A stretch of DNA of 64,000 nt from the NCBI GenBank assembly GCA_964538685.1, contig CAZIFD010000002.1, forward strand, positions 13,255 to 77,254, in the 5' to 3' direction. Below are positions 1-64,000 of this stretch, piece by piece. Positions within the stretch are counted from its first letter, which is position 1. The number at the start of each line of letters is the position of its first letter. This DNA is from an uncultured Bdellovibrionales bacterium (GTDB lineage: Bacteria; Patescibacteriota; Minisyncoccia; Moranbacterales; UBA2206). The notes under the pieces were generated by a model that made no database searches, had not been told where the DNA came from, and saw only the letters and a list, made by a program, of their open reading frames with translations. Position numbers and translations under genes: made by a program.

Positions 1-595
1 TTGGGAAAATAATCCGATCCCTAAAACGATCATAGAAATCACTATTGTCTTTTTTTACCAAAAGCCCGGTTTTTTCTATTTCCTCTTTTTTGTAGTTCCT
101 TTTTTGGAGAAAATCAAAAATATTTCTCCAGCCTTGAGGCGCATAGCCTAAACGAAAATTCCTAATTGATTCTTCACTAAAACCCCGATTTTTAAGGTAG
201 TCTAAAATTTTAGTTTTGCCCGATCCCTTCCAAAGTTGAACTTCATAAAATTTGGTAGCCAGCTCCAAAATTTCCAAAGTCCGGTTTTCTTTTTCTTTTT
301 TTTCCGGATTATACGAAGAAAGTTGTACGCCGGCTTTTTCGGCCAGAAGCTTCAAGACTTCCCGAAACTCCAATCCCTCAATTTCCATTACAAAAGAAAA
401 CATATCTCCACCTTTTTGACAACCGAAACAATGCCACATCTGCTTTTCTTCACTGATCATAAAAGACGGACTTTTTTCATTATGAAAAGGACAAAGCGCT
501 CGGTAATTGTTGCCGGCCTTTTCCAGACGCAAATACTCCCCAATTACATCCACGATATTGAGGCGACTTTTTATTTCAGCAATATCATTGTTCAT
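1..595 (-). CDS. dnaG: DNA primase DnaG, N-terminal part (CHC2 zinc-finger domain and start of the next domain); ORF runs off the left edge of the window
   Basis: Reverse-strand translation from the ATG at 595: MNNDIAEIKSRLNIVDVIGEYLRLEKAGNNYRALCPFHNEKSPSFMISEEKQMWHCFGCQKGGDMFSFVM... This is the classic primase zinc-binding motif (CPFHxEKxPSF...CFGCxxGGD). It is absent from the supplied ORF track because it has no stop inside the window. The track ORF 236..664 (+) lies antisense to it. Confidence 0.85.
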   Translation of the reverse strand, partial: MNNDIAEIKSRLNIVDVIGEYLRLEKAGNNYRALCPFHNEKSPSFMISEEKQMWHCFGCQKGGDMFSFVMEIEGLEFREVLKLLAEKAGVQLSSYNPEKKEKENRTLEILELATKFYEVQLWKGSGKTKILDYLKNRGFSEESIRNFRLGYAPQGWRNIFDFLQKRNYKKEEIEKTGLLVKKDNSDFYDRFRDRIIFP

Positions 596-794
596 CTGAT
601 GGATAGAAAACTTAGTGTTTCCACTATATTATACGGCGGAAATAAAGGCAAATTGAAGAAATAAAGCTGTGCGCTTTAGCGTTTTGTGGAAAAAGTGATG
701 TGAGTGCGTAAACTTGATAAATTTTCATAAAAATGCAATACTTATTCATACAATATTGCCTAAACTTGCCAACAGCAAGCATGGCTCAAATAAT

Positions 795-950
795 CCTAGC
801 TAACAAAAACGGCCTCATGGTCGGCGCTTGTTAGCTAGGTCGGTTTTCTGAAAAGAAATCCGGGCATATTCGAAAGAATATGTCGCCTGATCCGTGAGGC
901 TTTTTTTGTTCTTTAAAAATTTAGATTAATAATTAAACCTAGCTAACAAC
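795..950 (+). promoter_or_regulatory. Structured leader upstream of ORF 951: a 12-bp-stem hairpin (795-806 / 828-839) whose arm sequence recurs at 938-949 abutting the start codon, a palindrome at 865-882, and a hairpin + T-run at 884-908
   Basis: Read directly: 'cctagctaacaa' at 795-806, its reverse complement 'ttgttagctagg' at 828-839, and 'cctagctaacaac' at 938-950 immediately before ATG 951. Also 'catattc gaaa gaatatg' at 865-882 and 'gcctgatccgtgaggc' followed by 'ttttttt' at 884-908. Confidence 0.4.
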
Positions 951-2048
951 ATGAAAAAAAATAAAAAGGAACTTCTATTTCATATAGATTCTCCAAAAGA
1001 ATTCAATGAGAAAGAAAATTTAATCAATACAAATGATAATATCCTCGCCATAACTGGATGGATTTTGATTAAAGAAGAACCAGCCAAAGTAAAGGTTAAA
1101 AACATAACAACCGGAGAAAAATATGAATCAAGAATAAAAATTGAAAGAGATGATGTAGCCAAAGCTTTTCCAAAAATACCCGAAGCAAAAAATTCCGGAT
1201 TTTTCGTAAGCATACCACTGAGAAACAAAAATGAAAAAATATCTCTGTATTGTGAGATTGATAATGAAGAAATTGTTCTTGGAGAAATTAAAACAAATTT
1301 TATTCCCAAAAACTACCTTCCCGAATTTAAAAATATCAAAAAGGGAATAAGAAAAGGAAGAAATATCTATGAGGGTTATCAAAGAGGATGGGGTTTGCAA
1401 CATGGCGATCTAATTAAAGAGATTGAAAATGACAATCTTTATAGAGAGGCTATTGAACTGTCCCGATCCAGAACAATTGTAAGAGAAGAACATCTTATGA
1501 ATATTTTCCTGATAATGAAATTTGGCCTTCCGAAAATTTCTCAGGGAGATATTATAGAATTTGGATCATATACTGGAGGAAGTGCTATTTTTATGGCTCA
1601 ACTTACCAAAAGATTACATCCAAATATTAAAGTTTATGCCCTTGATACATTTACTGGAATGCCAGAAACAGATAAATCAATAGATGCTCACAACCAAGCT
1701 GATTTCAATAATGTGAATTTACAAGAACTTAGAAACTACGCCAAAGAAATAGGATTGGATAATTTGGAATTTCATCAAGGAATGTTTGAAGATACGGCTA
1801 TTTCTATTTTGAAAAAAGCCAAAAACATTTCTTTGTCTCACATAGATTGCGATATTTATTCAGCAGTAGCTTTCTCTTATGAGGCAGTCAAAAATTATAT
1901 GGTGCCGGGAGGCTATGTAGTTTTTGATGACGCTTGCATTTCGTCTTGCATAGGAGCTACTGAGGCAGTGGAAGAATACCTTATTAAAAAAGATCAACTA
2001 CATTCAGAACAAATATATCCCCACTTTGTATTTAGAATGGGATTGTAA
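951..2048 (+). CDS. Two-domain protein: unknown N-terminal domain (~170 aa) + C-terminal TylF/MycF-like class I SAM-dependent O-methyltransferase
   Basis: C-terminal half shows macrocin-O-methyltransferase family motifs: IEFGSYTGGSAIFMA (compare E-GV-RGGS), ALDTFTGMPE (compare D-F-G-P), HIDCDIYSAV...GGYVVFDD. A strong hairpin terminator follows. Confidence 0.6.
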   Translation: MKKNKKELLFHIDSPKEFNEKENLINTNDNILAITGWILIKEEPAKVKVKNITTGEKYESRIKIERDDVAKAFPKIPEAKNSGFFVSIPLRNKNEKISLYCEIDNEEIVLGEIKTNFIPKNYLPEFKNIKKGIRKGRNIYEGYQRGWGLQHGDLIKEIENDNLYREAIELSRSRTIVREEHLMNIFLIMKFGLPKISQGDIIEFGSYTGGSAIFMAQLTKRLHPNIKVYALDTFTGMPETDKSIDAHNQADFNNVNLQELRNYAKEIGLDNLEFHQGMFEDTAISILKKAKNISLSHIDCDIYSAVAFSYEAVKNYMVPGGYVVFDDACISSCIGATEAVEEYLIKKDQLHSEQIYPHFVFRMGL

Positions 2049-2066
2049 ATAAATGTTTCAAACACT

Positions 2067-2090
2067 AAAAACCGCCAAGAGGCGGTTTTT
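2067..2090 (+). terminator. Rho-independent terminator after ORF 951..2048
   Basis: 'aaaaaccgccaagaggcggttttt': 7-bp GC-rich stem with a T-run. Confidence 0.7.
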
Positions 2091-2096
2091 AGTTGG

Positions 2097-2199
2097 CGGG
2101 CAATGTCGGTCTAGAACTTGTAATCATAAAAAAGTTTAAGGGTTTTCTAGGGATATGGCAAGAATAGAAATTTAAAAAGGTCGGGTCGCAAATTTTGAA
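2097..2199. repeat. Left copy of a ~100-bp imperfect direct repeat flanking the DUF3800/HD cassette
   Basis: 'gcgggcaatgtcggtctagaact' at 2097-2119 is identical to 3679-3701. 'ggtcgcaa(a)ttttgaa' at 2184-2199 matches 3766-3780, at the same spacing. Confidence 0.6.
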
Positions 2200-2394
2200 T
2201 GAAAATTAAGTGAAGTCTTTTAATAAATTTACTACTACCAATCTAATCATGAAATTCACCTCAAATAAAAGAAAATTCTGAAGTTATCCACAGATACTTG
2301 AAATAACTTAACAAATATACTACTATTGTCATAGAAGTAATTCCTCCTGTGTTGAAATACCGTAAGGCGTTTCGTTAAAGCAGGGGGTTTTCTT

Positions 2395-3024
2395 TTATCT
2401 GAAAAGCAGGCTTTCTTCGATAATTTTGTCTTTTATTTCTTCATAATACCCATAGTCATTTCTTTCATATTTTCTAAAAATTGCCCAACTGACAAAATCC
2501 ACTGCCTGCAGACATTTTTCCGTATGAGATGCTTTAATTTTTATTTCAATTCTCCCATTATTCCCTCTTTTCACCAGATTGTCCTTCAAATATTTTTCAA
2601 AGTTCTCCCTGATAAATTTATTCGTATCTTTTTTGTCTATATAAAGACTGATTGGCTCATCAATCCTGATAAGTCTCCTGTTATGCAACCGATCTAATAA
2701 TATGTTAGCAGTATAGTTGTATAGATAGTTTTTCTGACTTTGCAGATCTACATAAACTTTCTTTTTGTTTAAAACAACGCAGAGTACCTTCAAATCATCT
2801 AGTTCGCACAATTTCCTCAGCATCCTATGTTTTGTGATCGCATCAGAATGATAGGCATGCAACTCTCTTAGCTTGTATTTCTTCTTTAGCCCTCTCCTAA
2901 TATTTTTGATAACCTTTTCAATTTTCTTGTGATCGTTAGTCAAGACAATCGTAAAAAGAAACCATTTACTTGAAGTTTCTTTAAAACCAAGATCTCCGCT
3001 CTCGTCTAAAAATATATGCGCCAT
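2395..3024 (-). CDS. DUF3800-family protein
   Basis: N-terminus MAHIFLDESGDLG matches the hallmark DUF3800 start (hIDESG). Size 209 aa. Spacing and orientation suggest co-transcription with the HD gene upstream. Confidence 0.55.
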   Translation of the reverse strand: MAHIFLDESGDLGFKETSSKWFLFTIVLTNDHKKIEKVIKNIRRGLKKKYKLRELHAYHSDAITKHRMLRKLCELDDLKVLCVVLNKKKVYVDLQSQKNYLYNYTANILLDRLHNRRLIRIDEPISLYIDKKDTNKFIRENFEKYLKDNLVKRGNNGRIEIKIKASHTEKCLQAVDFVSWAIFRKYERNDYGYYEEIKDKIIEESLLFR

Positions 3025-3033
3025 TTTTATTTA

Positions 3034-3582
3034 CTATTTCTTTATAAACTTTTCAACCCACCTATTAAATATTTTCACCTTATCGTCACCAAACTTTAAC
3101 GCTTCAGCCCTGATCATTTCAGGACTTTTTTCTTTAGATAAAAATTCTTCGTTTTTTGTAAAGAATTTATCTGCAAAACAAACTATTTTTTCCTCTACGG
3201 AAATTGGGATCATATCCCTTTTGGGGATGGGTAACTTTTGTTTTTCAATATCTTTTATCGAAATTCCTACTCCCATATGTCTTTCACAAACTAATGCATG
3301 CTTTGGGAAACCCTCTTTTTCCAAAATTTCTCTACCCAAATATCCATGACAAATGTAAGGTTCTTTTCCGAAGCATCCAATTTCCGGAGTATTAGTCAAA
3401 AAGATCCCAATATCATGAAGCATGGCAGATTCCTCAATAAATTTTAAATCAGGATTAAGATGAGAAACATTTTTTCCAATTTCAACAGCTTTTTTAGCAA
3501 CCGCCTCACTATGTTTTACTAAAAATTTATAAGCTTTAGAATCTACCTGGTAATATTTTTGGATTATCTTTAATGGATCCAT
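3034..3582 (-). CDS. HD-domain phosphohydrolase
   Basis: HD motif ...AMLHDIGIFL..., plus downstream His/Asp residues (HGYLGREIL, CFADKF). 182 aa. Confidence 0.7.
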   Translation of the reverse strand: MDPLKIIQKYYQVDSKAYKFLVKHSEAVAKKAVEIGKNVSHLNPDLKFIEESAMLHDIGIFLTNTPEIGCFGKEPYICHGYLGREILEKEGFPKHALVCERHMGVGISIKDIEKQKLPIPKRDMIPISVEEKIVCFADKFFTKNEEFLSKEKSPEMIRAEALKFGDDKVKIFNRWVEKFIKK

Positions 3583-3678
3583 ATATTTCTATTTTAGCAT
3601 AAAACCACATTTCGGTGGCTTTGGAGATTTACCCATTTTTCGAAGTGATTAGGTCACCTTCGATACTATGAGCTTGAT

Positions 3679-3780
3679 GCGGGCAATGTCGGTCTAGAAC
3701 TTTCAGATATCAAGTATTATAAGGATTTTTTGAGATTCGTCTATACGCAGAATTTAAGGCTCCTCGGTCGCAATTTTGAA
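3679..3780. repeat. Right copy of the direct repeat flanking the DUF3800/HD cassette
   Basis: See 2097..2199. A 23-bp identical core plus a second conserved block about 85 bp downstream. Confidence 0.6.
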
Positions 3781-3916
3781 GGGCAAATGAGACACCAGAC
3801 AGCCCTTGTCTTATTTTGGAGAAATAAGACGGTAACCTGTTTCATTTAGACATTGCTACTTATCTATAAACTTTGGTAGAATATAATAGGAAATAAGCAA
3901 TTTAATCAAGTTAAAC

Positions 3917-4546
3917 ATGATATATATAAAAGAAGATTCCATTGTAGATGCTTGGAAAAAAAGCATTAAGGAGCTTTATTTAAAAGGCATAGAATCACAA
4001 AAAGGAGAATTTTATAGATTTTCACATGCTATTATTGAAATCTCAAACACAACATCTAAAGATACATATGATGAAAATTTTCCAATGTCTAAAGAAAGTA
4101 TTGATATCATTAACAATTATCTCTTAACAGGAGAAAATGAAGACAAGGTGATTCATGATTGGACAAAAATTTATAGAAACAGGCTATTTGCAAAAAAATA
4201 TAATCAAATAAAACAAATCATCGAATATCTTAGAAAAAAACCCACTGGAAAACGCGCACAAGCTTCAATTTGGAATCAAGAAGTAGATTTGTACGGAAAA
4301 ATCAGCCCATGCCTTCAATTATTGTGGTTTCAAATAATCAATGGAAAACTTGAAATGCATACCCATATGCGAGCAACGGATTGCTATGGAAAACTTCTTA
4401 TGAATATTAACGAATTTATTACATTGCAAAATTTTATTGCTAAAAAATTAGAATTAAAAAGTGGACTCTATGTTCAATTTATTGACTCACTTCATTTTAA
4501 TTCAAACGATAAAGAGCTAATAGATAATCTCCTAGAAAAAATTTAA
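3917..4546 (+). CDS. Compact thymidylate synthase-like / dNMP hydroxymethylase-like enzyme (209 aa)
   Basis: Alignable by eye to the ThyA core: RAQASIWN (ThyA RRIIVSAWN), ISPCLQLLWFQ (ThyA APCHAFFQF, catalytic Cys), NGKLEMH (DGKLSCQ), RATDCYGKLLMNINEFITLQ (RSCDVFLGLPFNIASYALL), DSLHFNSND (DTHLYSNH). It lacks the N-terminal segments of full-length ThyA. Confidence 0.65.
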   Translation: MIYIKEDSIVDAWKKSIKELYLKGIESQKGEFYRFSHAIIEISNTTSKDTYDENFPMSKESIDIINNYLLTGENEDKVIHDWTKIYRNRLFAKKYNQIKQIIEYLRKKPTGKRAQASIWNQEVDLYGKISPCLQLLWFQIINGKLEMHTHMRATDCYGKLLMNINEFITLQNFIAKKLELKSGLYVQFIDSLHFNSNDKELIDNLLEKI

Positions 4547-4634
4547 AGCCCATGCACAGTTTGTGCTACATGAGCTTTTGTTGGTTATTTTGGTTGTTTT
4601 CAATAAGCTTTCACATCCCCACAATTGGGAAATA

Positions 4635-5192
4635 TTAGAGGCTGTTCAGGTAGTGCTCGTAGATGACTTCGGCAAGTTCCTGATCGCTGCCCTCATGCGT
4701 CGTTACGCACAAGCTGAAATATCCATCGTAGAAGCCCTGATGAAATGCTTGTAGCTCATCTCTGGCTTCAGTAATTCTAGATCCATCCTTATCGCGATTG
4801 TCTTTTGCCAATCTTTTTTCCAATTCCTCGAGAGAGGGTGGAAGTAGATAGACTACACACAATCGGCCTGCAAACGCTTTGGTCATTATGCCTAACCGAT
4901 TCACTGGCCAATCCAAGACTGGAAAGCGTAATTCGTTTAGGGCTGTGGTAATGGGGACGATCGGAGTTGCGTATCGTATGCCATACTTCTCGTTTACCGT
5001 GAGAAATTCTCCGCGTTTAATCATCTCGTTCATGGCGTCATCAGAGATGCAGATTTTGTCTGTTTCACCATCTCTGAGCGTTCTTGTCATATACGGAGAA
5101 ATGTACACAAAGCGCTTATCTAGTTTACAAAGTTGCACTATGATAGTGCTTTTTCCGACGCCTGAAGCACCCAGCATATGTGCTTGCCCCAC
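4635..5192 (-). CDS. Guanylate kinase-like nucleoside-monophosphate kinase
   Basis: Walker A GASGVGKST; SPYMTRTLRDGE resembles Gmk S-TTR-PR-GE; LLPPSLEELEKRL resembles Gmk ILPPS-ELDRRL. The local GC is visibly higher than in flanking DNA. Confidence 0.7.
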   Translation of the reverse strand: MGQAHMLGASGVGKSTIIVQLCKLDKRFVYISPYMTRTLRDGETDKICISDDAMNEMIKRGEFLTVNEKYGIRYATPIVPITTALNELRFPVLDWPVNRLGIMTKAFAGRLCVVYLLPPSLEELEKRLAKDNRDKDGSRITEARDELQAFHQGFYDGYFSLCVTTHEGSDQELAEVIYEHYLNSL

Positions 5193-5241
5193 CCTCTCAG
5201 TGCGCGCACAAAAGTCCGCCCACTATGCGGACGGCTCCCAT

Positions 5242-7461
5242 TTAATTCTGAGTCGCAGTATTAGAAAACTGTTCTTCAAGTATTTGATAATGTTCGGGAA
5301 ACACAGTTTTCATCATCTCAAGCAAATACTTAATATTTTTTTGTGCCTCTGGCGCTAACGAAGGATCAAAACCATCACCAGTGATATGTGATTGATCGTT
5401 GGTAAACTTATAGATCGCAGTTTTTTTATCCTCGTCAAAAACAAGTTTTTCCATTTTCTTGTACGGATTTTCTCCATTCGGTACTCTAAACATTAAAAAT
5501 GTATCAAGGACTTTTCTGGCAACATTCGGTATATGGTAAACAGAGGCAATGCTCCCATCAGTTTCAAATGTATATAAAACCTTAAACAAGTAGTGGTACT
5601 CACTCTCATGGTCTCTCAATTCTTTATCGAGTTCTGAAATAAACGCTGTTCTTCTATCGGTTGTAGAATACTGATTTTTAATCATGTAATACTTATGACC
5701 GCTAGTTCTATTTAGCCAATTCAAGATAAGTTTCAGAAAATTGAAGTTGTGTGTAAAAATGAAAACTTGTTTTGCATCTTTTACCGCATTCTTTAGAAAG
5801 GCAAAGGCTTGAAAAAGTGAATTTGAATCAAGACTTGAGATAGGATCGTCTACAACTATTATGCCATTCGCTACATCAAAATTTTGGTCTTTCAAATGCA
5901 CAACAAAATACACAAATGCAATAGCTGTTTTCTCACCTTCGCTTAAATTCTTTGCAATCACGCCACTACGCTTGACAACATAACCACCCTCAGGAGTTAC
6001 TTCGAAAGTAATCTCATTTCTACCTAAAAATGTTTGTAGTCGTTTATTAAGTGTATCGCATGCTTTATGTTCAGACGAAATCTTGTTTTTGTTTTCAGTT
6101 ATTTTTTTCTTTAAGGCTACAATTCCAACAAAAGCTGACGGTTCATCACCATTTTGAAGTTTTGAAATTTCTTTTTCACACTCTTTAATTTCCGAATCAA
6201 AGGTTTTTACTTCATCAAAAATTTCACTCAAATGGTGTGCTTTCAATAATTCAACGGCTCTGTCTTTCTCTGTTTGGAAATTATCACTCTTTTGATTATG
6301 TTGCTCTATGGTCTCATTTACAGAATCAACGGAAGATTGAAAATTGTTGCTCAATGATCTTGAAAAAGTCACTTCCTCTGTAGTCTTTTGTTTTTTGGAA
6401 TTCAAAATTTCAACCATAGCCGACAATTCGGCGCAGTAGTTATCTTTTTCTTGATTGTAAGTTATAGATCGTGATGTAAACGATGTCTGTAAATCGGTAT
6501 AGAATTGAGCTTTGTTTGGCAATTGAATTGCTTTAATCGTCTGAATAGACTGCTGGAGATTAGTGATTTTCGTGTCTATTTTCTCTTTTAACTTTTTATC
6601 TGCTTCATTGAAATGACCAAGCAATGCTTCAATTCTACCTTTCGGCAAATCTGAACCACAGAATTCGCATTGCTCACTCTCTTTTGTGTGTAAAGTTAGT
6701 CCATGTTCAACCCACGCTGAAATCTCTTGACTCTCGGCAAGTCTACTAATGACATTTATTTCAACGGTTTCTTTGCAAATACCTATAACTTCATCATAGA
6801 CACCAGACAAATCTAGGTCTGAAGTAAGATTGATTTTTGTTATTTTATCTTTCTGCTCCTGTTTAATGACTGCCTGTTGTTTAGCAACCTCATCGGCACT
6901 TAAAATTTTCTTTTCTGTGATAGATTCAAAATCTTTTTCAGCGTCTGGTTTTCTATAATTTCTTGTAGATGATCCAACGAGATTTGCTCCAATAACTTTT
7001 GCTACTTCGGTAAATTTGTTGGCTTTATCAGATTCTTTTCTTGTTTTCTCGGTTTCTTTGGCGCTTTTTTGAGTTTCAAGATTGGCTAAAGTTTCTTCAT
7101 CAGTTTTGATCTTATCGGCAATCTCTTTATTTTCCTCTCCGAGAATAAAAATAGGGTTTGCCTTGCCACTCACTAACTGCACATTTTTCTGTATGTAGTC
7201 CTGATTGAAAACTCGTATTTTTTGATTGAATTGAGAGTTTTCTTTTACAGTTCCACTCTCGTGTTCAATATCATATTCTAAATCGGAAAACTCTAGCGAA
7301 TTACCGTCTTCAAGACACGCAAATAATTTTGATAAGGTTGTTTTTCCTGAGCCATTCCAACCATAAAAAAGATTGTATTTATCAAAATCATTCAAATTAC
7401 TATCCCATGTGTAATCAGAGAATAATCCAAGATTTTTAATTTTTTTTAGCTTCTTTATCAT
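5242..7461 (-). CDS. RloC/AAA_13-like ABC ATPase with a coiled-coil insert and a CxxC zinc-hook-like motif (candidate anticodon-nuclease-type abortive-infection protein)
   Basis: Walker A GWNGSGKTT. Long Lys/Glu-rich coiled coil containing CEFCGSDLP. ABC signature LSEGEKTAIAF. Walker B IIVVDDPISSLD. C-terminal ~200 aa domain. It overlaps the 3' end of the upstream MTase gene by 26 bp. Confidence 0.55.
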   Translation of the reverse strand: MIKKLKKIKNLGLFSDYTWDSNLNDFDKYNLFYGWNGSGKTTLSKLFACLEDGNSLEFSDLEYDIEHESGTVKENSQFNQKIRVFNQDYIQKNVQLVSGKANPIFILGEENKEIADKIKTDEETLANLETQKSAKETEKTRKESDKANKFTEVAKVIGANLVGSSTRNYRKPDAEKDFESITEKKILSADEVAKQQAVIKQEQKDKITKINLTSDLDLSGVYDEVIGICKETVEINVISRLAESQEISAWVEHGLTLHTKESEQCEFCGSDLPKGRIEALLGHFNEADKKLKEKIDTKITNLQQSIQTIKAIQLPNKAQFYTDLQTSFTSRSITYNQEKDNYCAELSAMVEILNSKKQKTTEEVTFSRSLSNNFQSSVDSVNETIEQHNQKSDNFQTEKDRAVELLKAHHLSEIFDEVKTFDSEIKECEKEISKLQNGDEPSAFVGIVALKKKITENKNKISSEHKACDTLNKRLQTFLGRNEITFEVTPEGGYVVKRSGVIAKNLSEGEKTAIAFVYFVVHLKDQNFDVANGIIVVDDPISSLDSNSLFQAFAFLKNAVKDAKQVFIFTHNFNFLKLILNWLNRTSGHKYYMIKNQYSTTDRRTAFISELDKELRDHESEYHYLFKVLYTFETDGSIASVYHIPNVARKVLDTFLMFRVPNGENPYKKMEKLVFDEDKKTAIYKFTNDQSHITGDGFDPSLAPEAQKNIKYLLEMMKTVFPEHYQILEEQFSNTATQN

Positions 7462-8245
7462 AATTTTTTTGATCTATAAAACCCTGTATTCTATTTCTTG
7501 CAAGATCGACATATTTCTCATCTTTCTCGATACCAAGCCATTTGCGACCAAGTGCTTCCGCAACAACAGCAGTTGTTCCGCTTCCCATAAAAGGATCAAA
7601 AACAATGTCGCCTTTGTTGCTAGAGGCTAAAATCACTTGTTGTATAAGTTTAAGAGGTTTTTGTGTTGGATGTGCTTTTATTCCGTTTTCGTCTTTAAGT
7701 CTTTCATTGCCCTTACAAAGACCAAAGACCCAATCTGTATCTTTCATTTGTTTTCCTCCATTCAGTTTTTTCATAAATTCATAATTGAAAGTGTATTTTT
7801 TGCAATCTTTATTTTTTACAGACCAAATCAAAGTTTCGTGATTGTTTGTAAATCTGCGACCATTTAAATTTGGCAGGGCATCAGTTTTCACCCAAATAAC
7901 ATCATTTAAAAACCAAAGTCCGAGATTTTGCATTATTGTGCCAACACGAAAAATATTGTGATACATCCCAATAATCCAAAAAGTTCCTGTTGGCTTTAAA
8001 ATTCTTTGACATTCACTAATCCAAGCATGAGTGAAACTGTCATAATGTTCATAACTTTCAAAGCTATCCCATTCATTATTAACTGGGATAATCTCTGAGC
8101 CGTCGGCTCGTTTTAATCTCTTACCTTTTGGAAGTTGTAAATAATATGGAGGGTCTGCAAAAATTAAATCGACAGAATTATCTGGGATTTTCTTTATTTC
8201 CTCAATACAATCACCATGTATAATTTTGCCAAAATATTTTTCCAT
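7436..8245 (-). CDS. Beta-class amino-DNA methyltransferase (N6-adenine or N4-cytosine), DpnA-like in size
   Basis: Motif IV DPPY (LIFADPPYYL) precedes motif I (VFDPFMGSGTTAVVA), which is the beta-class order. 269 aa. Confidence 0.85.
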   Translation of the reverse strand: MEKYFGKIIHGDCIEEIKKIPDNSVDLIFADPPYYLQLPKGKRLKRADGSEIIPVNNEWDSFESYEHYDSFTHAWISECQRILKPTGTFWIIGMYHNIFRVGTIMQNLGLWFLNDVIWVKTDALPNLNGRRFTNNHETLIWSVKNKDCKKYTFNYEFMKKLNGGKQMKDTDWVFGLCKGNERLKDENGIKAHPTQKPLKLIQQVILASSNKGDIVFDPFMGSGTTAVVAEALGRKWLGIEKDEKYVDLARNRIQGFIDQKNYDKEAKKN

Positions 8246-8247
8246 AA

Positions 8248-9369
8248 CTAAAAATTGTAGATGACAAGGTGTTCAACATCTCTATCGTTTCGACCTTTTA
8301 CATTATAGAGATAGGTTTTATCAAATCTATCAATTTTTATTCCTTTTCTATTTTTATATAAGCTAGAAATAAAAGGCGTGTCTTTAATAATCAAAATGAA
8401 TTTCGCTTTTGTTTCATAAAGACATTTTGCCAGACGCTCCTGATCTTTTTTGTCAAAAGTTGCTTTTTCGTAATCACTGAAATCAGTATCGTATGGTGGA
8501 TCAAGAAAAATAAAATCTTTTTCAGTGAATTTATATTCATTAAAAATTTTCTCAAAATCTTGATTTTTAATGACCGTATTCTTAAAAAGTTTTTTTACTT
8601 CATCGCTAAAAATATGATCTACTTTGCTTCGAAAGTCTTTGTTGTTATAAGCAATACCACCATAAGGAATATTGAAATGACCACTACTGTTAAATCGAAA
8701 CATTGAAGCGTAGCAAAATTCACGAATGAAGTAGTAATTTGCAATTTTTTTAGGAAGACTCGTTGGAAACTTGCTTCCGTTGTAATTCATAACATCACGA
8801 AAGTGCATATAAAAACCGCTTCGGAAAGCTGTTTCAATATTTTTTTGCAAATCACCCTCCGGTAATTTACCTCTTTGTTTCTCAATCTCTCTCGTTCTAG
8901 AAATTTTTGAAATAAGGTTTGAGGAAATTTGCTTTAATAAATTTTGCTCGTCTAAACAGAAATCTTTATGAAAAAGCCCATTAAAACGCTCCTCTTCCTT
9001 TTTCAGAATTGTATTTACTTGTTTTGATAGTTCTATTTTTGAAATTTCATCGTGCCTATATAACTCATAAAGTTTTATAATTTTATTTTCAAATACACTG
9101 ATATATTTGGGAATTTTTTCCCAGTTATTGACATAATTGTATAACTCCCTTTTAAAAACCTCTCTTTGTTTACCTTCTTTTAGTAGAGTATAAAAATCTG
9201 TTAGTTCAGAACAAATATCATTGATGATTGATTTTTTGGGCTGTAATTGAAAGAAAATTGCACCACCACCAAAAAACGGCTCGATATAACGATCAAAAGC
9301 TGGAATTAAATCCTTTATGTAAGGATATTCTTTTGTCTTGCCACCAGGCCATTTTATAAGTGTTTGCAT
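8248..9369 (-). CDS. Dam-like (alpha-class) N6-adenine DNA methyltransferase
   Basis: N-terminus MQTLIKWPGGK...FFGGGAIFF (Dam-family motif I), then FLDPPYDTDF (motif IV) later. Confidence 0.85.
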   Translation of the reverse strand: MQTLIKWPGGKTKEYPYIKDLIPAFDRYIEPFFGGGAIFFQLQPKKSIINDICSELTDFYTLLKEGKQREVFKRELYNYVNNWEKIPKYISVFENKIIKLYELYRHDEISKIELSKQVNTILKKEEERFNGLFHKDFCLDEQNLLKQISSNLISKISRTREIEKQRGKLPEGDLQKNIETAFRSGFYMHFRDVMNYNGSKFPTSLPKKIANYYFIREFCYASMFRFNSSGHFNIPYGGIAYNNKDFRSKVDHIFSDEVKKLFKNTVIKNQDFEKIFNEYKFTEKDFIFLDPPYDTDFSDYEKATFDKKDQERLAKCLYETKAKFILIIKDTPFISSLYKNRKGIKIDRFDKTYLYNVKGRNDRDVEHLVIYNF

Positions 9370-9370
9370 A

Positions 9371-10198
9371 CTAGTCTAAATAAGTTTCTTTTATCGATTC
9401 GAGTGCTGATGTAATAAGGTGTGCGTTTTCTTTATATGTTTCCAAAACTATGTCGTAACCATCATCCGACTTACAGACAAAATTCCAAAAATCTTTTCCA
9501 ATCAAAAGTTCATCTTTTGAAAAAAATTGTAGAACCCGTCCTTGTTTCCATTCTTTATCTTCGCCAAACCTATTATAAGCAGTTGCAAAGTAAGCCTTTA
9601 TTTTTGCATCTTTTCCTAAAGCATTTGAGAGAATTGCATATTGCTCAAAAATAGCTTCCTTTTCAGATCGTGCTTTTTTGTTATCTAAATCTCCCCCTAT
9701 CTTCAACTCAATTAAATGATGAGTATTTGTTTCTTTATCAATAAGATAATAATCACTCACATGGACTTTTGATTTTAGTTTAGAATTTGGACTGGGTTTT
9801 ATTCTTCTTATTTCATCGTAATGAGATAATTGTGGGACTAGAGGATTTTTTGTGTTTTTATAACCTTCCAAAAGTTCGGCTATTTTTGATGTCTGTTCTG
9901 GATATAAATTTCCTTCAACACTTTTATTCACTTCATAAAAGAGTTTAGCAATATTGATAGCCATTCCCTCAAGCATATTTCCAAGAGAGCTATCTAAAGA
10001 ACGAACAAGGGCAGAATAATACTGAATATCTAAACCGAGGGCGGCGATAAAGACATTGTGAATTTTCATATTGATAACCCCATTTGGATTATCAACCTCT
10101 CCTTCATGTCTTGCCTTAAAACCAGTTGCATACGATTCCACTGCTGTCCTAACAATGGATTTTATAGCGTCTTTTTTGTTTAATGTGTTTTTATTCAT
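9371..10198 (-). CDS. Putative Type II restriction endonuclease (inferred from its position in the operon)
   Basis: 275-aa ORF sits immediately between the C-protein gene and two DNA MTases, with a 1-bp gap to the next gene. ...LIELKIGGDLDNKKARSEKE... may hold the PD-(D/E)xK-type catalytic core. The organisation mirrors DpnII-type cassettes (Dam-like MTase + second MTase + REase). Confidence 0.45.
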   Translation of the reverse strand: MNKNTLNKKDAIKSIVRTAVESYATGFKARHEGEVDNPNGVINMKIHNVFIAALGLDIQYYSALVRSLDSSLGNMLEGMAINIAKLFYEVNKSVEGNLYPEQTSKIAELLEGYKNTKNPLVPQLSHYDEIRRIKPSPNSKLKSKVHVSDYYLIDKETNTHHLIELKIGGDLDNKKARSEKEAIFEQYAILSNALGKDAKIKAYFATAYNRFGEDKEWKQGRVLQFFSKDELLIGKDFWNFVCKSDDGYDIVLETYKENAHLITSALESIKETYLD

Positions 10199-10203
10199 AA
10201 TAA

Positions 10204-10488
10204 TTATTTTAAAAGTTGATCTACGCTCACACCAAGCACTTTGGCGACCTTTTCCATTGTGCTAATTGTAAGATTTTGTTTGCCATTCTCAACATTACTA
10301 ATATACGCTCGGTCTAAACCTAACTCTCGGCAAATGTCGCCTTGCGACATGCCTTTTTCGAGTCGTATTTTTTTCATGTTTTCGCCAAATTTTTGTGCTG
10401 TGGTTTTTGCCATATTGTATGAAAACTTATCAACATGGTTATTATAGCACTCTCTTGTGTTTTGACTCAATGTTAAGTTATAATACAA
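10204..10488 (-). CDS. XRE-family HTH regulator (RM controller C-protein candidate); the true start is probably the internal Met at 10413 (MAKTTAQKF...)
   Basis: HTH: IRLEKGMSQGDICRELGLDRAYISNVENGKQNLTISTMEKVAKVLGVSVDQL. It is the first gene of the RM operon, consistent with C-protein architecture. Confidence 0.6.
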   Translation of the reverse strand: MYYNLTLSQNTRECYNNHVDKFSYNMAKTTAQKFGENMKKIRLEKGMSQGDICRELGLDRAYISNVENGKQNLTISTMEKVAKVLGVSVDQLLK

Positions 10489-10518
10489 GTGTGCAAAACA
10501 GTATTTTTATGAAGCGTC

Positions 10519-10612
10519 GGAACCAAAACCAAAAATTTTCCTTTCCATTTTTTGCCGGCTCCCCCACACCCCCCGCTGAAAGAGGAATTGTAAGGAAATT
10601 TTTGGTTTTGGG
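10519..10612. promoter_or_regulatory. Large inverted repeat (about 21-22 bp arms, ~50 nt spacer) between the C-protein gene and the serine recombinase gene
   Basis: 'ggaaccaaaaccaaaaattttcctt' (10519-10543) matches the reverse complement of 'aaggaaatttttggttttgg' (10592-10612) with one indel. A C-rich spacer and the GC palindrome 'ggcgcgaagcgcc' (~10748-10762) follow. Confidence 0.5.
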
Positions 10613-10819
10613 ATCGCGACCGAAGGGAGCGTGCGAGGCGCAAGTATCATTCGTCAAAATCCTGCGGATTTTACCCGAAATACATTCGAACTTTGTCCAA
10701 TACACACCGCCAAAATTGAAAATCGGAATCGGAAGCAAAAATGCGGTCGGCGCGAAGCGCCGTCTGTTCTGAATTCCCCCCAAAAAATCCTGAATCTGAA
10801 AGGGTTCGCCAATACAATT

Positions 10820-12394
10820 ATGAATAATCAAACCAAAAAATTTTTCATTTATACTCGCAAGTCTACGGACGACAAAGACAGACAAGTCCGCAGTATTTCT
10901 GACCAATTAGCTGAGCTGAAAAGTTTAGCGTTAAAAGAACAACTGGAAGTGGTAGATGTCTTTGTCGAAAAGCAGACCGCCAAAATACCAGGTCGGCCAG
11001 TGTTTAACGAAATGTTGGAGCGAATGGAGAAAGGCGAAGCGACTGGTATTTTGGCATGGCACCCCGACAGATTGGCGAGAAATAGTGTTGATGGTGGAAA
11101 AATTATCTACCTCGTTGATACTGGTGTAATTTCCGAAATGAAATTTCCAACTTTTTGGTTTGATCCGACACCGCAAGGCAAATTCATGCTTTCAATCGCT
11201 TTTTCGCAATCCAAGTATTATGTGGACAATTTAAGCGAGAATATAAAGCGTGGTAAGCGAAACAAAGTGAAAGACGGAATATGGCCTCAAATGTCTCCGC
11301 TTGGATATGTGAATAAAAATAGAAAGATTGTTCCCGATGAAAATATCGCACCCTTAATCAAGAAAACATTTGAGGCATATTCGTCTGGGTCTTTCACTTT
11401 GCGCGAACTTCGTGACAAATTTAACGGACTTGGATTGAAGCGAAAAAGCGGAAAGGAACTTGCGGTGTCGAATTATCAAAAACTTCTCAAAAATCCTATT
11501 TACACTGGTCTAATGCTCTACAACGGAGAGATTTTTGAGGGCAAGCACGAACCGATTATCACAAAGAAGCTTTTTGATTCTGTTCAAGAAGTGATGATGA
11601 GAAAATCTCAACCGAAAGGAAAAGGACTAAAGCCATTTTTGTATAGAGGATTTTTCCGTTGTGGGGAATGTGGCTGTTTCATTACCACCGAAACGCAGAA
11701 AGGTCATAACTATTTGCGATGTACCAAACGGAAAAATCCCTGCTCACAAAAATATGCTCGCGAGGAAATCATCACTTCAGAAATTCAAAAGGAAATCAAA
11801 AAAGTTTCTTTGCCAGACGATTGGGCTTCTTGGATGTTAGTGGAAAACGAAAAGGATAAATTGGTGGAAGCCCAATCGTCTACGCTTTTTGCAGACAACA
11901 CAAAAGCCGAAATTTCTCTTTTGGATTCCAAGATTGAGAAGCTGATGAACGCCTATTTAGAGAACATACTTTCGCTAGAAGAATATCGGGATGTTAAAAG
12001 TGCGTTAGTGAACCAAAAACAGCTTCTCAAAGAGAAATTATCGGCTTTTGAGCAAAAAGCGAATAATCGGTTCGAACTTGCCGAAAAGTTTTTAAAATAC
12101 AATGTGGAATTGGCAAACGAGGGAATAAATGAAGAGAAACTTCATTTATTCAAAAAAGTCGGTTCGAACTTTATTATTGAAGCTCGAACCGTACTTTTTG
12201 AGCCACGCGGAGCGTGGAAAAACCTTTTGAATTCGGGAATTCTTGGCGGGAATGCATTTGTGTCGGCGCTTCGCGCCGACCGCATTTTTGCTTCCGATTC
12301 CGATTTTCAATTTTGGCGGGCTACTCGAGTTAAGTACCCACGATATACAAGCATTGTAAGGCTTTTTGAGCGATCTGTAAATGGTTGGATTTAA
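10820..12394 (+). CDS. Large serine recombinase (integrase)
   Basis: Start reassigned to MNNQTKKFFIYTRKSTDDKD (resolvase catalytic-Ser motif YxRxST). Recombinase domain, Cys-rich zinc ribbon (CGECGCF...CTKRKNPC) and C-terminal coiled coil. The track ORF begins upstream at 10631. Confidence 0.85.
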   Translation: MNNQTKKFFIYTRKSTDDKDRQVRSISDQLAELKSLALKEQLEVVDVFVEKQTAKIPGRPVFNEMLERMEKGEATGILAWHPDRLARNSVDGGKIIYLVDTGVISEMKFPTFWFDPTPQGKFMLSIAFSQSKYYVDNLSENIKRGKRNKVKDGIWPQMSPLGYVNKNRKIVPDENIAPLIKKTFEAYSSGSFTLRELRDKFNGLGLKRKSGKELAVSNYQKLLKNPIYTGLMLYNGEIFEGKHEPIITKKLFDSVQEVMMRKSQPKGKGLKPFLYRGFFRCGECGCFITTETQKGHNYLRCTKRKNPCSQKYAREEIITSEIQKEIKKVSLPDDWASWMLVENEKDKLVEAQSSTLFADNTKAEISLLDSKIEKLMNAYLENILSLEEYRDVKSALVNQKQLLKEKLSAFEQKANNRFELAEKFLKYNVELANEGINEEKLHLFKKVGSNFIIEARTVLFEPRGAWKNLLNSGILGGNAFVSALRADRIFASDSDFQFWRATRVKYPRYTSIVRLFERSVNGWI

Positions 12395-12421
12395 GGTGTT
12401 TGGGTCGGGGTCTAAAACAAG

Positions 12422-12472
12422 AATGAGACAAATGAGACACTAAAAGGGTGTCTCGCACCTCTGTCTCATTTG
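12422..12472. repeat. att-like imperfect palindrome about 30 bp downstream of the recombinase stop
   Basis: Tandem 'aatgagaca' x2 (12422-12439), 'gtgtctc' (12448-12454), 'gtctcatttg' (12463-12472). 'caaatgagacac' also occurs at 3784-3795. Confidence 0.35.
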
Positions 12473-12510
12473 CTATACTTGATTATTTATGGTCTGATAT
12501 GAAGTTTTGA

Positions 12511-13218
12511 TTAGTAGGGTCTGAAATAAGATATTTCGCCAGTTTCAGAGTCTTGAACAACGTTCTCAATCCTACGCTTATAACCGAGAAAAACATCCTC
12601 ATCAAGTGAATGAGCGTAAAGAGATCTAAGTCCTCTCGCTCTATATTCAAGACTAAAAAAGAGGTAGGTCGTGAATGAACCAGTAAATCGATAGCAACGA
12701 ACACAAGTTTCCAGCTGATCCTCTAATTCAGATTCATATCCCTTCCAAGAGAATAAGCAAGGAAAACTCTCAATCCAATAACCAACGGTGAATTTAAGAA
12801 GTGAAATAATTTCTTGTTTAGCCGACAAATTTCCTTTTTGAGAAATTCTTACCAAAGCAATGCTGATGTCGTTTCTTATTTTTCTATCCTCAGAATCCTG
12901 CGGTGACAAAAAGGTATATCTTTTATCTTTGTATTTTTTGAGAATCAAATTTACTTCTTTTTTACTGCGATACCATTTTAATGCCTTCCATTGCTTTTTA
13001 GTTTTGCTGTGTTTGCAAGTCCATTTTTTCTGAAATTTTTTATCCAGCTTACTTACGATTTTATCCCAATCAATATCGCCAATTTCATTTTTTAGATTTT
13101 TCCAGATGAATCTATAAATACGGGGCGCATTTGTATATATCCAAGAACTACTTATTCTTGGGGGTTGCTTTTCTAAAAGAAGTTTATTGAGATCTTTGAT
13201 TACTTGATTGAAATCCAT
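12511..13218 (-). CDS. Hypothetical protein (235 aa, basic, W/K-rich)
   Basis: Clean ORF with no recognisable motif; possibly phage-derived. Confidence 0.35.
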   Translation of the reverse strand: MDFNQVIKDLNKLLLEKQPPRISSSWIYTNAPRIYRFIWKNLKNEIGDIDWDKIVSKLDKKFQKKWTCKHSKTKKQWKALKWYRSKKEVNLILKKYKDKRYTFLSPQDSEDRKIRNDISIALVRISQKGNLSAKQEIISLLKFTVGYWIESFPCLFSWKGYESELEDQLETCVRCYRFTGSFTTYLFFSLEYRARGLRSLYAHSLDEDVFLGYKRRIENVVQDSETGEISYFRPY

Positions 13219-13285
13219 TTTTCATTTTTGTTGTTTTGCTCTTTATATTACAAGCATATCAAAATAATCAACTTCTAACGATAAT

Positions 13286-13810
13286 TTAATTCAAGAATCC
13301 TCTTATAAAACCTTCGTAATCAGAATTGCTTGTAACCAATTTAGCGTCATCTAATAAAACTTCTTTAGAATTTTTATTATAAAAGAGTCGTAAGCCGTTT
13401 TCATCTTCCAGAATTATTATATCTCCAGATTCACCTTTCTTTTCTAATTTAGTTTTTCCAATGCTTTGAGGAGGTAAACTATTAAGAGCTACTATTTCAT
13501 CAAGTATTAAAACATCCTTATTATTTGTGGTCTCAATTGCGTAATATTGTCTTGCATCTCTAGGTTGATCATTCTCATTGTTTAATTTAACAAATCCTCT
13601 TAGCTCTCCCGTAAATGAACCATCGGAAGGATAGTATACTAAGGTGTTTGTAAGATTTATATGCGGTATAGCCTTGTAATTTATTAGAGAAAATTTCAAA
13701 TTTTGTTTTTCCTCAAATAAATTAAGCGTGGTGATTGCTAAGATAACAATCAGTATTATTTTCCAATGCTTTTTTAAGAATTGGACTACTCGTTCTTTTA
13801 TCTTTGCCAT
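13286..13810 (-). CDS. Hypothetical membrane-anchored protein (N-terminal TM helix, 174 aa)
   Basis: N-terminal hydrophobic segment WKIILIVILAITTLNLF followed by a soluble domain. Confidence 0.35.
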   Translation of the reverse strand: MAKIKERVVQFLKKHWKIILIVILAITTLNLFEEKQNLKFSLINYKAIPHINLTNTLVYYPSDGSFTGELRGFVKLNNENDQPRDARQYYAIETTNNKDVLILDEIVALNSLPPQSIGKTKLEKKGESGDIIILEDENGLRLFYNKNSKEVLLDDAKLVTSNSDYEGFIRGFLN

Positions 13811-13870
13811 AAATAAAACGACTTAATAATTAAGTCGCCGAGAAATTTCCTTGAGAGGACGACCCGGCGG

Positions 13871-13987
13871 ATACCACACTCAAGAAAACACTAGGTGTCT
13901 CTATTGCGTGCACCGAATCGCCCACTAAAGGGCACAATAGAGACAAGTTTTACTTGTTTTCCTAATATTTTATATGAGTGTGGTATC
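13871..13987. other. Nested long inverted repeats in non-coding DNA (possible structured RNA or recombination/partition site)
   Basis: Outer arms 'ataccacactca' (13871-13882) / 'tgagtgtggtat' (13976-13987). Inner arms 'ggtgtctctattg' (13894-13906) / 'caatagagaca' (13935-13945). Central 'gcgtgcac' palindrome. Confidence 0.4.
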
Positions 13988-14110
13988 GTCTTTAATATAG
14001 CATGGAATTGCCCAAAAAGAAAGCCTTTTTAATGAGAAAAACAGAGCCATTTTCAATCCGCTTTGACAAAAATTCAGTAAATTGATAAAATATTATTAAC
14101 AATTGAATAA

Positions 14111-14210
14111 GGAAGGATAGGCGTGATTCATCACGCTGTTCGAATGTCTTCCTTGTTCATATATAGACTTCCTAAACAGCGGATGAATTACAAATTCATT
14201 CGCTGTTTAA
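14111..14210. promoter_or_regulatory. Palindrome cluster immediately upstream of the ParB-MTase gene
   Basis: 'gcgtgattcatcacgc' perfect palindrome (14121-14136). 15-bp inverted repeat 'aaacagcggatgaat ... attcattcgctgttt' (14174-14208) followed by a T-rich tract. Confidence 0.45.
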
Positions 14211-14229
14211 TTTTTAATTAAAAAACGCT

Positions 14230-15585
14230 ATGCAAAAAGCAAGCAACAACGAAATCGTAGAAGAAAAACTTCACGTGCAGTATGTTCCGACTGCTGATCT
14301 CAAAACCGCGGACTATAATCCGCGTAAATGGAGCAAGGAAGCTGAAGCTCAGCTTCAGGAGAGTATAATTTCTTATGGACTGGTTGATCCGTTTATCGTG
14401 AATGCCGCTCCACAAAGAAAAAATGTTTTAATCGGAGGACATTTCCGATTGAGTATTGCTAAAAAATTGGGAATCAAAGAGGTGCCAATTGTTTACATTA
14501 ATATTCCAGACTTGGAAAAAGAAAAAGAATTAAACATTAGGTTAAACAAAAACACTGGTGAGTTCGATTGGGAAATGCTGGCCACCTTTGACGAGCAATT
14601 TCTTTCGAAAGTTGGCTTCTCCTCTGAAGAATTAGACGACATTTTCCACATAGAAGATAATCCGGAAGAATTTGATTTAGAAAAAGAACTGGCCAAACTC
14701 AAGATAGATAAAATTGAAATCAAAAAAGGAGATGTTTGGATGTTGGGCGATTCGAAATTATGTTGCGGCGATTCAACCATTGAGGCAGATATGCAAAAAC
14801 TCATGAGAAATGAAAAAGCCGATATGTGCTTTACTGATCCACCTTACATCCTGGATTATCTTCATGGAAAAAAGAAAAATGGAAAGCCAATCACAGGATT
14901 CGGGGCAAAACGTGATCGTAGATATTTGGAAACCGATTCATTACCGGATAATTTTACAGAGTTGTGGATGAAAAACATAAAGACAATATCTAAAGATGAT
15001 TTCCATATTATTGTTTACGAAAATTGGAAGAATCTCAGAATCATCTGGGGCGAAATGGAAAAATATTGGAAAGTAAAAAACATGATAGTTTGGCATCTGC
15101 CCAATCGAGTGCAGGGCTTTGCCGCTAAATATAAGTTCTTCAATAAGCATGATATTGCGATGGTAGGTACTTCTCATGAGAAAATAGAGCTTAACACTGA
15201 TCCGGAAGACAAGATTTTGGAAGAAGAATATCAAACAGCTCTCTACGCTATTTCAGGTAAACCACATTGGGAAGGATATGAGAAAGGCAAAAGGATTTGT
15301 CCAACTGATTTCATTGAATTCAACGCTGATGATGCAAAACACTCTGGTCAAGGAATAATCTTCGGAACAAAACCCCTGGAAATTCTCATTCCATACATCA
15401 AAGTACTTACCAAGCGTGGAGATTTGATTGTGGAGCCATTTGGTGGATCAGGCTCGACTCTCATGGCCGCAACCAAAATGAATAGAAGATGCTACCTTAT
15501 GGAGAAATCGCCAGTATATGCTGAAGTGATAAAAAATAGGTGGGAGAAATTAACAGGCAGGAAGGCTCAAAAGATAAATGGATGA
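14230..15585 (+). CDS. ParB-like nuclease domain fused to a beta-class DNA methyltransferase (phage/plasmid-type orphan MTase)
   Basis: N-terminal ParB/Srx motifs (DYNPRKWSKE ... IGGHFRLSIAKKLG ... VPIVYI). Then motif IV FTDPPYILDY and C-terminal motif I VEPFGGSGSTLMAA. Confidence 0.8.
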   Translation: MQKASNNEIVEEKLHVQYVPTADLKTADYNPRKWSKEAEAQLQESIISYGLVDPFIVNAAPQRKNVLIGGHFRLSIAKKLGIKEVPIVYINIPDLEKEKELNIRLNKNTGEFDWEMLATFDEQFLSKVGFSSEELDDIFHIEDNPEEFDLEKELAKLKIDKIEIKKGDVWMLGDSKLCCGDSTIEADMQKLMRNEKADMCFTDPPYILDYLHGKKKNGKPITGFGAKRDRRYLETDSLPDNFTELWMKNIKTISKDDFHIIVYENWKNLRIIWGEMEKYWKVKNMIVWHLPNRVQGFAAKYKFFNKHDIAMVGTSHEKIELNTDPEDKILEEEYQTALYAISGKPHWEGYEKGKRICPTDFIEFNADDAKHSGQGIIFGTKPLEILIPYIKVLTKRGDLIVEPFGGSGSTLMAATKMNRRCYLMEKSPVYAEVIKNRWEKLTGRKAQKING

Positions 15586-15979
15586 GAAAAATAACTTTGA
15601 TGAAACAATTGAGAAAAGACAGGAAGAATTAAAGCAAGCCATTATTGACCAGCTCAAAGAAACTCCAATTATAACCGTAGCCTGCAAAAGATCAGGCGTT
15701 GGTCGAGCAACTTATTACCGTTGGCGAAGCGAAGATCCACAATTCACCATGGCGATTAATTCCGCCCTTAAAGAAGGTATTGAACTTATAAACGACCTGA
15801 GTGAGTCTCAAATAATCCAGCTTATCAAGGAAAAGAAGCTTCCGGCTATTTCGCTGTGGTTAAAACATAATAATCCTCGTTATGGAGGAAGAAATATGCG
15901 CAGAGATTTGCCTGTTGCTCCTGAGCCTTTAACTGAAGATGAAGAAAAGCTATTCAAAAAAGCTTTGGGGCTAAAATAA
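15578..15979 (+). CDS. Phage terminase small-subunit-like HTH protein
   Basis: HTH ITVACKRSGVGRATYYRWRSEDPQF. Overlaps the MTase gene by 8 bp and is followed directly by the terminase large-subunit ATPase ORF. Confidence 0.5.
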   Translation: MDEKNNFDETIEKRQEELKQAIIDQLKETPIITVACKRSGVGRATYYRWRSEDPQFTMAINSALKEGIELINDLSESQIIQLIKEKKLPAISLWLKHNNPRYGGRNMRRDLPVAPEPLTEDEEKLFKKALGLK

Positions 15980-15988
15980 CAAATCCGT

Positions 15989-17086
15989 ATGTTAGAAGAA
16001 ATAACAGAAAAAGAAATAGCGCAGATAATGCAAAATAAAAGATTAAGGCAACGGCTTGCTTTTGAAGATCCAATGTGGTTTTCCCTTATTTATCTAAGGC
16101 ATCATTTCGAATTTCCCTTTGCTCCTTTTCACATGGAAATGTTTCAGATAATGAAAAATTCAAAATATGAATTGATAGTAACAATGGCCTTCCGAGGATC
16201 GGGAAAATCTACCCTCTTAAACATGGTAAACACCCTATGGTCAATCCTAGGAAAACCGCGGAAAAAATTCGTGGTGATTGTCAGCCAAACGCAAGAACAA
16301 GCTAAAAATCATTTCTCTAACATTAAAGAAGAACTAGTGACCAACGATCTTTTGCGAGAAGATTTTGGACCATACACTGAAGATGAAAGGGAGTGGAAGA
16401 AAACATCCATGGATCTTGTTTATCATGAGTCAAAAATACTGTCGGTTTCTTGGGAGACAGGCATCCGTGGAATCAAATATAAATCGATGAGACCTGATCT
16501 TATCATCTGCGATGACCTTGAAGACAGTTCGGCTAGAGTGGATAAAATAAAACGAGATGAGCTCTATTCTCGCTTTGTCAGTGAGGTTCTTCCCTTGGGA
16601 AGTAAAGATACACGAATTATTGTTTTGGGAAATTTGATTTGTAAAGAATCACTTCTCATGCGACTCAAAGATGATATTGAAAATAATCGGCAAGATGGAA
16701 TATTTCGAGCCTATCCCATAATTGATAATAGCCGCCGTATTTTATGGCCAGAAAGATATAAAAATATTGAGGAGATTAAGAAGATATGGAAAAAAGTGCC
16801 AACAAGTGTATGGGCAAGTGAATATGTTTTAAAATCGATTGGTTTTAATGAAAATGGAGAAATGCCAGTTATTATTCTCGATAATTTATTTGGAAATGAT
16901 GATCCAATTTATAAAAAAGACGTGAATTTATCACATCAGAAAGCTCTTATATCTCAAATGAGAAAGTTTAATATTTCACCACCGAGCAAAAAAGAAATAA
17001 CATTTGTTTACTCAAGTGAAAATGATCCAGAATATTGGCACAACTTTGGAAATATATTTTTGGATAAGCCGAGATCAAAAAAATGA
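15989..17086 (+). CDS. Phage terminase large subunit, ATPase domain only (nuclease domain apparently missing; truncated or degenerate)
   Basis: Walker A FRGSGKST, Walker B LIICDDLED, coupling motif VLGN. At 365 aa it is shorter than complete TerL proteins. Confidence 0.6.
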   Translation: MLEEITEKEIAQIMQNKRLRQRLAFEDPMWFSLIYLRHHFEFPFAPFHMEMFQIMKNSKYELIVTMAFRGSGKSTLLNMVNTLWSILGKPRKKFVVIVSQTQEQAKNHFSNIKEELVTNDLLREDFGPYTEDEREWKKTSMDLVYHESKILSVSWETGIRGIKYKSMRPDLIICDDLEDSSARVDKIKRDELYSRFVSEVLPLGSKDTRIIVLGNLICKESLLMRLKDDIENNRQDGIFRAYPIIDNSRRILWPERYKNIEEIKKIWKKVPTSVWASEYVLKSIGFNENGEMPVIILDNLFGNDDPIYKKDVNLSHQKALISQMRKFNISPPSKKEITFVYSSENDPEYWHNFGNIFLDKPRSKK

Positions 17087-17087
17087 G

Positions 17088-17636
17088 TTATTTATAAAAC
17101 AACTCGTGATTTCTGAGTTCATTCTTTATTTCCAAATAATCTGGCATGAGTTTTTCAACCAGCGACCAGAACCTTCTGGAATGGTTAAATTCTTTTAAAT
17201 GGCATAACTCATGGACAATAATGTAGTCCTGTTGCTTTTTTGGCAGAAAAATAATTTTGTAGTTGAAATTGAGGTTCCTATTTTTAGAACAGCTACCCCA
17301 ACGAGTCTTGTGGTTTTTGATATTTAAAGCATTATATGAAAAAGCAAATTTTTTACTAAATACTTTGATGCGAGCAAGGACTAATTGAACTGCTTCGTCT
17401 TTATGCTTTAAATAGTCATCCTGAGAAAAAGTTCGGATAGCTTTGCTATCAATACTCTTAAAGAAATTTATTTTATCAGTCAGCCATTGTTTTTTGTCTG
17501 CAATGAATTTTTCAATTATTGTTTGATTTATTCCGAAAGGAGTAGTAATAACAACACTGCCATCACAATAAACAGCCAGTCGCATTCTTTTGGCTCTTTT
17601 GCTTTTCTTGATAATGTATTTCGGCTTTCTAATCAT
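17088..17636 (-). CDS. DUF45/YgjP-like (M48/WLM-type) metal-dependent hydrolase, the usual hsdR-downstream partner
   Basis: HELCHLKEFNHSRRFW (HExxH...H). Sits 5 bp downstream of hsdR, a common arrangement in Type I RM loci. Confidence 0.7.
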   Translation of the reverse strand: MIRKPKYIIKKSKRAKRMRLAVYCDGSVVITTPFGINQTIIEKFIADKKQWLTDKINFFKSIDSKAIRTFSQDDYLKHKDEAVQLVLARIKVFSKKFAFSYNALNIKNHKTRWGSCSKNRNLNFNYKIIFLPKKQQDYIIVHELCHLKEFNHSRRFWSLVEKLMPDYLEIKNELRNHELFYK

Positions 17637-17641
17637 ATTAC

Positions 17642-20557
17642 CTAAAATTTCTTTATGATAATATCCACAAGCCTATTCATGAATTTAGGAAAATCTTTCA
17701 CAGTAAACTTTTCCCTATAATCTCTCAGGATAAGCTCCTGTAGTGTTTGTTTTATGTCTTTGATAAACGTATCTCGCTTAGAAGATTCTTGCCATCCAGC
17801 ATCCGTATCATCTTCAATCCTTGCTCTCAGCTCTTTTACAAAATCTTTGATATCATTTTCTTGGGCATCGGAAATAAATTCTTGAGAAATAACATAAAGA
17901 GCATATTCTCTTAAATCCATCCCCAGATTTTTAGCTTCTTCTCCCTTTGTTTTAATATCTTTCATCAATTCTTCATAGCGTCGGATACGCTCTGCCAAAT
18001 CAATCTGATTCTGTTCAAATTCACGGCGAATTGCTCCAAGCCTTTCACTAAATTTCTGATACGCCGGATCCTCATCAAGATTGATAGAAATTTCTTGTTT
18101 CAGCATCTTTTCAAGATTGAGGGCTTTTTCCTCATCACCCATATCCTTTAGGCGTTCCAGCGTATAAAGCTCATTGACTTTAAGCTCACGAAAGTTTTTT
18201 GTGATACCCTCATAGTCTATAATATTACTTTCTCGAATAAGATTCTTAACTTTTTCTCCATACTCTTCCAACAAATAACGATCATCTTCACTACGAAAAT
18301 CTTTCAAAAATGCCAAATAGAAACTTGTTACCCATTCAAAAGGTCGAATATATTGTTTCAGGAACGGATCGGGAGAAAGAAATTCAAACAAGCTTTTTAG
18401 TTTGGCATATTTTTCGGCAAAATATTTTTGCTTGTCTTGATTGTCGATGAAAATCTTCAAACATCTGCGAAGATTATCCATTGAAGGATCTTCGATGTTA
18501 ACTCCTGTAAAAATTTTCATAACGTCGTTCATAACATCAGAAAATTTCGCCTTCACTCGTTCGATATCGATCATAGCCGAATCAATTACATCCTCGTCAA
18601 AGTCCAAAGCATTATAGAGATTTCTGGTAATTCCGTAATAATCAATGATTTTCCCAGCTTCCTTGTTTTTATAAACCCGATTCGTTCTGGCAATCGCCTG
18701 CAGGAGATTATGATCACGTAGGGGTTTATCAAGATACATCACTTGTTCAATTGGCGCATCAAAACCAGTTAACAACATATCGCACACAAGCAAAAACTTT
18801 AGAGATGAATTCGGATCTTTGAACTTTTCAATAATCTGCTCCCGCTCTTTTTTGCTGGTATTATAAATTTTCAAATCGTCAGCATCACTATTTGGATCCC
18901 CAGGAGAATACACAACCGCTGACCATTCTGCCGGAACGAGCTTGTCAAACAATTTTCTATAATCTGCCACCGCTTCGCGATCATAGGCAACTACCTGTGC
19001 CTTGAAACCATTTGGCTCAACATACAATTTATAATGCTCGACAATATCTCTTGCAACTGCCTCCATTCTTTTTGGAAGCTTTACTAATGCCGCCTTCTTG
19101 CCATATTTCTTTACCAATTCCGTCTTTTGTTTGTCAGACAAGTCACTCGCAATCTCATCGAATTGCTTATCTAGCTTCTCTTCATCAATGGAAAATTTAG
19201 AAAGACGTGCCTCGTAGGTAACTGGGATTGTCGCTCCATCATCAATGGCCTCTTGAATTGAGTAATAATCCAGATAGCGTTTTCCTTCACCTTCATAATT
19301 TCTGAAAGTGTTGGTATGAGTTTTATCTACTGGTGTGCCGGTAAACCCAAAGAAGAATGCTTTTTTGAAAGCATTTCTCATGTTTATTCCTGAAACTCCC
19401 TCATCTCCACGATGAGCCTCATCGGAAAGAATTATTACATTCTCATCCAAATTTTCGACTTCGTTGCCAAGCTCCGAAAACTTTTGAATAGTCGTGATAA
19501 ATATTCCGCGTTCCGGTGATTGTATTTTTTCTTCCAAGTCTTTTCGCGAGGTAACACGGACAATATTTTTTCCTCCGGCATTGGTAAAAGTATCAAATAT
19601 TTGTTGATCCAAGTCTACTCGATCCACCAAGATGAAGATTTTTGGATTTTGCAATAATTTATTAAAACGCAATTTCCAAGCCGTAAAAAACATTGTGAGA
19701 GTTTTTCCTGAACCTTGTGTGTGCCAAATAAGCCCTTGGTGTTTTTCCTTGTTCACTACACGATTAACAATCTTATTTGTGGCTCTTAGTTGTTGATAGC
19801 GAGCAATCTTTTTAACCAGTTTCTCTTTTTCTTTTTCAAACAAAATGAAATTTCCGACAATATCCAATAGATTAGGCTTGTTAAGTAGAACAAAGAGAGT
19901 CATTTCCAATTCCCCTCCCAGTTCTTTTTCCAAGTCCTCGTCTCGCCACTGTAAAAAGTATTGTTTTGGCGCATAAGTTGCTCCGTAAACAGTTTTTAGT
20001 CCGTCACTGGCAATATTAAAGCAGTTTGGGAAAAATAATTTGCGTGCCACTTTTTCATATCTTTTAATCTGATCAATTCCATTCTCAAAGGTCACACTTT
20101 CCGAAGCAGTTGGGCTCTTAGCTTCAATATCAACTAGCGGCAGACCATTTACAAAAATCATGACATCCGGTCGGATGTTTTCGGTGTCACCTTCGAAATA
20201 GAATTGATTAGTGGCAACAAAGTGATTATTTTCAGGATTTTCAAAATCAAGTAATTTATAATCCTGCATTTTTCCAGTCTTTGAACTTTTCAAGTTGATT
20301 CCTTCGCGCAAAGCCTTTAGAAATCCTTCATTAGTGTCAATTTTGTTTACTTCTCTAACTACACTGACAATCTCATCATCATTTGCGTCAGGATTATTTT
20401 TTTTGATTGCATTCTCAAGTAAGGACTTTATTATATATTCACTTTCAAGACTCCTAAGTTTTGAAAATTCTTCGGGTTTAATATATTCATAATCAAGTTT
20501 GTCTTTTATGAATTTGATTATGTAATTTTCAATTGTTACTTGTTCGTTAAATTTCAT
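17642..20557 (-). CDS. hsdR: Type I restriction enzyme R subunit
   Basis: N-terminal nuclease region. SF2 helicase motifs TQGSGKTLTM (motif I) and ILSDEAHRG (DEAH). 971 aa. Confidence 0.9.
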   Translation of the reverse strand: MKFNEQVTIENYIIKFIKDKLDYEYIKPEEFSKLRSLESEYIIKSLLENAIKKNNPDANDDEIVSVVREVNKIDTNEGFLKALREGINLKSSKTGKMQDYKLLDFENPENNHFVATNQFYFEGDTENIRPDVMIFVNGLPLVDIEAKSPTASESVTFENGIDQIKRYEKVARKLFFPNCFNIASDGLKTVYGATYAPKQYFLQWRDEDLEKELGGELEMTLFVLLNKPNLLDIVGNFILFEKEKEKLVKKIARYQQLRATNKIVNRVVNKEKHQGLIWHTQGSGKTLTMFFTAWKLRFNKLLQNPKIFILVDRVDLDQQIFDTFTNAGGKNIVRVTSRKDLEEKIQSPERGIFITTIQKFSELGNEVENLDENVIILSDEAHRGDEGVSGINMRNAFKKAFFFGFTGTPVDKTHTNTFRNYEGEGKRYLDYYSIQEAIDDGATIPVTYEARLSKFSIDEEKLDKQFDEIASDLSDKQKTELVKKYGKKAALVKLPKRMEAVARDIVEHYKLYVEPNGFKAQVVAYDREAVADYRKLFDKLVPAEWSAVVYSPGDPNSDADDLKIYNTSKKEREQIIEKFKDPNSSLKFLLVCDMLLTGFDAPIEQVMYLDKPLRDHNLLQAIARTNRVYKNKEAGKIIDYYGITRNLYNALDFDEDVIDSAMIDIERVKAKFSDVMNDVMKIFTGVNIEDPSMDNLRRCLKIFIDNQDKQKYFAEKYAKLKSLFEFLSPDPFLKQYIRPFEWVTSFYLAFLKDFRSEDDRYLLEEYGEKVKNLIRESNIIDYEGITKNFRELKVNELYTLERLKDMGDEEKALNLEKMLKQEISINLDEDPAYQKFSERLGAIRREFEQNQIDLAERIRRYEELMKDIKTKGEEAKNLGMDLREYALYVISQEFISDAQENDIKDFVKELRARIEDDTDAGWQESSKRDTFIKDIKQTLQELILRDYREKFTVKDFPKFMNRLVDIIIKKF

Positions 20558-20964
20558 AATTTTTTGCTTAAGAGAAAGTCGACTATTTCTAAGCCTTCAT
20601 TGTATTTATCGCAAATTTCTTCTTCCAATTTACTATAATCATCTTTTTCAATAATTGTATGCACTATATTATTTCTAAAATCAATATAACTATTAAGACT
20701 TTCGAATTCTTTTTTATTCAAATAACTAGAAACACGCGATTCACGTGCGGCTTGACCAAAATTTCTTGGTGCTTTTAATCCAACTATTTTGTTTTTCTTA
20801 TTGCATTCACAACTAAATTCCCGTATTAATCCCTCGATGACACTGGCCTGCAAAAGAAAAGCCTGTATAAATCTAGGTTCTTGATCTTCATCTGGAGCAA
20901 ATAAGAAGTCTCCTTGAGCTCTGTTTATTAGCAACTTTGCATTTTCAACAATTTCTTTTTTCAT
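20554..20964 (-). CDS. Hypothetical small protein with an HEPN-like Rx4H motif (DFRNNIVHT)
   Basis: 136 aa, typical HEPN size. Located between hsdS and hsdR. Overlaps hsdR by 4 bp. Confidence 0.35.
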   Translation of the reverse strand: MKKEIVENAKLLINRAQGDFLFAPDEDQEPRFIQAFLLQASVIEGLIREFSCECNKKNKIVGLKAPRNFGQAARESRVSSYLNKKEFESLNSYIDFRNNIVHTIIEKDDYSKLEEEICDKYNEGLEIVDFLLSKKL

Positions 20965-20966
20965 AT

Positions 20967-21260
20967 CTACTTTTTCAGCAGTCTGTTTCTAGGTGGTTTT
21001 TCTTGTTTAATAATTTTCTTTTCCAATATCTCAGCCTTTTCGACAGTTCCCGTTTCAATAACTCTAAAATTTGTACCACCTTTAAACTGACCTTTATGCT
21101 CGTAAACTCTATCTCCAAGACGACCCGCCTTTGCTTTTCCAACATAAAGCAACTCGTCTTTAGCATTTACTATTTTATACACACCAGCACTTTTACCAGA
21201 CAATTTTTCTACGTTTGTCTTGGTGATTTGTCTCTTTGGACTGAAGCTTTGTTTCTTCAT
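20967..21260 (-). CDS. Small standalone GIY-YIG nuclease-domain protein
   Basis: GVYKIVN...LLYVGKA...RLGDRVYEH...EKAEILEKKII...PPRN matches the GIY-YIG core (GIY, YIG, Arg, His/Glu, C-terminal E..LI..P.N). 97 aa. Confidence 0.7.
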   Translation of the reverse strand: MKKQSFSPKRQITKTNVEKLSGKSAGVYKIVNAKDELLYVGKAKAGRLGDRVYEHKGQFKGGTNFRVIETGTVEKAEILEKKIIKQEKPPRNRLLKK

Positions 21261-21347
21261 AGATTTTTTATTAATTTATTATTTACCCTAACTTCCCAAC
21301 TCAAAGATCTTGCGTCAGACCTTTTTTTGAGTTGAGCAGTTTAGATT

Positions 21348-22094
21348 TTAACTTTTAAATTTTTTTCTTATCATATTAAAAATTTTATCTGAAAATTTTT
21401 CAAAAGAATTTCTTGCCTCTTTATAGTCAGCCTCTTTCAGCTTAATCGGATCATTAATATTATATCTTTTTTTAATCTCTATATTCCTGATTTGCTTTAA
21501 AAACTTATCATCAATTATCGCTGCATTATGAATTATTACGTTTCGCAAAGCTTGATACTCAATAAGTTTATTCTTCAATTCATCTTCGACAATTAAATCA
21601 AGATGCAAATATTCTTTCAAGAAATTAATAGTGCTTTGTAAGTCTTGGAAATTATATTTTTCTCTTAAAGATGATCCGATTATCAAGCTGCCTATTGTTG
21701 GAGATGAATATTTTAAAATATTTGGATCAAAGCTAATTTGCTTTTTTTCCGGCCAATTAATTATATCAGGATAATTATCTATGATATTTTTAATCAAGTC
21801 GTTCATAAATGACTCGAATGTAGCAATTACTAAAACAACTGACTGGTTATAAATAATCTTGTATTTTTCAATCAATATGGGATGGTTTTTGATATTTCTT
21901 ATCTGATCAATAACGATATCTAATTTTTGCTTGTAGGGTAAAAAAGCAGACATCCTTTCGTTTTCTCTTTTTAGGTTTCCAAGCATTTCCAAAAGAATAT
22001 TTCCCGCGTCTGAGCCAATTTCGCTTAATTGATCAATTTGTTTAAGATTATTCTTAAAAGTTTCTAAAACATTATTGATTTTTTCCATATACAC
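21348..22094 (-). CDS. Hypothetical protein with an HEPN-like Rx4H motif (ALRNVIIHN)
   Basis: 248 aa. Overlaps the hsdS 3' end by 23 bp. No other recognisable domain. Confidence 0.35.
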   Translation of the reverse strand: MYMEKINNVLETFKNNLKQIDQLSEIGSDAGNILLEMLGNLKRENERMSAFLPYKQKLDIVIDQIRNIKNHPILIEKYKIIYNQSVVLVIATFESFMNDLIKNIIDNYPDIINWPEKKQISFDPNILKYSSPTIGSLIIGSSLREKYNFQDLQSTINFLKEYLHLDLIVEDELKNKLIEYQALRNVIIHNAAIIDDKFLKQIRNIEIKKRYNINDPIKLKEADYKEARNSFEKFSDKIFNMIRKKFKS

Positions 22095-23271
22095 TAATCC
22101 TCACTTTCCCACTCAAAAGATCCTGCGCCAGACCCTTTTTAAGTTGGGTAAGTTTAGATTTTAACTTTTTATTAATTGAAATTTTTTCATCAATGGCTGA
22201 AAGAATTTCTGCAATTTTATCTTGTTCATCTTTTTCCGGTTTCAAAATCAATAGGGGTCTAAGTTTTTCTAGGTTTATGTTTTTTTGTGCAGACTGGGTT
22301 GAAATCTTGTTTAAATAATCTTTCCTTGTCCTCAAAAAATACTCCAAAAAAACACTATTCATTTGATAATTGGAAGTTATTCCTACTAAGCTGTCAGGAA
22401 AACATGAATCAAATTCAAGTATTCCAGTATCTCCAATATTAGCGGCTATAGTTAAAACTATTGTTCCTTTCTTGAACATTCTGCTAACCTTTAATCCATT
22501 TTCATTTAGTGTTTGGCTATACTTTGTAATTTTACCATTTGAACCTATAACATCACCTGTTTGAATAAATGGAATATCACCGCCATAAAATCTTGCGTCA
22601 TTCCTTGGTCTATGAGAAAACTTACCCCTTTCAACCTGAGCAATTTCCTCTAATTTAACAACGTCCCATTCCTCCGGAATTTCACCAAGCTTAGTTTTTT
22701 TGAATTTTTTATGACCAATTCCGCGCGTAAAAAGATCCTGCATCAAACCTTTTTTCAGTTTCCCCGCTTTATCAATCACTTCTTGCGTTTTCAAAATATC
22801 CTCATCTACAGATCCAAGAATTTCAGCGATTTTTTGTTGCTCAGTTTTTGATTCTGGCATCCAAATATCAAGGTTTTGATACTGGGAAATATAATATCGT
22901 TTATGGTTTGCAATAGGAAATTTTATAAGATTTATTACTTCATAAATAAATTTCAGATCAGAACTTTGATCTTTGCATTTCAAAATTTTGATTGCCGACG
23001 ACTTTACCTTGAATGGAAAATCTACGAACTTGCTATCGGTAGTAAAATCGTCAAATATAATGACTGGAAAATCTTTATATATTCCAAAATCTTCATCGGT
23101 ATATCCCAAAATAAAAGATTTATTAGCAGTCAAGACAGGTGTTTTATTATTGGAATCATAATTTGTGCTTTTTACAATATACTTATCCGGCCTTTCATAA
23201 TCCAAAACGTCACTTATTTTTCTAAGTGTCCATCCTTGGGGAGTATTTTTTTGTGCAGTATTATTTTTCAT
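22072..23271 (-). CDS. hsdS: Type I restriction-modification specificity subunit
   Basis: Two target-recognition domains separated by conserved repeats (LKKGLMQDLFTRG ... LKKGLAQDLLSGKVRI). 399 aa. Confidence 0.8.
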   Translation of the reverse strand: MKNNTAQKNTPQGWTLRKISDVLDYERPDKYIVKSTNYDSNNKTPVLTANKSFILGYTDEDFGIYKDFPVIIFDDFTTDSKFVDFPFKVKSSAIKILKCKDQSSDLKFIYEVINLIKFPIANHKRYYISQYQNLDIWMPESKTEQQKIAEILGSVDEDILKTQEVIDKAGKLKKGLMQDLFTRGIGHKKFKKTKLGEIPEEWDVVKLEEIAQVERGKFSHRPRNDARFYGGDIPFIQTGDVIGSNGKITKYSQTLNENGLKVSRMFKKGTIVLTIAANIGDTGILEFDSCFPDSLVGITSNYQMNSVFLEYFLRTRKDYLNKISTQSAQKNINLEKLRPLLILKPEKDEQDKIAEILSAIDEKISINKKLKSKLTQLKKGLAQDLLSGKVRISVYGKNQ

Positions 23272-23275
23272 AATG

Positions 23276-24058
23276 TTATTGATTGTCTTGCGACCTTAAT
23301 GCTTCCGCAAGTTCTCCTGGGGAAAATATTTTTATTTTCAATCCGATATCGTCAAATTCCTTTTGGTTTTGATTGATTCTGTTTAAAATAGTTTCTTTAT
23401 CTAGTGTCAGAAAATAGTCTAGTTCAGATTTTTCTGCTTGAAAAATATGTTCCGCATCGTCAATATCGAAAAATGATTTTAGTCTTGAAAAAAGCGGGTT
23501 CTCCACACTACCTCCTCCTCCGAAAGTTGAAGTCCCGAAGGTAACTGAACCAAAACAGGCAGATGTATGCTCAATTAAATTTGCCGACGGCACATTAGTA
23601 ATCAAATTGCAAAAGAATAAAATTAAACCTTTCTTTTTTTCATCATCTATTTTTTGTATTTCTTCCTTGGCTTTGGATGAAGTAAAAAATTTTATTTCAT
23701 CCTTTTGATATCGTTCAGAAATCTCAGCTAATGATTGAATTTCTTTTTCTTTGACCCTAAAGTCATTTATCCTCGAAATAATATTTGTATCCAAATAAAC
23801 TTTTGGTGTATTATCAGTTTTTTCATATTCAATCTCAATATGTCCCAATCTGGAATGATCATAATAAATCGCATTAACAACCTTTAAAAAATTCTTTATG
23901 CCAGCAGAATTACTGTGTTCTAGAATGTCACCCTCGACTATGGGCAAGGTCACATCATTAATATAAATTTTGTTTTGCACGCTAGCTTTAATATTTTTTA
24001 TCCTGCTGGAATCTTTTTTTATTAAAACTAAATTGTCTGTCATGAAATGATCCATCAT
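23276..24058 (-). CDS. Two-domain protein: unknown N-terminal domain (~85 aa) + PIN-like nuclease domain
   Basis: VYLDTNIISRIN (PIN beta-1 with the first Asp), a later Glu, DIDDAEHIF and FLTLDK acidic positions. A Gly-rich linker (GTSTFGGGGS) is also present. Confidence 0.45.
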   Translation of the reverse strand: MMDHFMTDNLVLIKKDSSRIKNIKASVQNKIYINDVTLPIVEGDILEHSNSAGIKNFLKVVNAIYYDHSRLGHIEIEYEKTDNTPKVYLDTNIISRINDFRVKEKEIQSLAEISERYQKDEIKFFTSSKAKEEIQKIDDEKKKGLILFFCNLITNVPSANLIEHTSACFGSVTFGTSTFGGGGSVENPLFSRLKSFFDIDDAEHIFQAEKSELDYFLTLDKETILNRINQNQKEFDDIGLKIKIFSPGELAEALRSQDNQ

Positions 24059-24864
24059 ATATTTTTATTCCCATTTACTTTTTGAGCTATGTCTGCAATT
24101 GCCTTTTTAACTAAGGATTCTTTTTTATTCTTCACATCTTCCTCAATTTTCTGATCAAGAATAAGGATGATCGATAGCTTTAGGGCAGGAAAATAGGCAA
24201 GGCATTCCTCTTCACTTAATTCATGAACTCCTTTGCTTAAAATTCCATAAACTACTTTCATTTCCACCAACTGACTTGGGAGGTAATCTTTTAGAAAATC
24301 AACTTTTTCATCCATTCTTTTTTTCAAGAAATCATCATCAGAAATTCCTAACTTATCTTTATGCTCTTTATATGTATTCCAAATAACATTTTCAAAAATA
24401 CGTCTTAAATACACGAGAGATCCTGCTCCGGCGCCGTGTGCCATGAGGCCAATTGATTTTTTTAAGTCATGCAGATCCTGCTTGGGCAACACCTTATCAT
24501 ATTTTTTACCAAGTTCAGCAAACTGTATGTCAGCAATAGAAGGAAACTGTCCTACTTTCACAATGATTTCATTATTATCATACACGAAAAATCTTAGAAC
24601 ATCATTGCTTTTTCTTTTACAAGTTAAGGTAATTTTATAAAAATTATTAAAACTTGATTCATATTGTCCATTAACACGACAGGAGTAAATTTTGTATGTA
24701 GTATCAATTCCATTTGCTGCACTGTATGCATCTACATCACCTTCGTGAATATCCTCCTCTAATTGCTCTTTTTTTATAAAATCGTAAAGAGGAGTTTCAA
24801 AATAAAAGTCGTGCTTATTAACATTTTTTAATTCTTCTGCTGGCTGTTCTTTTTCTTCTGGCAT
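24055..24864 (-). CDS. Hypothetical protein (269 aa), translationally coupled to the downstream PIN gene by a 4-bp overlap
   Basis: No confident motif. The C-terminal half (LVYLRRIFENVIW ... SKGVHELSEEE) is faintly reminiscent of HEPN/DUF4145-type domains found in RM loci. Confidence 0.3.
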   Translation of the reverse strand: MPEEKEQPAEELKNVNKHDFYFETPLYDFIKKEQLEEDIHEGDVDAYSAANGIDTTYKIYSCRVNGQYESSFNNFYKITLTCKRKSNDVLRFFVYDNNEIIVKVGQFPSIADIQFAELGKKYDKVLPKQDLHDLKKSIGLMAHGAGAGSLVYLRRIFENVIWNTYKEHKDKLGISDDDFLKKRMDEKVDFLKDYLPSQLVEMKVVYGILSKGVHELSEEECLAYFPALKLSIILILDQKIEEDVKNKKESLVKKAIADIAQKVNGNKNI

Positions 24865-24890
24865 ATTTTTAGCAAATTAGTTTTTTAGAG

Positions 24891-26195
24891 TTATAGCAAA
24901 ACTACGGACTGTTTTGCTCGCGCAACACAAACCCCGTCTTTTATTGCATAGCATTCAGCATAATGTCTGCCTTTATATTTTGTGCTTTCGGGGACATTTC
25001 TTGTTTGATCACAAGTAATTTCTCCTCTTGGTTCCGTGCAATTGTCATCATTTTTTACCTTCCAATTGTAAGTACATCCATCTATGCGATGTAGTCTTTT
25101 GAATTTCAGGTATCTGCCAGAATCAATCACCCCTTGATTATTTAATGGCCTTTGGGTATTGCCAGCTTTATCTGTGATATCGGCAGATATAGAAAATTGA
25201 GAATATTGTGGGTCAGTAAAAGTTGGTATCTTTTTATCAAATAAATATTCCTCTGCAAGCGATTTTCTCTTATGCAGATTTACAGTCAACAAAAAATCAA
25301 TACTATCTTTTTCGTCCAAATTTTCAAGTTTTATCAAAAAATAATCTCGCACTTGTTTAATTTTCTCTTTTTGCTCTGGGGTAAATTTTTCAAGGTAATC
25401 ATCAATAAATTTATCGCCATTCGCCCTATCCTTTATTTGATTCGGATTGTTTATAATATCTGGCAAATCGACGAAAAATTTAAATATCGCATCGAATACG
25501 CATGTGTCAGAAAATTGTTGAAATAATTTTGTGATGACTTGCTCAAGATGAAACGACTTCAATTTCAATTTCTCATCGAAATCATTTAGGTTATTTTTCC
25601 ACTTTTTAACAAGTTTTACGACCTTCCTAAAGTCTTGATTTTGTCCCACCAGTGTAGCAACCTTGATATAGCCCCTAGGATCAGATTTTATCCAGTCATG
25701 AATATTATTAGAATCCCAAGTCATACTTTTTCTAAAATCATGATTTTTTTCTTTTAAAATCTCCGGAACCATATAGGTATCCTGCTGAAATTCGTTTTTC
25801 CCATAAGAATATGCAGGAACAATATCTACGGAAAATACTTCTTCATCATCTTTAGAATATATAACTGTAACTGAGTGAGCCTGTAGCGATGAACTTACAG
25901 TAAGACTTGTCGGATTCACATAATCACTATTAATTTGACTAAACAATTTTTTAAGCGTTTCCGATGGATCATGACTATTTTCACTCCATTGACCTAAAAT
26001 GTACAAAATATCAAGATCATGAATAGGCGTAATGGAAGTAAAGCGAGGATATGAACCAATTTGAATACAGTTATCTATTCCAAACAAATCATTAAATGAT
26101 TGATAAATTTTGTTTACCAAGTTCTGTTCAGAGGTACTCGGGGATAGACTCCTTGCAAACTCCCTCAATTTTGAATTGAATTTATCTTTTTTCAT
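24891..26195 (-). CDS. Pol-beta-superfamily nucleotidyltransferase of the CD-NTase/SMODS type (candidate CBASS-like cyclase)
   Basis: IGSYPRFTSITPIHDLDILYI matches the GS-x9-13-[DE]h[DE]h pattern. FSVDIVPAYSY matches the third acidic residue in an hDhhPa strand. Cys-rich C-terminal tail. 434 aa. Confidence 0.5.
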   Translation of the reverse strand: MKKDKFNSKLREFARSLSPSTSEQNLVNKIYQSFNDLFGIDNCIQIGSYPRFTSITPIHDLDILYILGQWSENSHDPSETLKKLFSQINSDYVNPTSLTVSSSLQAHSVTVIYSKDDEEVFSVDIVPAYSYGKNEFQQDTYMVPEILKEKNHDFRKSMTWDSNNIHDWIKSDPRGYIKVATLVGQNQDFRKVVKLVKKWKNNLNDFDEKLKLKSFHLEQVITKLFQQFSDTCVFDAIFKFFVDLPDIINNPNQIKDRANGDKFIDDYLEKFTPEQKEKIKQVRDYFLIKLENLDEKDSIDFLLTVNLHKRKSLAEEYLFDKKIPTFTDPQYSQFSISADITDKAGNTQRPLNNQGVIDSGRYLKFKRLHRIDGCTYNWKVKNDDNCTEPRGEITCDQTRNVPESTKYKGRHYAECYAIKDGVCVARAKQSVVLL

Positions 26196-26727
26196 AACTT
26201 GTGCTAAGCAAGGTAGTTATAATATCATTCATGAGGCGGCCGCGCATATTAACAACCGTGGTAAATTGTTCATTATTGATCGCTTTCATCATTTCCTTGG
26301 AAATAACATTTTCTGGCGGAGAGAATTCCGGAAAATAGAATATAAATCCTGTGGCAGCATTTTTATACGAAAGTATTTTTTTTATATCATCCTCGCTAAA
26401 GGATTGATAATGAACCAGCACTAGGCTCTCATTCTTTATTTTAGTTAATGATTGATTGGTGATTTGCTCAATATTTTTTTCTCTAAAAACCCCGGTATCA
26501 ATAAGATCAGTCTTAATATTTCTATAAGTCTCATCATTAGCCGCAATTTTTATTTTTCTGGTCCATCTGCCAAATCCAAGTCTTAAAAATAATGGGAAGA
26601 TGCCCATAGACCAACTTATAATTGCCCAAATAAATAATCCTATCGCAAAAATAGTTGTTAAAACACCAATAATGTCTATAAAAAGTTTAATAAAATTTAA
26701 CAAAGTCATAAATTTATTTGATCCCAA
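26182..26727 (-). CDS. Two-TM-helix membrane protein with a ~125-aa cytoplasmic domain (candidate Cap15/SLATT-like CBASS effector)
   Basis: Two N-terminal hydrophobic helices (LLNFIKLFIDIIGVLTTIFAIGLFIWAIISWSMGIFPLFL), then a soluble domain. Overlaps hsdM (14 bp) and the NTase gene (14 bp). Confidence 0.4.
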   Translation of the reverse strand: MGSNKFMTLLNFIKLFIDIIGVLTTIFAIGLFIWAIISWSMGIFPLFLRLGFGRWTRKIKIAANDETYRNIKTDLIDTGVFREKNIEQITNQSLTKIKNESLVLVHYQSFSEDDIKKILSYKNAATGFIFYFPEFSPPENVISKEMMKAINNEQFTTVVNMRGRLMNDIITTLLSTSYEKR

Positions 26728-28414
26728 GATCTTTTAAATAATTATCTACTTTTTTATCTGCTATATCTCGTTCTTTTTCAATTTCTTTCAGTTCCTTCCA
26801 AGCAGATTTCACATCCACAATTTCCTCAACGTCTCCGTTTTCTACGTACCGACGGACATTTAGGTTGAAGCCATTCTCTTCGATTTCCTTGAGAGGAACC
26901 ACTTTGGCATATTTCTCGATGTTGCGATATCCCTCATAAGCCGAAACTATCTTTTCAATATCTTTTTTCCTGAGACGATTCTGATTTTTTCCTTCTTCAA
27001 AGTCCTTTTCCGCATCGATAATCAGAATCTTGTTCCTATGCGTCTCCGGCTTGTTTTTATTGAAAATAATGATCGCTACCGGAATGCCAGTCCCATAAAA
27101 AAGTTTAGGAGGAAGTGCGATAATAGCCTCAATCAAATCATTTTTGATGATTTGTTCACGGATAGCTCCTTCTGCTCCGCCACGAAAGAGAACGCCATGA
27201 GGAAGTAATATTCCGGCTCGTCCGTTTTCGTTCATTGATTTGATCATGTGCAAAACAAAAGCATAATCAGCCTTTTTCTCTGGCGGCATTTCATAACCAG
27301 AGAGTCTGCCATATTTATCAGACTTGAACATTTCAGATTCCCACTCTTTGATTGAGTAGGGTGGGTTTGCAACGCAGATATCGAATGTCTTGAGTGAACC
27401 GTCCAGGTTTAAGAATTTCGGATCAGCCAAAGTATCTCCACGCTGGATATCAGCACTATCAAGTCCGTGTAAAAACATATTGATCTTCGCAATCGCAAAA
27501 GTCCCGATGTTTATTTCTTGTCCATAAAGATAAAGCGAGCGTGCTTTTCTCTCGCCAGCTTTTTCCTTGAGATAATGATAGGCTTCCAAAAGAAAACCAC
27601 CTGATCCAACCGTCATGTCATAAATATGATCTTTCTCGTGAGGTTTTAGGATTTGAATGATAACTCGCTCGGTTTCGCGCGGAGAATAAAATTCACCACC
27701 TTTTTTCCCAGCATCGGCCGCAAATTGCTCAATGAGGTATTCATAAGCATCGCCGAGCAGATCCGAACTGATATAGCTATCTCCAAAATTGTACTGTGAA
27801 AAATGATTAACCAGCCTTTGCAGTGTTTCATTTGGAAATTTATCTTTATTGGCAAAATCAAGATCATCAAAAATTTTGTCGAGCTTTGGGCTATTGGCGT
27901 TTGTCAGTTTGTCAAAAATTTCATTAAGTCTCTGTCCGATTCCTCCGGCTTGTTTTTGAATAACTTCCCAGCGACAATCTTTGGGGACTTGGAAGCGGTG
28001 ATTGTAATCAGCGCGTGCGATTGTTTCATCATGAAATTCATCCAGCACTTTTTTATATTCTTCATCCCAAGTATCGCTGATACGTTTATAAAAGAGTAAA
28101 CCGAAAATATATTTTTTGTAATCTGAGCTGTCTATTTTTCCTCTTAAAATATCAGCACTTCTCCAAAGGAATTGTTTGAGGTGAGCCAAGGTCATTTTTT
28201 CGCCAGTCCCGCTAATTTCACTGAGAACTGCCCCCATCTTTTTATCGATAAATTTTTCCAGATCTTCTATTCTATATTTTCTGTCTGCCCTGGTTCCGAC
28301 TCGCAGCGGCGTTATCTTTCCCTCTTTTTCCCAATTGCGAAGAGTGTCCTTGTTTATTCCAAGAAGTTCGGATGCCTGTTTAATTGAGAGTAATTTTGGC
28401 GAATTTTTGCTCAT
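26714..28414 (-). CDS. hsdM: Type I RM N6-adenine methyltransferase subunit with an N-terminal MerR/excisionase-type HTH extension
   Basis: N-terminus LLSIKQASELLGINKDTLRNWEKEGKITP (HTH). HsdM N-domain. Motif I DMTVGSGGFL. Motif IV VANPPYS. 566 aa. Confidence 0.9.
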   Translation of the reverse strand: MSKNSPKLLSIKQASELLGINKDTLRNWEKEGKITPLRVGTRADRKYRIEDLEKFIDKKMGAVLSEISGTGEKMTLAHLKQFLWRSADILRGKIDSSDYKKYIFGLLFYKRISDTWDEEYKKVLDEFHDETIARADYNHRFQVPKDCRWEVIQKQAGGIGQRLNEIFDKLTNANSPKLDKIFDDLDFANKDKFPNETLQRLVNHFSQYNFGDSYISSDLLGDAYEYLIEQFAADAGKKGGEFYSPRETERVIIQILKPHEKDHIYDMTVGSGGFLLEAYHYLKEKAGERKARSLYLYGQEINIGTFAIAKINMFLHGLDSADIQRGDTLADPKFLNLDGSLKTFDICVANPPYSIKEWESEMFKSDKYGRLSGYEMPPEKKADYAFVLHMIKSMNENGRAGILLPHGVLFRGGAEGAIREQIIKNDLIEAIIALPPKLFYGTGIPVAIIIFNKNKPETHRNKILIIDAEKDFEEGKNQNRLRKKDIEKIVSAYEGYRNIEKYAKVVPLKEIEENGFNLNVRRYVENGDVEEIVDVKSAWKELKEIEKERDIADKKVDNYLKDLGIK

Positions 28415-28690
28415 AGTTATGATTTACAAAATTTATGTTTTTTCTTACCTTTTCATATGTTAGCACGACAACTTTAATCTTGTCAATACTTTTTACAAAA
28501 ATTCTGATGATTTCATAGGTTATTATATTTAAGTGCTATTGAGCAGAAAGACACTCTTTTTGTAAGTTTATGAGGATTTAAGGCTATTTAAAGCCAATAA
28601 GTTATCAACAGGTAACCTACTTGGGACGCTCTGGACTCTTTCATGAGAGTGCGTCATTCATTGAGTTGTAACAAATAAGACCAAAATCCT

Positions 28691-30019
28691 ATGGATTACC
28701 CAAAAACCAACCAAATAGGGGCGATTACCAAATCAGAGCCAATTGCGATGCCTGTCCGATATTGTCTCTACGCCCGCAAAAGTACCGAGAGTGAGGAGCG
28801 CCAAATACTCTCTATTGATTCCCAGATCAAGGAGATGCTTCAACTGGCAGAGCGTGAAAGCTTGGAGATAGTTGAAATAAAGCGCGAATCGCATAGTGCC
28901 AAGGAAACAGGGCAAAGACCGATTTTTAATGAAATTGTTGAAGAAATAAAACAAGGAAAATTCAACGGTATTCTGACTTGGGCACCGGATAGAATTTCCA
29001 GAAATGCTGGAGATCTTGGAAAAATAGTAGATCTGATGGACAGCGGAGCTTTAAAAGAAATCAGAACTTATGGGCAACGATTTACTGATTCGCCAAATGA
29101 AAAATTTCTACTAATGATTTTGGGATCTCAAGCTAAACTAGAAAATGATAATCGTGGCATCAATGTAAAGCGAGGACTTCGTGCCAGATGCGAAATGGGA
29201 CTATGGCCAACGGTGGCACCGCTTGGATATCTCAATCAAAGGCACATGGACAAAAAATGCCAGCTGATTCAGGATCCACAAAGAGCGTCAGTTATAAAAA
29301 AGATATTTGAAAAAGTAGCTTATGAACATTATTCGGGCAGGAAAATATATCATTGGTTAAGATTTGAGCTAAATTTCTATACCAGAGGAAATAAGCCACT
29401 GACATTAGGTGGGGTGTATCGGGTTCTTGAAAATCCTTTCTACTATGGAGTCTTTGAATACCCAGTCAAAAGCGGAAATTGGTATACCGGAAAACATGAA
29501 CCGATAATCACCCAGGAGATATTCGAAAAAGCCCAGGCCTGGCTAAAAAGAGATAAAATTGTCCGGGAAAATAAAGAGTTCGCCTTTACTAAATTGTTCA
29601 CCTGCGGATATTGCGGATCGGGAATATCCGCCGAAGAAAAATACAAACAACTGAAAGACGGTACACACGCCAGATATATCTACTATTCCTGCTCGAGAGC
29701 CAGAGACCGGCATTGCAAAAACAAATATATCCGCGAGGAAGAATTGATCACCGAGCTTCTAAAAATAATCGATCAAATGAATATCAATGAACTAGGAATG
29801 AGGCAGAAATTGGAAGATGAAATCAATCGCTTCAATATTTTTCAAAAATCAGTGATGGGAGAAAAACACAAAATTCAAAATACCAAAGATACAGATATCC
29901 GAAATTATGCCAAATACCTACTTAAAGAGGGGTCGGTATCGGAAAAAAGAGAACTTCTCGGAAATCTAAGATCGAGGATAATATACAAAGATAAAAAACT
30001 GGAGCTGGTGAAAGAATAG
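28691..30019 (+). CDS. Large serine recombinase (integrase), adjacent to tRNA-Ser
   Basis: RYCLYARKSTESEE (catalytic Ser motif), resolvase and recombinase domains, Cys-rich zinc ribbon (CGYCGSG ... YYSCSRARDRHC). 442 aa. Ends 112 bp from the tRNA-Ser 3' end. Confidence 0.85.
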   Translation: MDYPKTNQIGAITKSEPIAMPVRYCLYARKSTESEERQILSIDSQIKEMLQLAERESLEIVEIKRESHSAKETGQRPIFNEIVEEIKQGKFNGILTWAPDRISRNAGDLGKIVDLMDSGALKEIRTYGQRFTDSPNEKFLLMILGSQAKLENDNRGINVKRGLRARCEMGLWPTVAPLGYLNQRHMDKKCQLIQDPQRASVIKKIFEKVAYEHYSGRKIYHWLRFELNFYTRGNKPLTLGGVYRVLENPFYYGVFEYPVKSGNWYTGKHEPIITQEIFEKAQAWLKRDKIVRENKEFAFTKLFTCGYCGSGISAEEKYKQLKDGTHARYIYYSCSRARDRHCKNKYIREEELITELLKIIDQMNINELGMRQKLEDEINRFNIFQKSVMGEKHKIQNTKDTDIRNYAKYLLKEGSVSEKRELLGNLRSRIIYKDKKLELVKE

Positions 30020-30029
30020 AAAACAAAAA

Positions 30030-30058
30030 ACAGCGGAGAAAAATTCGCTGTTTTTTTG
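30030..30058 (+). terminator. Rho-independent terminator after the recombinase gene
   Basis: 'acagcggagaaaaattcgctgt' hairpin followed by 'ttttttt'. Confidence 0.65.
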
Positions 30059-30131
30059 TTCAATTTTTTATGTCTTCGGGTCGCTCATTCGTCTCGATAG
30101 AATGGGTCTATCCGATAAAAAATTGTCGATG

Positions 30132-30218
30132 CGGAGAGAGGGAGATTCGAACTCCCGAGACCCGTTAAGATCTACTTGCTTTCCAAGCAAGCGCACTCGA
30201 CCACTATGCGATCTCTCC
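30132..30218 (-). tRNA. tRNA-Ser (anticodon GGA), class II with long variable arm; no encoded CCA
   Basis: Reverse complement GGAGAGATCGCATAGTGGTCGAGTGCGCTTGCTTGGAAAGCAAGTAGATCTTAACGGGTCTCGGGAGTTCGAATCTCCCTCTCTCCG. 7-bp acceptor stem. Anticodon stem CTTGC/GCAAG with loop TTGGAAA. Long variable arm. T-arm GGGAG-TTCGAAT-CTCCC. Confidence 0.85.
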
Positions 30219-30306
30219 AAAATATAGTTGAATAATTGAGAAACAAAGCAAGGCTCATCCTCAAGCCTCGCTTTATAATCTAACAGCTAACAATGATTTA
30301 ATCAAG

Positions 30307-31731
30307 TCAAATCTCCTCAATTCCAATCAATCTCATTTTCTTTCCCCCCGGCAATTTTCCCATAATCACCACCACCTTGTCTCCTTTTTTAAGCCTTTTT
30401 TCTTCCTGGGAAATTTTACTCAAAATAGAAATAAAATCATCAATATTTTCTTTTTCCGAAAGATAAAATCCTCGCACTCCCCAAAGAATTGAAGTTTGGA
30501 AATAGGTGTTTAAATTATTGGTTGCCACCAACATTATTTGCTTTGGACGATGTTGCGACATCATAAGCGGAGTTGTTCCGGAAAAACTAAACGACAAAAT
30601 TGCTTTAGCCTTGGAACTTTTAGCCAGTTCATGAGCACTGTCAATAATAGCTCTGTATTCTTCCAAATCTGAATGGTCAAAAAGTTTTTTTCCACTGTCA
30701 TCATAAGGAGATTCTTCAGTGTCGGCAATTATTCTAGCCATAGTTGCTACCGCTTCAATCGGATATTTTCCGTTGGCTGATTCTCCGGAAAGCATCACCG
30801 CATCAGTGTGATCAATAACTGCATTGGTCACATCCGACACTTCCGCTCGTGTTGGAAGAGGATTTTCAATCATCGTTTCAAGCATCTGAGTCGCCACAAT
30901 TACCGGCGTATTCATTTGCAAGCATTTCTCAATAATTTGTTTTTGATAAACAACAACTTTAGTTTCCGGCAATTCAATCCCCAAATCGCCTCGCGCCACC
31001 ATAACCGTGTCCGTTGTTTCAATTATTTCATCAATGTTTTTTATGGCTTCTTTTCTTTCTATTTTAGCCACGATTTTGGGATAAACATCTTTCTCTCCCA
31101 AAGTTTCTTTTATCTTCATTCTCAAATCCTGAATATCCTTGGCATTTCCCACAAAAGACAAAGCCACAAAATCAACTTCTTTTGACAAAACAAATTTCAA
31201 ATCTTCGTCATCTTTTTCCGTCATCGCTCCGAAATTCAATTTAGCGTCCGGAATATTCACTCCCTTGTGATTTCTAACAACTCCGGAAACTAAGACTTCG
31301 GAAAGCAAAAAACCGGCCTGCCTTTCAACAACCCTGAACTTTATTTTTCCATCTTCAACCAAAATTTCATTATCAACATTTATTCCTTCCAGAATATCTT
31401 TGTCCAAATAAAAAACTTTTGTTTCCGAGTTCTCTCTTTTTTCCGATTTAATGTCTCCAATTAATATTTTTTCTCCTTTTTCCACCGCCACCTCATTGTC
31501 TGTCATTATTCTAATTCTCGGTCCCTGAAGATCGGCCAAAATTCCAATCGGTTTCCCCAATTCTTGACGCAATTCTTTGACTTTGTCTATAAGTTCGCCG
31601 TTTGTTTCGTGAGTTCCATGGGAAAAATTTATCCGAGCTACATTCATTCCGGACTCAATCATTTTGCGGAGAGTTTCTTTATCTTTTGAGGCTGGTCCGA
31701 TAGTGGCGACTATTTTGGTTCTTTTTTGCAT
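30307..31731 (-). CDS. pyk: Pyruvate kinase
   Basis: MQKRTKIVATIGPAS...NVARINFSHG...GPRIRI... Canonical PK motifs. 474 aa. Confidence 0.9.
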   Translation of the reverse strand: MQKRTKIVATIGPASKDKETLRKMIESGMNVARINFSHGTHETNGELIDKVKELRQELGKPIGILADLQGPRIRIMTDNEVAVEKGEKILIGDIKSEKRENSETKVFYLDKDILEGINVDNEILVEDGKIKFRVVERQAGFLLSEVLVSGVVRNHKGVNIPDAKLNFGAMTEKDDEDLKFVLSKEVDFVALSFVGNAKDIQDLRMKIKETLGEKDVYPKIVAKIERKEAIKNIDEIIETTDTVMVARGDLGIELPETKVVVYQKQIIEKCLQMNTPVIVATQMLETMIENPLPTRAEVSDVTNAVIDHTDAVMLSGESANGKYPIEAVATMARIIADTEESPYDDSGKKLFDHSDLEEYRAIIDSAHELAKSSKAKAILSFSFSGTTPLMMSQHRPKQIMLVATNNLNTYFQTSILWGVRGFYLSEKENIDDFISILSKISQEEKRLKKGDKVVVIMGKLPGGKKMRLIGIEEI

Positions 31732-31861
31732 ATATTCTTTATTCTCCTGAATTAATCAGGATTTTTTAAACTTAACTTAACTAATCCAATCTTCTCATAT
31801 CAAGCAAAAACAGGCAACCAGAAAAGGAAAGCCTGTTTTTTTAGCCGGAAAAAGTAAAAAA

Positions 31862-32293
31862 TTATTTAAGAATTTCCACTCCACCAATAACCGGAAGTTT
31901 TTTCATTTCTCCCTTAGACGCATTAATAACACCCATGATCATAAGCACTAACAGAAAAATTGTTCCCAATGGCAAAATTATAAACCAACCGATAATCGGC
32001 AAAATTCCTCCCACTGCATTCACCACTATCCAAGAAATGAGAAGCATCAATTGTTGATTGGCATGAAACTTGGCAAAAGGACTGTTTTTCGCTTCGCCCA
32101 AAAGCGGTACAAAAAACAAAATAGGAATGATATATCCAACAATGGCCATCGCTTTGTTTTTTTCCACATCGTCATTCTTGGCTTTTGGTTGAGCTTCTTT
32201 TACCGGCTCTTCCTGTTTCTTTTGTTCCTCCATGTTTATCACCTGCCTTTCTATTTTATTAAGATTAAATTTATCTTTTCTAAATGATACCAC
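31862..32293 (-). CDS. Small integral membrane protein (DUF4870-like)
   Basis: Charged N-terminus, then 3 TM helices (AIVGYIIPILFFVPLL...; LISWIVVNAVGGILPIIGWFIILPL...). Confidence 0.4.
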   Translation of the reverse strand: MVSFRKDKFNLNKIERQVINMEEQKKQEEPVKEAQPKAKNDDVEKNKAMAIVGYIIPILFFVPLLGEAKNSPFAKFHANQQLMLLISWIVVNAVGGILPIIGWFIILPLGTIFLLVLMIMGVINASKGEMKKLPVIGGVEILK

Positions 32294-32307
32294 AAAAAAA
32301 GCATATA

Positions 32308-32655
32308 CTAAAGATTGCCACCGGAAATTTCCTGAAGAATATCCTCGGGAATCGGATTATTTTTAGGGCTTACTCCAGGGTATCTCCAAGCACTAATAAT
32401 TTTAAATTTTCCCGGAATTAAGCTTAATTTTTTAGTTTTTCGTTCTTTTTGATACATCGCCCAAATCTCTTGTTTCCAAAATTCCTTGCCATCAACCTTT
32501 TTTGAACTTTGCGGTTGCATAACCGCAACTGTATTTTTGACAATTCCCTCTTCTTTGCGATAAGGACTCCTTATTACCCGCCTGATTCGCTGTTCACTCA
32601 AACCATATTGTTTGAGTTTAAACTTAGCGTGTTCGGTCCAAAAATATTTATCCAT
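32308..32655 (-). CDS. Hypothetical small protein, possibly BrnT/DUF4258-like; the track ORF's N-terminal extension to 32712 is an artefact of read-through into a repeat element
   Basis: From MDKYFWTEHAKFKLKQYGLSEQRIRRVI (pattern F-W-[DT]-E-x-K......[HY]G[VL]S-E, reminiscent of BrnT). Residues ILAFAGMTF of the longer ORF are encoded by the REP-like element. Confidence 0.3.
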   Translation of the reverse strand: MDKYFWTEHAKFKLKQYGLSEQRIRRVIRSPYRKEEGIVKNTVAVMQPQSSKKVDGKEFWKQEIWAMYQKERKTKKLSLIPGKFKIISAWRYPGVSPKNNPIPEDILQEISGGNL

Positions 32656-32659
32656 AAAT

Positions 32660-32691
32660 GTCATTCCCGCAAAAGCGAGAATCCAGTCATT
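32660..32691. repeat. REP-like palindromic element, copy 1 of 3
   Basis: 'gtcattcccgcaaaagcgagaatccagtcatt' is nearly identical to 58622-58652 'tcattcccgcgaaagcgggaatctagtcatt'. Confidence 0.6.
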
Positions 32692-32723
32692 AGTCTTAAC
32701 TGAAAAAAACAAACAAGAAAAAA

Positions 32724-33617
32724 TTATTCAATATCCATACCCCGCAATCTAGCCACTCTTTCTTCAATTGGCGGATGAGTGGCAAAAAATTTGGAAACTT
32801 TTTTTCCTTTGAAAGGATTGGTAATAAAAAGATGGGCTGTCGCACGATTAGCCACTTCAAGCGGTTTTGTGTCTTGGGATATTTTTTCCAAGGCCCGAGC
32901 CAACCCTTCGGGATAGCGAGTCAAAAGCGCTCCATCAGCATCAGCCAGAAATTCTCTCTTTCTTGAAATTGCCAATTGCATTAAAACAGAAGCAATTGGA
33001 GCCAAAATAGCCAAAACTATGGCAACTATTGTCATTATAATTTGCAACTGATTCCCCTCTCTGTCATCACTTCTCCGACCGCCAAAAATACTCCAACGCA
33101 AAAACCAATCCGCCAAAAGAGAAATAAATCCGACCAAAATAACTACCACTGTTCCGAGCAAAATATCTCTGTTTCCAATATGCGACAATTCGTGAGCAAT
33201 CACACCTTCCAGCTCTACTTTTTCTAAACGATCAACAATTCCGGTTGTCAAACAAATTACTCCGTGTTTTGGATCACGACCGGTCGCAAAGGCATTCAGG
33301 GCATCATCAGAAATGATGTAAATTTTGGGAACCGGCAATCCAGCTGTAATGCAAAGATTTTCCACTAAGTTATAAATCTGGGGATTGTCTTTTTTGGATA
33401 TTTCCCGCGCCGAACTCATTGCCAAAACTATTTTGTCGCTCCACCAATACGATCCAAGACTCATAAAAACCGAGAATAAAACAGCAATGTATAAAATATC
33501 CCTGTTTCCCAAAGCTTCTGAAAAAACATAGCCAACACCAATCACAAAAACCAAAAACCCAGACATATAAATCCAGGTTAGGCGAGTATTTCTATCTTTT
33601 TGCGTGTATAGAGTCAT
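32724..33617 (-). CDS. htpX: Zinc metalloprotease HtpX (M48)
   Basis: N-terminal TM helices. HELSHIGNRD (HExxH). Additional TM helices. 297 aa. Confidence 0.85.
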   Translation of the reverse strand: MTLYTQKDRNTRLTWIYMSGFLVFVIGVGYVFSEALGNRDILYIAVLFSVFMSLGSYWWSDKIVLAMSSAREISKKDNPQIYNLVENLCITAGLPVPKIYIISDDALNAFATGRDPKHGVICLTTGIVDRLEKVELEGVIAHELSHIGNRDILLGTVVVILVGFISLLADWFLRWSIFGGRRSDDREGNQLQIIMTIVAIVLAILAPIASVLMQLAISRKREFLADADGALLTRYPEGLARALEKISQDTKPLEVANRATAHLFITNPFKGKKVSKFFATHPPIEERVARLRGMDIE

Positions 33618-33624
33618 AAAAAAA

Positions 33625-34176
33625 CTAAAATTCCACTTTCACATTTTCTTTTTCTCCTTCTTCTGCTTCAAAAAATTCTCTTTTGGTAAAATTAAGCATT
33701 CCGGAAATCAGATTGTTGGGAAAAATCTCAATTTTAGTGTTGAAATCACGCACATTGCCATTGTAAAATCTCCTAGCAGCCTGAATTTTGTCTTCAGTGT
33801 CAGTCAACTCTCTTTGCAATTCCAAAAAATTCTGATTGGCTTTCAAATCCGGATAACTTTCCGCCACTGCAAACAACGATTTCAAAGTTCCCGAAAGCGC
33901 ATTTTCCGCCTGCTCCTTGTCAGCTGGATTGACCGCTCCCATGGCTGCCGTTCTGGCTGCCGTCACTTTTTCAAACAATTCTTTTTCGTGAGTCGCATAA
34001 CCCTTGACAGTATTGATCAAATTGGGAATCAGATCATATCTTCGTTTAAGCTGAACATCAATATCACTCCAAGCTTCATCCACTCTGTTTTTGAGACGAA
34101 TCAAGCCATTGTAAATTCCAATAAGCCAAATGGTCAATCCGACCAAAACTATTACAATGATTAAACTTATGGACAT
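33625..34176 (-). CDS. lemA: LemA family protein
   Basis: N-terminal TM. NGLIRLKNRVDEAWSDIDVQLKRRYDLIPNL is the typical LemA motif. 183 aa. Confidence 0.8.
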   Translation of the reverse strand: MSISLIIVIVLVGLTIWLIGIYNGLIRLKNRVDEAWSDIDVQLKRRYDLIPNLINTVKGYATHEKELFEKVTAARTAAMGAVNPADKEQAENALSGTLKSLFAVAESYPDLKANQNFLELQRELTDTEDKIQAARRFYNGNVRDFNTKIEIFPNNLISGMLNFTKREFFEAEEGEKENVKVEF

Positions 34177-34250
34177 ATTTTTTATTTTATTTGTTATATT
34201 TTAATTGTACCAAAGAAAATACCTTTTGACAAACCAAAAAATATGATAAA

Positions 34251-34730
34251 ATGGAAAAAATAATCATAAACAATACTATGGAAAACTTCTTTGAATTTTT
34301 ATCTCCCTATTATATCTTCCTCATTCCCATTTTGGTTGGATTTATTACTCAACTGACCAAATTTATTGTTTATTCCCTAAAACACGGCTACAATTGGCGC
34401 TATGCAATGACTCACGGCCATATGCCAAGCGCTCACACTGGATTTATTATTTCTCTTGTTACTTCGGTTGGATATTATGATGGATTAACTTCCGGCGCTT
34501 TCACGGTAGCCGTAGCCTTGGCTATTATTGTTGTTGATGACGCCGTACGACTCAGAGCCTATATGGGAGATCAAGGCAGATACCTCAATATGCTTATTCG
34601 TCAACTAAACATCAATGAAGATCAATTTCCTCGTCTCAAAGAAAGAATGGGACATCGCTTAAGCGAAGTAGTTGTCGGAGGAATTTATGGATTTATCCTA
34701 ACAATGGTCTTTGTCACTATCTTCAAATAA
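34251..34730 (+). CDS. Divergent PAP2 / acid-phosphatase-related membrane protein (DUF212/YuiD-like)
   Basis: GHMPSAHTGFIISL ... IIVVDDAVRLR motifs and 3-4 TM helices. 159 aa. Confidence 0.55.
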   Translation: MEKIIINNTMENFFEFLSPYYIFLIPILVGFITQLTKFIVYSLKHGYNWRYAMTHGHMPSAHTGFIISLVTSVGYYDGLTSGAFTVAVALAIIVVDDAVRLRAYMGDQGRYLNMLIRQLNINEDQFPRLKERMGHRLSEVVVGGIYGFILTMVFVTIFK

Positions 34731-34750
34731 ATCTCTCTTTATTTTTAATG

Positions 34751-34775
34751 AAAAAGCGCCTAGGCGCTTTTTCTT
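34751..34775. terminator. Bidirectional hairpin terminator between convergent genes (overlaps the Mur ligase stop codon)
   Basis: 'aaaaagcgcctaggcgcttttt' perfect palindrome with flanking A/T runs. Confidence 0.6.
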
Positions 34776-36022
34776 TTTTCCATTTCCTCCAAAATAACCA
34801 GCTTGTCATTCCAGGGAATTCTTTCTTTGCCGACAGCCATCGTTTCCTCTGCCCCTTTTCCTGTTACCAAAACAAAATCGCCCGACTTGGCCAATTGTAA
34901 AGCTTTGGCAATCGCCTCCCGACGATCCATAATTTTCCAAAAATTTTCATTTTCTTTTTTCTTTTTGATTCCTACTGCCACCTCATTAATAATTTGCCAA
35001 GGATCTTCAAAAAAAGGATCCTCGTTAGTCAAAATAATATAATCTGTCGCTTCGTCTACAATCCCGCCCATTATCGGTCGTTTTCCCCTATCTCTCTCCC
35101 CACAAGATCCAAAAACCGCAAGCACCTTTCCTTGCCCCTTAATTTCTCCGACATACTCATAAAGTTTTTGGAGTGAATCCGGAGTTACTGCATAGTCAAT
35201 AATAATATTTATTCCCTGATTATTAGGCACGCTTTCCAATCTTCCCGGAACGCTCTTGATTTCACTCAAAGCTTCGGCAATATTTTTAAGTTTAATTCCT
35301 TCGCAAATTCCGACACAAGTTGCCGCCAAAGCATTTTCAATGTTGAATTTTCCCGGAAGTTGCAATCTAAATTCTTGCTTATCAACTTCAAATTCAGATC
35401 CGTCTGATCGCAATCTTATTTCCTTGGCTTGAAGAACTTTCAGTTTTATTTCCGGATTTTTTTCTGAAGTTGCATAACCATAGGCCTTTTCCATATTTTC
35501 GCTCAAAAAATCTTTCGGATTTTCAATATCCAAGTTAATAATCGCCACCTTGGATTTCCTGAATAATTTCAGTTTAGCAGAGCGATAGTTATCCATCGTC
35601 TTGTGATAATCTAAATGCTCACGAGTAATGTTAGTTATTACTGCTACATAAAAAGGAATGCCCCAAACCCGATTTTGATCCAAAGAATGAGATGACACTT
35701 CCAAAACCGCATATTCGCATTTTTTTCTAACGGCTTGGGTCAAAAATTTTTGAATACTCCAAGCGGAAAGAGTAGTAAATTTGGTTGTATTCACCCACTC
35801 TCTTTCTCCCAACTTAAAATTAATAGTTGAAGCCAACGCCACTTTCTTGCCGGATTTTTCCAAAATTTTGGTTATCATCTGACAAGTCGTGGTTTTGCCA
35901 TTGGTTCCCGTCACCCCAATCACTTTTATTTTTTTTCCCGGAAAAACAAAAAATAAACCAGCCCAAACCGCTTTTCCAAAATGATAAAAATTTTTTATAA
36001 ATTGCGGGATTATTTTTTTCAT
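34760..36022 (-). CDS. Mur ligase family protein (MurE-like UDP-N-acetylmuramoyl-tripeptide ligase)
   Basis: VIGVTGTNGKTTT (Mur ligase P-loop), central and C-terminal Mur ligase domains (DYAVTPDSL, LTNEDPFFEDP). 420 aa. Confidence 0.7.
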   Translation of the reverse strand: MKKIIPQFIKNFYHFGKAVWAGLFFVFPGKKIKVIGVTGTNGKTTTCQMITKILEKSGKKVALASTINFKLGEREWVNTTKFTTLSAWSIQKFLTQAVRKKCEYAVLEVSSHSLDQNRVWGIPFYVAVITNITREHLDYHKTMDNYRSAKLKLFRKSKVAIINLDIENPKDFLSENMEKAYGYATSEKNPEIKLKVLQAKEIRLRSDGSEFEVDKQEFRLQLPGKFNIENALAATCVGICEGIKLKNIAEALSEIKSVPGRLESVPNNQGINIIIDYAVTPDSLQKLYEYVGEIKGQGKVLAVFGSCGERDRGKRPIMGGIVDEATDYIILTNEDPFFEDPWQIINEVAVGIKKKKENENFWKIMDRREAIAKALQLAKSGDFVLVTGKGAEETMAVGKERIPWNDKLVILEEMEKRKSA

Positions 36023-36023
36023 T

Positions 36024-36965
36024 TTATTTTATTTTTTGAATCAATCTATATAAAAAATATTTTGGCGGATTTAAAACAAGATCATAACTTCCCAAATATT
36101 TTGTCGGTTCTGTGTTTTGGGAAAAACCCAGTTTAAACCGAGTAATTCCTTGCCAGTTGTTATTCTTGCTCTCAAGTTTAATCCCTCCAAAATCAAACTT
36201 ATTGCATCCCGCCTTTTTTGCGTCCAAAATCTCCCGCCATTTGAGAAGATGAGGAGCCATTACATTTCGGTATTCATCATCCGAAGCTCCGTGAAGATAA
36301 GTCGCTGTTTTTTTATAAAAAACAATCAGATCAGTTGCCACAATTTTCCCTTGATATTCTGCTATATATAATTTCAAAATGCCAACTGGGATTTGTTCAA
36401 ACATCTTTTGATAATACACATCTGGATGAGGAGTGATTCCCTGCCTTTTGGCCATTATTTTGGTAAGCCTCAAAAAATCGGAAAAATATTTATTATCTCT
36501 ATTTTCATAAGAATAACTTTTTATCAAAATCCCTTTCTTTTCGGCCAAACGAATATTATATCTGGTTTTTGATTTCATTTCGGCCAACAACACATCTTCC
36601 GATTTGTTTATGTTAATAATAAAAACTTCTTTCGGTTGCGTGTCATGAGGAGCTTTGATGATCTGAAAACTACTGCCATCTTTCAAAGACGCTAATGTTT
36701 TTTCATTATCAATATCCAGTCTAATCCAACCAACACCGTTTTTTCTAGCCAAATCGCAAACCCTTTCCAAAAAAATTTTTATTTCTCCTGAGTCAATATT
36801 TTTTTTGAAATAAATTCCTCTGGGAACATAAAAATACTTTCCAATAATCGGCAATTTATGCTCAACAATACTGGTTTCAAAATTTTCATCCTCCACAAAA
36901 AAAGTTTCCCGACCAACACTTGTCTGAAATTCTCTCCATTCTCTTGATTGCAAAAAGTCATTCAT
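36024..36965 (-). CDS. FemAB-family peptidoglycan bridge-forming aminoacyltransferase-like protein
   Basis: MNDFLQSREWREFQ... start and overall 313-aa architecture are typical of FemAB/GNAT-fold proteins. Adjacent to the Mur ligase gene. Confidence 0.6.
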   Translation of the reverse strand: MNDFLQSREWREFQTSVGRETFFVEDENFETSIVEHKLPIIGKYFYVPRGIYFKKNIDSGEIKIFLERVCDLARKNGVGWIRLDIDNEKTLASLKDGSSFQIIKAPHDTQPKEVFIININKSEDVLLAEMKSKTRYNIRLAEKKGILIKSYSYENRDNKYFSDFLRLTKIMAKRQGITPHPDVYYQKMFEQIPVGILKLYIAEYQGKIVATDLIVFYKKTATYLHGASDDEYRNVMAPHLLKWREILDAKKAGCNKFDFGGIKLESKNNNWQGITRFKLGFSQNTEPTKYLGSYDLVLNPPKYFLYRLIQKIK

Positions 36966-37537
36966 TATTTCTTTCCCAAACTTTTAAGAGCCAATCTTAT
37001 TTTTTGGCTAATATCTTTTGTGCTTTTTGGAACCAATTTCAAAGCTTCCCGTGCTTCGGTAATGTTGTACCCCATAGTCATCAAAGCTTCAATAGCATCC
37101 GAATCCGCCACAGCTTCATCTTTGTCATCATTTGAAATGTCTCCAACCTTATTCTGAAGCTCCAAAATAACCCGCTCCGCTGTCTTTTTTCCAATCCCCG
37201 ATACTTTAGTCAATATGGAGGAATCCTCGTTTAAAATAGCTGTTTTGATGGTTTTTGGAGTAGCAATGGTTAGTATTCCCAAGGCCGCCTTAGGACCAAT
37301 GCCACTTATGGAAATCAGAAGTTCAAACATTCCCAATTCTTCCAAACTCAAAAAACCATAGAGAGCCAGCGCATCTTCTCTAACATAAGTATAAGTAAAA
37401 AAACTCACCGACTCTTGACCGGAAATTTTTCCCAATGAATAACTGGTAAGATAAATTTTGTAGCCAATCCCCCCAACTTCAACTACTACATAGTTTTCTC
37501 TTATGTATTCAATTTTTCCGCTTATTTTGGCAATCAT
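36965..37537 (-). CDS. ruvA: Holliday junction branch-migration protein RuvA
   Basis: MIAKISGKIEYIRENYVVVEVGGIGYKIY... (OB domain), HhH motifs (LISISGIGPKAA; VSGIGKKTAERV), C-terminal domain. 190 aa. Confidence 0.85.
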   Translation of the reverse strand: MIAKISGKIEYIRENYVVVEVGGIGYKIYLTSYSLGKISGQESVSFFTYTYVREDALALYGFLSLEELGMFELLISISGIGPKAALGILTIATPKTIKTAILNEDSSILTKVSGIGKKTAERVILELQNKVGDISNDDKDEAVADSDAIEALMTMGYNITEAREALKLVPKSTKDISQKIRLALKSLGKK

Positions 37538-37597
37538 AATAATATTTTAGCACAAAATAAAAGCCCGGAGAAACCCGGGCTTAAAATATACGAAATA

Positions 37598-38332
37598 TTA
37601 TTCAGTTTTTTTTCTGGAAAAAAACCAAGCACCCAAAGTAATAGCAAAGATTAACAATAATCCAAAAATAATATTATTAAACATATTGCTCCCAGAATCA
37701 TCATCTTCCGCATCTAGAATCAATTGCTCATCTTCATTTGCTTCTTCCGTTTTATTTTGATCCTGAATTTGTTCTTCATTTCTTGGTTCTTCTTTTATTT
37801 CCTCCTCAACCGGTTGCGATTGAGCGGAAACAGGAGAAACTGTTTCTGTTTTAGTTTCTTTAGTCAACACTTTAGCTGTTGCCGGTTTTGGTCTATAGGC
37901 AATCTTTATAGCGTAAGGAGAAGAACTTTTGCCAGAATATTTTACATTTCCAGCTTCATCTTCAGCTTTGATGTAATATTCCAAGGTTCCAGCTTTCACA
38001 GGAGCAGTAAGAGAGGTTCTATAAACCCGACTTTTATTATTTTTCATTTTTCTGCTTCGCCACTCACCACCATCAATTCGGTATCTCAATTTTACACTGT
38101 CAACTCCGGAATCGGAATCTTTCACTGTAGCAGAAAACTTTATTTCTTCTCCAATATAAGCCAAGTTGATTTGAGCATGTTTAATGCTGGGATCCTTTTT
38201 ATCAGTAGCAGTTCCGCCATATCCGGCCAAAACCAAGCTTCCAATGGTACCATTAGGACTAAAAATTCCGGAAAAAAGACTTAATAGAGCAATAAAAATC
38301 ACACTTAAAACCATTATTCTTCCCTTTTTCAT
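37598..38332 (-). CDS. Secreted, C-terminally anchored surface protein with an Ig-like domain and an acidic low-complexity linker
   Basis: Signal peptide, Ig-like domain, E/Q-rich linker, C-terminal TM (FGLLLIFAITLGAWFF) + RKK tail. Confidence 0.4.
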   Translation of the reverse strand: MKKGRIMVLSVIFIALLSLFSGIFSPNGTIGSLVLAGYGGTATDKKDPSIKHAQINLAYIGEEIKFSATVKDSDSGVDSVKLRYRIDGGEWRSRKMKNNKSRVYRTSLTAPVKAGTLEYYIKAEDEAGNVKYSGKSSSPYAIKIAYRPKPATAKVLTKETKTETVSPVSAQSQPVEEEIKEEPRNEEQIQDQNKTEEANEDEQLILDAEDDDSGSNMFNNIIFGLLLIFAITLGAWFFSRKKTE

Positions 38333-38448
38333 ATTTTTTTACTTACTTATTATATGTTTAATTCTCACAATTTTGATTAGTAAATGATTGTAGCCTGTTT
38401 TTGCTTCTGTTGTCAAGTAAAAAAGACTTTTTTGTTTTCTTGAAAAGT

Positions 38449-40140
38449 TTAGCGAACACTATAAACACTCAATCCGTTTTCTTCAAATATTTTTTTCAAT
38501 TTTTGAGAATTAAGAAATTCATAGTTGAAATTATCCTTTCCAATCAGATCATGAGAAAAAATTATATAACCAATATTATATTTTTTCATACTATTAATTA
38601 TTTCATCTTGCTCCAGTTCGCTACTTTTTTGAATTAATTCCTGAATTTCAAAAACATTATCTTCTTTGGCAATAGTATTGCCGTCATTATTTTTTAGGAG
38701 TTCCATATCTAAACTTGAAACTATTTGTTTCCCGAAAAATCTTCCAGCTGGATTAACACTTAAAATATTATTATTAAAACCCAAAGAATAATATTGATGC
38801 CAAGGAAGAAATAATGTTTTTTTATTAAATCCATCTTCCTGAATTATATTTTTAGCCTTTGCCCAACTCTCTGGATAGAAAACCGGCCGAAGCTGACCCC
38901 AAAATCCTCCCAACATCAGATGCATACCCGAAACTAAAAACAGTAAAATAATAAAACCAATAAAATCTTCCCAAAACTGCCTTGCCTTTATTTTTATTTT
39001 TTGACTCAGAAAATCCAAGATCACAGAAACACCTAAAGACAGGAAAAACGAATAAGCAAAAACCAAAAAAGCCGAAATTTTATTGGTATCTCTAAGCCCT
39101 CGCCAAAAATACAAATTCTCAAATATCCACCGATTAACTCCCTGAAACACGGACTCTCCAAGTCCGCAGGAAAAAACAAAAGAAGTTGTCCCTAAAAGCA
39201 AAAATATGCTTGTTATATTTTTATTGTTTTTTAATCCCCTGAAAATACCCAAAACGAGAAGGATAAAAAGTCCCCAAAAATAACTCCAAGCCACAAACCG
39301 ATTATCAGTTATCCATAAAAATTGCTTAGACCAAGGCTTATCTTCTCCCCAGAATCCCCGAAGAGTCGCAACTCTGAGCAAAGTTTCACCATTATTTTTG
39401 CCTGCAGTTGAAAAAGCTTCCCAATGACTTTGGTCAAATTGTTGAACGATAAATCCATTAAGATTAATTAAATTGGGAATTATCCAAAATCCGCCAAATA
39501 TAAGAAAAACCAAAAAACCAATTGAAAAAATTTTAATAAAACTGATAATTTTTTTCGCATTTTTGGAAAATAACAACCTAACTAAAATCACCAAGGCTTC
39601 AATTAAAAAAATAATTAATGCGAGAGCCAATAGATGCAAAGAAAAAAAACTAATCAATAATAACCAAAAAAATATTTTTAACAAATCTTTTCTCTCCATT
39701 TTTCTCGCATACCTAAAAAGATAATAAAAAAGCGGAGGAATAAAAGCATAAGCGAAAAGTAACATCCAATGTCCGGCTAAAAACCTGGTATACACAAAAG
39801 GATTGAATAAATAAAAAAATGCCCCGGCATATCGAGAAAAAGAATTGTTTCTAAAAAAAGAATATTTCCAAGCCAGATAACCAATTAAAAAGAAAAGCGC
39901 AATTAAAATTAATTTTTGCACCAACCAAATCGGCATCAAAAATCCTAAAAATTTAATCAAACATAAAATTGGCAATAAATTATAGGAGCTCGGGCTATCA
40001 ATCCAGACACCCATATCCGGAGCAAAAGACATATCCATAGTTAAAATATAACCAGGTAAAATCATTTTTCCCAAAATTAACAATGAGATCGCCAAAAACA
40101 GCCAGCACTCAAATTTTATTTTTTTAAAAAAGATTTTCAT
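38449..40140 (-). CDS. Polytopic membrane protein (possible GT-C-type glycosyltransferase)
   Basis: At least 12 predicted TM helices followed by a C-terminal soluble domain. 563 aa. Confidence 0.35.
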   Translation of the reverse strand: MKIFFKKIKFECWLFLAISLLILGKMILPGYILTMDMSFAPDMGVWIDSPSSYNLLPILCLIKFLGFLMPIWLVQKLILIALFFLIGYLAWKYSFFRNNSFSRYAGAFFYLFNPFVYTRFLAGHWMLLFAYAFIPPLFYYLFRYARKMERKDLLKIFFWLLLISFFSLHLLALALIIFLIEALVILVRLLFSKNAKKIISFIKIFSIGFLVFLIFGGFWIIPNLINLNGFIVQQFDQSHWEAFSTAGKNNGETLLRVATLRGFWGEDKPWSKQFLWITDNRFVAWSYFWGLFILLVLGIFRGLKNNKNITSIFLLLGTTSFVFSCGLGESVFQGVNRWIFENLYFWRGLRDTNKISAFLVFAYSFFLSLGVSVILDFLSQKIKIKARQFWEDFIGFIILLFLVSGMHLMLGGFWGQLRPVFYPESWAKAKNIIQEDGFNKKTLFLPWHQYYSLGFNNNILSVNPAGRFFGKQIVSSLDMELLKNNDGNTIAKEDNVFEIQELIQKSSELEQDEIINSMKKYNIGYIIFSHDLIGKDNFNYEFLNSQKLKKIFEENGLSVYSVR

Positions 40141-40963
40141 TTTTTCTTCTTAATTGTCTTTCTCTAGACTTTATTATTGTGCCAGCCATAATCACATTAT
40201 TTATGAAAATATCAATAATTTCCTTTTTTCTCTTTTGAATCTCCATTTCTTCCTGACTTATTTTTTGTTTAAAAAATGACTCCTGCTTGTCTGGTTTAAA
40301 GATTATTCTTGCCTTTTTGTTTTTATTATGATTAAAAAATACCTTGACTAATTGAACAGCCCTAATTTTGATGCTAATTGCAAAATTATTCACCAAAAAT
40401 TTAAATTTTTTAATAATATCAAGCCGAAAAACAAAGCTGGTTCTGATTATATTTTTAATTAGTAGGGATTTATTAATCTTTTGTCCCACCGCCCCTTCAC
40501 TAATTTTTTCCGGAACTTTGGAAAAAATCTCTTTCTCGCAAAAAATTTCTCTCGCTCTGAGAAAAAGGGTCATACTAAAAAAATAAAAAGCTAAAATAGA
40601 CATCTTTTCGGCAATTTCCTCATAATTCAACATCAAAAACAAAGGCGAGAGTAAAATTGAAAATATTCCCAAAAAAGAAACTACTTTTATTTCCCACTGA
40701 AAAAAAAAGAAACAAAGAAAAATCATCAATAAAAATGTTTTTTCAAATCCAAGCCAAATAAAAATCAAACTTAGAATAACCAAGGCCAGTATGCTTCCAT
40801 TTTTATGTTTTTTAAAATCTAACTCTGCTCTGTCAAAAGCCGAATTTATTTTTGAAATAACCAAGGAATAAAATTCGTTTACTCTGAGTTTGATTTGTTG
40901 ATTTATTTTTTTCATCTTAAATTTAGTTTTAATCAGAAATAACAGGCTCTTCTTTGTTTTCAT
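40124..40963 (-). CDS. Hypothetical membrane protein
   Basis: Several hydrophobic helices. Overlaps neighbouring genes at both ends. No motif recognised. Confidence 0.3.
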   Translation of the reverse strand: MKTKKSLLFLIKTKFKMKKINQQIKLRVNEFYSLVISKINSAFDRAELDFKKHKNGSILALVILSLIFIWLGFEKTFLLMIFLCFFFFQWEIKVVSFLGIFSILLSPLFLMLNYEEIAEKMSILAFYFFSMTLFLRAREIFCEKEIFSKVPEKISEGAVGQKINKSLLIKNIIRTSFVFRLDIIKKFKFLVNNFAISIKIRAVQLVKVFFNHNKNKKARIIFKPDKQESFFKQKISQEEMEIQKRKKEIIDIFINNVIMAGTIIKSRERQLRRKNENLF

Positions 40964-43289
40964 TTGATTTTTTAATTTTCCTCCCTTGCCAACGGATAAA
41001 TTTATAAATCAACCAAAAAACTAACAAACAAGCCACCCAAACAACGAAACAAACAAGTTTATACCATTCATTTTGCAAAATCAATTGAATTTCAAAGCTT
41101 CCGTCCTGATTTTTTTGACATAATCCTTTGGCAAAACACAAATCATCCACACTCACAATCCACGCATTGGCATAGTTGTTCCAACGAAAATGAGCTTTCT
41201 CTGAAATCGGTTTATTAAAAATATTTCCGGAAAATGACAAGCTTCCCAAATTATCATTTCTAATTGAATCATCCACTTTTTTTGATATAAATCCCGAACC
41301 AACTTGAGAAATCAATCCTTCTTCCAAAAACCGACTGACCTCTTCCAATGAAGCCTGGCGATTATATTCTTTTTCTGAGACAGTATAATCATTTAAATTA
41401 GTCAGATTGTCTGCAAAAAAATCACTTTTTTTCGGATAAACTTTCCATGAATCGTTATATTTTTCTGAAGAAAAAATCAATAAGTTGTTTTTGGCGCCAT
41501 GGATTATTATTTCTGTTTGAAATTTATTTAATGGATTATATTCAACTGAGGAAAAGTTTTTTATATTTTGAGTCTCAGTAGAAGAAAACAAATAATAGTT
41601 TTCAATATTCTTTGGGGCATATTCGGTCAAACGAACATTGTCGTATAAATTCTCAACTTCCTTGTTGCCATTTGAAAGAGCATAAAAGAATATTTGAATG
41701 GAATTGAAATCATTATTTTTTGAATTAATTACTACTTCCAATTCATTCCAATTATTATCATCCACATCCAAAAACTCACTGCTTTTTTTGATTATTTCTC
41801 CATTTTTATTTTCCAATTGGTAGTAATATCCAATCTCTCCTCCTTTTTTGCTTTTATAATTGAAACTTAATTTATAAAGTTTTTCATTGTCAGGATTAAC
41901 GGAAAATTTCTTATTGGTGCAAGCATTGTGATTAGCAGAAGCAATTCTAAGCGAATGCGATCCCAAAAAAGCTTCTTCCGATAAATCCATTGAAAAATCT
42001 GAATTGCCAGGCATCTCTTTGTTGCAATCATAAGGACGGCTAGTCCACAAACCATTTTCAAAAGAAGCATCTTCAGTATTTAATAAATTTTTTTCAGAAG
42101 ATTCAAATTTTAATTCATTCTCACCCAAAACCAATGAAATATTGTCGGCCAATTTTAAACTTTCTTCGGTTATGGAAGTTCTTTCAATTTTTAGAGTGCC
42201 TTGTTGGGAATAAGCTTCCAACTCAACATTGTCATACAGATTTTCCACTTTTTGATTCTCTTCCGATGGAGCATAAAAAAATATTTGCACGGCAGAAAAT
42301 TCTTTAGGTTGGAAAACTTTTTCAAAATGCTTCCAATTGGAATCAAGTGGCTTAAAAAATTCGCTCTCTTGAAAAATATTCTCTCCGTTTTCACCTAAAA
42401 AAGCTATAAAATAACCCACTTTTGATCCCGCTAATGCCTTGTAATCAAAAGAAAGTTTATAAACAGCTTCTTGTCCGCCTTTGAGGTTGAACTTTTTGCC
42501 AACACAAGCATTATGGTTTTCTGATCTTAGCAACATAGATCTTTTGCCTTGGGTGGAATCTGAAGAAAATCCCGTATAAATTTTGGCTTCTCCGGGAGAA
42601 TTTTTGCTACAATCAAAAGCCTTCCTTGACCAAAGTGAATTTTCAAAAGAAGAAGAATTTTCATCTAAAAGATTTTTTCCCGATAATCTGAAAATACTAG
42701 CTTCAGAATTTTCCAATGCTTCATAAGAAAGGAGATTATTATCACCAAAGTTATCAAGATTAAAAAGATGGCTTTCTCCTATTTTGAGAATAGATTCATT
42801 ACTCAAACCACTAATTGAAAAAAGTGATTTGTCAGAAGTAGAAACATTTTGTTTTCCAATTTGAAAATTATTTTTAGAAAATACAAAGTTAATTCTTTGA
42901 TCTGTCGGATTATAAACAGCCTTCAAGAGACTTTCCTTTTCAATTTTTTGAAACAAAGAAAATTTATTTTCTAAACCGTATTCATTTCTGAAAATATATT
43001 TTTTATCCTCATTAATCTCCAGTGGCAAAAAAATATCCCTAGTCATTTCCAAAAGACCAGTAAAATTTTTCTTTTCATCCGAATAATCTGATTTCGCAAC
43101 TGAAAAACCGCCTTTTTGATCTAAAATTGACTCACCACTAGAAAGCAAAACGGTTTCAACAAAATTTTTTCCACCAATCAAAAGATTCTCCTTTTTAAAC
43201 AAGAATGTAATAAAAAGACTTAAAATCAAGATTATTAAGAATAAGCTACCCGCAATTATTTTAAACCATTTTTTACTGATATTTTTCAT
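40929..43289 (-). CDS. Large membrane-anchored surface protein with two tandem ~160-aa repeat domains (carbohydrate-binding-like)
   Basis: N- and C-terminal TM segments. Internal repeats: NLLDENSSSFENSLWSRKAFDCS...ENLYDNVELEAY and NLLNTEDASFENGLWTSRPYDCN...ENLYDNVRLTEY. Confidence 0.5.
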   Translation of the reverse strand: MKNISKKWFKIIAGSLFLIILILSLFITFLFKKENLLIGGKNFVETVLLSSGESILDQKGGFSVAKSDYSDEKKNFTGLLEMTRDIFLPLEINEDKKYIFRNEYGLENKFSLFQKIEKESLLKAVYNPTDQRINFVFSKNNFQIGKQNVSTSDKSLFSISGLSNESILKIGESHLFNLDNFGDNNLLSYEALENSEASIFRLSGKNLLDENSSSFENSLWSRKAFDCSKNSPGEAKIYTGFSSDSTQGKRSMLLRSENHNACVGKKFNLKGGQEAVYKLSFDYKALAGSKVGYFIAFLGENGENIFQESEFFKPLDSNWKHFEKVFQPKEFSAVQIFFYAPSEENQKVENLYDNVELEAYSQQGTLKIERTSITEESLKLADNISLVLGENELKFESSEKNLLNTEDASFENGLWTSRPYDCNKEMPGNSDFSMDLSEEAFLGSHSLRIASANHNACTNKKFSVNPDNEKLYKLSFNYKSKKGGEIGYYYQLENKNGEIIKKSSEFLDVDDNNWNELEVVINSKNNDFNSIQIFFYALSNGNKEVENLYDNVRLTEYAPKNIENYYLFSSTETQNIKNFSSVEYNPLNKFQTEIIIHGAKNNLLIFSSEKYNDSWKVYPKKSDFFADNLTNLNDYTVSEKEYNRQASLEEVSRFLEEGLISQVGSGFISKKVDDSIRNDNLGSLSFSGNIFNKPISEKAHFRWNNYANAWIVSVDDLCFAKGLCQKNQDGSFEIQLILQNEWYKLVCFVVWVACLLVFWLIYKFIRWQGRKIKKSNENKEEPVISD

Positions 43290-43304
43290 AAATTTATCCT
43301 TAAG

Positions 43305-45638
43305 CTAGTTCTTTCTTAAAAAATATATATTCAAAAAAATCAAACTGACAAAAACCAAAAAGCAATCAATTATAATTCCCAGATAAAAATAGCTTTGTGG
43401 CAAAAAATAAATAATAATATTAAAATCCAAACTTTTGTCAGAATTTTCCCTATAATATTCGTTGGAAAAATTATTTTTAATAAATTCCGGATTGATTTCC
43501 CATTGATTAGAAAAATTAGAATCCAGACTGTGATCTTCTTCAAAAATTGAGTTTTTAAACAAATAACTTATTTCTTCTCCCTCAAAAAAAACTTTACTAG
43601 AACGACATTCTCGGCTTGAAAAATTAACATATTCATAAATTGGATTACAAGTTAATTCCTCATTAATAGGTTTGAGATAGAGTTTCCACTGAGAATTAAA
43701 AGATTGTAAAAGGTTCAGTTTTTCCTTTCCTTTAATATTTTTTATGCTTATTTTATATTTTGTAGGATTTATTTTTTCAAAAATTAAATCACTCCCAACG
43801 CTGATAGGAGGTAAAATATTTTCTTCCGACAATTCGTATAAAATAAAATAATCATTCTCTTCAATTTTCTTCAATTTTTTCGCCTCTTCCAAGTTTTCTA
43901 AAAAAAATCTGATTTTTTCCGTACCCAAAAACCAATCTTCAGGAATATCTTTGTGAAACATAATATAGCGAGCTCCAAATTTTTTTACTTCTTCCAACAA
44001 ATAACGAGATTCTTGACTTCTTTCATTGACCTCCTTGAATGAAAGTCGGGTTTCCAAGAGCGGATGATCATAACTATTGGCGCTAATATAGCGCTTATTA
44101 TAAAGAAGATATAAAAAATCATGTCCGACAAAATTCCATTTTGGATAATTGGACCAATTAAGGGAATTAACTTTGGCATAAGGCAAAGAAATAATAGCCG
44201 TATCTTCGTCGCTTTGGTTGATTTTTTTTGCCACTTCTTTGTATTCTTGGGGGATTTCAACTGAAATTTTATAGCCGTTGTCCGATGGCTCCAAAAGATT
44301 TTTGTCCAGCTCCCAATTGAGATATTTATTAATTCCGCCAAAATAAAAAGGGAATGGAATGAGTAATAACAGGATGAAAATTATATTTGCTGTTTTCTTT
44401 TTTAAGTCAAAAAATGAAATTGCTAAAACCAGAGAAAGGGTTAAAAAATATTGAAAGAAAACTTGAATTTTATCCGGCGACCGAAAAAGCAAAAAACCGG
44501 GAAGTCGGAAAAGAAATTCGGAAATTGCTTCAAATGGAGAAGTGATTCTGGCTACAAGAATAATACTCAAAAAAAATACCAAAAGAATAATGATTGAAAT
44601 TTTTAAATCTTGCCAATTGTTTTTTTTATTTTTCCAAAAATAAAGCCAAAATAAAATCAAAATAATTGGCAAAAAATTAAGTGCTTGCGGAATCAATTTT
44701 CCCCAAAAATTACTACTAAAATAATTTAATCCCGGAAAATGATACTTTTGAGTGTTTAATCCAAAAACTTCCAAGAGACTATTTGATCTTGTCCGAATAT
44801 TGTTAATTGCATCTCCGCCAAAACTTTCCGTAGTTTCAATTTTTTCAGCATATTCTATTTGAGAAGCAACAAAAGGAGCTAAAAAATAAAGCGATAAAAT
44901 AATTTGAAGAACCAAAACAACTAAAAACGAAACTAATATTTTTTTGTCAAATTTTTCCAAAAAATACGCTAAAGCAAAAACCAATCCCTCAAAAAGAAAA
45001 AGGGCAGCTAAAAAAGCGATATTATTAAAACTCACCGTTGATAAGAAAAAGACAATTATCATTATGAAATAATATTCTTTTTTTCTTTTTAAAAGACAAC
45101 TAAGAAAGACTGCCATCAAAGGAGGAATGAAAAGATAGATCAAAAAATGATGCAAATATCCGTAGCTAAAAGACAAAACATTAAATGTAAAAATATTAAG
45201 CGCATAAATCAAACCACCCCAAAAACTAACTATTCCGCCAAGTTTGTTTCTGTTAATAAACAGTTTTGAAATCAATCGCAAAGAAAAATAAAAAGATAAA
45301 AAGGCCCCATAAAGAAAGCCAAACGCCAAAACTTGAGCGATTTGCGAATATTCAAGTCCGATTTCTTCCAAAAGCATCTGGAGAAAATAAAAAGGGAAAG
45401 CTACGGTAAGTGGATTGAATTGTCCTTGCCCAGAGTGGTAGAACCAAGTGAATAAATAATTGCGGAAATTTTCCTTGATATTAATAAGTTGATAGAAATC
45501 TCCCTGAGCAATAACCGAGCCTGGTTGAAAAGGATTTAACGAGAAAACAACAACCGCCAAAAAAACAGCCACGCTCAAATGAGCCACAAGCCGAGGCTTT
45601 TGAAGAATTAGTTGTTTAATTTTTCTTAAAATCAGCAT
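43305..45638 (-). CDS. Large polytopic membrane protein (YfhO/GT-C-like) with a C-terminal extracytoplasmic domain
   Basis: About 13 N-terminal TM helices, a soluble domain, and a final TM. 777 aa. Confidence 0.35.
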   Translation of the reverse strand: MLILRKIKQLILQKPRLVAHLSVAVFLAVVVFSLNPFQPGSVIAQGDFYQLINIKENFRNYLFTWFYHSGQGQFNPLTVAFPFYFLQMLLEEIGLEYSQIAQVLAFGFLYGAFLSFYFSLRLISKLFINRNKLGGIVSFWGGLIYALNIFTFNVLSFSYGYLHHFLIYLFIPPLMAVFLSCLLKRKKEYYFIMIIVFFLSTVSFNNIAFLAALFLFEGLVFALAYFLEKFDKKILVSFLVVLVLQIILSLYFLAPFVASQIEYAEKIETTESFGGDAINNIRTRSNSLLEVFGLNTQKYHFPGLNYFSSNFWGKLIPQALNFLPIILILFWLYFWKNKKNNWQDLKISIIILLVFFLSIILVARITSPFEAISEFLFRLPGFLLFRSPDKIQVFFQYFLTLSLVLAISFFDLKKKTANIIFILLLLIPFPFYFGGINKYLNWELDKNLLEPSDNGYKISVEIPQEYKEVAKKINQSDEDTAIISLPYAKVNSLNWSNYPKWNFVGHDFLYLLYNKRYISANSYDHPLLETRLSFKEVNERSQESRYLLEEVKKFGARYIMFHKDIPEDWFLGTEKIRFFLENLEEAKKLKKIEENDYFILYELSEENILPPISVGSDLIFEKINPTKYKISIKNIKGKEKLNLLQSFNSQWKLYLKPINEELTCNPIYEYVNFSSRECRSSKVFFEGEEISYLFKNSIFEEDHSLDSNFSNQWEINPEFIKNNFSNEYYRENSDKSLDFNIIIYFLPQSYFYLGIIIDCFLVFVSLIFLNIYFLRKN

Positions 45639-46674
45639 AAATTTTAATTATTTGTTCCACTCTATTGTGATAAGTGTGATTTTTCAGCACTCTCTTTTGA
45701 CCAGCTTCAATAATCGGAATTTTTTCTTTTGGATTTTTAAGATAATAATCAATTTGAGAAAACCATTCTTTTTTATCTTTGGCTAACACAATCTCTTTTC
45801 CTACTCTGAAATATTTCTCCAAGCACGGCACCGCATCGGAAATTTCAAAACCTCCACAAAGCGGAATTTTAAAAGTCCGTTCATTACAATCGCCTCCAAA
45901 ACTTTTCTGGTAGTCTTCGTGAACATTGATGCAAATTTTGGCTGAAGAATATATTTTGGATTCATCTTCCAGTTTTAGTTTTGGCTTTTGAATTGATCGA
46001 AGAAGTGGAAGATTGAAATATTGACCGATTTTTTGAATAAATCCCAACAGCCTGTCTTTTCGCGTCCAGTCTTGTCCATAGAGCTTGAGATCATACTTTT
46101 CTCCTAAAGGAAAAACAAATTCCTTAAAAAATTTCCGCTTGGCTGGCAAATAAGTTCCAACAAAAGCAATATCAGAAACAAACTTCTCATCAAAAAAATT
46201 TTTCATTAAAGTTTTGTCTGCCGCCAATGGAATAGTATGCCATTTTTTTCCGGTTGTTTCAAAAAATCCCTCCATTCGCCCGTCGCCTTGTTCCACCACA
46301 TGAAAAAACACATCACCTAATTTATTATTTTTAATAAGCTCAATGGTTTTTTTGTCAGTTTTCATTCCTCCCGGTTCATTAACTTGAGTTTTTCTGACAG
46401 GAGAATTCCAATAATCCAATTTCACAAAAACAACCATTCCCTTTTTTCTGTAGTTTTCCAGAATGTTCAAATTCAAAAATTTTTGATAATAAAAATGAGA
46501 AGCGGTTAGAAATATGTCCGGCCGATTATTTCTCAAAAAACATTCCAAATCATCACCAGCCGTAAAAGTAAAAAATTCATGTCCCAGATCTAAGAAAGCA
46601 TTGCGAAATCCGTGATAGATGGTTCGCTGAGCATAAATGCTTGACAGCGATGGCATATGATAAGCTATTTTCAT
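45616..46674 (-). CDS. CgeB-like glycosyltransferase (DUF3880 + GT1/GT4-type C-terminal domain)
   Basis: C-terminal E-x7-E-type motif (IEAGQKRVLKNHTYHNRVE) and overall 352-aa architecture. Confidence 0.45.
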   Translation of the reverse strand: MKIAYHMPSLSSIYAQRTIYHGFRNAFLDLGHEFFTFTAGDDLECFLRNNRPDIFLTASHFYYQKFLNLNILENYRKKGMVVFVKLDYWNSPVRKTQVNEPGGMKTDKKTIELIKNNKLGDVFFHVVEQGDGRMEGFFETTGKKWHTIPLAADKTLMKNFFDEKFVSDIAFVGTYLPAKRKFFKEFVFPLGEKYDLKLYGQDWTRKDRLLGFIQKIGQYFNLPLLRSIQKPKLKLEDESKIYSSAKICINVHEDYQKSFGGDCNERTFKIPLCGGFEISDAVPCLEKYFRVGKEIVLAKDKKEWFSQIDYYLKNPKEKIPIIEAGQKRVLKNHTYHNRVEQIIKIYADFKKN

Positions 46675-47300
46675 TTTTTTTTGGCTATGATTAAAATAGT
46701 TTCCCTAAATTTTTTTCCAAAAATTTTGCATAACCAATAATTTAAAACTACTAGCGGGGTGTCTTTGGGAAAAGGAAAATGCAAATAATCAAGCCTTGTT
46801 ATTTGAAACTCATATCTCCTTAAAAGCTCCTGAATCGTTTTGGGAGTAAAATAAACCGTATGTTCATCATTAACCGGCGGTTCATTGGTAAATCCAGCCA
46901 AAATCCGTACCAACCTAGCCAAAGAAAAAGTATTGGGCGTAAGAATTACCAATTCACCACCAGCTTTGAGATTTTTTTGGGAACATTCCAAGAAATTTCC
47001 CGGATTAGACAAGTGTTCAATCAGGTCACCAGCAAACACCAAGTCAAATTTTCTGTCCGCAACAAAATTTTCCGCATTGCCATAAACTATTTCATAACCC
47101 TCTTTTTGAGCTTCTTCCACATCTTTTTTTAAATAATCAATTCCCAAAACCGTCTTGGCTGATTGCCTTAAAACATCAAAGTTCCAGATTTTTTCTTTTC
47201 CCCTTTGAGAAAAATTATGCTGAATACTGCCAATATCCAAAACTTCTTTGTCTTTTGTTATTTGGCCTATTTTTTTGTAATATTCTTCTTGAAGTTTCAT
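46671..47300 (-). CDS. Class I SAM-dependent methyltransferase
   Basis: VLDIGS (motif I region) ... DLVFAGDLIEHL ... GGELVILTPN, the Methyltransf_11/23 pattern. Confidence 0.65.
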   Translation of the reverse strand: MKLQEEYYKKIGQITKDKEVLDIGSIQHNFSQRGKEKIWNFDVLRQSAKTVLGIDYLKKDVEEAQKEGYEIVYGNAENFVADRKFDLVFAGDLIEHLSNPGNFLECSQKNLKAGGELVILTPNTFSLARLVRILAGFTNEPPVNDEHTVYFTPKTIQELLRRYEFQITRLDYLHFPFPKDTPLVVLNYWLCKIFGKKFRETILIIAKKK

Positions 47301-48136
47301 AATATTTTTTTTGATCGCAAAAAATTAAATGCTTGAAATTTAAATTTAGCTGGTATTAAAAACATACTGAGGTACTGAAAGAAAAAATAAATCTTGTCTG
47401 AAAATCTCATTGAATAATCATATTCCATAATTGATTTAATTCTAATGTAAAGAGTGAATTTTTCCTGATTTTTAGCCCTATTAAGACTAATTCCATTAGG
47501 ATTGGTTCTCATTTTATAGAGTTGATCTTCCAAATTGGCAAAATGACCCAATCGTCCAATACGAAAATAAAAATCATAATCTTGAGCGGCAAAAAATTTT
47601 TCGTTATATCCTCCAATTTTCTGAGCTACTTGAGTTTTATAAATTGTCGTGGCATGGCAAAAAGGACTATAGCGAAAGATTTTTTTTCTGATTTCAGCAT
47701 CTTTTTTTCCATATTTTCTAAGATTAACAAATTTTAAATCTTGATCACAAACCACCATTGTTCCTCCACTTATGACCACGCTTGGATTTCTTTCCATAAA
47801 CTTAAATTGCTTGCTAAGCCGGTCAGGAAAAGACCAATCATCGGCATCCATTCGGGCAATATATTTTCCTCGAGCCACCTCAATCCCCCGATTAAGCGTA
47901 GCTGCGATTTTCAAATTTTCCCGATTGCGAAATGGAACAATGCGTGAATCTTTTTGGGCATATTCCGAAATAATTTCCCAAGTGCTGTCAGTTGAACAAT
48001 CATCAATAATAATAAATTCAAAATCCGAAAAAGACTGATGCAAAATACTTTCAATAGCTTTGGAAATATAATCCTCAGCATTAAAAGCTGGCATCAAAAC
48101 AGAAACTTTAGGATTTTTTTCTTGTATTGTTTTCAT
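47297..48136 (-). CDS. Family 2 glycosyltransferase
   Basis: VSVLMPAFNAEDYISKAIESILHQS...FIIIDDCSTD...YIARMDADD (DxD). Confidence 0.8.
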   Translation of the reverse strand: MKTIQEKNPKVSVLMPAFNAEDYISKAIESILHQSFSDFEFIIIDDCSTDSTWEIISEYAQKDSRIVPFRNRENLKIAATLNRGIEVARGKYIARMDADDWSFPDRLSKQFKFMERNPSVVISGGTMVVCDQDLKFVNLRKYGKKDAEIRKKIFRYSPFCHATTIYKTQVAQKIGGYNEKFFAAQDYDFYFRIGRLGHFANLEDQLYKMRTNPNGISLNRAKNQEKFTLYIRIKSIMEYDYSMRFSDKIYFFFQYLSMFLIPAKFKFQAFNFLRSKKIL

Positions 48137-48140
48137 ATTA

Positions 48141-49091
48141 TTAAAAATTCTTCTTGCGACTGATTACGAAAAGCGGGCGCGCCAAAACTTCCTGATAGAT
48201 GTTTCCAATATAAAGCGCCACCAACCCCAAACAAGATAAAATCACTCCCACTAAAAACAAGATTATAACCGCTAAAATAGCCGAGCCAGAAAAATTCAAA
48301 TTCCAAGCATCAGCAAAAACATATTTTTCAAAAAATATAAACAATCCCATAGTTCCCGAAAGTAAAGTGATAATTGAACCCAAATAACCAGCAAGCTTGA
48401 GCGGAAAAAGACTGTGTGATACAAAAGAGCTCATTGCTAAATGAAGTAACTTGATTTTAGAATAGCTAGGCTCACCAAACTTTCGCTTATCCACATTAAA
48501 CTCCACAAAAGCTTTTTCAAATCCCAACCAATCAATCAATCCGCGCGTAATTCGTCCATGTTCGGAAAACCGCTTAAATTCATCAATGACTCTCCGATCA
48601 ATCAGACGAAAATCGCTTGAACTTGGCATCAAATTAGTTTCACCAATCAAATTCATTATGAAATAAAATATTTTGGAAATCAGATTTCCCCAAAATCCCT
48701 TGCCGTTGCCGTTTTTTCGCACTCCCACCACCACGAGAAAACCTTCTTCCCATTTTTTTAAAAAATTTGGAATAGTTTTGGGCGGATGTTGCAAATCAGC
48801 ATCCAACATCACTGCCGCATCACCCAAACAAAACGAAAGTCCAGCAGTCGTTGCCAATTCTTTTCCAAAATTGCGAGAAAATTCCAAATATTTCACCCGG
48901 GAATATTTCTCAGATAGCCTTTGACAAATAATGGCACTTTTATCACAACTGCCATCATTGACAAATATAACTTCAAAAAAATATTTTCCAATTAGTTTTT
49001 GTTCCACTTTTAAAACTTCCCTAAGTACCAAAGGAACATTTTTTTCTTCGTTAAAAACAGGAATAATGATAGATATTAATTTTTCTTTCAT
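48141..49091 (-). CDS. Family 2 glycosyltransferase with C-terminal TM helices (polyprenyl-phosphate sugar synthase-like)
   Basis: ISIIIPVFNEEKN...FVNDGSCDKS...MLDADLQHPP, then 2 C-terminal TM helices. Confidence 0.75.
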   Translation of the reverse strand: MKEKLISIIIPVFNEEKNVPLVLREVLKVEQKLIGKYFFEVIFVNDGSCDKSAIICQRLSEKYSRVKYLEFSRNFGKELATTAGLSFCLGDAAVMLDADLQHPPKTIPNFLKKWEEGFLVVVGVRKNGNGKGFWGNLISKIFYFIMNLIGETNLMPSSSDFRLIDRRVIDEFKRFSEHGRITRGLIDWLGFEKAFVEFNVDKRKFGEPSYSKIKLLHLAMSSFVSHSLFPLKLAGYLGSIITLLSGTMGLFIFFEKYVFADAWNLNFSGSAILAVIILFLVGVILSCLGLVALYIGNIYQEVLARPLFVISRKKNF

Positions 49092-50407
49092 AGCTTTGTT
49101 TCTGCTATCAATTGCTTACCTAAAAAAATATGATTAAACCCAAATATTAAGGAAAAACCGAAAACCAAAACGATTGTCAAAGACTCAACTAATGACTTGA
49201 GACTACTATTGAAAATAGAAACTAAAATCAACATTAAAACCAAAATAATCAGTATAATCCAAGAAACCCGAAAGTCATTCCTGGAAAAAGACCAATTAAT
49301 TTCCAGCATCAGGATTGAAAGCAAAAAAATATTAAGAATAAACCATGGAAGTAAAAAGGCATAAAGAGTAAATTTATCTCCAAAAATAAAACCCATCAAC
49401 ATCTCCGGAAAGAGCCAACTGAAAACAAAAACTCCCAGACTTAGAATCGTTATGGTTAGATAGGAAAAAAACATCGTTTTCTGCTGATTTTTTTCACTGT
49501 CATTAAAATGAAAAATTCTAGGAAGAGCCACTGAAACCACCGACATATTGAGCCAAAAAAGAGTTTTGGAAAAAGTGCTTAGTGCCCCGAAATGACCCGC
49601 CATTTCAGGGGAAATAAAAATTTTGGAAAAAAGAATATCCGCATTTTGAAACAAAACCACCAAAAAAGAAAAGCAAGCAATAATCCAAATATTTCTTCCG
49701 ATGTTCTCTTGGGGAAAATATTTTTCTTTCCAATCTTTTCCATCTCCTAATTTCGGTTTTCCGATTTTTTTTCTAACTGCCATTTTCCAAAAAATAAAAC
49801 TGGACAAAGAAGCCAAACAAAATGACAATGCAATAATTGAAGCTTTGGCAAAAAACAAAGCCAATAAAAGACCAAGAATTAGTTTGATTCCGGCGGACAA
49901 AACCGAACCGACTCCAAAATGAAAAAAATCTTCAAAAGCCGAAAGATTAGCGCCATAGACTACCGCCAAGGAAGTAAAAATTGCCGAAAAAAAGATAAAT
50001 ATTAATCCATAATAATCAGAAAGTTTAAAAATATTAAAAATCCAAGGAGAAATTAAAAAGAAAAAAATAAAACCTGCAAGAGATGCTTTCCAAATGGAAT
50101 TTTCAGTTTTTTTCAAAAACTGAAAATTTGCTTTCAAATCATTGTTCTTCCTAAAAACAGCAACGAATTTTACCACAAAATAAGTGATGGCCTGAGAAGC
50201 AAAACCAAAAACCACCGAAAGAGAAATCAATACTTGCAATTCACCATAAGCTATAACAGAAACTTGTCGGGAAACCAAAAAATGAAATAAATAATTTAAA
50301 AAGCCAGCCAAAAAAGCTCCCGTAGCATAGAAGATGAAATTTTGAAACAAAATATGGTTTTCTGGAGCTTTTTCAAGCATTTTTTCTTTCTCAAAGTTGA
50401 CCTGCAA
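49088..50407 (-). CDS. Polytopic membrane protein (Wzx/MATE-like oligosaccharide flippase candidate)
   Basis: About 12-14 TM helices, 439 aa. Operonic with the glycosyltransferases. Confidence 0.45.
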   Translation of the reverse strand: MQVNFEKEKMLEKAPENHILFQNFIFYATGAFLAGFLNYLFHFLVSRQVSVIAYGELQVLISLSVVFGFASQAITYFVVKFVAVFRKNNDLKANFQFLKKTENSIWKASLAGFIFFFLISPWIFNIFKLSDYYGLIFIFFSAIFTSLAVVYGANLSAFEDFFHFGVGSVLSAGIKLILGLLLALFFAKASIIALSFCLASLSSFIFWKMAVRKKIGKPKLGDGKDWKEKYFPQENIGRNIWIIACFSFLVVLFQNADILFSKIFISPEMAGHFGALSTFSKTLFWLNMSVVSVALPRIFHFNDSEKNQQKTMFFSYLTITILSLGVFVFSWLFPEMLMGFIFGDKFTLYAFLLPWFILNIFLLSILMLEINWSFSRNDFRVSWIILIILVLMLILVSIFNSSLKSLVESLTIVLVFGFSLIFGFNHIFLGKQLIAETKL

Positions 50408-50536
50408 TTATACATAATTTTTCAATTTTGTCAAATAAACCAACCTGCCAATTTTAGCCTTGCCAAAAAACTCTAGGTATGGTAAAAATGATTATGTCTC
50501 AGTAATTTTTTTAATTCACTTTTAATTTTAGAAAAA

Positions 50537-50806
50537 ATGCCTATCAAAAAATCAGCCAAGAAGTATATGCGGGTTACTGAAAGAAAAACCGAAAAAAACC
50601 GCAAAATAAAAGGGGCTTTCCGAAGCGCCATCAAAAAAACTCAGGAGTGCTTGAGTAAAAACGAGATTGAAAAAGCTCAAGAGTCTCTCAAAAAATCCAT
50701 CAAGGCCATTGACAAAGCTATTCAAAAAAAAGTTCTCAAAAAGAACACCGGTGCTCGCAAAAAATCCCGACTCAACAAAAAAGTCAAAGAATTGGCTAAG
50801 AAGTAA
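50537..50806 (+). CDS. rpsT: 30S ribosomal protein S20
   Basis: MPIKKSAKKYMRVTERKTEKNR... Basic, 89 aa, typical bS20. Confidence 0.85.
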   Translation: MPIKKSAKKYMRVTERKTEKNRKIKGAFRSAIKKTQECLSKNEIEKAQESLKKSIKAIDKAIQKKVLKKNTGARKKSRLNKKVKELAKK

Positions 50807-50824
50807 GTTCTTCCAAACAAAAAA

Positions 50825-50852
50825 ACCTCAATGATCTGTTGAGGTTTTTTTG
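50825..50852. terminator. Hairpin + T-run terminator after rpsT (probably bidirectional, also serving holA)
   Basis: 'acctcaatgatctgttgaggt' followed by 'tttttttg'. Confidence 0.65.
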
Positions 50853-50874
50853 TTTTGCAAAGAGCGCTTGTTTT

Positions 50875-51843
50875 TTAAACTTCTACCAAAAACTTTTGCA
50901 AAGCCAATTTGATGTCAATTTTACCGGTTTTTATTTTTTGGTCCAAACCGGATAATTTGGCGTAAATTTTTTTCAATTTAAGAAAAGGCAAATTTCTAAT
51001 TTGCGAAAGGCTTTTTTTGACCACGAAAGGATGCATTTTGGCCAGTTTGGCAATTTCATATTCATTATTAACTCCGATTTTTTGCAATCCGGAAACCTTG
51101 ATTAAATTTCTAAACTGATAGACTAACATTGAAAAAAGATAAAACGGATCATCTCCATTTTCCAAATGATTTTCCAGTAACTCCAAGGCTTTTTGTTTGT
51201 TGTTTTCTCCCACTGCGTCAATTGTGGCAAAAATATTACTGTCCAAAATTGATCGCACCAAAGATTCAACGGCTATTTCATTTATTTCCGGATCATCGGA
51301 AAAATTCACCAATTTTTTGATTTCATTATTCAGAAAAAAAATATTTCCTCCGGTGTAGGCAATGAGCTTTTGGATTGCCTTCGGAGAAATATTCTTCTCC
51401 GAATCAATATATTTTATTTTCTTGACAATCCAACTTTCAAGATTAGCTCCGACTAGAATTTCAAATTGTTGCTTATTTATTTCTTTTTCTTTTTCCAGAA
51501 ATTTAAAAAAACTATTGTTTTTTCTGGGAAGTCCGTCTTCCCGAAAAACCACTTCTAGATTTTGGTCGGAAAAAATATTTCGGTTTTTTTTAAAATATTC
51601 CAGAAGCAAATCTTGTTCTTCTTTTTTTCCGAGAGTAATCATATTTTCCACAATCACCAATCGCTTTTCCGAAAACAATCCTCGGGAAACTAAAGCTTCA
51701 ACAATATTGTTTTCTCCGGAATCGGAAAAATCAAAAACCGAAAGGCCGGAACCAAATTGTTCCGACCCCAAAAATTTATCTTTTATTTCCTTGAGTTTTT
51801 CTTTGGAGCGAAAAGTGTCTTCGCCATAAAAAAAGAAAATCAT
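50875..51843 (-). CDS. holA: DNA polymerase III delta subunit
   Basis: MIFFFYGEDTFRSKEKLKEIKDKF... is the typical HolA N-terminus. 322 aa. Confidence 0.7.
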   Translation of the reverse strand: MIFFFYGEDTFRSKEKLKEIKDKFLGSEQFGSGLSVFDFSDSGENNIVEALVSRGLFSEKRLVIVENMITLGKKEEQDLLLEYFKKNRNIFSDQNLEVVFREDGLPRKNNSFFKFLEKEKEINKQQFEILVGANLESWIVKKIKYIDSEKNISPKAIQKLIAYTGGNIFFLNNEIKKLVNFSDDPEINEIAVESLVRSILDSNIFATIDAVGENNKQKALELLENHLENGDDPFYLFSMLVYQFRNLIKVSGLQKIGVNNEYEIAKLAKMHPFVVKKSLSQIRNLPFLKLKKIYAKLSGLDQKIKTGKIDIKLALQKFLVEV

Positions 51844-51923
51844 AGAATATCAAACTTCAAGCACAAAACTAAAATTAATATTTTTATTTTGTGCTTATCG
51901 TTCCCATTATTCAAGCTAAAACA

Positions 51924-53015
51924 CTAAATTCCAGGAGTCCATTTGAGAGATTGGCCCGGCTCCAATATTTCCACCCAAATTTGACCAGGAACAAATTTTA
52001 CTTCTTGACCGGATTCATCATAGAAATATAATTTGCTATCCAATTTGGATTTATCTTTTTTCCAAGAGCCCTTATATTCCTTGCCATTCATATAATAGTG
52101 AGCTTCTCCAGAATCGGAAGTGTCATACCAAGGATCTCCGATTTGAACATTGTTATATTGTCCTTCTATTTGCTCTGAGGCCGCAAAAATAACAACAATA
52201 TTTTTGGGAGCAATTCGTTCACCGTTATTTCTGTCGGTATCAGCCGTGTTTCCCCAAGTTCGCAAATATGAATTATTTTCTTTTTCATAAGTATATTCAA
52301 CAGCAAACGGTCCGGCAAAAGCTACTCTCAGATTTCCTCCGTTGTTGCCTCTTTCTTCCAATGAAGCCTCAGCTTGATGATGATAACCGGAAAAATTATT
52401 TGTCATTCTGTATCCAAAAGCCTCAGCACCTTCCAAAAGCTTGGAAAATTTGGCATATCCCGTATCCACTCCCCGCATCGTTCCGGTCGCCTCTTTGCGA
52501 TAGCAATACTGTCCGGCCGATTGTCCGCCATCGTTATTGCAATTCATATTTTCAATTACACCCTCGTTCAACTTTTCTTTAGCAAAATGAGATCCTCCCC
52601 AATGAACAAAAATAGCATCCAATCCTTTAGCCAGAGCAATATAATCGTGTCGTGAACTTCTCATTGAACCAACATCATCCGGATTACCACAAACATAAAC
52701 TCCCATCAACCGCGTGATAGAAGCAGTGATTACTGGCATTTCAATTACCATATCCGCCTGAGAAAATCCAGCGGCAGGACGAGCCGTCACATCGGCCGGT
52801 TGCATCACAGCAAAAGGTCGCCTATTCCAATTCTCACAAGCCAATCCGGAAATCGGACTCACATCTCCTGTATTAGCCGGACCGGTTTCCTGAGTAATAT
52901 TGCTATTTAAATCAATTTGTTTGTCAGCCTTCTTTGTGCGAGAAAAGAAATACACCAGCCCTCCGGCTAAAACAATAACCAGAATAGCAATAATTATTTT
53001 TTGCTTTTTGCTCAT
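51924..53015 (-). CDS. Membrane-anchored lipoprotein-like protein (DUF3048/YerB-like)
   Basis: N-terminal TM/signal anchor, 363 aa soluble domain. Weak family assignment. Confidence 0.35.
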   Translation of the reverse strand: MSKKQKIIIAILVIVLAGGLVYFFSRTKKADKQIDLNSNITQETGPANTGDVSPISGLACENWNRRPFAVMQPADVTARPAAGFSQADMVIEMPVITASITRLMGVYVCGNPDDVGSMRSSRHDYIALAKGLDAIFVHWGGSHFAKEKLNEGVIENMNCNNDGGQSAGQYCYRKEATGTMRGVDTGYAKFSKLLEGAEAFGYRMTNNFSGYHHQAEASLEERGNNGGNLRVAFAGPFAVEYTYEKENNSYLRTWGNTADTDRNNGERIAPKNIVVIFAASEQIEGQYNNVQIGDPWYDTSDSGEAHYYMNGKEYKGSWKKDKSKLDSKLYFYDESGQEVKFVPGQIWVEILEPGQSLKWTPGI

Positions 53016-53104
53016 TTTATATTTTCCACAGCTGAAAACGCAATGCGTTGATAGTTATCCTAAATTAAAAAACTATCACTAAGCGCAAACAGCGGAGCTA
53101 AAAA

Positions 53105-53962
53105 TTATTTTTGACACTTTGGACAAAGAAAAACACTTCTTTGACCTATTTTTGAACGCACTATTATTGTACCACATTTTTGACATTTTTCACCCTGACG
53201 ATTATAGACTTTGAGAACTTTTTGAAAGTTGCCGGGAGCGCCGGAAGTATCCCGATAATCACTGTCTGATGTTCCCCTTAGTTCCACAGCTTGCCTTAAA
53301 ATTTTCTTGATGTTTTGAAAAATTTCTCTCTTTTCATCAGAACTTAAGCTTTCCGTTTTTCTTTCCGCTTTAACCCCAGAAACAAAAAGGATTTCACTTC
53401 TATAAATATTGCCAATTCCGGCAATCAAACCTTGCTCCATCAACAAAATACCTATTGGCTTTTTGGGTCTTTTTTTTAAAATTTCCTCAAATTTATTGAA
53501 AGTAAATTTTTCACTCAGCGCATCCACTCCCAGGACTTTTATTTCTGGTAATTCTTCTACCTCGTTAGTATCCACCAAAACAATCTTTCCAAATTTTCTA
53601 AGATCTGAAAATTCCAAACTTTTTCCGCTTTTGAAAATCCATTTGTGATGAATATATTGATTGACTTTGTCAGAAAAATAATCTTCGTTTTTCTTTGTTA
53701 TTTTTTCGTTTTTCACCAACAAATGTCCGGTCATTTTAAGATGGATATAAATTGTTTTTCCCCCTGACAAATCAATAAAAATATTCTTTCCAATTCTTCT
53801 CGCTCCCAAAATACTCCGCCCAATTATTTCTTTTTTAAATTTCTGAAGAGTCGCATTTTTGACAGCGCTTGGCCAGTCAGACCAAAAAGAGACGATCTTT
53901 TCGCCTTTTATCTTTTTGTTTAAATCGCTAACCACAGTTTGGACTTCGGGTAATTCCGGCAT
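53105..53962 (-). CDS. mutM: Formamidopyrimidine-DNA glycosylase (Fpg/MutM)
   Basis: MPELPEVQTV (catalytic Pro2, Glu3), H2TH region, C-terminal zinc finger CQKCGTII...CPKCQK. Confidence 0.85.
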   Translation of the reverse strand: MPELPEVQTVVSDLNKKIKGEKIVSFWSDWPSAVKNATLQKFKKEIIGRSILGARRIGKNIFIDLSGGKTIYIHLKMTGHLLVKNEKITKKNEDYFSDKVNQYIHHKWIFKSGKSLEFSDLRKFGKIVLVDTNEVEELPEIKVLGVDALSEKFTFNKFEEILKKRPKKPIGILLMEQGLIAGIGNIYRSEILFVSGVKAERKTESLSSDEKREIFQNIKKILRQAVELRGTSDSDYRDTSGAPGNFQKVLKVYNRQGEKCQKCGTIIVRSKIGQRSVFLCPKCQK

Positions 53963-53966
53963 AAAT

Positions 53967-56684
53967 TTAAATTTCTCCCCAATTATTTCCCACTTTCACA
54001 TCCACCACCAAAGGAACCCTTAAACTATAAACTTCTTCCATAACTTTTTTAATTTTTTCGGAAAAATCCTTGACCACATCTTCACGAACTTCAAAAATAA
54101 GTTCGTCATGAATTTGAAGAATCGTTCGCACTTTGGAAGAATATTTTTCCACCAGCTTTTCCGCTTCAATTGTGGCTAATTTCATAATGTCGGCCGCCAA
54201 GCCTTGAATCGGCATATTAATCGCCATTCGCTCGGCCGAATTTTTGACCATAAAATTGGAAGAGTTGATTTCTGGCAAATATCTTCTTCTTCCCAGAAGC
54301 GTTTCAACAAATCCTTTTTCTTTGGCTGACATTTTTGTTTCTCGCATATAATTCGCTACTCCGGAAAATTTGGACATATATTCGTCAATGAATTTTTTTG
54401 CTTCCTCCCGTTCAATATCAGCTCCCAAAGAAAAGCCAAAAACACTCATTCCGTAAATTATTCCAAAATTAAGTGCCTTGGCTCCGTTTCTCATTTTTTC
54501 CGTCACCTTGGAAAGAGGAACTTTGTTAATTTCAGCCGCGGTAGTTTTGTGAATATCTTCACCTCTAAGAAAAGTTTCAATCATTTTTTTGTCAGCACTC
54601 ACATGCGCCACCACCCGAAGATCAATCTGGGAATAATCCGCTCCAACTAATTTCCAGCCTTTCGGAGCCTCAAAAGCTGTTCTTAGGAATTGTCCTAAAT
54701 CAGTTTTAGCAGGAATATTTTGCAAATTTGGATCGGATGAAGATAATCTTCCGGTCGCTGTCACTGCCTGATTAAAAGAAGTATGAATCCGGGAATCATT
54801 ATCACAAAGTTCCGGCAAAGCGTCCAAATAAGTTGTCTTCAGTTTGAAAAGCTCTCTATATTCTTCAATCCTAGAAATTACCAGACTTTCTTTTTTAATT
54901 TTTTGCAATTCCGAAGAAGCTGTGGAAAATCCAGTCTTGCCTTTTTTAATTTCATCAGTGGGAATACCAAGTTTTTGGAAAAGGATTTCAGCCAACTGTT
55001 TTGGAGAATTAATATTAAATTGTTCTCCGGCCAACTTGTAAATAGCTTTTTCCAAAGCGGAAATCCTCAACGAAAGTTTGTCTGCTATATCGGAAAATAT
55101 TTTTTTATTAAGATAAATTCCGTTCATTTCCATTTCAGCCAAAATCGGAACAAGTGGCATCTCAATTCTTTCAAAAATTGTTTGAATATTTTTGCTCTCA
55201 GATTGACCGGCGCTGATTGATTTTATTTTTTCCGTTAAGATACTTTTGAGCTTCCAAATATAGTCCGCTTTTTGGCAAATTTTTTTAGCTATGTCGCTTT
55301 CTGATTCAATGGAAAGTCCCAATTGCCCGCTCTTTTTTTCGGCTTCAGAAAATTCTTCGCCGATTTCTTCCAAAACCATTTCCGAAAAATTAATTTTTTC
55401 TCCCGGAGAGAGGACATATTTCGCCAAAAGCACATCAAAATGTATTCCTCGCAATTTCACCTTGTAGTTCATCAAAACTTCCAAATCGGCTTTTAGATCA
55501 AAACCTATTTTGTTTATTTTTTCATTTTCCAAAATTGACTTCAGTTTTTCCTTTGTTTTTTCATTCCAAAAAATATATTTCGCTCGGCCTGTTTTCCACG
55601 AAAAAGCCAGCCCTTCAATTTTTTGATCAAAATATTTCTTGCCACCTATGGTTTTGGAAGCCAGCGCCACCACTTCTTGTTTTTTCAATTCTTCCAAAAA
55701 CTCATCTAATTTTTCTTCGGTAATTATTTCAAATTTAAAATCAGCCACTTCTTTTTTGTCTGCCATTTCGTTTTTTTCTCCTGTTTCTTTCTCAGAAATA
55801 GTCAAACTATTTTCCGGTATTCTTTTTATTAAACTGAAAAAATTCAAATTCTTGAAAAGTTCCACCAGTTTTTCGCGATCAAATTCTTCCAAGTGAGCCT
55901 TAGAAAAATCCAGAATCAAAGGCACATCTTTCCGAATGGTGGCCAAACGCTTACTCATAAAAGCTTGCATTTTGTCTCTTTCTAATTTGTCTTTGACAGC
56001 CCCTTTTATTTCAAGCAAATTTGCGTAAACACCCTCAATGGTTTTGTATTTCTTAAGAAGCGACACAGCGGTTTTTTCGCCAATCCCCTTTACTCCCGGA
56101 ATATTGTCTGACGGATCCCCGCGGAGACCCTTATAGTCAATCATCTGATCAGTTCTAAGTCCGTATCTTGCCAAAACTTCTTCTTCTCCATAAATAACCG
56201 TGTCGCTCATTCCTCTTCTTAGGGCATAAACTTTCGTTTGAGAAGAAATTAATTGCAAAGCGTCCAAGTCTCCGGTGACAATAATATTTTCAATATTTTC
56301 TTCAGCATTTTCCGCCTGACAAACCAGTGTCCCAATCACATCATCCGCTTCAAAACCGGATTGTTCATAAATTGGAATTCCAAAAGCCCGCACCACCTCT
56401 TTCACTCTTTCAATCTGAGCATAAAGTTCGTCCGGCGCTTTCATTCGGGTAGCTTTGTAGTCGGCATATTCTTTGTGCCGGAAAGTCGGAGCTTTCAAAT
56501 CAAAAGTAGCTACAATATATTTTGGCTTAATTTCAGATATAACCTTAAGAAGCACACTTGTAAATCCATAAACCGCATTTACCAGTTCTCCGCCTTTGGT
56601 CGTGAGAGGTGGCAGAGCATGATAAGCCCGGTGAATAAGGGCATTTCCATCAATCAGTACCAATTTTTGAGATTTTTTATTCAT
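53967..56684 (-). CDS. polA: DNA polymerase I
   Basis: N-terminal 5'-3' exonuclease domain (LVLIDGNALIHRAYHA), C-terminal family A polymerase motifs (DYSQIDLRV; HDELIFEV). 905 aa. Confidence 0.95.
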   Translation of the reverse strand: MNKKSQKLVLIDGNALIHRAYHALPPLTTKGGELVNAVYGFTSVLLKVISEIKPKYIVATFDLKAPTFRHKEYADYKATRMKAPDELYAQIERVKEVVRAFGIPIYEQSGFEADDVIGTLVCQAENAEENIENIIVTGDLDALQLISSQTKVYALRRGMSDTVIYGEEEVLARYGLRTDQMIDYKGLRGDPSDNIPGVKGIGEKTAVSLLKKYKTIEGVYANLLEIKGAVKDKLERDKMQAFMSKRLATIRKDVPLILDFSKAHLEEFDREKLVELFKNLNFFSLIKRIPENSLTISEKETGEKNEMADKKEVADFKFEIITEEKLDEFLEELKKQEVVALASKTIGGKKYFDQKIEGLAFSWKTGRAKYIFWNEKTKEKLKSILENEKINKIGFDLKADLEVLMNYKVKLRGIHFDVLLAKYVLSPGEKINFSEMVLEEIGEEFSEAEKKSGQLGLSIESESDIAKKICQKADYIWKLKSILTEKIKSISAGQSESKNIQTIFERIEMPLVPILAEMEMNGIYLNKKIFSDIADKLSLRISALEKAIYKLAGEQFNINSPKQLAEILFQKLGIPTDEIKKGKTGFSTASSELQKIKKESLVISRIEEYRELFKLKTTYLDALPELCDNDSRIHTSFNQAVTATGRLSSSDPNLQNIPAKTDLGQFLRTAFEAPKGWKLVGADYSQIDLRVVAHVSADKKMIETFLRGEDIHKTTAAEINKVPLSKVTEKMRNGAKALNFGIIYGMSVFGFSLGADIEREEAKKFIDEYMSKFSGVANYMRETKMSAKEKGFVETLLGRRRYLPEINSSNFMVKNSAERMAINMPIQGLAADIMKLATIEAEKLVEKYSSKVRTILQIHDELIFEVREDVVKDFSEKIKKVMEEVYSLRVPLVVDVKVGNNWGEI

Positions 56685-56790
56685 GGTTTAATTATACCAG
56701 TTTTGGGGCGAAAATAAAGTAAAAGATGGTTTTGAATTTTTTGGCCAATTTGAGCCAAATAGCGAAAAAATTTGACAAAACACCAGTTTT

Positions 56791-57603
56791 ATGCTAGGAC
56801 GAATGGTCAGCCAGGTCTTTGGACTTCGCTGTCAGCTCTTTGAAAAATGTCTTTCTGCCGCTATTTGGAAGCGGATTGCAAAAGAGTGGCCTTTCGCAAA
56901 AGCGAGTACAGAAAGGAACAGAAAAATGTTGAAAGAAAAAAAGGAAAATCTGGAAAAGAATCAAGAGCAAAATCCTTCCTTTTATTTCCCCATGACGAAT
57001 ACCTGTCTTGGCGGGGGATATCCCACTCCCTCCACTTTCCCGTACAAGCCAGAGAAAGATAATAATGATGACTTTTTCATCTTTGATAATCCCCGTTTCG
57101 AAGATACGGGGATGGAGGAGTATGAAGGACAAGGGATCAGCTACCCAGTTCCGATGGAGGACGTGAAGTTGATCGCTGCTGCGATCAGCTTTATGGATCA
57201 TAAGTATTATAAAGAGATCAAACTTGGTCTCCGAAAACTTTGCTGCTCACTCAACCATGAGAAGTACGAGCGACTGAGTCGTTCACCCCTCCTCTGGGGG
57301 CGGTTCTATATTGCAGATGAGGATGTATACCCCCATCTGCGGTATACCAATAACTGGAAAAAGATAAAACGCGACGACTGCCTGATTTTCGGAACTGGCA
57401 GTCGAATATTTTATTTATATGAAGACCGCTTCGAAGCAGTCTTCACCGTGAACGAGGAGGATCCGTCCGTAACATTCGCGTTCTGGACGGCTGCTTATCT
57501 CCTTGGGGCTGGTGTCAGCCTCGAGGAGATCCATGTCACTGTCGTCAACAATGACGACAGTGAAGAAGAAATGACAGCCCAGGCTTGGCTGTCCTTAAAA
57601 TAA
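56791..57603 (+). CDS. Hypothetical protein in a GC-rich islet (true start may be the internal Met near 56926, MLKEKKENLEK...)
   Basis: The ORF has markedly higher GC than its surroundings. No recognisable motif. Followed by a 13-bp-stem hairpin. Confidence 0.4.
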   Translation: MLGRMVSQVFGLRCQLFEKCLSAAIWKRIAKEWPFAKASTERNRKMLKEKKENLEKNQEQNPSFYFPMTNTCLGGGYPTPSTFPYKPEKDNNDDFFIFDNPRFEDTGMEEYEGQGISYPVPMEDVKLIAAAISFMDHKYYKEIKLGLRKLCCSLNHEKYERLSRSPLLWGRFYIADEDVYPHLRYTNNWKKIKRDDCLIFGTGSRIFYLYEDRFEAVFTVNEEDPSVTFAFWTAAYLLGAGVSLEEIHVTVVNNDDSEEEMTAQAWLSLK

Positions 57604-57648
57604 ACAAAAAGGTTAGTATTGAGAATAACCGTGGTTCGGTTCTTCTCT

Positions 57649-57678
57649 GGAGTAGCGTCGCGTTGCGACGCTACTCCC
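57649..57678. terminator. Strong GC hairpin (13-bp perfect stem, no T-run) after ORF 56791..57603
   Basis: 'ggagtagcgtcgc gttg gcgacgctactcc'. Confidence 0.45.
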
Positions 57679-57931
57679 TCAAACTGAATTCATTTCAAAA
57701 GAAGTGGGTTCTGATGAGAAAATAATTCTTCCCTACTTTTTGACAAGCGAAGACTTCTTTAATGAAGAAAATAAAAAAGTTATCTTTATAAAAATCCGAA
57801 AACTCTCTCTTTTGGTTTTTTATTTAAAAATACTTTTTTATTTTTCGCTTGTCGCAAAGTTTGGAAGAAAAACAAAAAAAACGCTTTAATCAATTCAAAG
57901 CGTTTTTTTGGTTTAGAATTTTCCCGAAAAT

Positions 57932-58612
57932 CTATTTCTTCTCAATTAAAGTTATTTTTTCAATTATTACATTTTCCAATGGACAATCGCGGGAATCAGT
58001 GGAAACTTCTTGAATTTTGAGCGCCGTCTCCATTCCCGATTCCACTTTTCCAAAAACCGTATAGCTCGGCGGAAGCGGATAGCCAGGCAAAGCCGTCACA
58101 ATGAAGAACTGAGAACCATTAGTGTTAGGTCCGGAATTAGCCATCGCCAATGTCCCTTGAGAATAAGTTTCTTTTCCTGTGAGCTCGTCCTTGAATTTGT
58201 ATCCCGGTCCGCCTGTTCCCCAGAAAGATTTTTTCGCATCTTCTTTGGAAAGCGGATCGCCACCCTGAATCATAAAATCCTTGATCACCCGATGAAATTT
58301 GGTTCCGTCATAAAATCCTTCGTTCGCAAGTTTCAAAAAATTATTGACCGTTACTGGAGTCGTTTCTACGAAAAATTTTATTTCAATATCCCCCAAATTG
58401 GTTTTGAGAATGGCGCCGTAATATTTTTCTGCGTAGTTAATTTCATCATTCATAGCCTTGTTTATTTGATTATTTTTATTATTAGCAGTTGTTTGAATAT
58501 TTTTTTCGGCTTGAATTTTCGTTTCCAATGCCTCGTTTTTCTCGCTTGAAGAAGCGCAACCGGATAGCAATATCAAAATTGGGATTAAAATCAATATTTT
58601 TATTTTTTGCAT
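57932..58612 (-). CDS. Cyclophilin-type peptidyl-prolyl cis-trans isomerase, lipoprotein
   Basis: Lipobox LLSGCASS. FHRVIKDFMIQGGDP and SMANSGPNTNGSQFFI cyclophilin motifs. Confidence 0.85.
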   Translation of the reverse strand: MQKIKILILIPILILLSGCASSSEKNEALETKIQAEKNIQTTANNKNNQINKAMNDEINYAEKYYGAILKTNLGDIEIKFFVETTPVTVNNFLKLANEGFYDGTKFHRVIKDFMIQGGDPLSKEDAKKSFWGTGGPGYKFKDELTGKETYSQGTLAMANSGPNTNGSQFFIVTALPGYPLPPSYTVFGKVESGMETALKIQEVSTDSRDCPLENVIIEKITLIEKK

Positions 58613-58621
58613 AAAATTGTT

Positions 58622-58695
58622 TCATTCCCGCGAAAGCGGGAATCTAGTCATTAAATTTAGCTACTTCACTGGATTCCCGCTTTCGCGGGAATGAC
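58622..58695. repeat. Two inverted copies of the REP-like palindromic element (copies 2 and 3)
   Basis: 58622-58652 'tcattcccgcgaaagcgggaatctagtcatt' and 58671-58695 'ggattcccgctttcgcgggaatgac'. Each contains the palindrome 'ttcccgc(g/t)(a/t)(a/t)(a/c)gcgggaa'. Confidence 0.6.
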
Positions 58696-58722
58696 AATCA
58701 GCTCAATTTTGATCTTATTATT

Positions 58723-59196
58723 TTAATATTTTACATTGAATAAAATCTCTCTTTCATTCTCCCCTAGCCACCTAAAATTGAACCAACAGGCCGACTCAGG
58801 AACAATGTTTTTGATTCTTTCCGGCCATTCAATGATTATAACATTTTCCGGATTACCAATCATTTCTTTCCAGCCTAAATCCAAAATATCTTTTTCAACC
58901 ACCCGATAGGTGTCAATGTGATAGATTTTTTTGATTTTTGATTTTTGATTTGATGTTTTTAGATTATATTCTTTCATAATGAGAAATGTCGGACTAGTGT
59001 AGGGCTTCTGGGCTCCCAATTCTTCCAAAATTCCTTGAGTAAAAGTGGTTTTTCCGCTTCCCAAATCTCCTGCCAGACAAATTATTTCTCCGCCTTGAAA
59101 ATTCCTAGCTGATTTCTTGCCCAATTCCCTCGTTTCTTCAAAATTTTTACTAATTATTTTTTTCATATTAATTAGTTTAATATAAGCACTACTCAT
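58723..59196 (-). CDS. tsaE: tRNA threonylcarbamoyladenosine biosynthesis protein TsaE
   Basis: P-loop GDLGSGKTTFTQG and the HIDTYR motif of YjeE/TsaE. 157 aa. Confidence 0.8.
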   Translation of the reverse strand: MSSAYIKLINMKKIISKNFEETRELGKKSARNFQGGEIICLAGDLGSGKTTFTQGILEELGAQKPYTSPTFLIMKEYNLKTSNQKSKIKKIYHIDTYRVVEKDILDLGWKEMIGNPENVIIIEWPERIKNIVPESACWFNFRWLGENEREILFNVKY

Positions 59197-59266
59197 AAGC
59201 TATCGCAAATTTGAAAAAAAGAAAAGCGGGCGGGGCAACAAGTTGCCCACGCCCGACGAAATATTC

Positions 59267-59677
59267 TTATTTGCGGTTTTTTATCTCCCCAAGGCCAATT
59301 GCTCGGCCTCGGTCCCGCTCCGCCGATTGCCAGATGCGGAATTCTCGCTCCTGTAACTGGCGAAGTGTTCGCCAATAAGCCGCCTCCATTTCAGGTGGGC
59401 CAAAACAATAAAAAGGTTCTCCTGCCCTCCAATCAGAGAGTGCTTTGGCCTCTCCTAATTTTTGATTGGCAATTTTTTGGTTCATCACTTCTTTTTGGTA
59501 GCGATGAACCAATTCTTCGGCCCTGCCCAGATTCGCCTCGGGCGAGCCCAGTGACCCCGGACGACGATACCCGCCGTCCCCGATGGGCCAGGGGGCGTGC
59601 GGGTTGACATAACACCCGCTGACAAACAAAGTAAAGACTATTACTATTATCGCCATTGTTTTGACGAAATTTCTCAT
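59267..59677 (-). CDS. Hypothetical small lipoprotein in a GC-rich islet
   Basis: Signal peptide with Cys (FTLFVSGCYV). Coding GC is near 50%, versus ~33% locally. Confidence 0.4.
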   Translation of the reverse strand: MRNFVKTMAIIVIVFTLFVSGCYVNPHAPWPIGDGGYRRPGSLGSPEANLGRAEELVHRYQKEVMNQKIANQKLGEAKALSDWRAGEPFYCFGPPEMEAAYWRTLRQLQEREFRIWQSAERDRGRAIGLGEIKNRK

Positions 59678-59842
59678 TTCCTATTTCCTTCCTCCGGATC
59701 AATAACCCGGATTTTTATTTTTCATGTACTATTTTTCGTTTTTAACAGAAAAACATAGCACAAAACAAAGAAAAAGTCAAACAAAACAATCCTCAAGCGA
59801 TTGCCTTCTTAATATAGAAAATAATTTTTATTTACTTATTTA

Positions 59843-60406
59843 CTATTGCCCCCGTCTGTATTCTTTGTATCTCTCCATTCCCCGAACCTTACCTCTTTCT
59901 TTTATTATCCTTCTTTCATTTGCCTTTTTTTCTCTTTCCCAACTTTTTATAACGGAAAGTCGTCCTTTTTGATAAAAATTTAATTTATTTCTATCTCTCG
60001 GAAAAATATCTGATCGGCAACTGGGATGACCATTTTCTGCAATAAATTTTTCTTCGTCCGCTTTTCCCTCCATATACTCCGCTCTACCTTCCATTTTTTC
60101 GTCTCGTTCAATTAATTTTCCATAAGTATCATTGGCTTCCACTTCTTCTTCCAATGGACCTCTAATGATATTAATTGCATCACTAAAAATCCCTCTCTCT
60201 CTGGCTTCCGCGTTTTTTGGAGTCGCCATATTCAACATTGCCGCCCCAGTCAGAGCAACCAAAGCAATCATCAATTTTTTCGCCCAAGACTTTTCAGCCA
60301 AATTTCTTAATACCCCTTCCGCATTAGAAAACTCAGTCAATGTATCAATTTTAGTTTCGGTTTTATTTTCCCCCAAACCAGACACTGGCATTTGTTCAAA
60401 GCTCAT
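59843..60406 (-). CDS. Hypothetical protein with one TM helix
   Basis: Clean ORF, 187 aa, hydrophobic segment LMIALVALTGAAMLNMA. Confidence 0.3.
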   Translation of the reverse strand: MSFEQMPVSGLGENKTETKIDTLTEFSNAEGVLRNLAEKSWAKKLMIALVALTGAAMLNMATPKNAEARERGIFSDAINIIRGPLEEEVEANDTYGKLIERDEKMEGRAEYMEGKADEEKFIAENGHPSCRSDIFPRDRNKLNFYQKGRLSVIKSWEREKKANERRIIKERGKVRGMERYKEYRRGQ

Positions 60407-60410
60407 AGAT

Positions 60411-60701
60411 TTATTCTTTACTATTTAGTTCTTGAATTTTTTCTTTTTCTTCCTCCAAAATTTCCCGAAGCATTGCTTTGGCTTTTTCGGAATCGGTTTT
60501 TGCCAATTCAAAGGCCTTGATTTTTCTTTTGTAAATATCATTAAACCAAGAAAGTTCTTCCGGATTGCTCTTCAATGCGTCCAAAATGGAGAAAGCGAAA
60601 TCATCCGGCGCTTTCTGAATCAGATCGCTCCACATTTTTTTGTCTTCCTCGGAAGAAAGTCCGGCATTCATAATTTCCAATAATTCTTTTTTGGGATCCA
60701 T
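60411..60701 (-). CDS. Hypothetical small acidic protein
   Basis: 96-aa ORF, E/K-rich, no motif. Confidence 0.3.
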   Translation of the reverse strand: MDPKKELLEIMNAGLSSEEDKKMWSDLIQKAPDDFAFSILDALKSNPEELSWFNDIYKRKIKAFELAKTDSEKAKAMLREILEEEKEKIQELNSKE

Positions 60702-60816
60702 AATTTTAATTTAATTTTTGTGGTTGTATTTTACCATATTGGCAAAAAAAACATAATTGACAGTCCGCTTTTCTTCTGTTAGTCTGGAATACTGATTTAA
60801 ATTCAGATCAAATTTT

Positions 60817-61953
60817 ATGAGCCTTGAACCATTGGAACAACTAAAAACTTTTTTGGAAAAATCGGAAGAACCGCTAATTCTTCTTCCGGAAAATCCCGAC
60901 GGCGATGCAGTTGGCGCAGCTTGGGGACTTTTCTTTTTTTTGAAAAACAAAGGAGTTTCTCCTACTATCGCCTTTTCCGGAGAACTACCTCAAAAAACCG
61001 CTTTTCTTCCCCGACCGGAAAAAATTCTCCCCGGAATTACCGGCGCCCGAGATTTCGTTTTGTCTTTTGACACTTCCAGAAACAAAATCAAGAACATTCG
61101 CAGTGAACAGCTGGGGAATCAATTTAATATTTTTGTCACTCCGGAGAAAGGCACCGTCAATCCTCGGGATTTTTCTTTCATTTTGGCCAAATTCAAATAT
61201 GACTTGATTATTGTCATCAATTGCCCTGATTTGGAATCATTGGGAAAAGTTTACGAAGAAAATCCGGATTTATTTTTTGAAGTTCCTGTCATTAACATTG
61301 ATCACAAAAGCAATAATGATAATTTTGGTCAAATTAACTTGGTTGATGTTACTGCTTCTTCCTGTTCGGAAATAATTTATGGTCTTTTGGAAAACATCAA
61401 CGAATCATTAGCTGATGAAAAAATCGCTGAATGTTTGCTTTCCGGAATTATTCTAGCCACTGATCGTTTTCAGAAAAAAAATACCACTCCTAAAACTTTT
61501 CACTTGGCAGCTAAATTGATGGACAAGGGAGCAGATCAACAAAAAATAGTCCGCTGGCTCTACAAAACTCAACCTCTTTCTATTTTGAAACTCTGGGGTC
61601 GCGCCATGGCTAATCTTCGCTGGGAAGAAAATTTCGGCCTTATCTGGTCAAGCATTAGTGTAGAGGATTTTGTCCAAAGTCGTTCTGACCAAAAATCCAT
61701 TCCTACAATTTTGGAAAAACTTCAAGAAAATTATAGCGACGGAAAATTGTTTATGCTAATTTGGAACGACACGCCTCATTCTTCAATTGCGCTTATTACC
61801 TCTCCTGACAAAGAATTGCTAAGCGAACTCAATGCTTTTTTGGGCGGAATTATCAATTCAAAAAACTTGGAAATCAGAAGCGATTTTAACAACCTAGAAA
61901 TGGCGGGAGAAAAAATCCAAGAAAAAATAGCTTACTTTTTTAATCACCGTTAA
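60817..61953 (+). CDS. DHH-family phosphoesterase (NrnA-like nanoRNase/pAp phosphatase)
   Basis: DHH motif region (ENPDGDAVGAA ... NIDHKSNN) and DHHA1 C-terminal domain (GGH-like GGI). 378 aa. Confidence 0.75.
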   Translation: MSLEPLEQLKTFLEKSEEPLILLPENPDGDAVGAAWGLFFFLKNKGVSPTIAFSGELPQKTAFLPRPEKILPGITGARDFVLSFDTSRNKIKNIRSEQLGNQFNIFVTPEKGTVNPRDFSFILAKFKYDLIIVINCPDLESLGKVYEENPDLFFEVPVINIDHKSNNDNFGQINLVDVTASSCSEIIYGLLENINESLADEKIAECLLSGIILATDRFQKKNTTPKTFHLAAKLMDKGADQQKIVRWLYKTQPLSILKLWGRAMANLRWEENFGLIWSSISVEDFVQSRSDQKSIPTILEKLQENYSDGKLFMLIWNDTPHSSIALITSPDKELLSELNAFLGGIINSKNLEIRSDFNNLEMAGEKIQEKIAYFFNHR

Positions 61954-61969
61954 AAAATCAAACTGAAAA

Positions 61970-61999
61970 AACCTCCGAAAAAACCGTCGGAGGTTTGTT
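61970..61999 (+). terminator. Rho-independent terminator after the DHH phosphoesterase gene
   Basis: 'acctccgaaaaaaccgtcggaggtttgttt'. Confidence 0.65.
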
Positions 62000-62035
62000 T
62001 AATTTGGACAAATAAATTAGAATAAAGAAAAAAAT

Positions 62036-64000
62036 ATGATTAAAATATTACCTCCTCAAAAAAATCAAGAGGAATCTCAAAAATCCGAAGAAACAAAAAA
62101 GATTCTAGCCAAACTAAAACATCAAGACGAGGAAGAAAAAGCTAGTTTGTTTGCCAAAGAAATCGGCTTCCCTTATATTGACACCAATATTTTTCCGGTG
62201 AGCACTGAAAGCATTAAAAATATTTCCGAAGAAAACGCCAGAAAATTCAAAGTGCTTATCATTCAAAAAACCGGAAAAAATGTTTCTTTCGTTTCCACCA
62301 ATCCGACTCAAAAAGAAACTGTGGAATTTATTAAATCAACCTCAGAAGAAAATGGCTGGAAAGCAACTGTTTTCGTTGTTTCCGAAACCAATTTCAATCA
62401 AATACTCAACAAATACAAAACGATTGTCTTTTCCAATTTGATTGACGAGCTAAGCATTAATCTGAAAACTGAAGATATTGAAAAATTTGAAAAAGAACTG
62501 GAAGATTTGGTTTCCCTGAAAACTCGGATTAGGGAACTTCCCACCACTCAAATTCTCAATATTCTAATGGCCGGTGCCTACAAACTCGGCGCCAGCGATG
62601 TTCACATTGAACCTCAAGAAAATTTATTGCGTATTCGCTACCGAATTGACGGCGTTTTGCACGATGTCATTGAATTGCCTTTCAATATTCACCGGCCCGT
62701 AGTTTCTCGCATCAAAATGATGTCCGGAATGAAAATTAATATCAGAGATACCGCCCAAGACGGAACTTTTGAAATAAATTTAGACAAAAAAAAGATTGAC
62801 ATCAGAGTTTCAATTCTGCCGGGAAATTTTGGAGAAACAACCGTAATGCGTCTTCTTGACCCTGCTTCCATTCAGGTTGATCTTAACAATTTGGGACTTC
62901 GTGGCTTGGCTTATGAAACGATTCAAAAAGAAATTAATGCTCCCGACGGAATGATTCTCACTACCGGACCGACTGGTAGCGGAAAAACCACCACTCTTTA
63001 CGCTATTATTAACAAACTCAATAATCCCGAAAAAAAAATTATCACTATTGAAGATCCGATTGAATACGAAGTTAAGGGTATTTCCCAATCTCAAGTGGAA
63101 AATTCCCGGGGTTATTCTTTCGCCAAAGGACTCCGATCAATTGTTCGCCAAGATCCGGATGTTATTCTGGTAGGAGAAATCCGAGACGACGAAACCGCCG
63201 ACATTGCTGTCAATTCGGCTCTTACCGGACATTTGGTATTGTCAACCATTCATACTAACAATTCTGTTGCCACCATTCCCCGTCTTATTGAAATGGGTAT
63301 CAAGCCCACCCTCATTCCTCCGTCTGTCAATGCTATCATCGGACAAAGATTGGTCAGGAAACTTTGTCCGCATTGTCGGGAAGAATATACTATTGCCAAA
63401 GAATCTTTGGAATCCATAAAAAAAACATTATCCATCATTTCCCCCAAGGCTAAACTGGAAATTCCTAAAAACATCACCAAACTTTATCGCCCCAAAGGTT
63501 GCCCAAAATGCAACGGTATTGGCTACAAAGGTCGGATTGGAATTTTTGAAGTTCTCACCATCAACAGTGCAATAGAAAAATTAATTTTGGAAATGGCTGG
63601 AAAATCAGATTTGATTATGGCTGCCCTGGAAGCCGGAATAGTCACTATGCTTCAAGATGGAATTTTGAAAGCCATAGAAGGAACCACCACTATTGAAGAA
63701 GTTAAGAGAGTGACCGGTGAAGGAGATTTCTTGGAAGGACTTTATGAAAGTTTAATGAATCAAGTTTTTTCCAGAAAAATAATCATTGATAACAAAACCT
63801 ATCAAATAGTTAAAGCCAGTCTCCAATCTCCTCTTGGTTTTCAAAAACTCATTCAAGAATCAAAAACTAAAGATATCAACAAATTGGTTTTTTCCGCCGC
63901 CTTACTTATGAAAGCTGGCGACATTCACTTGGAACCAGGAGAAAAGGAAATTCATATCCGTTTCCGAATTGACGGCATTTTGCAAACCATCGCTTCTTTT
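62036..64000 (+). CDS. pilB: Type IV pilus / type II secretion assembly ATPase (PilB/GspE family), with a C-terminal extension beginning a second N2-like module; ORF runs off the right edge of the window
   Basis: Walker A GPTGSGKTT, Asp box, Walker B VILVGEIRD, His box, tetracysteine CPHC...CPKC. After the canonical C-terminus (...IEEVKRVTGE) the frame continues with AGDIHLEPGEKEIHIRFRIDGILQ, a repeat of the earlier N2 motif GASDVHIEPQENLLRIRYRIDGVL. Absent from the ORF track because there is no stop in the window. Confidence 0.85.
   Translation, partial: MIKILPPQKNQEESQKSEETKKILAKLKHQDEEEKASLFAKEIGFPYIDTNIFPVSTESIKNISEENARKFKVLIIQKTGKNVSFVSTNPTQKETVEFIKSTSEENGWKATVFVVSETNFNQILNKYKTIVFSNLIDELSINLKTEDIEKFEKELEDLVSLKTRIRELPTTQILNILMAGAYKLGASDVHIEPQENLLRIRYRIDGVLHDVIELPFNIHRPVVSRIKMMSGMKINIRDTAQDGTFEINLDKKKIDIRVSILPGNFGETTVMRLLDPASIQVDLNNLGLRGLAYETIQKEINAPDGMILTTGPTGSGKTTTLYAIINKLNNPEKKIITIEDPIEYEVKGISQSQVENSRGYSFAKGLRSIVRQDPDVILVGEIRDDETADIAVNSALTGHLVLSTIHTNNSVATIPRLIEMGIKPTLIPPSVNAIIGQRLVRKLCPHCREEYTIAKESLESIKKTLSIISPKAKLEIPKNITKLYRPKGCPKCNGIGYKGRIGIFEVLTINSAIEKLILEMAGKSDLIMAALEAGIVTMLQDGILKAIEGTTTIEEVKRVTGEGDFLEGLYESLMNQVFSRKIIIDNKTYQIVKASLQSPLGFQKLIQESKTKDINKLVFSAALLMKAGDIHLEPGEKEIHIRFRIDGILQTIASF

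Follow-up and report, generated by a model that had tools for sequence, protein, structure and literature searches.

The 64,000-nucleotide stretch of DNA analysed here (the window) carries five tightly linked genes on its minus strand, encoding a C (controller) protein (10204..10413), a Type II restriction endonuclease (9371..10198), a Dam-family alpha-class (8248..9369) and a beta-class N6-adenine DNA methyltransferase (7436..8245), and an RloC-type ATPase of the AAA_13 family (5242..7461). All five open reading frames of the original prediction were found, and profile searches gave a strong match for each gene and bore out the predicted classes. By their coordinates, the last methyltransferase gene and the ATPase gene overlap by 26 nt, and the next gaps are 2, 1 and 5 nt. 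The identical locus is present in an independent read-set assembly (L001), and an activated-sludge contig (L089) carries a collinear R-M-M-ATPase block of 86% identity; the five-gene arrangement is no chance set of ORFs.

Results

The best promoter-like site on the minus strand (10441..10470; TTGAGT-18 nt-TATAAT with a TG extended -10, a 10/12 match) lies 5' of the C gene, and its sequence is kept in L082 and L083. The -35 overlaps a palindrome, TTGAGTCAA, which is a candidate operator for the C protein. At the other end, a GC-rich hairpin with a T-run (5214..5234, minus strand) is located 8 nt past the ATPase stop codon. It is the sole terminator-like hairpin on this strand between 10500 and 5200, and is part of a 66-nt tail that L082, L088, L091, L092 and L100 retain together with the ATPase gene. 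Gene overlaps, a single promoter-like site before the C gene and a single terminator-like hairpin past the ATPase gene support an operon organisation as read from the DNA, and the five genes are presumably co-transcribed. The C protein (69 aa, HTH_3; PF01381, E=9e-17) also matched the PADLOC Control_protein profile (E=2e-18). Its ORF is extendable to a TTG at 10488 (94 aa; 10204-10488), but the start is most likely the ATG at 10413; the L082 orthologue, 94% identical, is called at 69 aa, and the promoter-like site (10470-10441) falls within the longer ORF.

The nuclease (275 aa) matched PF09520 (TdeIII/HinfI/HpyAIV superfamily, named 'HinfI' in newer Pfam; E=9e-36) over positions 5-239 of 242, and gave no match to the DpnII profile PF04556, to NCBIfam or, by sequence, to the PDB. 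Its core (D148...E165-x-K167) aligned with the D..ExK of an HpyAIV-family enzyme encoded at L106; by BLASTP this catalytic core alone was common to both, and by the NCBIfam models the window enzyme is not an HpyAIV equivalog. The Dam-family methyltransferase (373 aa) matched PF02086 in two stretches (E=6e-34) and the dam model TIGR00571 with 159 bits (cut-off 115). It has an N-terminal FxGxG and a C-terminal DPPY, and is enlarged in the middle (about aa 72-182). The beta-class enzyme (269 aa; PF01555, E=2e-65) has a catalytic and target-recognition core like that of CcrM/M.HinfI but lacks the CcrM C-terminal domain; on the NCBIfam CcrM model it scored 378 bits (positions 5-255 of 350), short of the equivalog cut-off of 830. 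It is 55% identical to the full-length CcrM-like methyltransferase of L106, which adjoins an NCBIfam HpyAIV-equivalog nuclease beside a related RloC gene. As HpyAIV targets GANTC (PMC3936762), we regard GANTC as a more likely, if unproven, target of the window system than GATC. The CcrM model is not diagnostic of specificity, because an AlwI-linked beta methyltransferase also reaches 258 bits on it, and a search of the window for GANTC depletion found none (observed/expected 0.88). A DpnII-like system with GATC as its guessed site had been proposed from the sequence. Since the nuclease belongs to PF09520 and the beta methyltransferase is CcrM/HinfI-like and not DpnA-like, this likeness is limited to the alpha-plus-beta methyltransferase architecture, and GATC is probably wrong. 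Membership of the DpnII family is largely refuted by the PF09520 match and the missing PF04556 match.

The ATPase (739 aa; PF13166, E=1e-135) has a Rad50-like ABC head into which a coiled coil with a CxxC zinc hook (C265, C268) is inserted, followed by an all-helical C-terminal domain with R649, D653 and S691-H692. The motifs read beforehand were all found, namely GWNGSGKTT (Walker A), LSEGEK (signature, aa 506-511), IIVVDDP (Walker B) and CEFCGSDLP (aa 265-273), and H571 is present in addition. In 73 ATPase sequences, down to 48% identity, C265 and C268 are invariant, as are R649 and H692; position 653 is always D or E, and S691 is kept in at least 90%. The resulting family pattern is R-x3-[D/E]-x38-SH. 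RloC was defined as a protein of 658-897 aa with ABC motifs, a coiled-coil/CX2C insert and Arg-X3-Glu-X36-52-His with Ser before the His (PMC2610378), and at the level of sequence the window protein shows all of these published features. It matched the PADLOC profile PDC-S06 (E=5e-253); the PADLOC PrrC profile aligned through the ABC C-lobe and nuclease domain (aa 441-724 on positions 91-347 of 372, E=2e-12), and LmuB gave E=2e-16. Together with the PF13166 match and the invariant hook, the PrrC alignment upholds the RloC layout proposed originally, and homologues bear the IMG name 'wobble nucleotide-excising tRNase'. An AlphaFold model (pLDDT 84.9) showed long helical arms on a split ABC head; its best PDB fold matches were Rad50, LmuB and SMC, and also retron PtuA-type ATPases. 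A fold search with the C-terminal domain ranked HEPN domains in the first two places, not significantly (E 0.6-0.75, TM 0.42-0.52). This domain is a putative HEPN-type anticodon nuclease, and the protein a predicted tRNase.

Divergent from the C gene lies a large serine recombinase gene (10820..12394, plus strand; Resolvase, Recombinase and Zn_ribbon_recom domains), with 87% DNA identity to the one beside the L082 module; its ORF runs from a GTG at 10631, and the ATG at 10820 is the probable start. The gene is flanked by repeat X, the inner arm of which (10707..10811, 105 nt) is 84% complementary to the outer arm (12215..12319); the L082 equivalent measures 131 nt at 97%. The outer arm marks the island boundary, where the DNA common to the window and L082 ends on the left: homology begins at CCGCCAAAATTG, which there abuts the 3' end of a tRNA-Ser. 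Repeat Y (10509..10710) contains a long hairpin (DNA fold z=-2.6). In relatives, a second, inverted copy is located downstream of the ATPase gene, so that the module is bracketed; this holds for L082 (204-nt arms, 100%), for both ends of L083, L091 and L092, and for the lone ATPase of L084. Within the window only the copy at 10509..10710 is present. The five-gene operon is part of a mobile defence island.

Comparison with L082, the closest relative, revealed 93% identical ATPase DNA and 87% identity for the recombinase and C genes, whereas the 2.7-kb R-M core is unrelated (HinfI-type in the window, DpnII-type in L082), with breakpoints 4 nt past the C stop codon and 7 nt ahead of the ATPase ATG. 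L091 and L092 have the same bookends, and in L082, L083, L091 and L092 the slot contains a true DpnII cassette (PF04556). Because a genuine DpnII cassette fills the L082 slot, the DpnII resemblance sensed originally reflects a real cassette polymorphism. Other cargo of the clade includes DpnI (the family of the L100 cassette), AlwI, NspV, HpyAIV-type, EcoRI-methylase/GmrSD and Type I modules. For ATPases sharing 63% identity or more with that of the window, 19 distinct contexts were compared, of which 12 have Type II restriction or modification genes within a few genes upstream, with eight kinds of cargo; in one the ATPase lies inside a Type I locus (L090). It stands alone in L084, L102 and L104, and adjoins the Type IV-like GmrSD in L085 and L097. 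The wider ATPase family is mainly Type I-linked, with almost no Type II linkage. Attachment to a Type II two-methyltransferase cassette, which had been flagged as notable if real, is real and recurrent. The methylase stop and ATPase start overlap by 26 nt in the window and by 4 nt in L082, L100 and L089. Irrespective of the preceding DNA, ATPase homology always starts no more than 7 nt from the ATG, as expected of a movable cassette. In this RloC clade, the gene is found time and again immediately after an R-M module; the modules are of many kinds and have been exchanged precisely, while the flanks are conserved.

Discussion

We propose, with a probability of about 0.6, that the locus is a two-layer anti-phage operon on a mobile island, with Type II restriction-modification first and RloC second. 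In the first layer, a C protein would control a PF09520 nuclease and a CcrM/HinfI-like beta methylase, with a Dam-family alpha methylase in addition, and this system would probably be directed at GANTC. The second would be an RloC-family anticodon nuclease, encoded by the final gene of the unit, kept inactive through its Rad50-like ATPase and zinc-hook switch and released once infection advances despite restriction. Most plausibly, its head domains would be triggered by binding DNA ends, arising from cuts of the neighbouring nuclease or from phage attack on host DNA, and the active enzyme would then excise tRNA wobble nucleotides and stop translation. In RloC of G. kaustophilus, a DNA-dependent ATPase turns on the anticodon nuclease, linear DNA acting much more strongly than circular DNA, and the switch becomes uncoupled when the hook is mutated; in A. 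baylyi, double-strand breaks alone reportedly gave no activation in vivo (PMC3458546). The trigger, any cross-talk and the functional coupling of both layers are what we infer for the window.

A possible though doubtful alternative is co-location without coupling, in which RloC, as a self-sufficient defence cassette of one gene, tends to land or be retained at R-M loci in defence islands, works by its internal switch alone and is read through from the R-M genes incidentally. Adjacency may indeed not mean coupling, because the clade also occurs alone and RloC has a reported internal switch that needs no R-M silencer and so permits transfer without one (PMC3458546); its Type I and GmrSD contexts, the constant start of homology near the ATG and the single-gene PADLOC candidate model (PDC-S06) fit this too. 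However, the ATPase gene is repeatedly the last of an R-M unit, its start overlapping the end of the methylase gene just before it, no upstream region is conserved along with it, it stayed in place during exchange of the R-M cargo, and the Type II linkage of the clade is almost lacking in the wider family.

Far less probable is a DpnII/MboI-type GATC system whose second methylase guards incoming single-stranded DNA, as first suggested: the alpha and beta methyltransferase pair, single nuclease and C gene form a DpnII architecture, and relatives hold true DpnII cassettes in this slot, but apart from the nuclease family and the CcrM-like identity given above, the window beta methyltransferase is unrelated to the DpnA-like one of L082 (27% over 62 aa), the Dam-family enzymes share only 29-41% local identity and differ in the middle region, and the gene order is C-R-M-M instead of C-M-R-M. 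We consider it equally improbable that the C-terminal domain is no anticodon nuclease and the ATPase a DNA sensor of the Rad50/SMC type, for example one that recruits or regulates the enzymes of the R-M system, or a Lamassu-like sensor of DNA ends; the LmuB and PtuA-type matches, the lack of a significant structural match for the C-terminal domain and the Asp in the triad would agree with it, but R-x3-[DE]-x38-SH is invariant across the family and the same as the mutationally validated RloC/PrrC triad (PMC2610378), the PrrC profile aligned through the nuclease domain, and HEPN domains were the first two fold matches.

The two-layer reading has a precedent in PrrC-EcoprrI (Type Ic), an R-M locus with an ABC-ATPase/HEPN anticodon nuclease as second defence line. 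PrrC has about 400 aa without a coiled-coil/zinc-hook insert. It is always encoded within hsd loci of Type Ic, and the HsdMSR complex keeps it silent by binding it physically (PMC2610378, PMC3458546). This silencing is not simply transferable, because the partner in the window is a Type II system of separate small enzymes. Published RloC proteins are alike in the ABC head interrupted by a coiled coil with CX2C hook, the C-terminal nuclease pattern Arg-X3-acidic-X38-(Ser)His, size class, Pfam family (AAA_13) and the IMG/COG name on homologues. Their genes, however, are 'rarely' R-M-linked (8 of 72, Type I or III only; PMC2610378), whereas in the window clade the RloC gene closes Type II operons with a C-protein promoter (12/19 contexts) and the window protein has Asp in place of Glu in the triad.

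HinfI/HpyAIV-type GANTC systems (Type IIP) share the PF09520 nuclease and a beta methyltransferase with CcrM as best model, and their canonical pairing is seen at L106 next to a related RloC gene. Unlike these, the window adds a Dam-family methyltransferase and a C gene, its beta enzyme lacks the C-terminal domain of CcrM, and its nuclease reaches no NCBIfam model and resembles the L106 enzyme in the catalytic core only. In Streptococcus pneumoniae, DpnII and DpnI are alternative R-M cassettes at one locus, DpnII with DpnM (alpha) and DpnA (beta) methyltransferases. The window locus is alike in its alpha and beta methyltransferases with one nuclease and in the swapping of unrelated cassettes between conserved flanks, but its cassette is not of the DpnII family, the flanks are the C and RloC genes, and the unit adjoins a serine recombinase gene and long inverted repeats.

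Gene order and expression signals of the operon

The original prediction of five consecutive minus-strand ORFs within 5242-10488 was confirmed at its coordinates. In transcriptional order they encode a small helix-turn-helix (HTH) protein, the C gene (10204-10488, 94 aa if read from TTG 10488), a nuclease (9371-10198, 275 aa), a Dam-family methyltransferase (8248-9369, 373 aa), a beta methyltransferase (7436-8245, 269 aa) and an ATPase (5242-7461, 739 aa). The tight spacing was also exactly as first described, with a 26 nt overlap between the beta methyltransferase and the ATPase and gaps of 2, 1 and 5 nt between the remaining genes. For the HTH gene, ATG 10413 is the probable start codon (69 aa), because its orthologue in the closest relative, L082, is 69 aa long and 94% identical, and because a promoter-like site lies inside the longer ORF. 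This best minus-strand site (TTGAGT-18-TATAAT with an extended -10, at 10470-10441) is overlapped at its -35 hexamer by the palindrome TTGAGTCAA, which is conserved in L082 and the metagenome contig L083; a second repeat of TTGAGTCAA (candidate C-box operator) was looked for at the C-gene promoter-like site and none was identified. At the other end of the unit, a terminator-like hairpin at 5234-5214, the sole minus-strand one in the region, lies 8 nt past the ATPase stop. The same locus was recovered from the assembly of an independent read set (L001), and an activated-sludge contig (L089) carries a collinear R-M-M-ATPase block with 86% DNA identity to the window.

Restriction-modification genes and their probable target

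Profile matches bore out the proposed gene classes, namely a C-type HTH protein, a nuclease, alpha and beta methyltransferases and an ATPase. The first gene of the unit encodes a small HTH_3 protein (PF01381, E=9e-17; PADLOC Control_protein, E=2e-18). The two methylases are adenine methyltransferases, one alpha and one beta, as expected: the 373-aa enzyme matches PF02086 MethyltransfD12 and, above the cut-off, the NCBIfam Dam family TIGR00571, with an enlarged middle region separating two PF02086-matched stretches, and the 269-aa enzyme matches PF01555 N6_N4_Mtase. Among NCBIfam models, the latter fits CcrM best (378 bits over positions 5-255 of 350) but stays under the equivalog cut-off of 830 due to the absence of the C-terminal domain; an AlwI-linked beta methylase also reaches 258 bits on this model.

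Membership in the DpnII family, as claimed originally, did not hold. The nuclease matches PF09520 RE_TdeIII (E=8.7e-36, 124 bits at a cut-off of 27), renamed 'HinfI' in a newer Pfam release, and gave no match to PF04556 (DpnII/MboI) in Pfam at E<=0.01. As the beta methylase, in addition, rather resembles CcrM and is unrelated to the DpnA-like enzyme of L082, a DpnII-type system was rejected. A PF04556 nuclease occupies the homologous slot in L082, L083, L091 and L092. The window operon copies the DpnII architecture (C gene, one nuclease, alpha and beta adenine methylases), but its proteins do not belong to the DpnII family. Compared with HinfI/HpyAIV-type systems the nuclease is alike in its PF09520 match, whereas it matched no NCBIfam family at E<=0.01 and therefore does not reach the HpyAIV equivalog model NF045832.

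A comparison with L106, another locus carrying a homologue of the ATPase, bears on the target site. There, a full-length CcrM-like methylase directly adjoins a PF09520 nuclease that passes the HpyAIV equivalog (241 bits, cut-off 160). HpyAIV, the nuclease encoded by hp1351 (PMC4917963), and M.HpyAIV form a Type IIP, beta-class, G(m6A)NTC system (PMC3936762). The window beta methylase and the CcrM-like methylase next to this HpyAIV-type nuclease share 55% identity. The resemblance favours GANTC over GATC as the target, and the initial guess of GATC is probably wrong. This assignment carries caveats: the window nuclease and the L106 enzyme have only the D...E-x-K catalytic core in common, the CcrM model also scores the AlwI-linked methylase, and neither GANTC (observed/expected 0.88) nor GATC (0.86) is depleted in the 64-kb window, ratios that are uninformative for the target site. 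By analogy with DpnM/DpnA, the extra Dam-family methylase may modify the same site in another form of DNA. Separately, GGNCC is the most depleted interrupted palindrome in the window (22 observed, 49 expected, ratio 0.44), and the 4-mers ACGT (0.33) and TCGA (0.49) are strongly depleted as well. These words fit neither adenine methylase of the operon, and their depletion suggests past or present pressure from other restriction systems.

The ATPase is an RloC-type protein

RloC proteins have been defined by a length of 658-897 aa, by ABC motifs like those of PrrC, by a coiled-coil insert that resembles Rad50 and carries a CX2C hook, and by the C-terminal motif Arg-X3-Glu-X36-52-His, with Ser often preceding His (PMC2610378). 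The original prediction of an RloC-like ATPase was supported on all points, as size, ABC motifs, CX2C coiled-coil insert and C-terminal triad are present. PF13166 AAA_13 matches the 739-aa protein end to end (E=1.2e-135, 4-705 of 713 positions), and it also matches the PADLOC single-gene candidate PDC-S06 (E=5e-253). The anticipated similarity to PrrC, the anticodon nuclease of the Type Ic EcoprrI locus, was found with the PADLOC profile, whose alignment (aa 441-724, E=2e-12) spans the second ABC lobe together with the nuclease domain, and many homologues carry the IMG label "wobble nucleotide-excising tRNase". Across two alignments, of 21 and of 73 homologues with identities as low as 48%, little or no variation is seen in G34-x-N-G-x-G-K40-T, L506-S-E-G-E510, D538-D539-P and H571 (73 homologues), and both cysteines of the hook C265-E-F-C268, which is predicted to bind zinc, are invariant. 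The triad of the window protein reads R649-x3-D653-x38-S691-H692; R649 and H692 do not vary, S691 is retained in at least 90% of the sequences, and position 653 is always Asp or Glu among the homologues and is Asp, not Glu, in the window.

An AlphaFold model (mean pLDDT 84.9) consists of an ABC head divided by long helices (109-160 and 276-479) on either side of the CxxC turn, and an all-helical C-terminal domain. Its best fold matches in the PDB were Rad50 (Mre11-Rad50-Nbs1; 7zr1_C, E=4e-6), Lamassu LmuB and SMC heads. When the C-terminal domain was modelled alone (pTM 0.79), the top two fold matches were HEPN domains, both non-significant (E 0.6-0.75); they are compatible with the HEPN assignment published for PrrC/RloC nuclease domains (PMC3710099), and are not independent proof of it. 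PDB sequence searches gave no solved relative for the ATPase, as single sequence or profile, or for the nuclease, and returned generic ABC, Rad50 and AriA fragments only (E>=7e-4). At the sequence level the window ATPase thus has every defining RloC feature, and tRNase activity is predicted. It differs from PrrC in its 739 aa with a helical insert of ~370 aa, compared with about 340-420 aa and no insert, in its only partial profile similarity, and in its flanking Type II genes, whereas PrrC is embedded in a Type Ic hsd locus. Three close homologues are split into two or three ORFs (L002 2230-4449, L094 499-2724 and L095 7947-10209), which reflects either pseudogenes or errors of assembly; if the splits are genuine, this potentially toxic gene would often be inactivated.

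Linkage of RloC to Type II systems

Described RloC genes are mostly unlinked to R-M loci. Where a linkage was reported, it was rare and to Type I or III systems (PMC2610378), and ABC-HEPN proteins were described as "often found in R-M operon" (PMC3710099); Type II operons are not named as RloC/ABC-HEPN partners in the published accounts compared, including these two. In a wide survey of 80 species-representative genomes with ATPases 30-83% identical to that of the window, the window R-M genes adjoined the ATPase in none, so that this specific cassette is not an ancestral partner of the family. The Pfam neighbour census of the wide family reproduced the known pattern, with hsdS upstream in 14 of 69, hsdR domains downstream in 7-8 of 71 and a few Type IIG/III-like enzymes, and alpha/beta Type II methylases were absent from the upstream families listed (top 25 of 71).

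The unusual attachment to a Type II cassette noticed at the outset was borne out among the close relatives (ATPases at least 63% identical; 19 distinct contexts), where Type II genes of eight cargo kinds lie within a few genes upstream of the ATPase in 12 contexts. The window-type cassette is found in the window and L089, and L088 retains a decayed form of it, in which a PF09520 nuclease and a vestige of this type of beta methylase are accompanied by HNH and Bro-N. True DpnII cassettes with a C gene are present in L082/L083, L091 and L092, a RadC-Dam fusion with an AlwI nuclease and a beta methylase in L087, HTH and NspV fragments in L101, a CcrM-like methylase with an HpyAIV-type nuclease and a second beta methylase in L106, two Dam-family methylases with an IS fragment in L107, and in L085 an EcoRI-type methylase upstream, with GmrSD/HNH downstream, of the ATPase. 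L100 combines DpnI with a beta methylase. In L090 the ATPase lies inside a Type I locus (hsdM-ATPase-hsdS-rhuM-hsdR), and in L084, L102, L104, L105, L002 and L095 it has no recognisable R-M neighbour. The stop codon of the preceding methylase overlaps the ATPase start in several of the close loci. The diversity of cargo indicates repeated events, although the 12 of 19 counts are not phylogenetically independent. The locus belongs to a known kind, an R-M-linked, putative ABC-HEPN anticodon nuclease, and its linkage to Type II is unusual.

The L100 cassette (4237-6004) deserves a separate remark. A gene for a DpnI-family, methyl-GATC-dependent nuclease there immediately precedes that for a beta methylase. 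Over its last 239 aa this methylase shares 91% identity with the DpnA-like enzyme from the L082 DpnII cassette, and its N-terminus (106 aa) is different. The pairing of nuclease and methylase would be paradoxical if the methylase makes G(m6A)TC.

Cassette exchange between conserved ends

Comparison with L082, a 742-kb chromosome, localized the exchange precisely. From the recombinase through the C gene (window 12319-10200) both share 87% DNA identity, and this block stops 4 nt past the C stop codon; identity resumes with 93% at 7468-5177, a segment that takes in the ATPase gene with 7 nt ahead of its ATG and 66 nt beyond its stop. The intervening 2.7 kb are unrelated, with R-M-M of HinfI type in the window and M-R-M of DpnII type in L082, and the C-gene and ATPase bookends are common to L091 and L092. 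Similarity to the window ATPase starts no more than 7 nt before the ATG in every relative examined, whatever lies upstream. The gene therefore lacks a conserved promoter of its own, and this possibility was rejected.

The unit is adjoined by a divergently transcribed large serine recombinase gene (10820-12394, plus strand), which is flanked by 105-nt inverted repeats (X). In L082, a pair of perfect 204-nt inverted repeats (Y) additionally encloses the complete C-R-M-ATPase module, and the element abuts the 3' end of a tRNA-Ser; the window has only the proximal Y copy (10509-10710), near the C-gene end, and the distal copy is missing. The layout can be written as X-recombinase-rcX.Y-(C-RM-RloC)-rcY (window 10509-10811 and 12215-12319; L082 3261-5125 and 10554-10831), and all repeat segments meet at the junction ..ACACCGCC|AAAATTG.., which is the 3' end of tRNA-Ser in L082. 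The short metagenome contigs L083, L091 and L092 begin and end in related repeats, which might reflect inversion or multi-copy ends, and related repeats also flank the lone ATPase of L084. Neither simple att sites nor an inverton fit this layout cleanly, also in view of the missing distal Y; the repeats may be transposon-like ends, inversion sites or arms of a recombination site. ARAGORN found no tRNA at the island ends of the window, unlike in L082 and L084, and a search of the repeat and intergenic region against Rfam gave no match to a known RNA. As the flanking genes differ between the window and L082, the island is mobile.

A possible coupling of RloC to restriction

To our knowledge, the natural trigger of RloC and its relation to restriction systems have been unsettled since 2008. 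What is observed here is the identity of the genes, their operon-like packing, the hallmarks of RloC and its repeated occurrence at the end of the unit, after R-M cores that are exchangeable: RloC closes compact Type II operons, and the cargo in front of it has been exchanged in at least eight ways while RloC stayed. This amounts to a natural experiment and suggests one trigger for all cargos, either DNA ends or failure of restriction. In the mechanism we consider most likely, the C protein would time expression of the Type II system, which would methylate host DNA and cut unmodified invaders. RloC from the same transcript would be kept silent by its zinc-hook/ATPase switch and fire once its Rad50-like heads engage DNA ends, excising tRNA wobble nucleotides and thereby aborting the infection. 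A biochemical precedent is GkaRloC from G. kaustophilus, in which the nuclease is activated by the protein's own DNA-dependent ATPase; linear DNA works much better than circular DNA, and mutations in the hook uncouple this switch (PMC3458546). The neighbouring Type II nuclease would be an obvious source of DNA ends, and a signal of this kind, independent of the installed cassette, fits the observed cargo swapping. We give a chance of roughly one in four to the full reading, in which this RloC clade is a dedicated guardian of Type II systems, the C and RloC ends, inverted repeats and recombinase form an exchange platform for unrelated R-M cores, and RloC reads cargo-independent DNA ends from the installed nuclease.

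In the main rival reading, the RloC cassette is autonomous and simply collects at R-M loci. This reading is credible, if still rather unlikely, because RloC of A. baylyi was reportedly not activated by double-strand breaks alone (PMC3458546) and because several members of the clade stand alone. If the linkage is incidental in this way, the locus is a well-annotated case of two known defence systems side by side. If RloC is instead a guardian of Type II systems, these loci would offer a concrete, testable source for its long-debated physiological trigger and a modular defence 'chassis' in small-genome bacteria, probably Patescibacteria/CPR. The five-gene units are small, clonable and naturally permuted, and allow a direct test of both the coupling and the RloC trigger. 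The precise replacement of R-M cassettes between conserved genes of a recombinase-associated island also bears on the diversification of defence islands.

Surroundings of the operon

A complete Type I R-M locus lies on the minus strand at 17088-28414, 7-21 kb from the RloC-type gene, with hsdR at 17642-20557, hsdS at 22072-23271 and hsdM, which has an N-terminal MerR-type HTH, at 26714-28414. It is flanked by a YgjP-like gene (17088-17636, minus), and a SMODS/AGS_C nucleotidyltransferase gene (24891-26195, minus) is embedded between hsdS and hsdM as a restriction-linked ORF, together with several unannotated ORFs. Following a proposal in PMC2610378, the Type I locus could act in trans as a partner of RloC. 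Another large serine recombinase (28691-30019, plus, 442 aa) adjoins tRNA-Ser(gga) (30131-30218, minus), beyond which housekeeping genes (pyruvate kinase, PolA) follow, and a single composite defence island may extend over about 5.2-30.2 kb. The same island holds an orphan or mobile-element-type fusion of ParB_N with an N6_N4 DNA methyltransferase (14230-15585, plus, 451 aa), directly followed by a small HTH_Tnp protein (15578-15979). Further away, 38449-45638 is a run of large minus-strand ORFs (563, 279, 786 and 777 aa), of which those of 563, 786 and 777 aa had no Pfam match at E<=1e-5.

Immediately downstream of the operon lies a guanylate-kinase-like gene (4635-5192) with a local GC of about 0.42 compared with about 0.33, followed by genes for an archaeal-type thymidylate-synthase-like protein (3917-4546), an HD-domain protein (3034-3582) and a DUF3800 protein (2395-3024). 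As homology with the island of L082 ends at 5177, the genes of 2395-5192 fall outside the shared element. The pairing of the kinase with the ThyA-like gene resembles nucleotide-modification modules. A LOOT RNA (Rfam RF03000) was detected at 757-884 on the plus strand, matching the full-length model with 60.4 bits at a gathering score of 46.4.

Follow-up and report, generated by a model that had tools for sequence, protein, structure and literature searches.

SaPIs carry their own TerS, P2/P4 hotspots are set positions in mobile elements at which one defence system replaces another between close strains, and phi29-type ATPases serve phages with protein-primed, unit-length genomes and are encoded beside capsid genes. 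In phages and prophages, the terminase genes of ParB-Tls loci come directly after those for a ParB protein and an N6A/N4C methyltransferase, and for the latter a DNA-modifying role in packaging is predicted (Iyer, Zhang, Aravind, BioEssays 2016, PMC4738411). The cf-PICIs, which are integrative satellites, have terS and terL genes of their own, with TerL clades that are old and separate from phage TerL, as well as capsid, protease, portal, head-connector and HNH genes (bioRxiv 10.1101/2022.09.08.507074). The PLE of Vibrio cholerae has a large serine recombinase and manipulates the TerL of its helper (PMC6002521, PMC11417361). Here we describe a trio of genes in the window (the whole stretch of 64,000 nucleotides that was analysed) that encodes a ParB–methyltransferase fusion, a helix–turn–helix (HTH) protein and a TerL-family ATPase. 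The three are most likely intact genes that form a co-transcribed island backbone (Table 1). Our preferred explanation, to which we give a roughly even chance, is that this intact backbone belongs to an ~18-kb integrative, satellite-like island beside tRNA-Ser, which would extend from about 12316 to about 30100 of the window and would use its own terminase-derived module.

As in ParB-Tls loci, a ParB domain and a methyltransferase lie upstream of the terminase; this is the phage arrangement that the preliminary description had recognised, and it is indeed known from phages and prophages (PMC4738411). The genes for the ParB–methyltransferase, HTH protein and TerL are collinear in 100 of 105 loci, with the ParB-domain protein and methyltransferase directly upstream of TerL. 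Unlike in ParB-Tls loci, no portal or head genes follow; cargo and a serine recombinase take their place, and the TerL of this clade is without a nuclease. Having its own terminase, rather than only redirecting that of a helper, likens the island to cf-PICIs, but capsid, protease, portal, head-connector and HNH genes are absent here and the presumed integrase is a large serine recombinase. PLEs, classical PICIs and SaPIs are likewise small integrative islands without structural genes. They have replication and regulatory modules and no TerL of their own, and their dependence on helper virions is demonstrated, whereas for the island described here we infer it. According to their published description, PICMIs do not encode TerS. 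Phi29-type ATPases (gp16; phi28 gp11, PDB 7jq6) are motors without a nuclease domain that have the same ASCE/TerL-like fold, and 7jq6 is among the fold matches of our TerL (E 1e-3); the sequence affinity of the 365-aa protein, however, is with T7/Mu-type TerL. The swap slot, here right after the TerL stop, resembles that of P2/P4 hotspots, from which the locus differs in host phylum, backbone genes and integrase type.

Table 1 Features of the locus, in window coordinates
Feature	Position	Strand	Remarks
SerRecL unit, separate, abutting the island left end	10707–12319	+	1.6 kb; 105-nt inverted repeats flank the recombinase
Island left end	12316–12510		Sharp junction at 12316 (GCGGGCWWCTCGAGTTAAGTACCC), then conserved non-coding DNA downstream of the 235-aa gene
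235-aa protein	12511–13218	−	Conserved block, divergent from the trio; in L001, L025, L170, L171, L172
174-aa protein	13286–13810	−	Conserved block; in L169, L171, L172; dN/dS 0.08
Structured divergent intergenic region	13811–14060		Conserved; folding z-score −7.05
Predicted trio promoter, sigma-70-type	14063–14091	+	TTGACA, 17 nt, TAAAAT, with TG
Structured leader, two hairpins	14095–14229	+	z-score −8.1; conserved, with one compensatory change
ParB_N/beta-class N6A-N4C DNA methyltransferase fusion	14230–15585	+	451 aa; DPPY motif, C-terminal FGGSGST
HTH protein, weakly TerS-like	15578–15979	+	133 aa, all-helical; start overlaps the methyltransferase stop by 8 nt
TerL-family packaging ATPase without nuclease domain	15989–17086	+	365 aa; core 1–281, tail 282–365
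Cargo region	17088–28414	−	11 called ORFs, 10 on the minus strand; 11.6 kb between trio and recombinase
Large serine recombinase SerRecS, presumed island integrase	28691–30019	+	442 aa; Pfam Resolvase, Recombinase and Zn_ribbon_recom
tRNA-Ser(GGA), presumed integration target	30131–30218	−	3′ end toward the recombinase, 112 nt apart

Re-deriving the open reading frames (ORFs) recovered the three genes of the preliminary description at the same coordinates, all intact, and Pfam, PHROG, NCBIfam and an AlphaFold model bear out its domain calls. The fusion protein matches Pfam ParB_N (2.2e-9), N6_N4_Mtase (1e-20) and phrog_498 (3.4e-80). For the HTH protein, all sequence signals are weak (phrog_4044, 9.5e-8; PF13022, 2.1e-6; Sf6_terminase, 3.6e-4; PHROG TerS families, 1e-7 to 2e-4). 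Its model is all-helical (pLDDT 88.7), and the top Foldseek matches, 2AO9 and Sf6 gp1, are weak as well (E 0.17–0.6, TM 0.36–0.42, probability 0.8–0.9). The gene is positioned just upstream of terL, as are those of terminase small subunits; we retain the earlier label of a TerS-like protein, with which this position and the weak sequence and fold signals agree, as a weak, putative assignment.

The third protein matches phrog_38 (TerL; 1.7e-42), with residues 7–281 aligned to profile positions 254–518 of 760, and the NCBIfam T7-type TerL (4.4e-18). The top PDB match of its AlphaFold model (pLDDT 88) is 8dgc_E (3.6e-9), followed by the T4 gp17 ATPase, HK97 and P74-26; a PDB profile search likewise points to TerL ATPase domains. 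The N-terminal part is an ASCE ATPase that has the Walker A, Walker B and coupling motifs, and Walker A (AFRGSGKS), Walker B (RPDLIICDDLED) and the GN motif are invariant across the family (68 sequences); judged by these motifs, the nuclease-less TerL keeps a catalytically complete ATPase. The tail is largely coil, with one short conserved motif (Q317...P332). At E ≤ 1e-3 there are 1005 homologues, the best 120 of which are mostly 340–420 aa in length and cover 95–99% of the query. Short TerL proteins that align end to end with the 365-aa protein (330–470 aa) form a family that is almost entirely from Patescibacteria. At least 575 of 185,579 GTDB species representatives encode a TerL relative, and the named records are nearly all Patescibacteria, from several classes. 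The trio is under strong purifying selection, with dN/dS values of 0.02–0.06 for the ParB–methyltransferase, 0.03–0.05 for the HTH protein and 0.03–0.08 for the TerL core; the TerL tail has values of 0.22–0.30.

TerL ends with a TGA at 17084–17086, and the convergent DUF45/YgjP gene (17088–17636) has its stop one base away. It had been placed about 550 bp before a DUF45–hsdR block; those 550 bp are the DUF45/YgjP gene itself. Read-through of this TGA under an alternative genetic code was rejected: in relatives, a TAA terminates the protein at the same point, table 11 leaves all long genes open, and an extension would overlap the well-supported DUF45 gene.

The C-terminal RNase-H-like nuclease domain, with its three acidic catalytic residues, is absent from the 365-aa TerL, and all three motifs are missing in the alignment. 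Long relatives (≥475 aa) have the canonical nuclease motifs GIDLAIS, EDVGYQ and KHDDLVDAF, and short ones have none of them. A nuclease HMM built from the long relatives gave no match to the 365-aa protein at E ≤ 10, and neither the window, read in all six frames (best E 3.4), nor any frame of 39 nuclease-less related loci contained a remnant, so that a domain split off or frameshifted nearby was rejected. Profiles, alignment and HMM thus confirm the earlier report of a TerL with Walker A/B and coupling motif and without a nuclease domain. In a neighbour-joining tree of the ATPase domain, all nuclease-less TerLs (38 of 38) fall into one clade. The tree therefore indicates that the nuclease domain was lost once, long ago and deep in the TerL tree, and several independent losses were rejected.

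Upstream of the trio, the island begins sharply. Five related strains share sequence from exactly position 12316 and have unrelated DNA on its left (a SerRecL arm, the Tmk terminator, another SerRec and DnaG), and the junction motif occurs once in the window. The left-abutting unit holds a second large serine recombinase, SerRecL (10820–12394); it is absent from this junction in L171, L172 and L001, and similar units are found in L012 and L010. A Logan contig that ends inside the right inverted-repeat arm was considered as a sign of inversion and discarded, as a repeat-induced assembly break is simpler. Between junction and trio, the 235-aa gene (dN/dS 0.04–0.07) encodes a protein without a match in Pfam, PHROG or PDB and with one weak match to PADLOC PDC-M62B (1e-4), and the 174-aa protein has no family match in Pfam, PHROG or PADLOC and none in a PDB sequence search. 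The divergent intergenic region shows compensatory changes among the window, L171 and L001; it could be a long imperfect hairpin, either a leader or non-coding RNA candidate or a protein-binding palindrome. The promoter, predicted by consensus match, agrees at 11 of 12 positions, is the best of the region and is kept in L170, L171 and L001. The second leader hairpin (14173–14209) resembles an intrinsic terminator, perhaps one with a role in attenuation. The idea that a terminator-like leader belongs to the module in general was rejected, because a comparable hairpin occurs in 11 of 82 loci, all close relatives. The structured non-coding regions have no match in Rfam.

Across related loci the layout is constant: the trio on one strand, variable and mostly opposite-strand defence or resistance cargo, and a recombinase of ~440 aa on the TerL strand. 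The window has this layout, with its 11.6 kb of cargo and its 442-aa recombinase followed by tRNA-Ser. In 55 loci a large serine recombinase is encoded downstream of TerL, and in 54 of these the two genes share a strand; the recombinase comes directly after TerL in 20 loci, within 131 nt or overlapping the TerL end, and in the other recombinase-bearing loci 1–11 mostly opposite-strand genes intervene. SerRecS matches the phrog_95 integrase (1.1e-63) and is 44–67% identical to the recombinases downstream of TerL in other loci. A tRNA gene faces the recombinase in the same geometry in many related loci. When loci were picked on the recombinase only, a tRNA lay downstream in 37 of 80 (30 Ser, 6 Asp and 1 Gln), in every case with its 3′ end toward the recombinase. 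Neither att repeats between the island ends nor a partial tRNA copy was found above chance, which is expected for serine integrases and uninformative. A TerL module was present in 5 of 18 recombinase-selected loci with an upstream flank of ≥9.9 kb and in 9 of 27 with one of 3–10 kb, in a scan whose 10-kb flank would miss the 11.6-kb cargo arrangement of the window itself; the link between the recombinase family and the module is thus not a strict one. Some islands have the ParB–methyltransferase and HTH genes without TerL, and in two the module is inverted.

The cargo of the window (DUF45/YgjP, HsdR, small unannotated genes, HsdS, unannotated genes, SMODS with AGS_C, and HsdM) occupies the same slot, from TerL to the serine recombinase, as the cargo of other loci. 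The slot at the TerL stop varies between close strains, in which it is empty or holds an OLD-family nuclease, a UvrD-like helicase or Shedu. Across loci, the cargo includes restriction–modification (RM) systems of types I, IIG and III, Shedu, OLD, UvrD-like proteins, SMODS, reverse transcriptase and Cu-ATPase/CsoR, a range that is typical of mobile islands. The right flank of DUF45–HsdR is syntenic in close strains and so gives no sign of recent mobility of the whole island. The Cu ATPase and its neighbours after some short TerLs were considered as portal and capsid candidates and rejected, as their sequences read as CopA-, CsoR- and DUF305-like cargo. A search for remaining structural genes, proposed in the preliminary description, returned no genes for portal, capsid or tail between 12 and 53 kb of the window and no structural genes in more than 100 related loci, so that TerL does not lie beside viral portal or head morphogenesis genes in either. 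No replication module (primase/helicase, ori) was recognised among the island genes with Pfam, PHROGs and PADLOC; several ORFs are without annotation. About 23 family members are present in IMG/VR, where the five contexts checked contain no structural genes; these entries are probably island loci miscounted as prophages.

The preliminary description read the locus as a decaying prophage remnant, the late operon of which had been cut by insertion of a type I RM operon that truncated the TerL gene at its 3′ end. The order of ParB–methyltransferase, TerS-like and TerL genes and the end of TerL one base from a convergent gene fit this account, but across its whole length the 365-aa ORF aligns with proteins that are just as short and make up a large family, the very outcome that had been named in advance as telling against truncation. 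Strains with different downstream genes share this end of the protein, whether the stop is TAA or TGA, the trio with an identical TerL end occurs in unrelated genomic contexts, and the RM operon, cast as the disruptor of a prophage, occupies the usual cargo position from TerL to the serine recombinase. Given also the lack of any nuclease remnant, the single loss deep in the tree and dN/dS values of 0.02–0.08, truncation by the RM operon is refuted. The relaxed selection, pseudogenes and lineage-specific breakpoints of a degraded prophage are not seen, and the ORFs are intact in all relatives; with no structural genes in the related loci, a prophage remnant is extremely improbable. The trio might instead be a domesticated host module, a terminase-derived translocase and methyltransferase kept for a cellular task such as DNA uptake or handling, inherited mostly vertically and only incidentally linked to islands. 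Its presence in hundreds of species of several Patescibacteria classes would suit such a module, as would the strongly purifying selection and the way in which short and long TerL forms follow broad taxonomic groups. We nonetheless consider it very unlikely, given the patchy distribution among species representatives, flanks that differ even among close strains, two copies in single assemblies (L056 and L059; L041 and L088) and the consistent linkage to integrase and tRNA genes.

A terminase-derived defence system is a stronger rival, unlikely in our judgement but deserving of weight: the trio itself would be anti-phage, residing in defence islands, and the recombinase would merely be the integrase of the surrounding island. 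It could be RM-like: the methyltransferase would mark self DNA, specificity would come from the HTH protein, and TerL would be the translocase-nuclease; in the nuclease-less clade, a decoy ATPase could poison the packaging motor of phages. The trio is always among defence genes and the methyltransferase is always present, recombinase-selected islands are often without the module within 10 kb, and selection is strongly purifying even though structural genes are missing. Tandem TerL paralogues and split ParB and methyltransferase genes in some lineages also resemble a cellular system more closely than they do a phage motor. However, no PADLOC model matches the ATPase and only generic methyltransferase models match the locus. 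No nuclease domain was detected in the TerL of this clade, and the loss of the nuclease from an ATPase that is held at dN/dS 0.03–0.08 is unexpected for an RM-like system, an objection that the decoy version escapes. The polarity of the module is fixed relative to the recombinase in the 54 of 55 loci, whereas the cargo is mostly on the other strand, and where the recombinase adjoins or overlaps the TerL end, the genes are arranged as if in one operon. Like a phage satellite, the island bears an integrase, SerRecS beside tRNA-Ser, and is without virion structural genes; the phage satellite that the preliminary description offered as an alternative comes close to our preferred explanation, which we infer.

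In the satellite-like island, the module would derive from a pac-type phage terminase locus, as its ParB–TerL arrangement suggests. The serine recombinase would excise and integrate the island, the HTH protein would recognise a site on island DNA, and the TerL ATPase would load this DNA into the procapsids of a helper phage in the direction from trio to cargo to integrase, while the ParB–methyltransferase may mark or protect the packaged DNA. For the nuclease-less subclade, cutting would have to be provided in trans, by the helper terminase or by the ParB-type domain; alternatively, the ATPase may be retained because it competes in packaging and thereby interferes with the helper. A point against packaging of the island is that a terminase without a nuclease cannot, alone, start or end headful packaging. 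More speculatively, these islands could form a new class of phage satellite, the first to be recognised in Patescibacteria, which has no capsid but a complete terminase of its own, and in which the nuclease-less TerL docks on the helper portal as an ATPase-only subunit and either packages island DNA cut by another nuclease or blocks helper packaging; we regard this extended proposal as unlikely. If it is true, the nuclease-less TerL is a terminase that has become a weapon against phages and that the host retains within a defence island.

A full-text literature search found no description of the island family or of the nuclease-less TerL family. A TerL ATPase that has long been conserved without its nuclease is a natural experiment on the uncoupling of the two terminase activities. 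Patescibacteria have tiny genomes and few recognised prophages, and their mobile elements, satellites and gene transfer are poorly known. An island family in at least 575 species-level genomes, with a variable defence arsenal and a terminase without a capsid, would give these bacteria a testable route of horizontal transfer and would also bear on the conflict between phages, hosts and satellites in Patescibacteria.

All three open reading frames (ORFs) that the preliminary description had placed in this region were recovered by gene calling, and its observation is essentially right (see table). The first, a ParB–methyltransferase, matches the phage ParB–methyltransferase family phrog_498 at 3.4e-80. 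The helix-turn-helix (HTH) protein that follows shows weak similarity to small terminases (phrog_4044, 9.5e-8; PF13022, 2.1e-6; Sf6_terminase, 3.6e-4). ORF3 matches a T7-type TerL NCBIfam model at 4.4e-18, and its match to phrog_38 is confined to residues 7–281, the ATPase part of the profile (254–518 of 760). An AlphaFold model of this protein, based on an alignment of 68 homologues (pLDDT 88, pTM 0.89), most closely matches TerL ATPase structures in the PDB, and its final 84 residues are mostly coil. Across the family alignment the Walker A (AFRGSGKS), Walker B (RPDLIICDDLED) and GN motifs are all invariant; the tail is variable and holds a single short conserved motif. The 550-bp gap reported between TerL and the DUF45–hsdR block is absent, as the TerL stop codon lies one base from that of the convergent DUF45/YgjP gene.

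Features of the locus and of related contigs (window coordinates unless a contig is named)
Feature	Position	Strand	Details
Recombinase unit, 1.6 kb	10707-12319		524-aa large serine recombinase, 10820-12394
Conserved block	12316-17082		235-aa and 174-aa genes (minus), then the trio
Divergent intergenic region	13811-14060		conserved; long hairpin fold, z-score -7.05
Trio promoter (candidate, from sequence)	14063-14091		near-consensus
ParB–methyltransferase operon leader	14095-14229		135 nt; two strong hairpins, z-score -8.1
ORF1, ParB–methyltransferase	14230-15585	+	451 aa; ParB_N 2.2e-9, N6_N4_Mtase 1e-20
ORF2, HTH protein, weakly TerS-like	15578-15979	+	133 aa; 8-nt overlap with ORF1
ORF3, TerL-family ATPase	15989-17086	+	365 aa; phrog_38 (TerL) 1.7e-42
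DUF45/YgjP gene	17088-17636	convergent to TerL	stop 1 base from TerL stop
Cargo	between TerL and 28691	10/11 minus	DUF45, HsdR, HsdS, HsdM, embedded extras including SMODS+AGS_C
Large serine recombinase	28691-30019	+	442 aa; after cargo
Variable slot, L170	6558-8264
Variable slot, L171	11101-13369
Variable slot, L001	11132-12547
Variant islands (TerL absent, 441-aa substitute, or module inverted)	L219, L227, L177, L205, L213, L230

TerL had been read as truncated by the type I restriction–modification (RM) system; the preliminary description named full-length alignment to short standalone ATPases as the result that would refute this reading, and such an alignment is what we obtained. Searching 5.8 billion proteins returned 1005 homologues, the best 120 of which are mostly 340–420 aa long, cover 95–99% of the query and range down to around 45% identity. 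Named homologues come from Parcubacteria, Nomurabacteria, Brennerbacteria and other Patescibacteria, and where proteins in this short set are longer, the extra length consists only of low-complexity tails. More distant relatives (around 40% identity, 475–560 aa) match phrog_38 full-length and carry the nuclease motifs GIDLAIS, EDVGYQ and KHDDLVDAF, all three of which are missing from the window TerL and its clade. A nuclease-domain HMM built on the long forms matches every TerL relative of at least 475 aa and none of the approximately 46 complete short relatives; six-frame searches with it of 39 nuclease-less loci and, with all filters off, of the window were likewise empty (best E 3.4 in the window). 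The 38 nuclease-less proteins all group in one clade when the ATPase domain is placed in a neighbour-joining tree, so a single loss suffices.

TerL ends at the same position in related strains, with TAA stops, and the TGA stop in the window is therefore real. Between the window and three related strains, dN/dS is 0.02–0.06 for the methyltransferase, 0.03–0.05 for the HTH protein and 0.03–0.08 for the TerL ATPase core (0.22–0.30 for the tail). The trio are functional genes rather than debris. We reject a prophage destroyed by insertion of type I RM genes; the RM operon is cargo in the usual slot of the island family. By sequence comparison, the trio is shown to be a long-conserved, terminase-derived module with a predicted catalytically complete ATPase and without a nuclease.

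Homologues at 74%, 59%, 53% and 48% identity have the same trio in the same order, with differing flanks and no structural genes in their contexts. A scan of one genome per species found a TerL relative in at least 575 GTDB species; the named records are nearly all Patescibacteria of several classes, with a few under other automatic labels. Among 105 non-redundant loci from genomes and IMG/VR, the ParB–methyltransferase, which is two separate genes in some lineages, lies upstream of and collinear with TerL in 100. A large serine recombinase lies downstream in 55, on the TerL strand in 54 of these; in 20 loci it begins no more than 131 nt after TerL or overlaps its end, and in the remainder 1–11 genes, mostly on the opposite strand, intervene. 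These and neighbouring genes encode RM systems of types I, IIG and III, Shedu, OLD-family and UvrD-like proteins, reverse transcriptases, LexA- and XRE-type regulators and, in one group, a copper ATPase with CsoR. None of the loci examined, among them IMG/VR contigs of 33–55 kb, contained a portal, capsid or tail gene. Four loci (L029, L041, L057 and L065) carry copper-resistance rather than defence cargo 3′ of TerL, assigned by sequence reading as a CopA-type P-type ATPase, a CsoR-like repressor and a DUF305-like protein. Five Peribacteria-labelled loci (L050, L052, L059, L078 and L094) have two full-length TerL paralogues in tandem (at around 7.9–11.1 kb) and separate ParB and methyltransferase genes, an unusual arrangement for a phage packaging locus.

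The window matches the family plan exactly: 11 genes, 10 of them on the minus strand, occupy the 11,605 nt 3′ of TerL, and the 442-aa recombinase, which shares 44–67% identity with its counterparts downstream of TerL in other loci, lies 112 nt away from tRNA-Ser(GGA), whose 3′ end faces it. In 80 metagenome loci chosen by recombinase alone, a downstream tRNA was present in 37 (30 Ser, 6 Asp and 1 Gln), its 3′ end toward the recombinase in every case, the customary geometry for tRNA-integrated islands. Where the flank of a recombinase-selected locus reaches 9.9 kb or more, the TerL module lies upstream in only 5 of 18 cases, and where it spans 3–10 kb, in 9 of 27, under a 10-kb flank limit at which the trio of the window itself would also have been missed. 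Many other such loci show minus-strand cargo only, up to the flank edge, and one of them has the same DUF45–HsdR–HsdS–HsdM cargo as the window. Variants include a ParB–methyltransferase and HTH gene without TerL, an unrelated 441-aa protein replacing TerL, and two inverted modules. These counts and variants indicate that the module is frequent, not obligatory, with this integrase family. Within the type I RM operon of the window (20554–26727) are a weak GIY-YIG-like ORF, three to four unannotated ORFs and a CBASS-type cyclase-like SMODS+AGS_C protein (24891–26195), for which no obvious effector was identified. Farther along (37598–45638), from glycosyltransferase genes to ruvA, five successive minus-strand ORFs (244, 563, 279, 786 and 777 aa) matched nothing in Pfam or PHROGs.

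Contigs from close relatives delimit a conserved block whose left edge is base-sharp in five strains and adjoins a recombinase unit (window and L170), a thymidylate kinase gene (L171 and L172) or DnaG (L001). Its right edge is exactly the TerL stop codon (17082–17088), where close strains have nothing (the window), an OLD-family nuclease, a UvrD-like helicase with a 207-aa protein, or Shedu (SduA_C); DUF45–HsdR follows in all of them. This site is a hotspot for defence-gene swapping. Relative to L001, the window has around 11.7 kb of extra DNA (~590–12315) between its DnaG flank (2–589) and 12316, which we read as a second island, placed in tandem at one junction and holding genes that resemble those of nucleotide metabolism. 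It encodes a TylF-like methyltransferase, DUF3800 and HD proteins, a short thymidylate-synthase-like ORF, a guanylate-kinase-like ORF, an AAA_13 ATPase with a methyltransferase, and a type II RM system whose controller is of XRE type, and terminates in a 524-aa serine recombinase, 35% identical to the island integrase, between 105-nt inverted repeats. The repeats share a 57-nt perfect core with a GC hairpin in each arm, and the right arm terminates exactly at the left island junction; as possible readings of the unit we consider an invertible segment and an IS-like element that the recombinase drives. Similar units occur in L012 (3438–5459) and L010 (229–1727). Between the XRE gene and this unit is a perfect 16-nt inverted repeat with a 57-nt GC-rich loop (10523–10611) and no Rfam match.

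The second hairpin of the operon leader resembles an intrinsic terminator 21 nt ahead of the start codon, which suggests attenuation control. Both hairpins are kept in three related strains, with compensatory change; a comparable hairpin was seen in close relatives only. The divergent intergenic region, which also shows compensatory changes among three strains and has no Rfam match, is a candidate leader, non-coding RNA or protein-binding palindrome.

The trio is shown at the end of a tRNA-adjacent, integrase-bearing, cargo-carrying island without virion genes. We hold these structural and evolutionary statements with high confidence. [quoted passage not shown] To our knowledge, cf-PICIs are the only satellites with their own terS and terL; unlike the island, they have capsid genes. 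PLEs use a large serine recombinase, as here, and phi29-type motors, like the window TerL, have no nuclease. cf-PICIs carry terS, terL and capsid genes together (bioRxiv 10.1101/2022.09.08.507074).

The prophage-remnant reading of the preliminary description did not hold; its fallback, a phage-satellite-like element, comes near the explanation we favour, a satellite-like terminase island, for which we judge the chances to be even. The island would move like a phage satellite equipped with a terminase of its own: its DNA would be recognised by the HTH protein and pumped by the ATPase into procapsids of the helper, from trio through cargo to integrase, a direction that would account for the fixed polarity of module and recombinase. 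The ParB–methyltransferase may mark or protect DNA, as predicted for methyltransferases of phage ParB–TerL loci (PMC4738411). Because the clade of the window TerL is without a nuclease, the cut would be supplied in trans, or the ATPase would compete with the motor of the helper. Such a satellite-type function is itself a tentative proposal. The main rival, that the trio itself is a terminase-derived defence system, we consider unlikely, if still a serious contender. We found no description of the island family or of the nuclease-less TerL family in the full-text literature searched, the coverage of which is incomplete. The locus is one of a large family of terminase islands in Patescibacteria that lack capsid genes and have apparently not been described before.

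Follow-up and report, generated by a model that had tools for sequence, protein, structure and literature searches.

A Patescibacteria Type I restriction-modification operon with two probable slots for unrelated, co-oriented defence genes

Defence systems embedded in Type I restriction-modification (RM), BREX, DISARM or Hma systems have been described under the term "guilt-by-embedding" (Payne et al., 2024, bioRxiv 10.1101/2024.01.29.577857). Within Type I RM, TgvAB, a two-gene, GmrSD-like Type IV system, is found in the Type I RM cluster of VPI-2 in Vibrio cholerae (PMC11411939), while DarTG2, a DarT/DarG toxin-antitoxin pair, lies between hsdS and hsdR in EPEC (PMC12255303), the hsdS-hsdR junction being a proposed recombination hotspot (PMC11411939; PMC12255303). 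PrrC, which combines an ABC-ATPase-like N-domain with an ACNase domain, is located almost exclusively inside Type I RM (Payne et al., 2024). The original prediction on the present locus started from single embedded genes such as PrrC and considered multi-gene insertions to be undescribed. This premise is out of date and the claim of novelty falls with it, multi-gene defence systems embedded in Type I RM having already been published (Payne et al., 2024; TgvAB; DarTG2).

The locus studied here belongs to a Patescibacteria (CPR) genome and lies within a window of 64,000 nucleotides, the whole stretch of DNA that was analysed. It is a minus-strand run of eleven tightly packed, co-directional genes, in the order hsdM, four genes, hsdS, three genes, hsdR and ygjP. 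All eleven predicted open reading frames were found at their positions and on that strand, and seven of the ten junctions are overlaps or gaps of 14 bp or less, as had been claimed for most of them. The seven embedded genes form five modules, three in slot 1 (the hsdM-hsdS junction) and two in slot 2 (the hsdS-hsdR junction). From high to low coordinates, the features are the following.

30131-30218: tRNA-Ser, next to the recombinase
28691..30019, plus strand: large serine recombinase (Resolvase, Recombinase and Zn_ribbon_recom), divergent from hsdM
28457..28486, minus strand: candidate operon promoter of sigma-70-like type (TTGACA-18-TAACAT, with TG) between hsdM and the recombinase gene
26714..28414, minus strand: hsdM, Type I methyltransferase with N-terminal HTH_17/MerR-type helix-turn-helix (Pfam and PADLOC); overlaps the next gene by 14 bp
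26182..26727, minus strand: module 1a, membrane effector of CBASS, 181 aa, with one or more TM segments at the N-terminus (PADLOC); overlaps the next gene by 14 bp
24891..26195, minus strand: module 1b, CD-NTase, SMODS and AGS-C (PADLOC and Pfam); gap of 26 bp to the next gene
24055..24864, minus strand: module 2, p269, 269 aa, N-terminal five-strand beta domain and C-terminal HEPN-fold domain; overlaps the next gene by 4 bp
23276..24058, minus strand: module 3, p260, 260 aa, N-terminal domain of about 80 aa and C-terminal PIN-like nuclease domain; gap of 4 bp to the next gene
22072..23271, minus strand: hsdS, specificity subunit with two target-recognition domains (Pfam Methylase_S, PADLOC); overlaps the next gene by 23 bp
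21348..22094, minus strand: module 4, p248, 248 aa, HEPN-fold protein (fold and motif), GTG start; gap of 87 bp to the next gene
21261..21364, minus strand: duplicated hsdS 3'-end remnant of about 100 bp (homology), upstream of the GIY-YIG gene
20967..21260, minus strand: module 5a, minimal GIY-YIG nuclease, 97 aa (Pfam); gap of 2 bp to the next gene
20554..20964, minus strand: module 5b, p136, 136 aa, small HEPN-like partner of GIY-YIG (RNNIVH motif); overlaps the next gene by 4 bp
17642..20557, minus strand: hsdR, Type I restriction/translocase subunit (TIGR00348, PADLOC); gap of 5 bp to the next gene
17088..17636, minus strand: YgjP-like (formerly DUF45) metallopeptidase, last gene (Pfam)

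HsdM matched N6_Mtase (6e-107), HsdM_N (8e-26) and HTH_17 (4e-9) in Pfam and MTase_I (1e-143) in PADLOC, in agreement with the predicted HTH fusion. HsdS matched Methylase_S in two stretches (3e-27, Pfam) and Specificity_I across residues 8-393 (1e-61, PADLOC), and HsdR matched TIGR00348 (1e-170) and REase_I (1e-134, PADLOC), the HSDR_N, DEAD/ResIII and T1RH-like_C domains being present on an identical HsdR product. With HsdM, a two-domain HsdS and an HsdR that joins an N-terminal nuclease domain to an SF2 translocase, the hsd set is, as judged by domain content, a Type I RM system. The last gene, predicted as DUF45, is YgjP-like in Pfam (7e-44) and comes after hsdR in nearly every related locus, as the conserved end of this RM lineage.

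The operon is carried by an island of about 20 kb, adjoining tRNA-Ser, with large serine recombinases near both ends. The serine recombinase beside tRNA-Ser marks this island as mobile, and a recombinase divergent from hsdM was found in about 20 related loci. The candidate promoter is the joint-best minus-strand consensus match (10/12) and the sole such match upstream of hsdM with TG, and serves as a pointer only; the promoter and terminator scan of the region gave overall no excess over shuffles, so that it does not settle whether a single transcript is made. Judging from gene spacing, co-transcription of the cargo with the RM genes is plausible.

The cargo consists of same-strand genes flanked on both sides by one defence system, which is the definition of an embedded system given by Payne et al. 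(2024). Same-strand nesting is common to both data sets (96.7% in theirs, 143 of 146 cargo proteins in the census below), as is a content made mostly of known or candidate defence genes, many of them unannotated. The present locus differs in that both junctions hold multi-gene cargo, in its Patescibacteria host and in unannotated cargo that lies outside PADLOC v2.0.0. TgvAB and DarTG2 likewise place a two-gene defence system inside a Type I RM operon, but one junction is used there and two here, with CBASS, HEPN, PIN and GIY-YIG cargo, and the HTH is fused to HsdM here, with no separate RptR-like regulator. With PrrC of EcoprrI, the locus would share an RNase gene within an hsd operon; PrrC is a latent anticodon nuclease guarded by Type I RM, and sets the precedent for coupling an embedded nuclease functionally to RM. 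In contrast with PrrC, p269, p260 and p248 are found away from Type I RM as well, and Pfam and PADLOC scans gave no ATPase or PrrC match in any of the embedded genes.

Module 1 is best read as a two-gene Type I CBASS. The first gene, predicted as a 2TM protein, does encode a membrane protein, which is more specifically a CBASS effector of PADLOC class "1TM" (Effector PDLC00664, 1.8e-50, full-length match). The predicted CD-NTase-like gene was recognised as a CBASS cyclase by PADLOC (Cyclase PDLC00785, 1.3e-165) and as SMODS (8e-7; 29.8 bits against a cut-off of 26.5) plus AGS_C (2e-14) by Pfam, the catalytic residues GS...DLD...D being readable in the sequence. Pfam and PADLOC scans of the genes neighbouring the cyclase found no Cap2/Cap3, HORMA/TRIP13 or QueC/TGT accessory domains. 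Full-length cyclase and TM-effector matches, SMODS and AGS-C domains, two overlapping genes and a lack of accessory genes are all shared with Type I CBASS, whereas the position inside an RM operon, rather than standalone, and an effector upstream of the cyclase are not.

The second and third modules had been predicted as a hypothetical and a PIN-domain protein, respectively. The former, p269, still has no family annotation, although a four-helix HEPN fold was found in its C-terminal domain. The canonical Rx4-6H motif is absent: the invariant H214 lies within S-K-G-V-H-E with no arginine 4-6 residues earlier, and the invariant R154 sits on a different helix. RNase activity of p269 is uncertain because of this missing motif. 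The family is widespread: it comprises at least 1735 clusters, and the presence of relatives was confirmed at 242 sites in GTDB species-representative genomes. Among its direct neighbours outside the window, Type I/III and other methylases, SNF2, TIR and Mrr are over-represented. Summed Pfam hits assign about one third of the same-strand genes tightly linked to p269 to RM or to helicases associated with RM, and about two thirds of p269 homologs are not RM-adjacent. A 263-aa gene of locus L169 was considered as a p269 relative and proved unrelated.

The PIN assignment of p260 is supported by motifs and weak profile matches. Homologs fall into 52 clusters, mostly as the PIN part alone, and D90, E133, D201 and D220, invariant in 27 sequences, provide four acidic residues in PIN order. 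Family members gave weak matches to PIN_3 (11), PIN_12 (9) and PIN (8), the best at 4.4e-5; the p260 of the window itself matched no PIN profile, and the p260 profile had no match among PDB sequences. Relatives of p260 are also found beside Type III RM or OLD-like genes. A p269-p260 pair was considered and rejected, no p260 homolog being found beside p269 in 79 loci and locus L087 (hsdM-BroN-p260-hsdS-DUF3800-hsdR) carrying p260 without p269.

In slot 2, the predicted HEPN-like nature of p248 is borne out by a four-helix HEPN fold and the invariant motif R184-x4-H189-N190, with R184 and H189 shared by all of 14 sequences. This family is rare (17 clusters). The GIY-YIG gene exceeds the Pfam cut-off (25.5 against 22.6 bits), with the motif string GVY...YVG...R...E...N read in the sequence and UvrC N-terminal-like matches. 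For p136, the RNNIVH motif and a RiboL-PSP HEPN match below the cut-off (1.4e-4; 22.2 against 28.4 bits), together with weak matches of its relatives to DUF4145, HepT and RiboL-PSP, weakly suggest the HEPN-like protein that had been proposed; only 16 representative clusters of this family exist in 1.84 billion proteins. Viral-contig scans found no relatives of p136 or of the GIY-YIG protein. These two genes travel together at 90% identity or more, without p248, in L169-L174, and p248 occurs without them after hsdS (L082, L119) and immediately upstream of hsdR (L121), as well as outside RM (L081, L083); a p248, GIY-YIG and p136 trio was thus rejected.

For p269, p260 and p248, relaxed-threshold Pfam, NCBIfam and PADLOC scans returned nothing usable and profile searches gave no real match among PDB sequences. 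No PADLOC v2.0.0 model, PDC and HEC models included, matched these three proteins, the GIY-YIG protein or p136. Compared with HEPN proteins of abortive infection and toxin systems (the AbiA HEPN domain, AbiV, HepT/SO_3166 and Csm6 HEPN), none of the embedded proteins falls in any Pfam or NCBIfam HEPN family, p269 has SKGVH in place of the motif arginine and an added beta-sheet N-domain, and no MNT-type or other antitoxin partner was found by Pfam and NCBIfam scans.

How far the two slots vary was clearly apparent from a census of 82 related loci, made up of 80 from a metagenome scan (hsdR 66-96% identical) plus L082 and L087. Of the loci that could be evaluated, 41 of 48 had a filled slot 1 and 52 of 61 a filled slot 2. 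Among the 48 loci with both junctions scorable, 46 held cargo, in 44 distinct architectures. The 146 cargo proteins belong to 78 families, with a median intergenic gap of 1 bp, and are mostly known or candidate defence families, including ThsB-TIR, SduA (Shedu), PDC-S13, PDC-M50, NYN, DUF4145, DUF3644, PD-T7-4 and MazF. With seven genes in five modules, the window carries the most cargo when set against the 48 relatives (range 0-6), individual cargo counts being possibly off by one, as a crude tool was used to call ORFs on these metagenome contigs. Empty arrangements, for which a comparison of relatives had been proposed, exist in L142 and L145. Nine GTDB loci with hsdM-p269-hsdS had suggested p269 as a core fifth gene; the census ruled this out, p269 being one of the 78 families, with 7 occurrences, and absent from many loci.

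The closest relative, L089 (hsdR 96% identical), offers a near-isogenic comparison. The flanks, that is, the hsd genes and the island backbone, are 91-95% identical in DNA, while homology is zero in either slot. Breakpoints fall within about 16 bp of gene ends: hsdM is 93% identical until 16 bp before its stop codon, and hsdR 91% identical from 14 bp upstream of its start codon. The hsdS gene matches only in conserved segments, so that the target-recognition domains differ, and the differences between the two loci are confined to these domains and the slots. Slot content turns over and flanks stay conserved. The variable, co-oriented cargo at both junctions gives good support to the strong integration hotspot put forward in the original prediction. 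In addition, the hsdS 3'-end remnant shows homology both to the 3' end of the window's own hsdS (direct repeat 21293-21356 versus 22106-22169, 77% identical) and to that of L169, which is intact, and this duplicate flanks the p248 cassette, which indicates a probable scar left when a cassette was inserted through recombination within conserved parts of hsd.

Taken together, it is quite probable that this locus is a complete Patescibacteria Type I RM operon whose two slots are refilled time and again with defence genes that are unrelated but co-oriented, the seven embedded genes acting as five independent modules. From a mechanistic point of view, cassettes would be swapped or stacked via homologous recombination within conserved hsd segments, and the hsdM promoter would read the whole array, so that cargo would be co-expressed with RM. 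The modules may then work as parallel layers, in which RM would cut unmodified DNA, a nucleotide signal would open the CBASS membrane effector, and the HEPN, PIN and GIY-YIG proteins may behave as abortive-infection-type nucleases.

The composite system of the original prediction would instead make some or all of p269, p260, p248 and GIY-YIG/p136 PrrC-like guards, latent on HsdMSR and freed when phage anti-restriction disables RM, with CBASS in the same circuit. We regard this as unlikely. Strict co-orientation, stop and start codons overlapping with those of hsd genes and the share of RM components around p269 are compatible with it, PrrC offering an earlier case of latency that depends on RM (Payne et al., 2024) and TgvAB protection being greater within the full RM cluster than alone (PMC11411939). 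However, each of the four non-CBASS modules is also found apart from the other three, whether in RM loci or elsewhere, in a locus without Type I RM or with different cargo, and a CD-NTase relative directly adjoins hsdS in L167. Moreover, near-identical hsd backbones freely exchange slot contents, the ATPase-plus-ACNase architecture of PrrC is seen in none of the cargo and about two thirds of p269 homologs have no adjacent RM. A bolder view, doubtful at present, is that of an integron-like defence platform, in which the promoter of the HTH-fused HsdM drives cassettes captured between conserved hsd "arms" and at least the HEPN-type cargo, p269 in particular, stays latent on the RM complex and fires when a phage blocks restriction; if true, PrrC-like guard logic would be generalised to many nuclease families.

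The HEPN, PIN and GIY-YIG genes could also be selfish passengers of a toxin or addiction type, or else remnants in decay, stabilising an island from a recombination-prone site rather than serving as immune effectors, and this we find improbable. HEPN and PIN domains are indeed typical of the toxins of toxin-antitoxin systems, p136, p248 and p260 belong to rare families and the hsdS scar would reflect sloppy recombination at the site; yet all ORFs are intact, with catalytic-type residues conserved across homologs, no antitoxin partner emerged from the scans, validated defence families (ThsB, Shedu, PD-T7-4) predominate in the cargo of sister loci and anti-phage function was confirmed experimentally for seven embedded candidate systems (Payne et al., 2024). 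An assembly chimera is extremely improbable: the source is a metagenome-assembled genome, similar samples hold many closely related hsd loci and reads could be mis-joined at conserved hsd segments, but the eleven-gene order is also present on a 46-kb Logan contig (run SRR5581382) and on a 143.7-kb contig recorded at NCBI, Logan and ENA, the junctions are seamless, with overlapping start and stop codons, and the sub-arrangements hsdS-GIY-p136-hsdR and hsdS-p248 are found in unrelated samples.

The reading of independent modules in refillable slots makes this locus an unusually full example of an embedding pattern already described. The novelty lies in an insertion scar and in four candidate defence families that carry no annotation, and not in a new kind of system. 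The locus offers a clean, quantified natural case of defence genes accumulating inside a Type I RM operon, in which the near-isogenic pair and the recombination scar point to a mechanism, and embedding nominates p269, p260, p248 and the GIY-YIG plus p136 pair as candidate defence families. Patescibacteria genomes are small and are reported to be without CRISPR for the most part; for this reason, a compact, mobile, multi-layer island of RM plus cargo bears on phage resistance in the Patescibacteria.

The eleven minus-strand ORFs announced by the original prediction for window positions 17088-28414 were recovered with exactly the same coordinates, and a Logan contig built from run SRR5581382 gave identical gene calls. 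At 7 of the 10 junctions the overlap or gap is at most 14 bp, in line with the tight packing that had been described; the looser ones are a 26-bp gap between the CD-NTase and p269 genes, a 23-bp overlap between hsdS and p248, and an 87-bp gap between p248 and the GIY-YIG gene. The feature is therefore real and was correctly observed. In operon order, the genes are:

26714-28414, minus strand: hsdM, with HTH_17/MerR, HsdM_N and N6_Mtase (6e-107) domains
26182-26727, minus strand: TM effector, 181 aa, predicted CBASS membrane effector (PADLOC Effector "1TM", 1.8e-50, full length)
24891-26195, minus strand: CD-NTase, 434 aa, predicted CBASS cyclase (PADLOC Cyclase, 1.3e-165; SMODS and AGS-C)
24055-24864, minus strand: p269, a beta domain followed by a HEPN fold
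23276-24058, minus strand: p260, an N-domain and a PIN-like domain with four invariant acidic residues
between the two cargo slots, minus strand: hsdS, Methylase_S, matched in two stretches
21348-22094, minus strand: p248, a HEPN protein
20967-21260, minus strand: GIY-YIG, 97 aa, a minimal nuclease of this type (Pfam 25.5 bits, cut-off 22.6)
20554-20964, minus strand: p136, weakly HEPN-like (RiboL-PSP 22.2 bits, below the 28.4 cut-off; motif RNNIVH)
minus strand: hsdR (TIGR00348, 1e-170)
minus strand, last gene: ygjP, a YgjP-like (DUF45) metallopeptidase (7e-44)

Judged by these domain matches, the identities of the four core genes (hsdM, hsdS, hsdR and ygjP) are secure. The TM effector and CD-NTase genes overlap by 14 bp, the catalytic residues GS, DLD and D can be read in the CD-NTase, and by sequence the pair is an ordinary two-gene Type I CBASS. 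The p260 family comprises 52 homologs, the majority covering only the C-terminal ~175 residues; D90, E133, D201 and D220 are invariant in PIN order, and family members gave weak matches to PIN_3 (11), PIN_12 (9) and PIN (8). The p136 protein is rare, with 16 representative clusters matched among 1.84 billion proteins.

The content of the hsdM/hsdS and hsdS/hsdR slots was clearly variable among relatives. Our census covered 80 metagenome loci with an hsdR sharing 66-96% identity with the window's, together with the related loci L082 and L087 (n = 82), and hsdM, hsdS, hsdR and ygjP were mapped in all of them.

Number of related loci with 0, 1, 2, 3 or 4 genes in each slot
hsdM/hsdS slot (48 evaluable loci): 7, 20, 13, 6 and 2
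hsdS/hsdR slot (61 evaluable loci): 9, 36, 11, 4 and 1

Where both slots could be evaluated (48 loci), 44 distinct architectures were found; cargo was present in 46 loci, both slots were filled in 35, and five carried at least two genes in each. The 146 cargo proteins, of which 143 are encoded on the operon strand, represent 78 families; intergenic gaps have a median length of 1 bp. Relatives carry 0 to 6 cargo genes; with its 7, the window exceeds them all, a load that is extreme but of the same kind. The cargo-free arrangement hsdM-hsdS-hsdR-ygjP, which had been proposed as a check, does exist, in two loci (L142 and L145). Going by their profile matches, the cargo genes belong mostly to known or candidate defence families, the commonest being ThsB-type TIR (9), Shedu SduA (7), Bro-N/PDC-S13 (7) and PDC-M50 (5-7), followed by NYN (4), DUF4145 (4), PD-T7-4 (4), DUF3644 (2), MazF (2), KAP NTPase (2), SMODS (1) and Abi_alpha (1); Fic was a separate find, in L117. 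This operon family is thus a two-slot cargo platform. Three loci (L141, L143 and L158) have one ORF, of 728, 356 or 470 aa, between hsdM and hsdR, and no hsdS detectable by phmmer; it may represent a divergent hsdS, or else cargo that has replaced hsdS or become fused to it.

Slot turnover was seen in the closest relative, L089, whose hsdR is 96% identical at the protein level. DNA identity is 93% over the serine recombinase and hsdM, where the match stops 16 bp short of the hsdM stop codon, and 91% over hsdR and ygjP, where it sets in 14 bp ahead of the hsdR start codon. The remaining island backbone is 95-96% identical; DNA alignment detected no homology in either slot. Within hsdS, three conserved segments match and nothing else, so that the two loci differ in their target-recognition domains and therefore in specificity. 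A Pfam scan of the four L089 cargo genes gave no match. L089 also carries an additional 568-aa gene right after ygjP (L089:13470-15220, corresponding to window ~17067-17088), hinting at a third variable site on the downstream side of the operon.

Traces of cassette entry were found at the end of hsdS. Positions 21261-21364, which comprise the 87-bp gap before the GIY-YIG gene and the last 17 bp of p248, stop codon included, are a degenerate copy of the 3' end of hsdS. This copy aligns with the 3' end of the window's own hsdS (22072-22176; direct repeat 21293-21356 versus 22106-22169, 77% identical) and is closer to L169:3265-3369, an intact 3' end of hsdS with GIY-YIG immediately after it in that related locus. 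The duplicate looks like a scar from cassette insertion through recombination in the conserved C-terminal part of hsdS. In the simplest reading, an ancestor of the form hsdS-GIY-p136-hsdR would have gained the p248 cassette in this way, and conserved hsd ends may more generally serve as homology arms for the exchange and stacking of cassettes. The proposed integration hotspot is well supported, as slot contents turn over between conserved flanks; such embedding has been published, and the hsdS/hsdR site was explicitly suggested to be a recombination hotspot in the DarTG2 paper (PMC12255303).

The alternative proposal, an undescribed composite system, is not supported, because homologs of the modules occur in separate contexts and RM embedding of multi-gene systems is already in the literature. 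A CD-NTase relative directly abuts hsdS in L167. p260 occurs without p269 in L087 (hsdM-BroN-p260-hsdS-DUF3800-hsdR), and also beside a Type III RM system (L084) and OLD-like/AAA genes (L086). p248 is found without GIY-YIG and p136 after hsdS (L082, L119), immediately upstream of hsdR (L121) and in non-RM surroundings (L081, L083), and the GIY-YIG and p136 pair occurs without p248 in L169-L174 (hsdS-GIY-p136-hsdR, at least 90% identity). As for p269, it lies between hsdM and hsdS in 9 of 79 genome loci and, additionally, directly after a weak hsdM match in L067; other loci among the 79 have different methylases, SNF2 helicases, TIR or Mrr genes as neighbours, and many have RM nowhere near. Since homologs recur in separate contexts, the seven embedded genes are best described as five modules (CBASS, p269, p260, p248, and GIY-YIG with p136). 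In three Bacteroidales/Muribaculaceae loci (L047, L056, L077), a distant p269 homolog directly follows a ~970-aa ORF. In the neighbour census, which pools the loci, three upstream genes have SNF2/Helicase_C and three downstream genes an N6_N4 methylase; at this pooled level a recurring non-Type-I RM-like context for the family is only suggested.

From a mechanistic point of view, the whole array may be read from a promoter region upstream of hsdM. A candidate at 28486-28457 shares the top score among minus-strand consensus matches, and no other top-scoring match has a TG and lies upstream of hsdM; the consensus scan was overall no better than shuffles. HsdM bears an N-terminal HTH_17/MerR-type helix-turn-helix (residues 8-59), a fusion shared by all three related loci for which Pfam calls had been precomputed (L082, L087 and L171). 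This domain may provide autoregulation of the operon, standing in for a separate C-protein or RptR-like regulator. The modules would act as parallel layers, with RM cutting unmodified DNA, CBASS signalling to its membrane effector, and the HEPN, PIN and GIY-YIG proteins possibly acting as abortive-infection-type nucleases. That the cargo depends on the RM complex, as PrrC does, is less likely, given that the modules are also found where there is no Type I RM.

The surroundings of the operon point to mobility:

28691-30019, plus strand: large serine recombinase, divergent from hsdM
30131-30218, minus strand: tRNA-Ser, adjoining this recombinase
10631-12394, plus strand: second large serine recombinase, on the other side of the operon
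14230-15585: ParB-fused N6/N4 methylase
15578-15979: small-terminase-like gene

The RM operon thus sits between two large serine recombinases, in a stretch of roughly 20 kb beside tRNA-Ser that resembles a mobile island or a satellite-like element. A pyruvate kinase gene also adjoins the divergent recombinase, which recurs in ~20 related loci. Because recombinases flank the operon and the divergent one recurs, we infer that RM and cargo ride together on a mobile island. Across the cargo slots (20500-26500), GC content falls to ~0.29-0.33, versus ~0.35-0.41 in hsdM, hsdR and flanking genes, consistent with a foreign origin of the cargo.

That defence genes, multi-gene systems included, are embedded in Type I RM operons is already established. 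Payne et al. (2024; bioRxiv 10.1101/2024.01.29.577857) compiled a catalogue of 17,432 genes that lie embedded within BREX, DISARM or Type I RM systems, and built the PDC models, which several sister-locus cargo genes match here. Two-gene embedded systems have been validated experimentally, namely TgvAB within a Type I RM of V. cholerae (PMC11411939) and DarTG2 in EPEC (PMC12255303). What the present locus adds is new but incremental: an extreme instance in Patescibacteria, with seven genes and five modules in two slots; a near-isogenic pair, the window and L089, differing only in the slots and the hsdS target-recognition domains; an insertion scar at the hsdS end; and four candidate defence families for which PADLOC v2.0.0 has no model.
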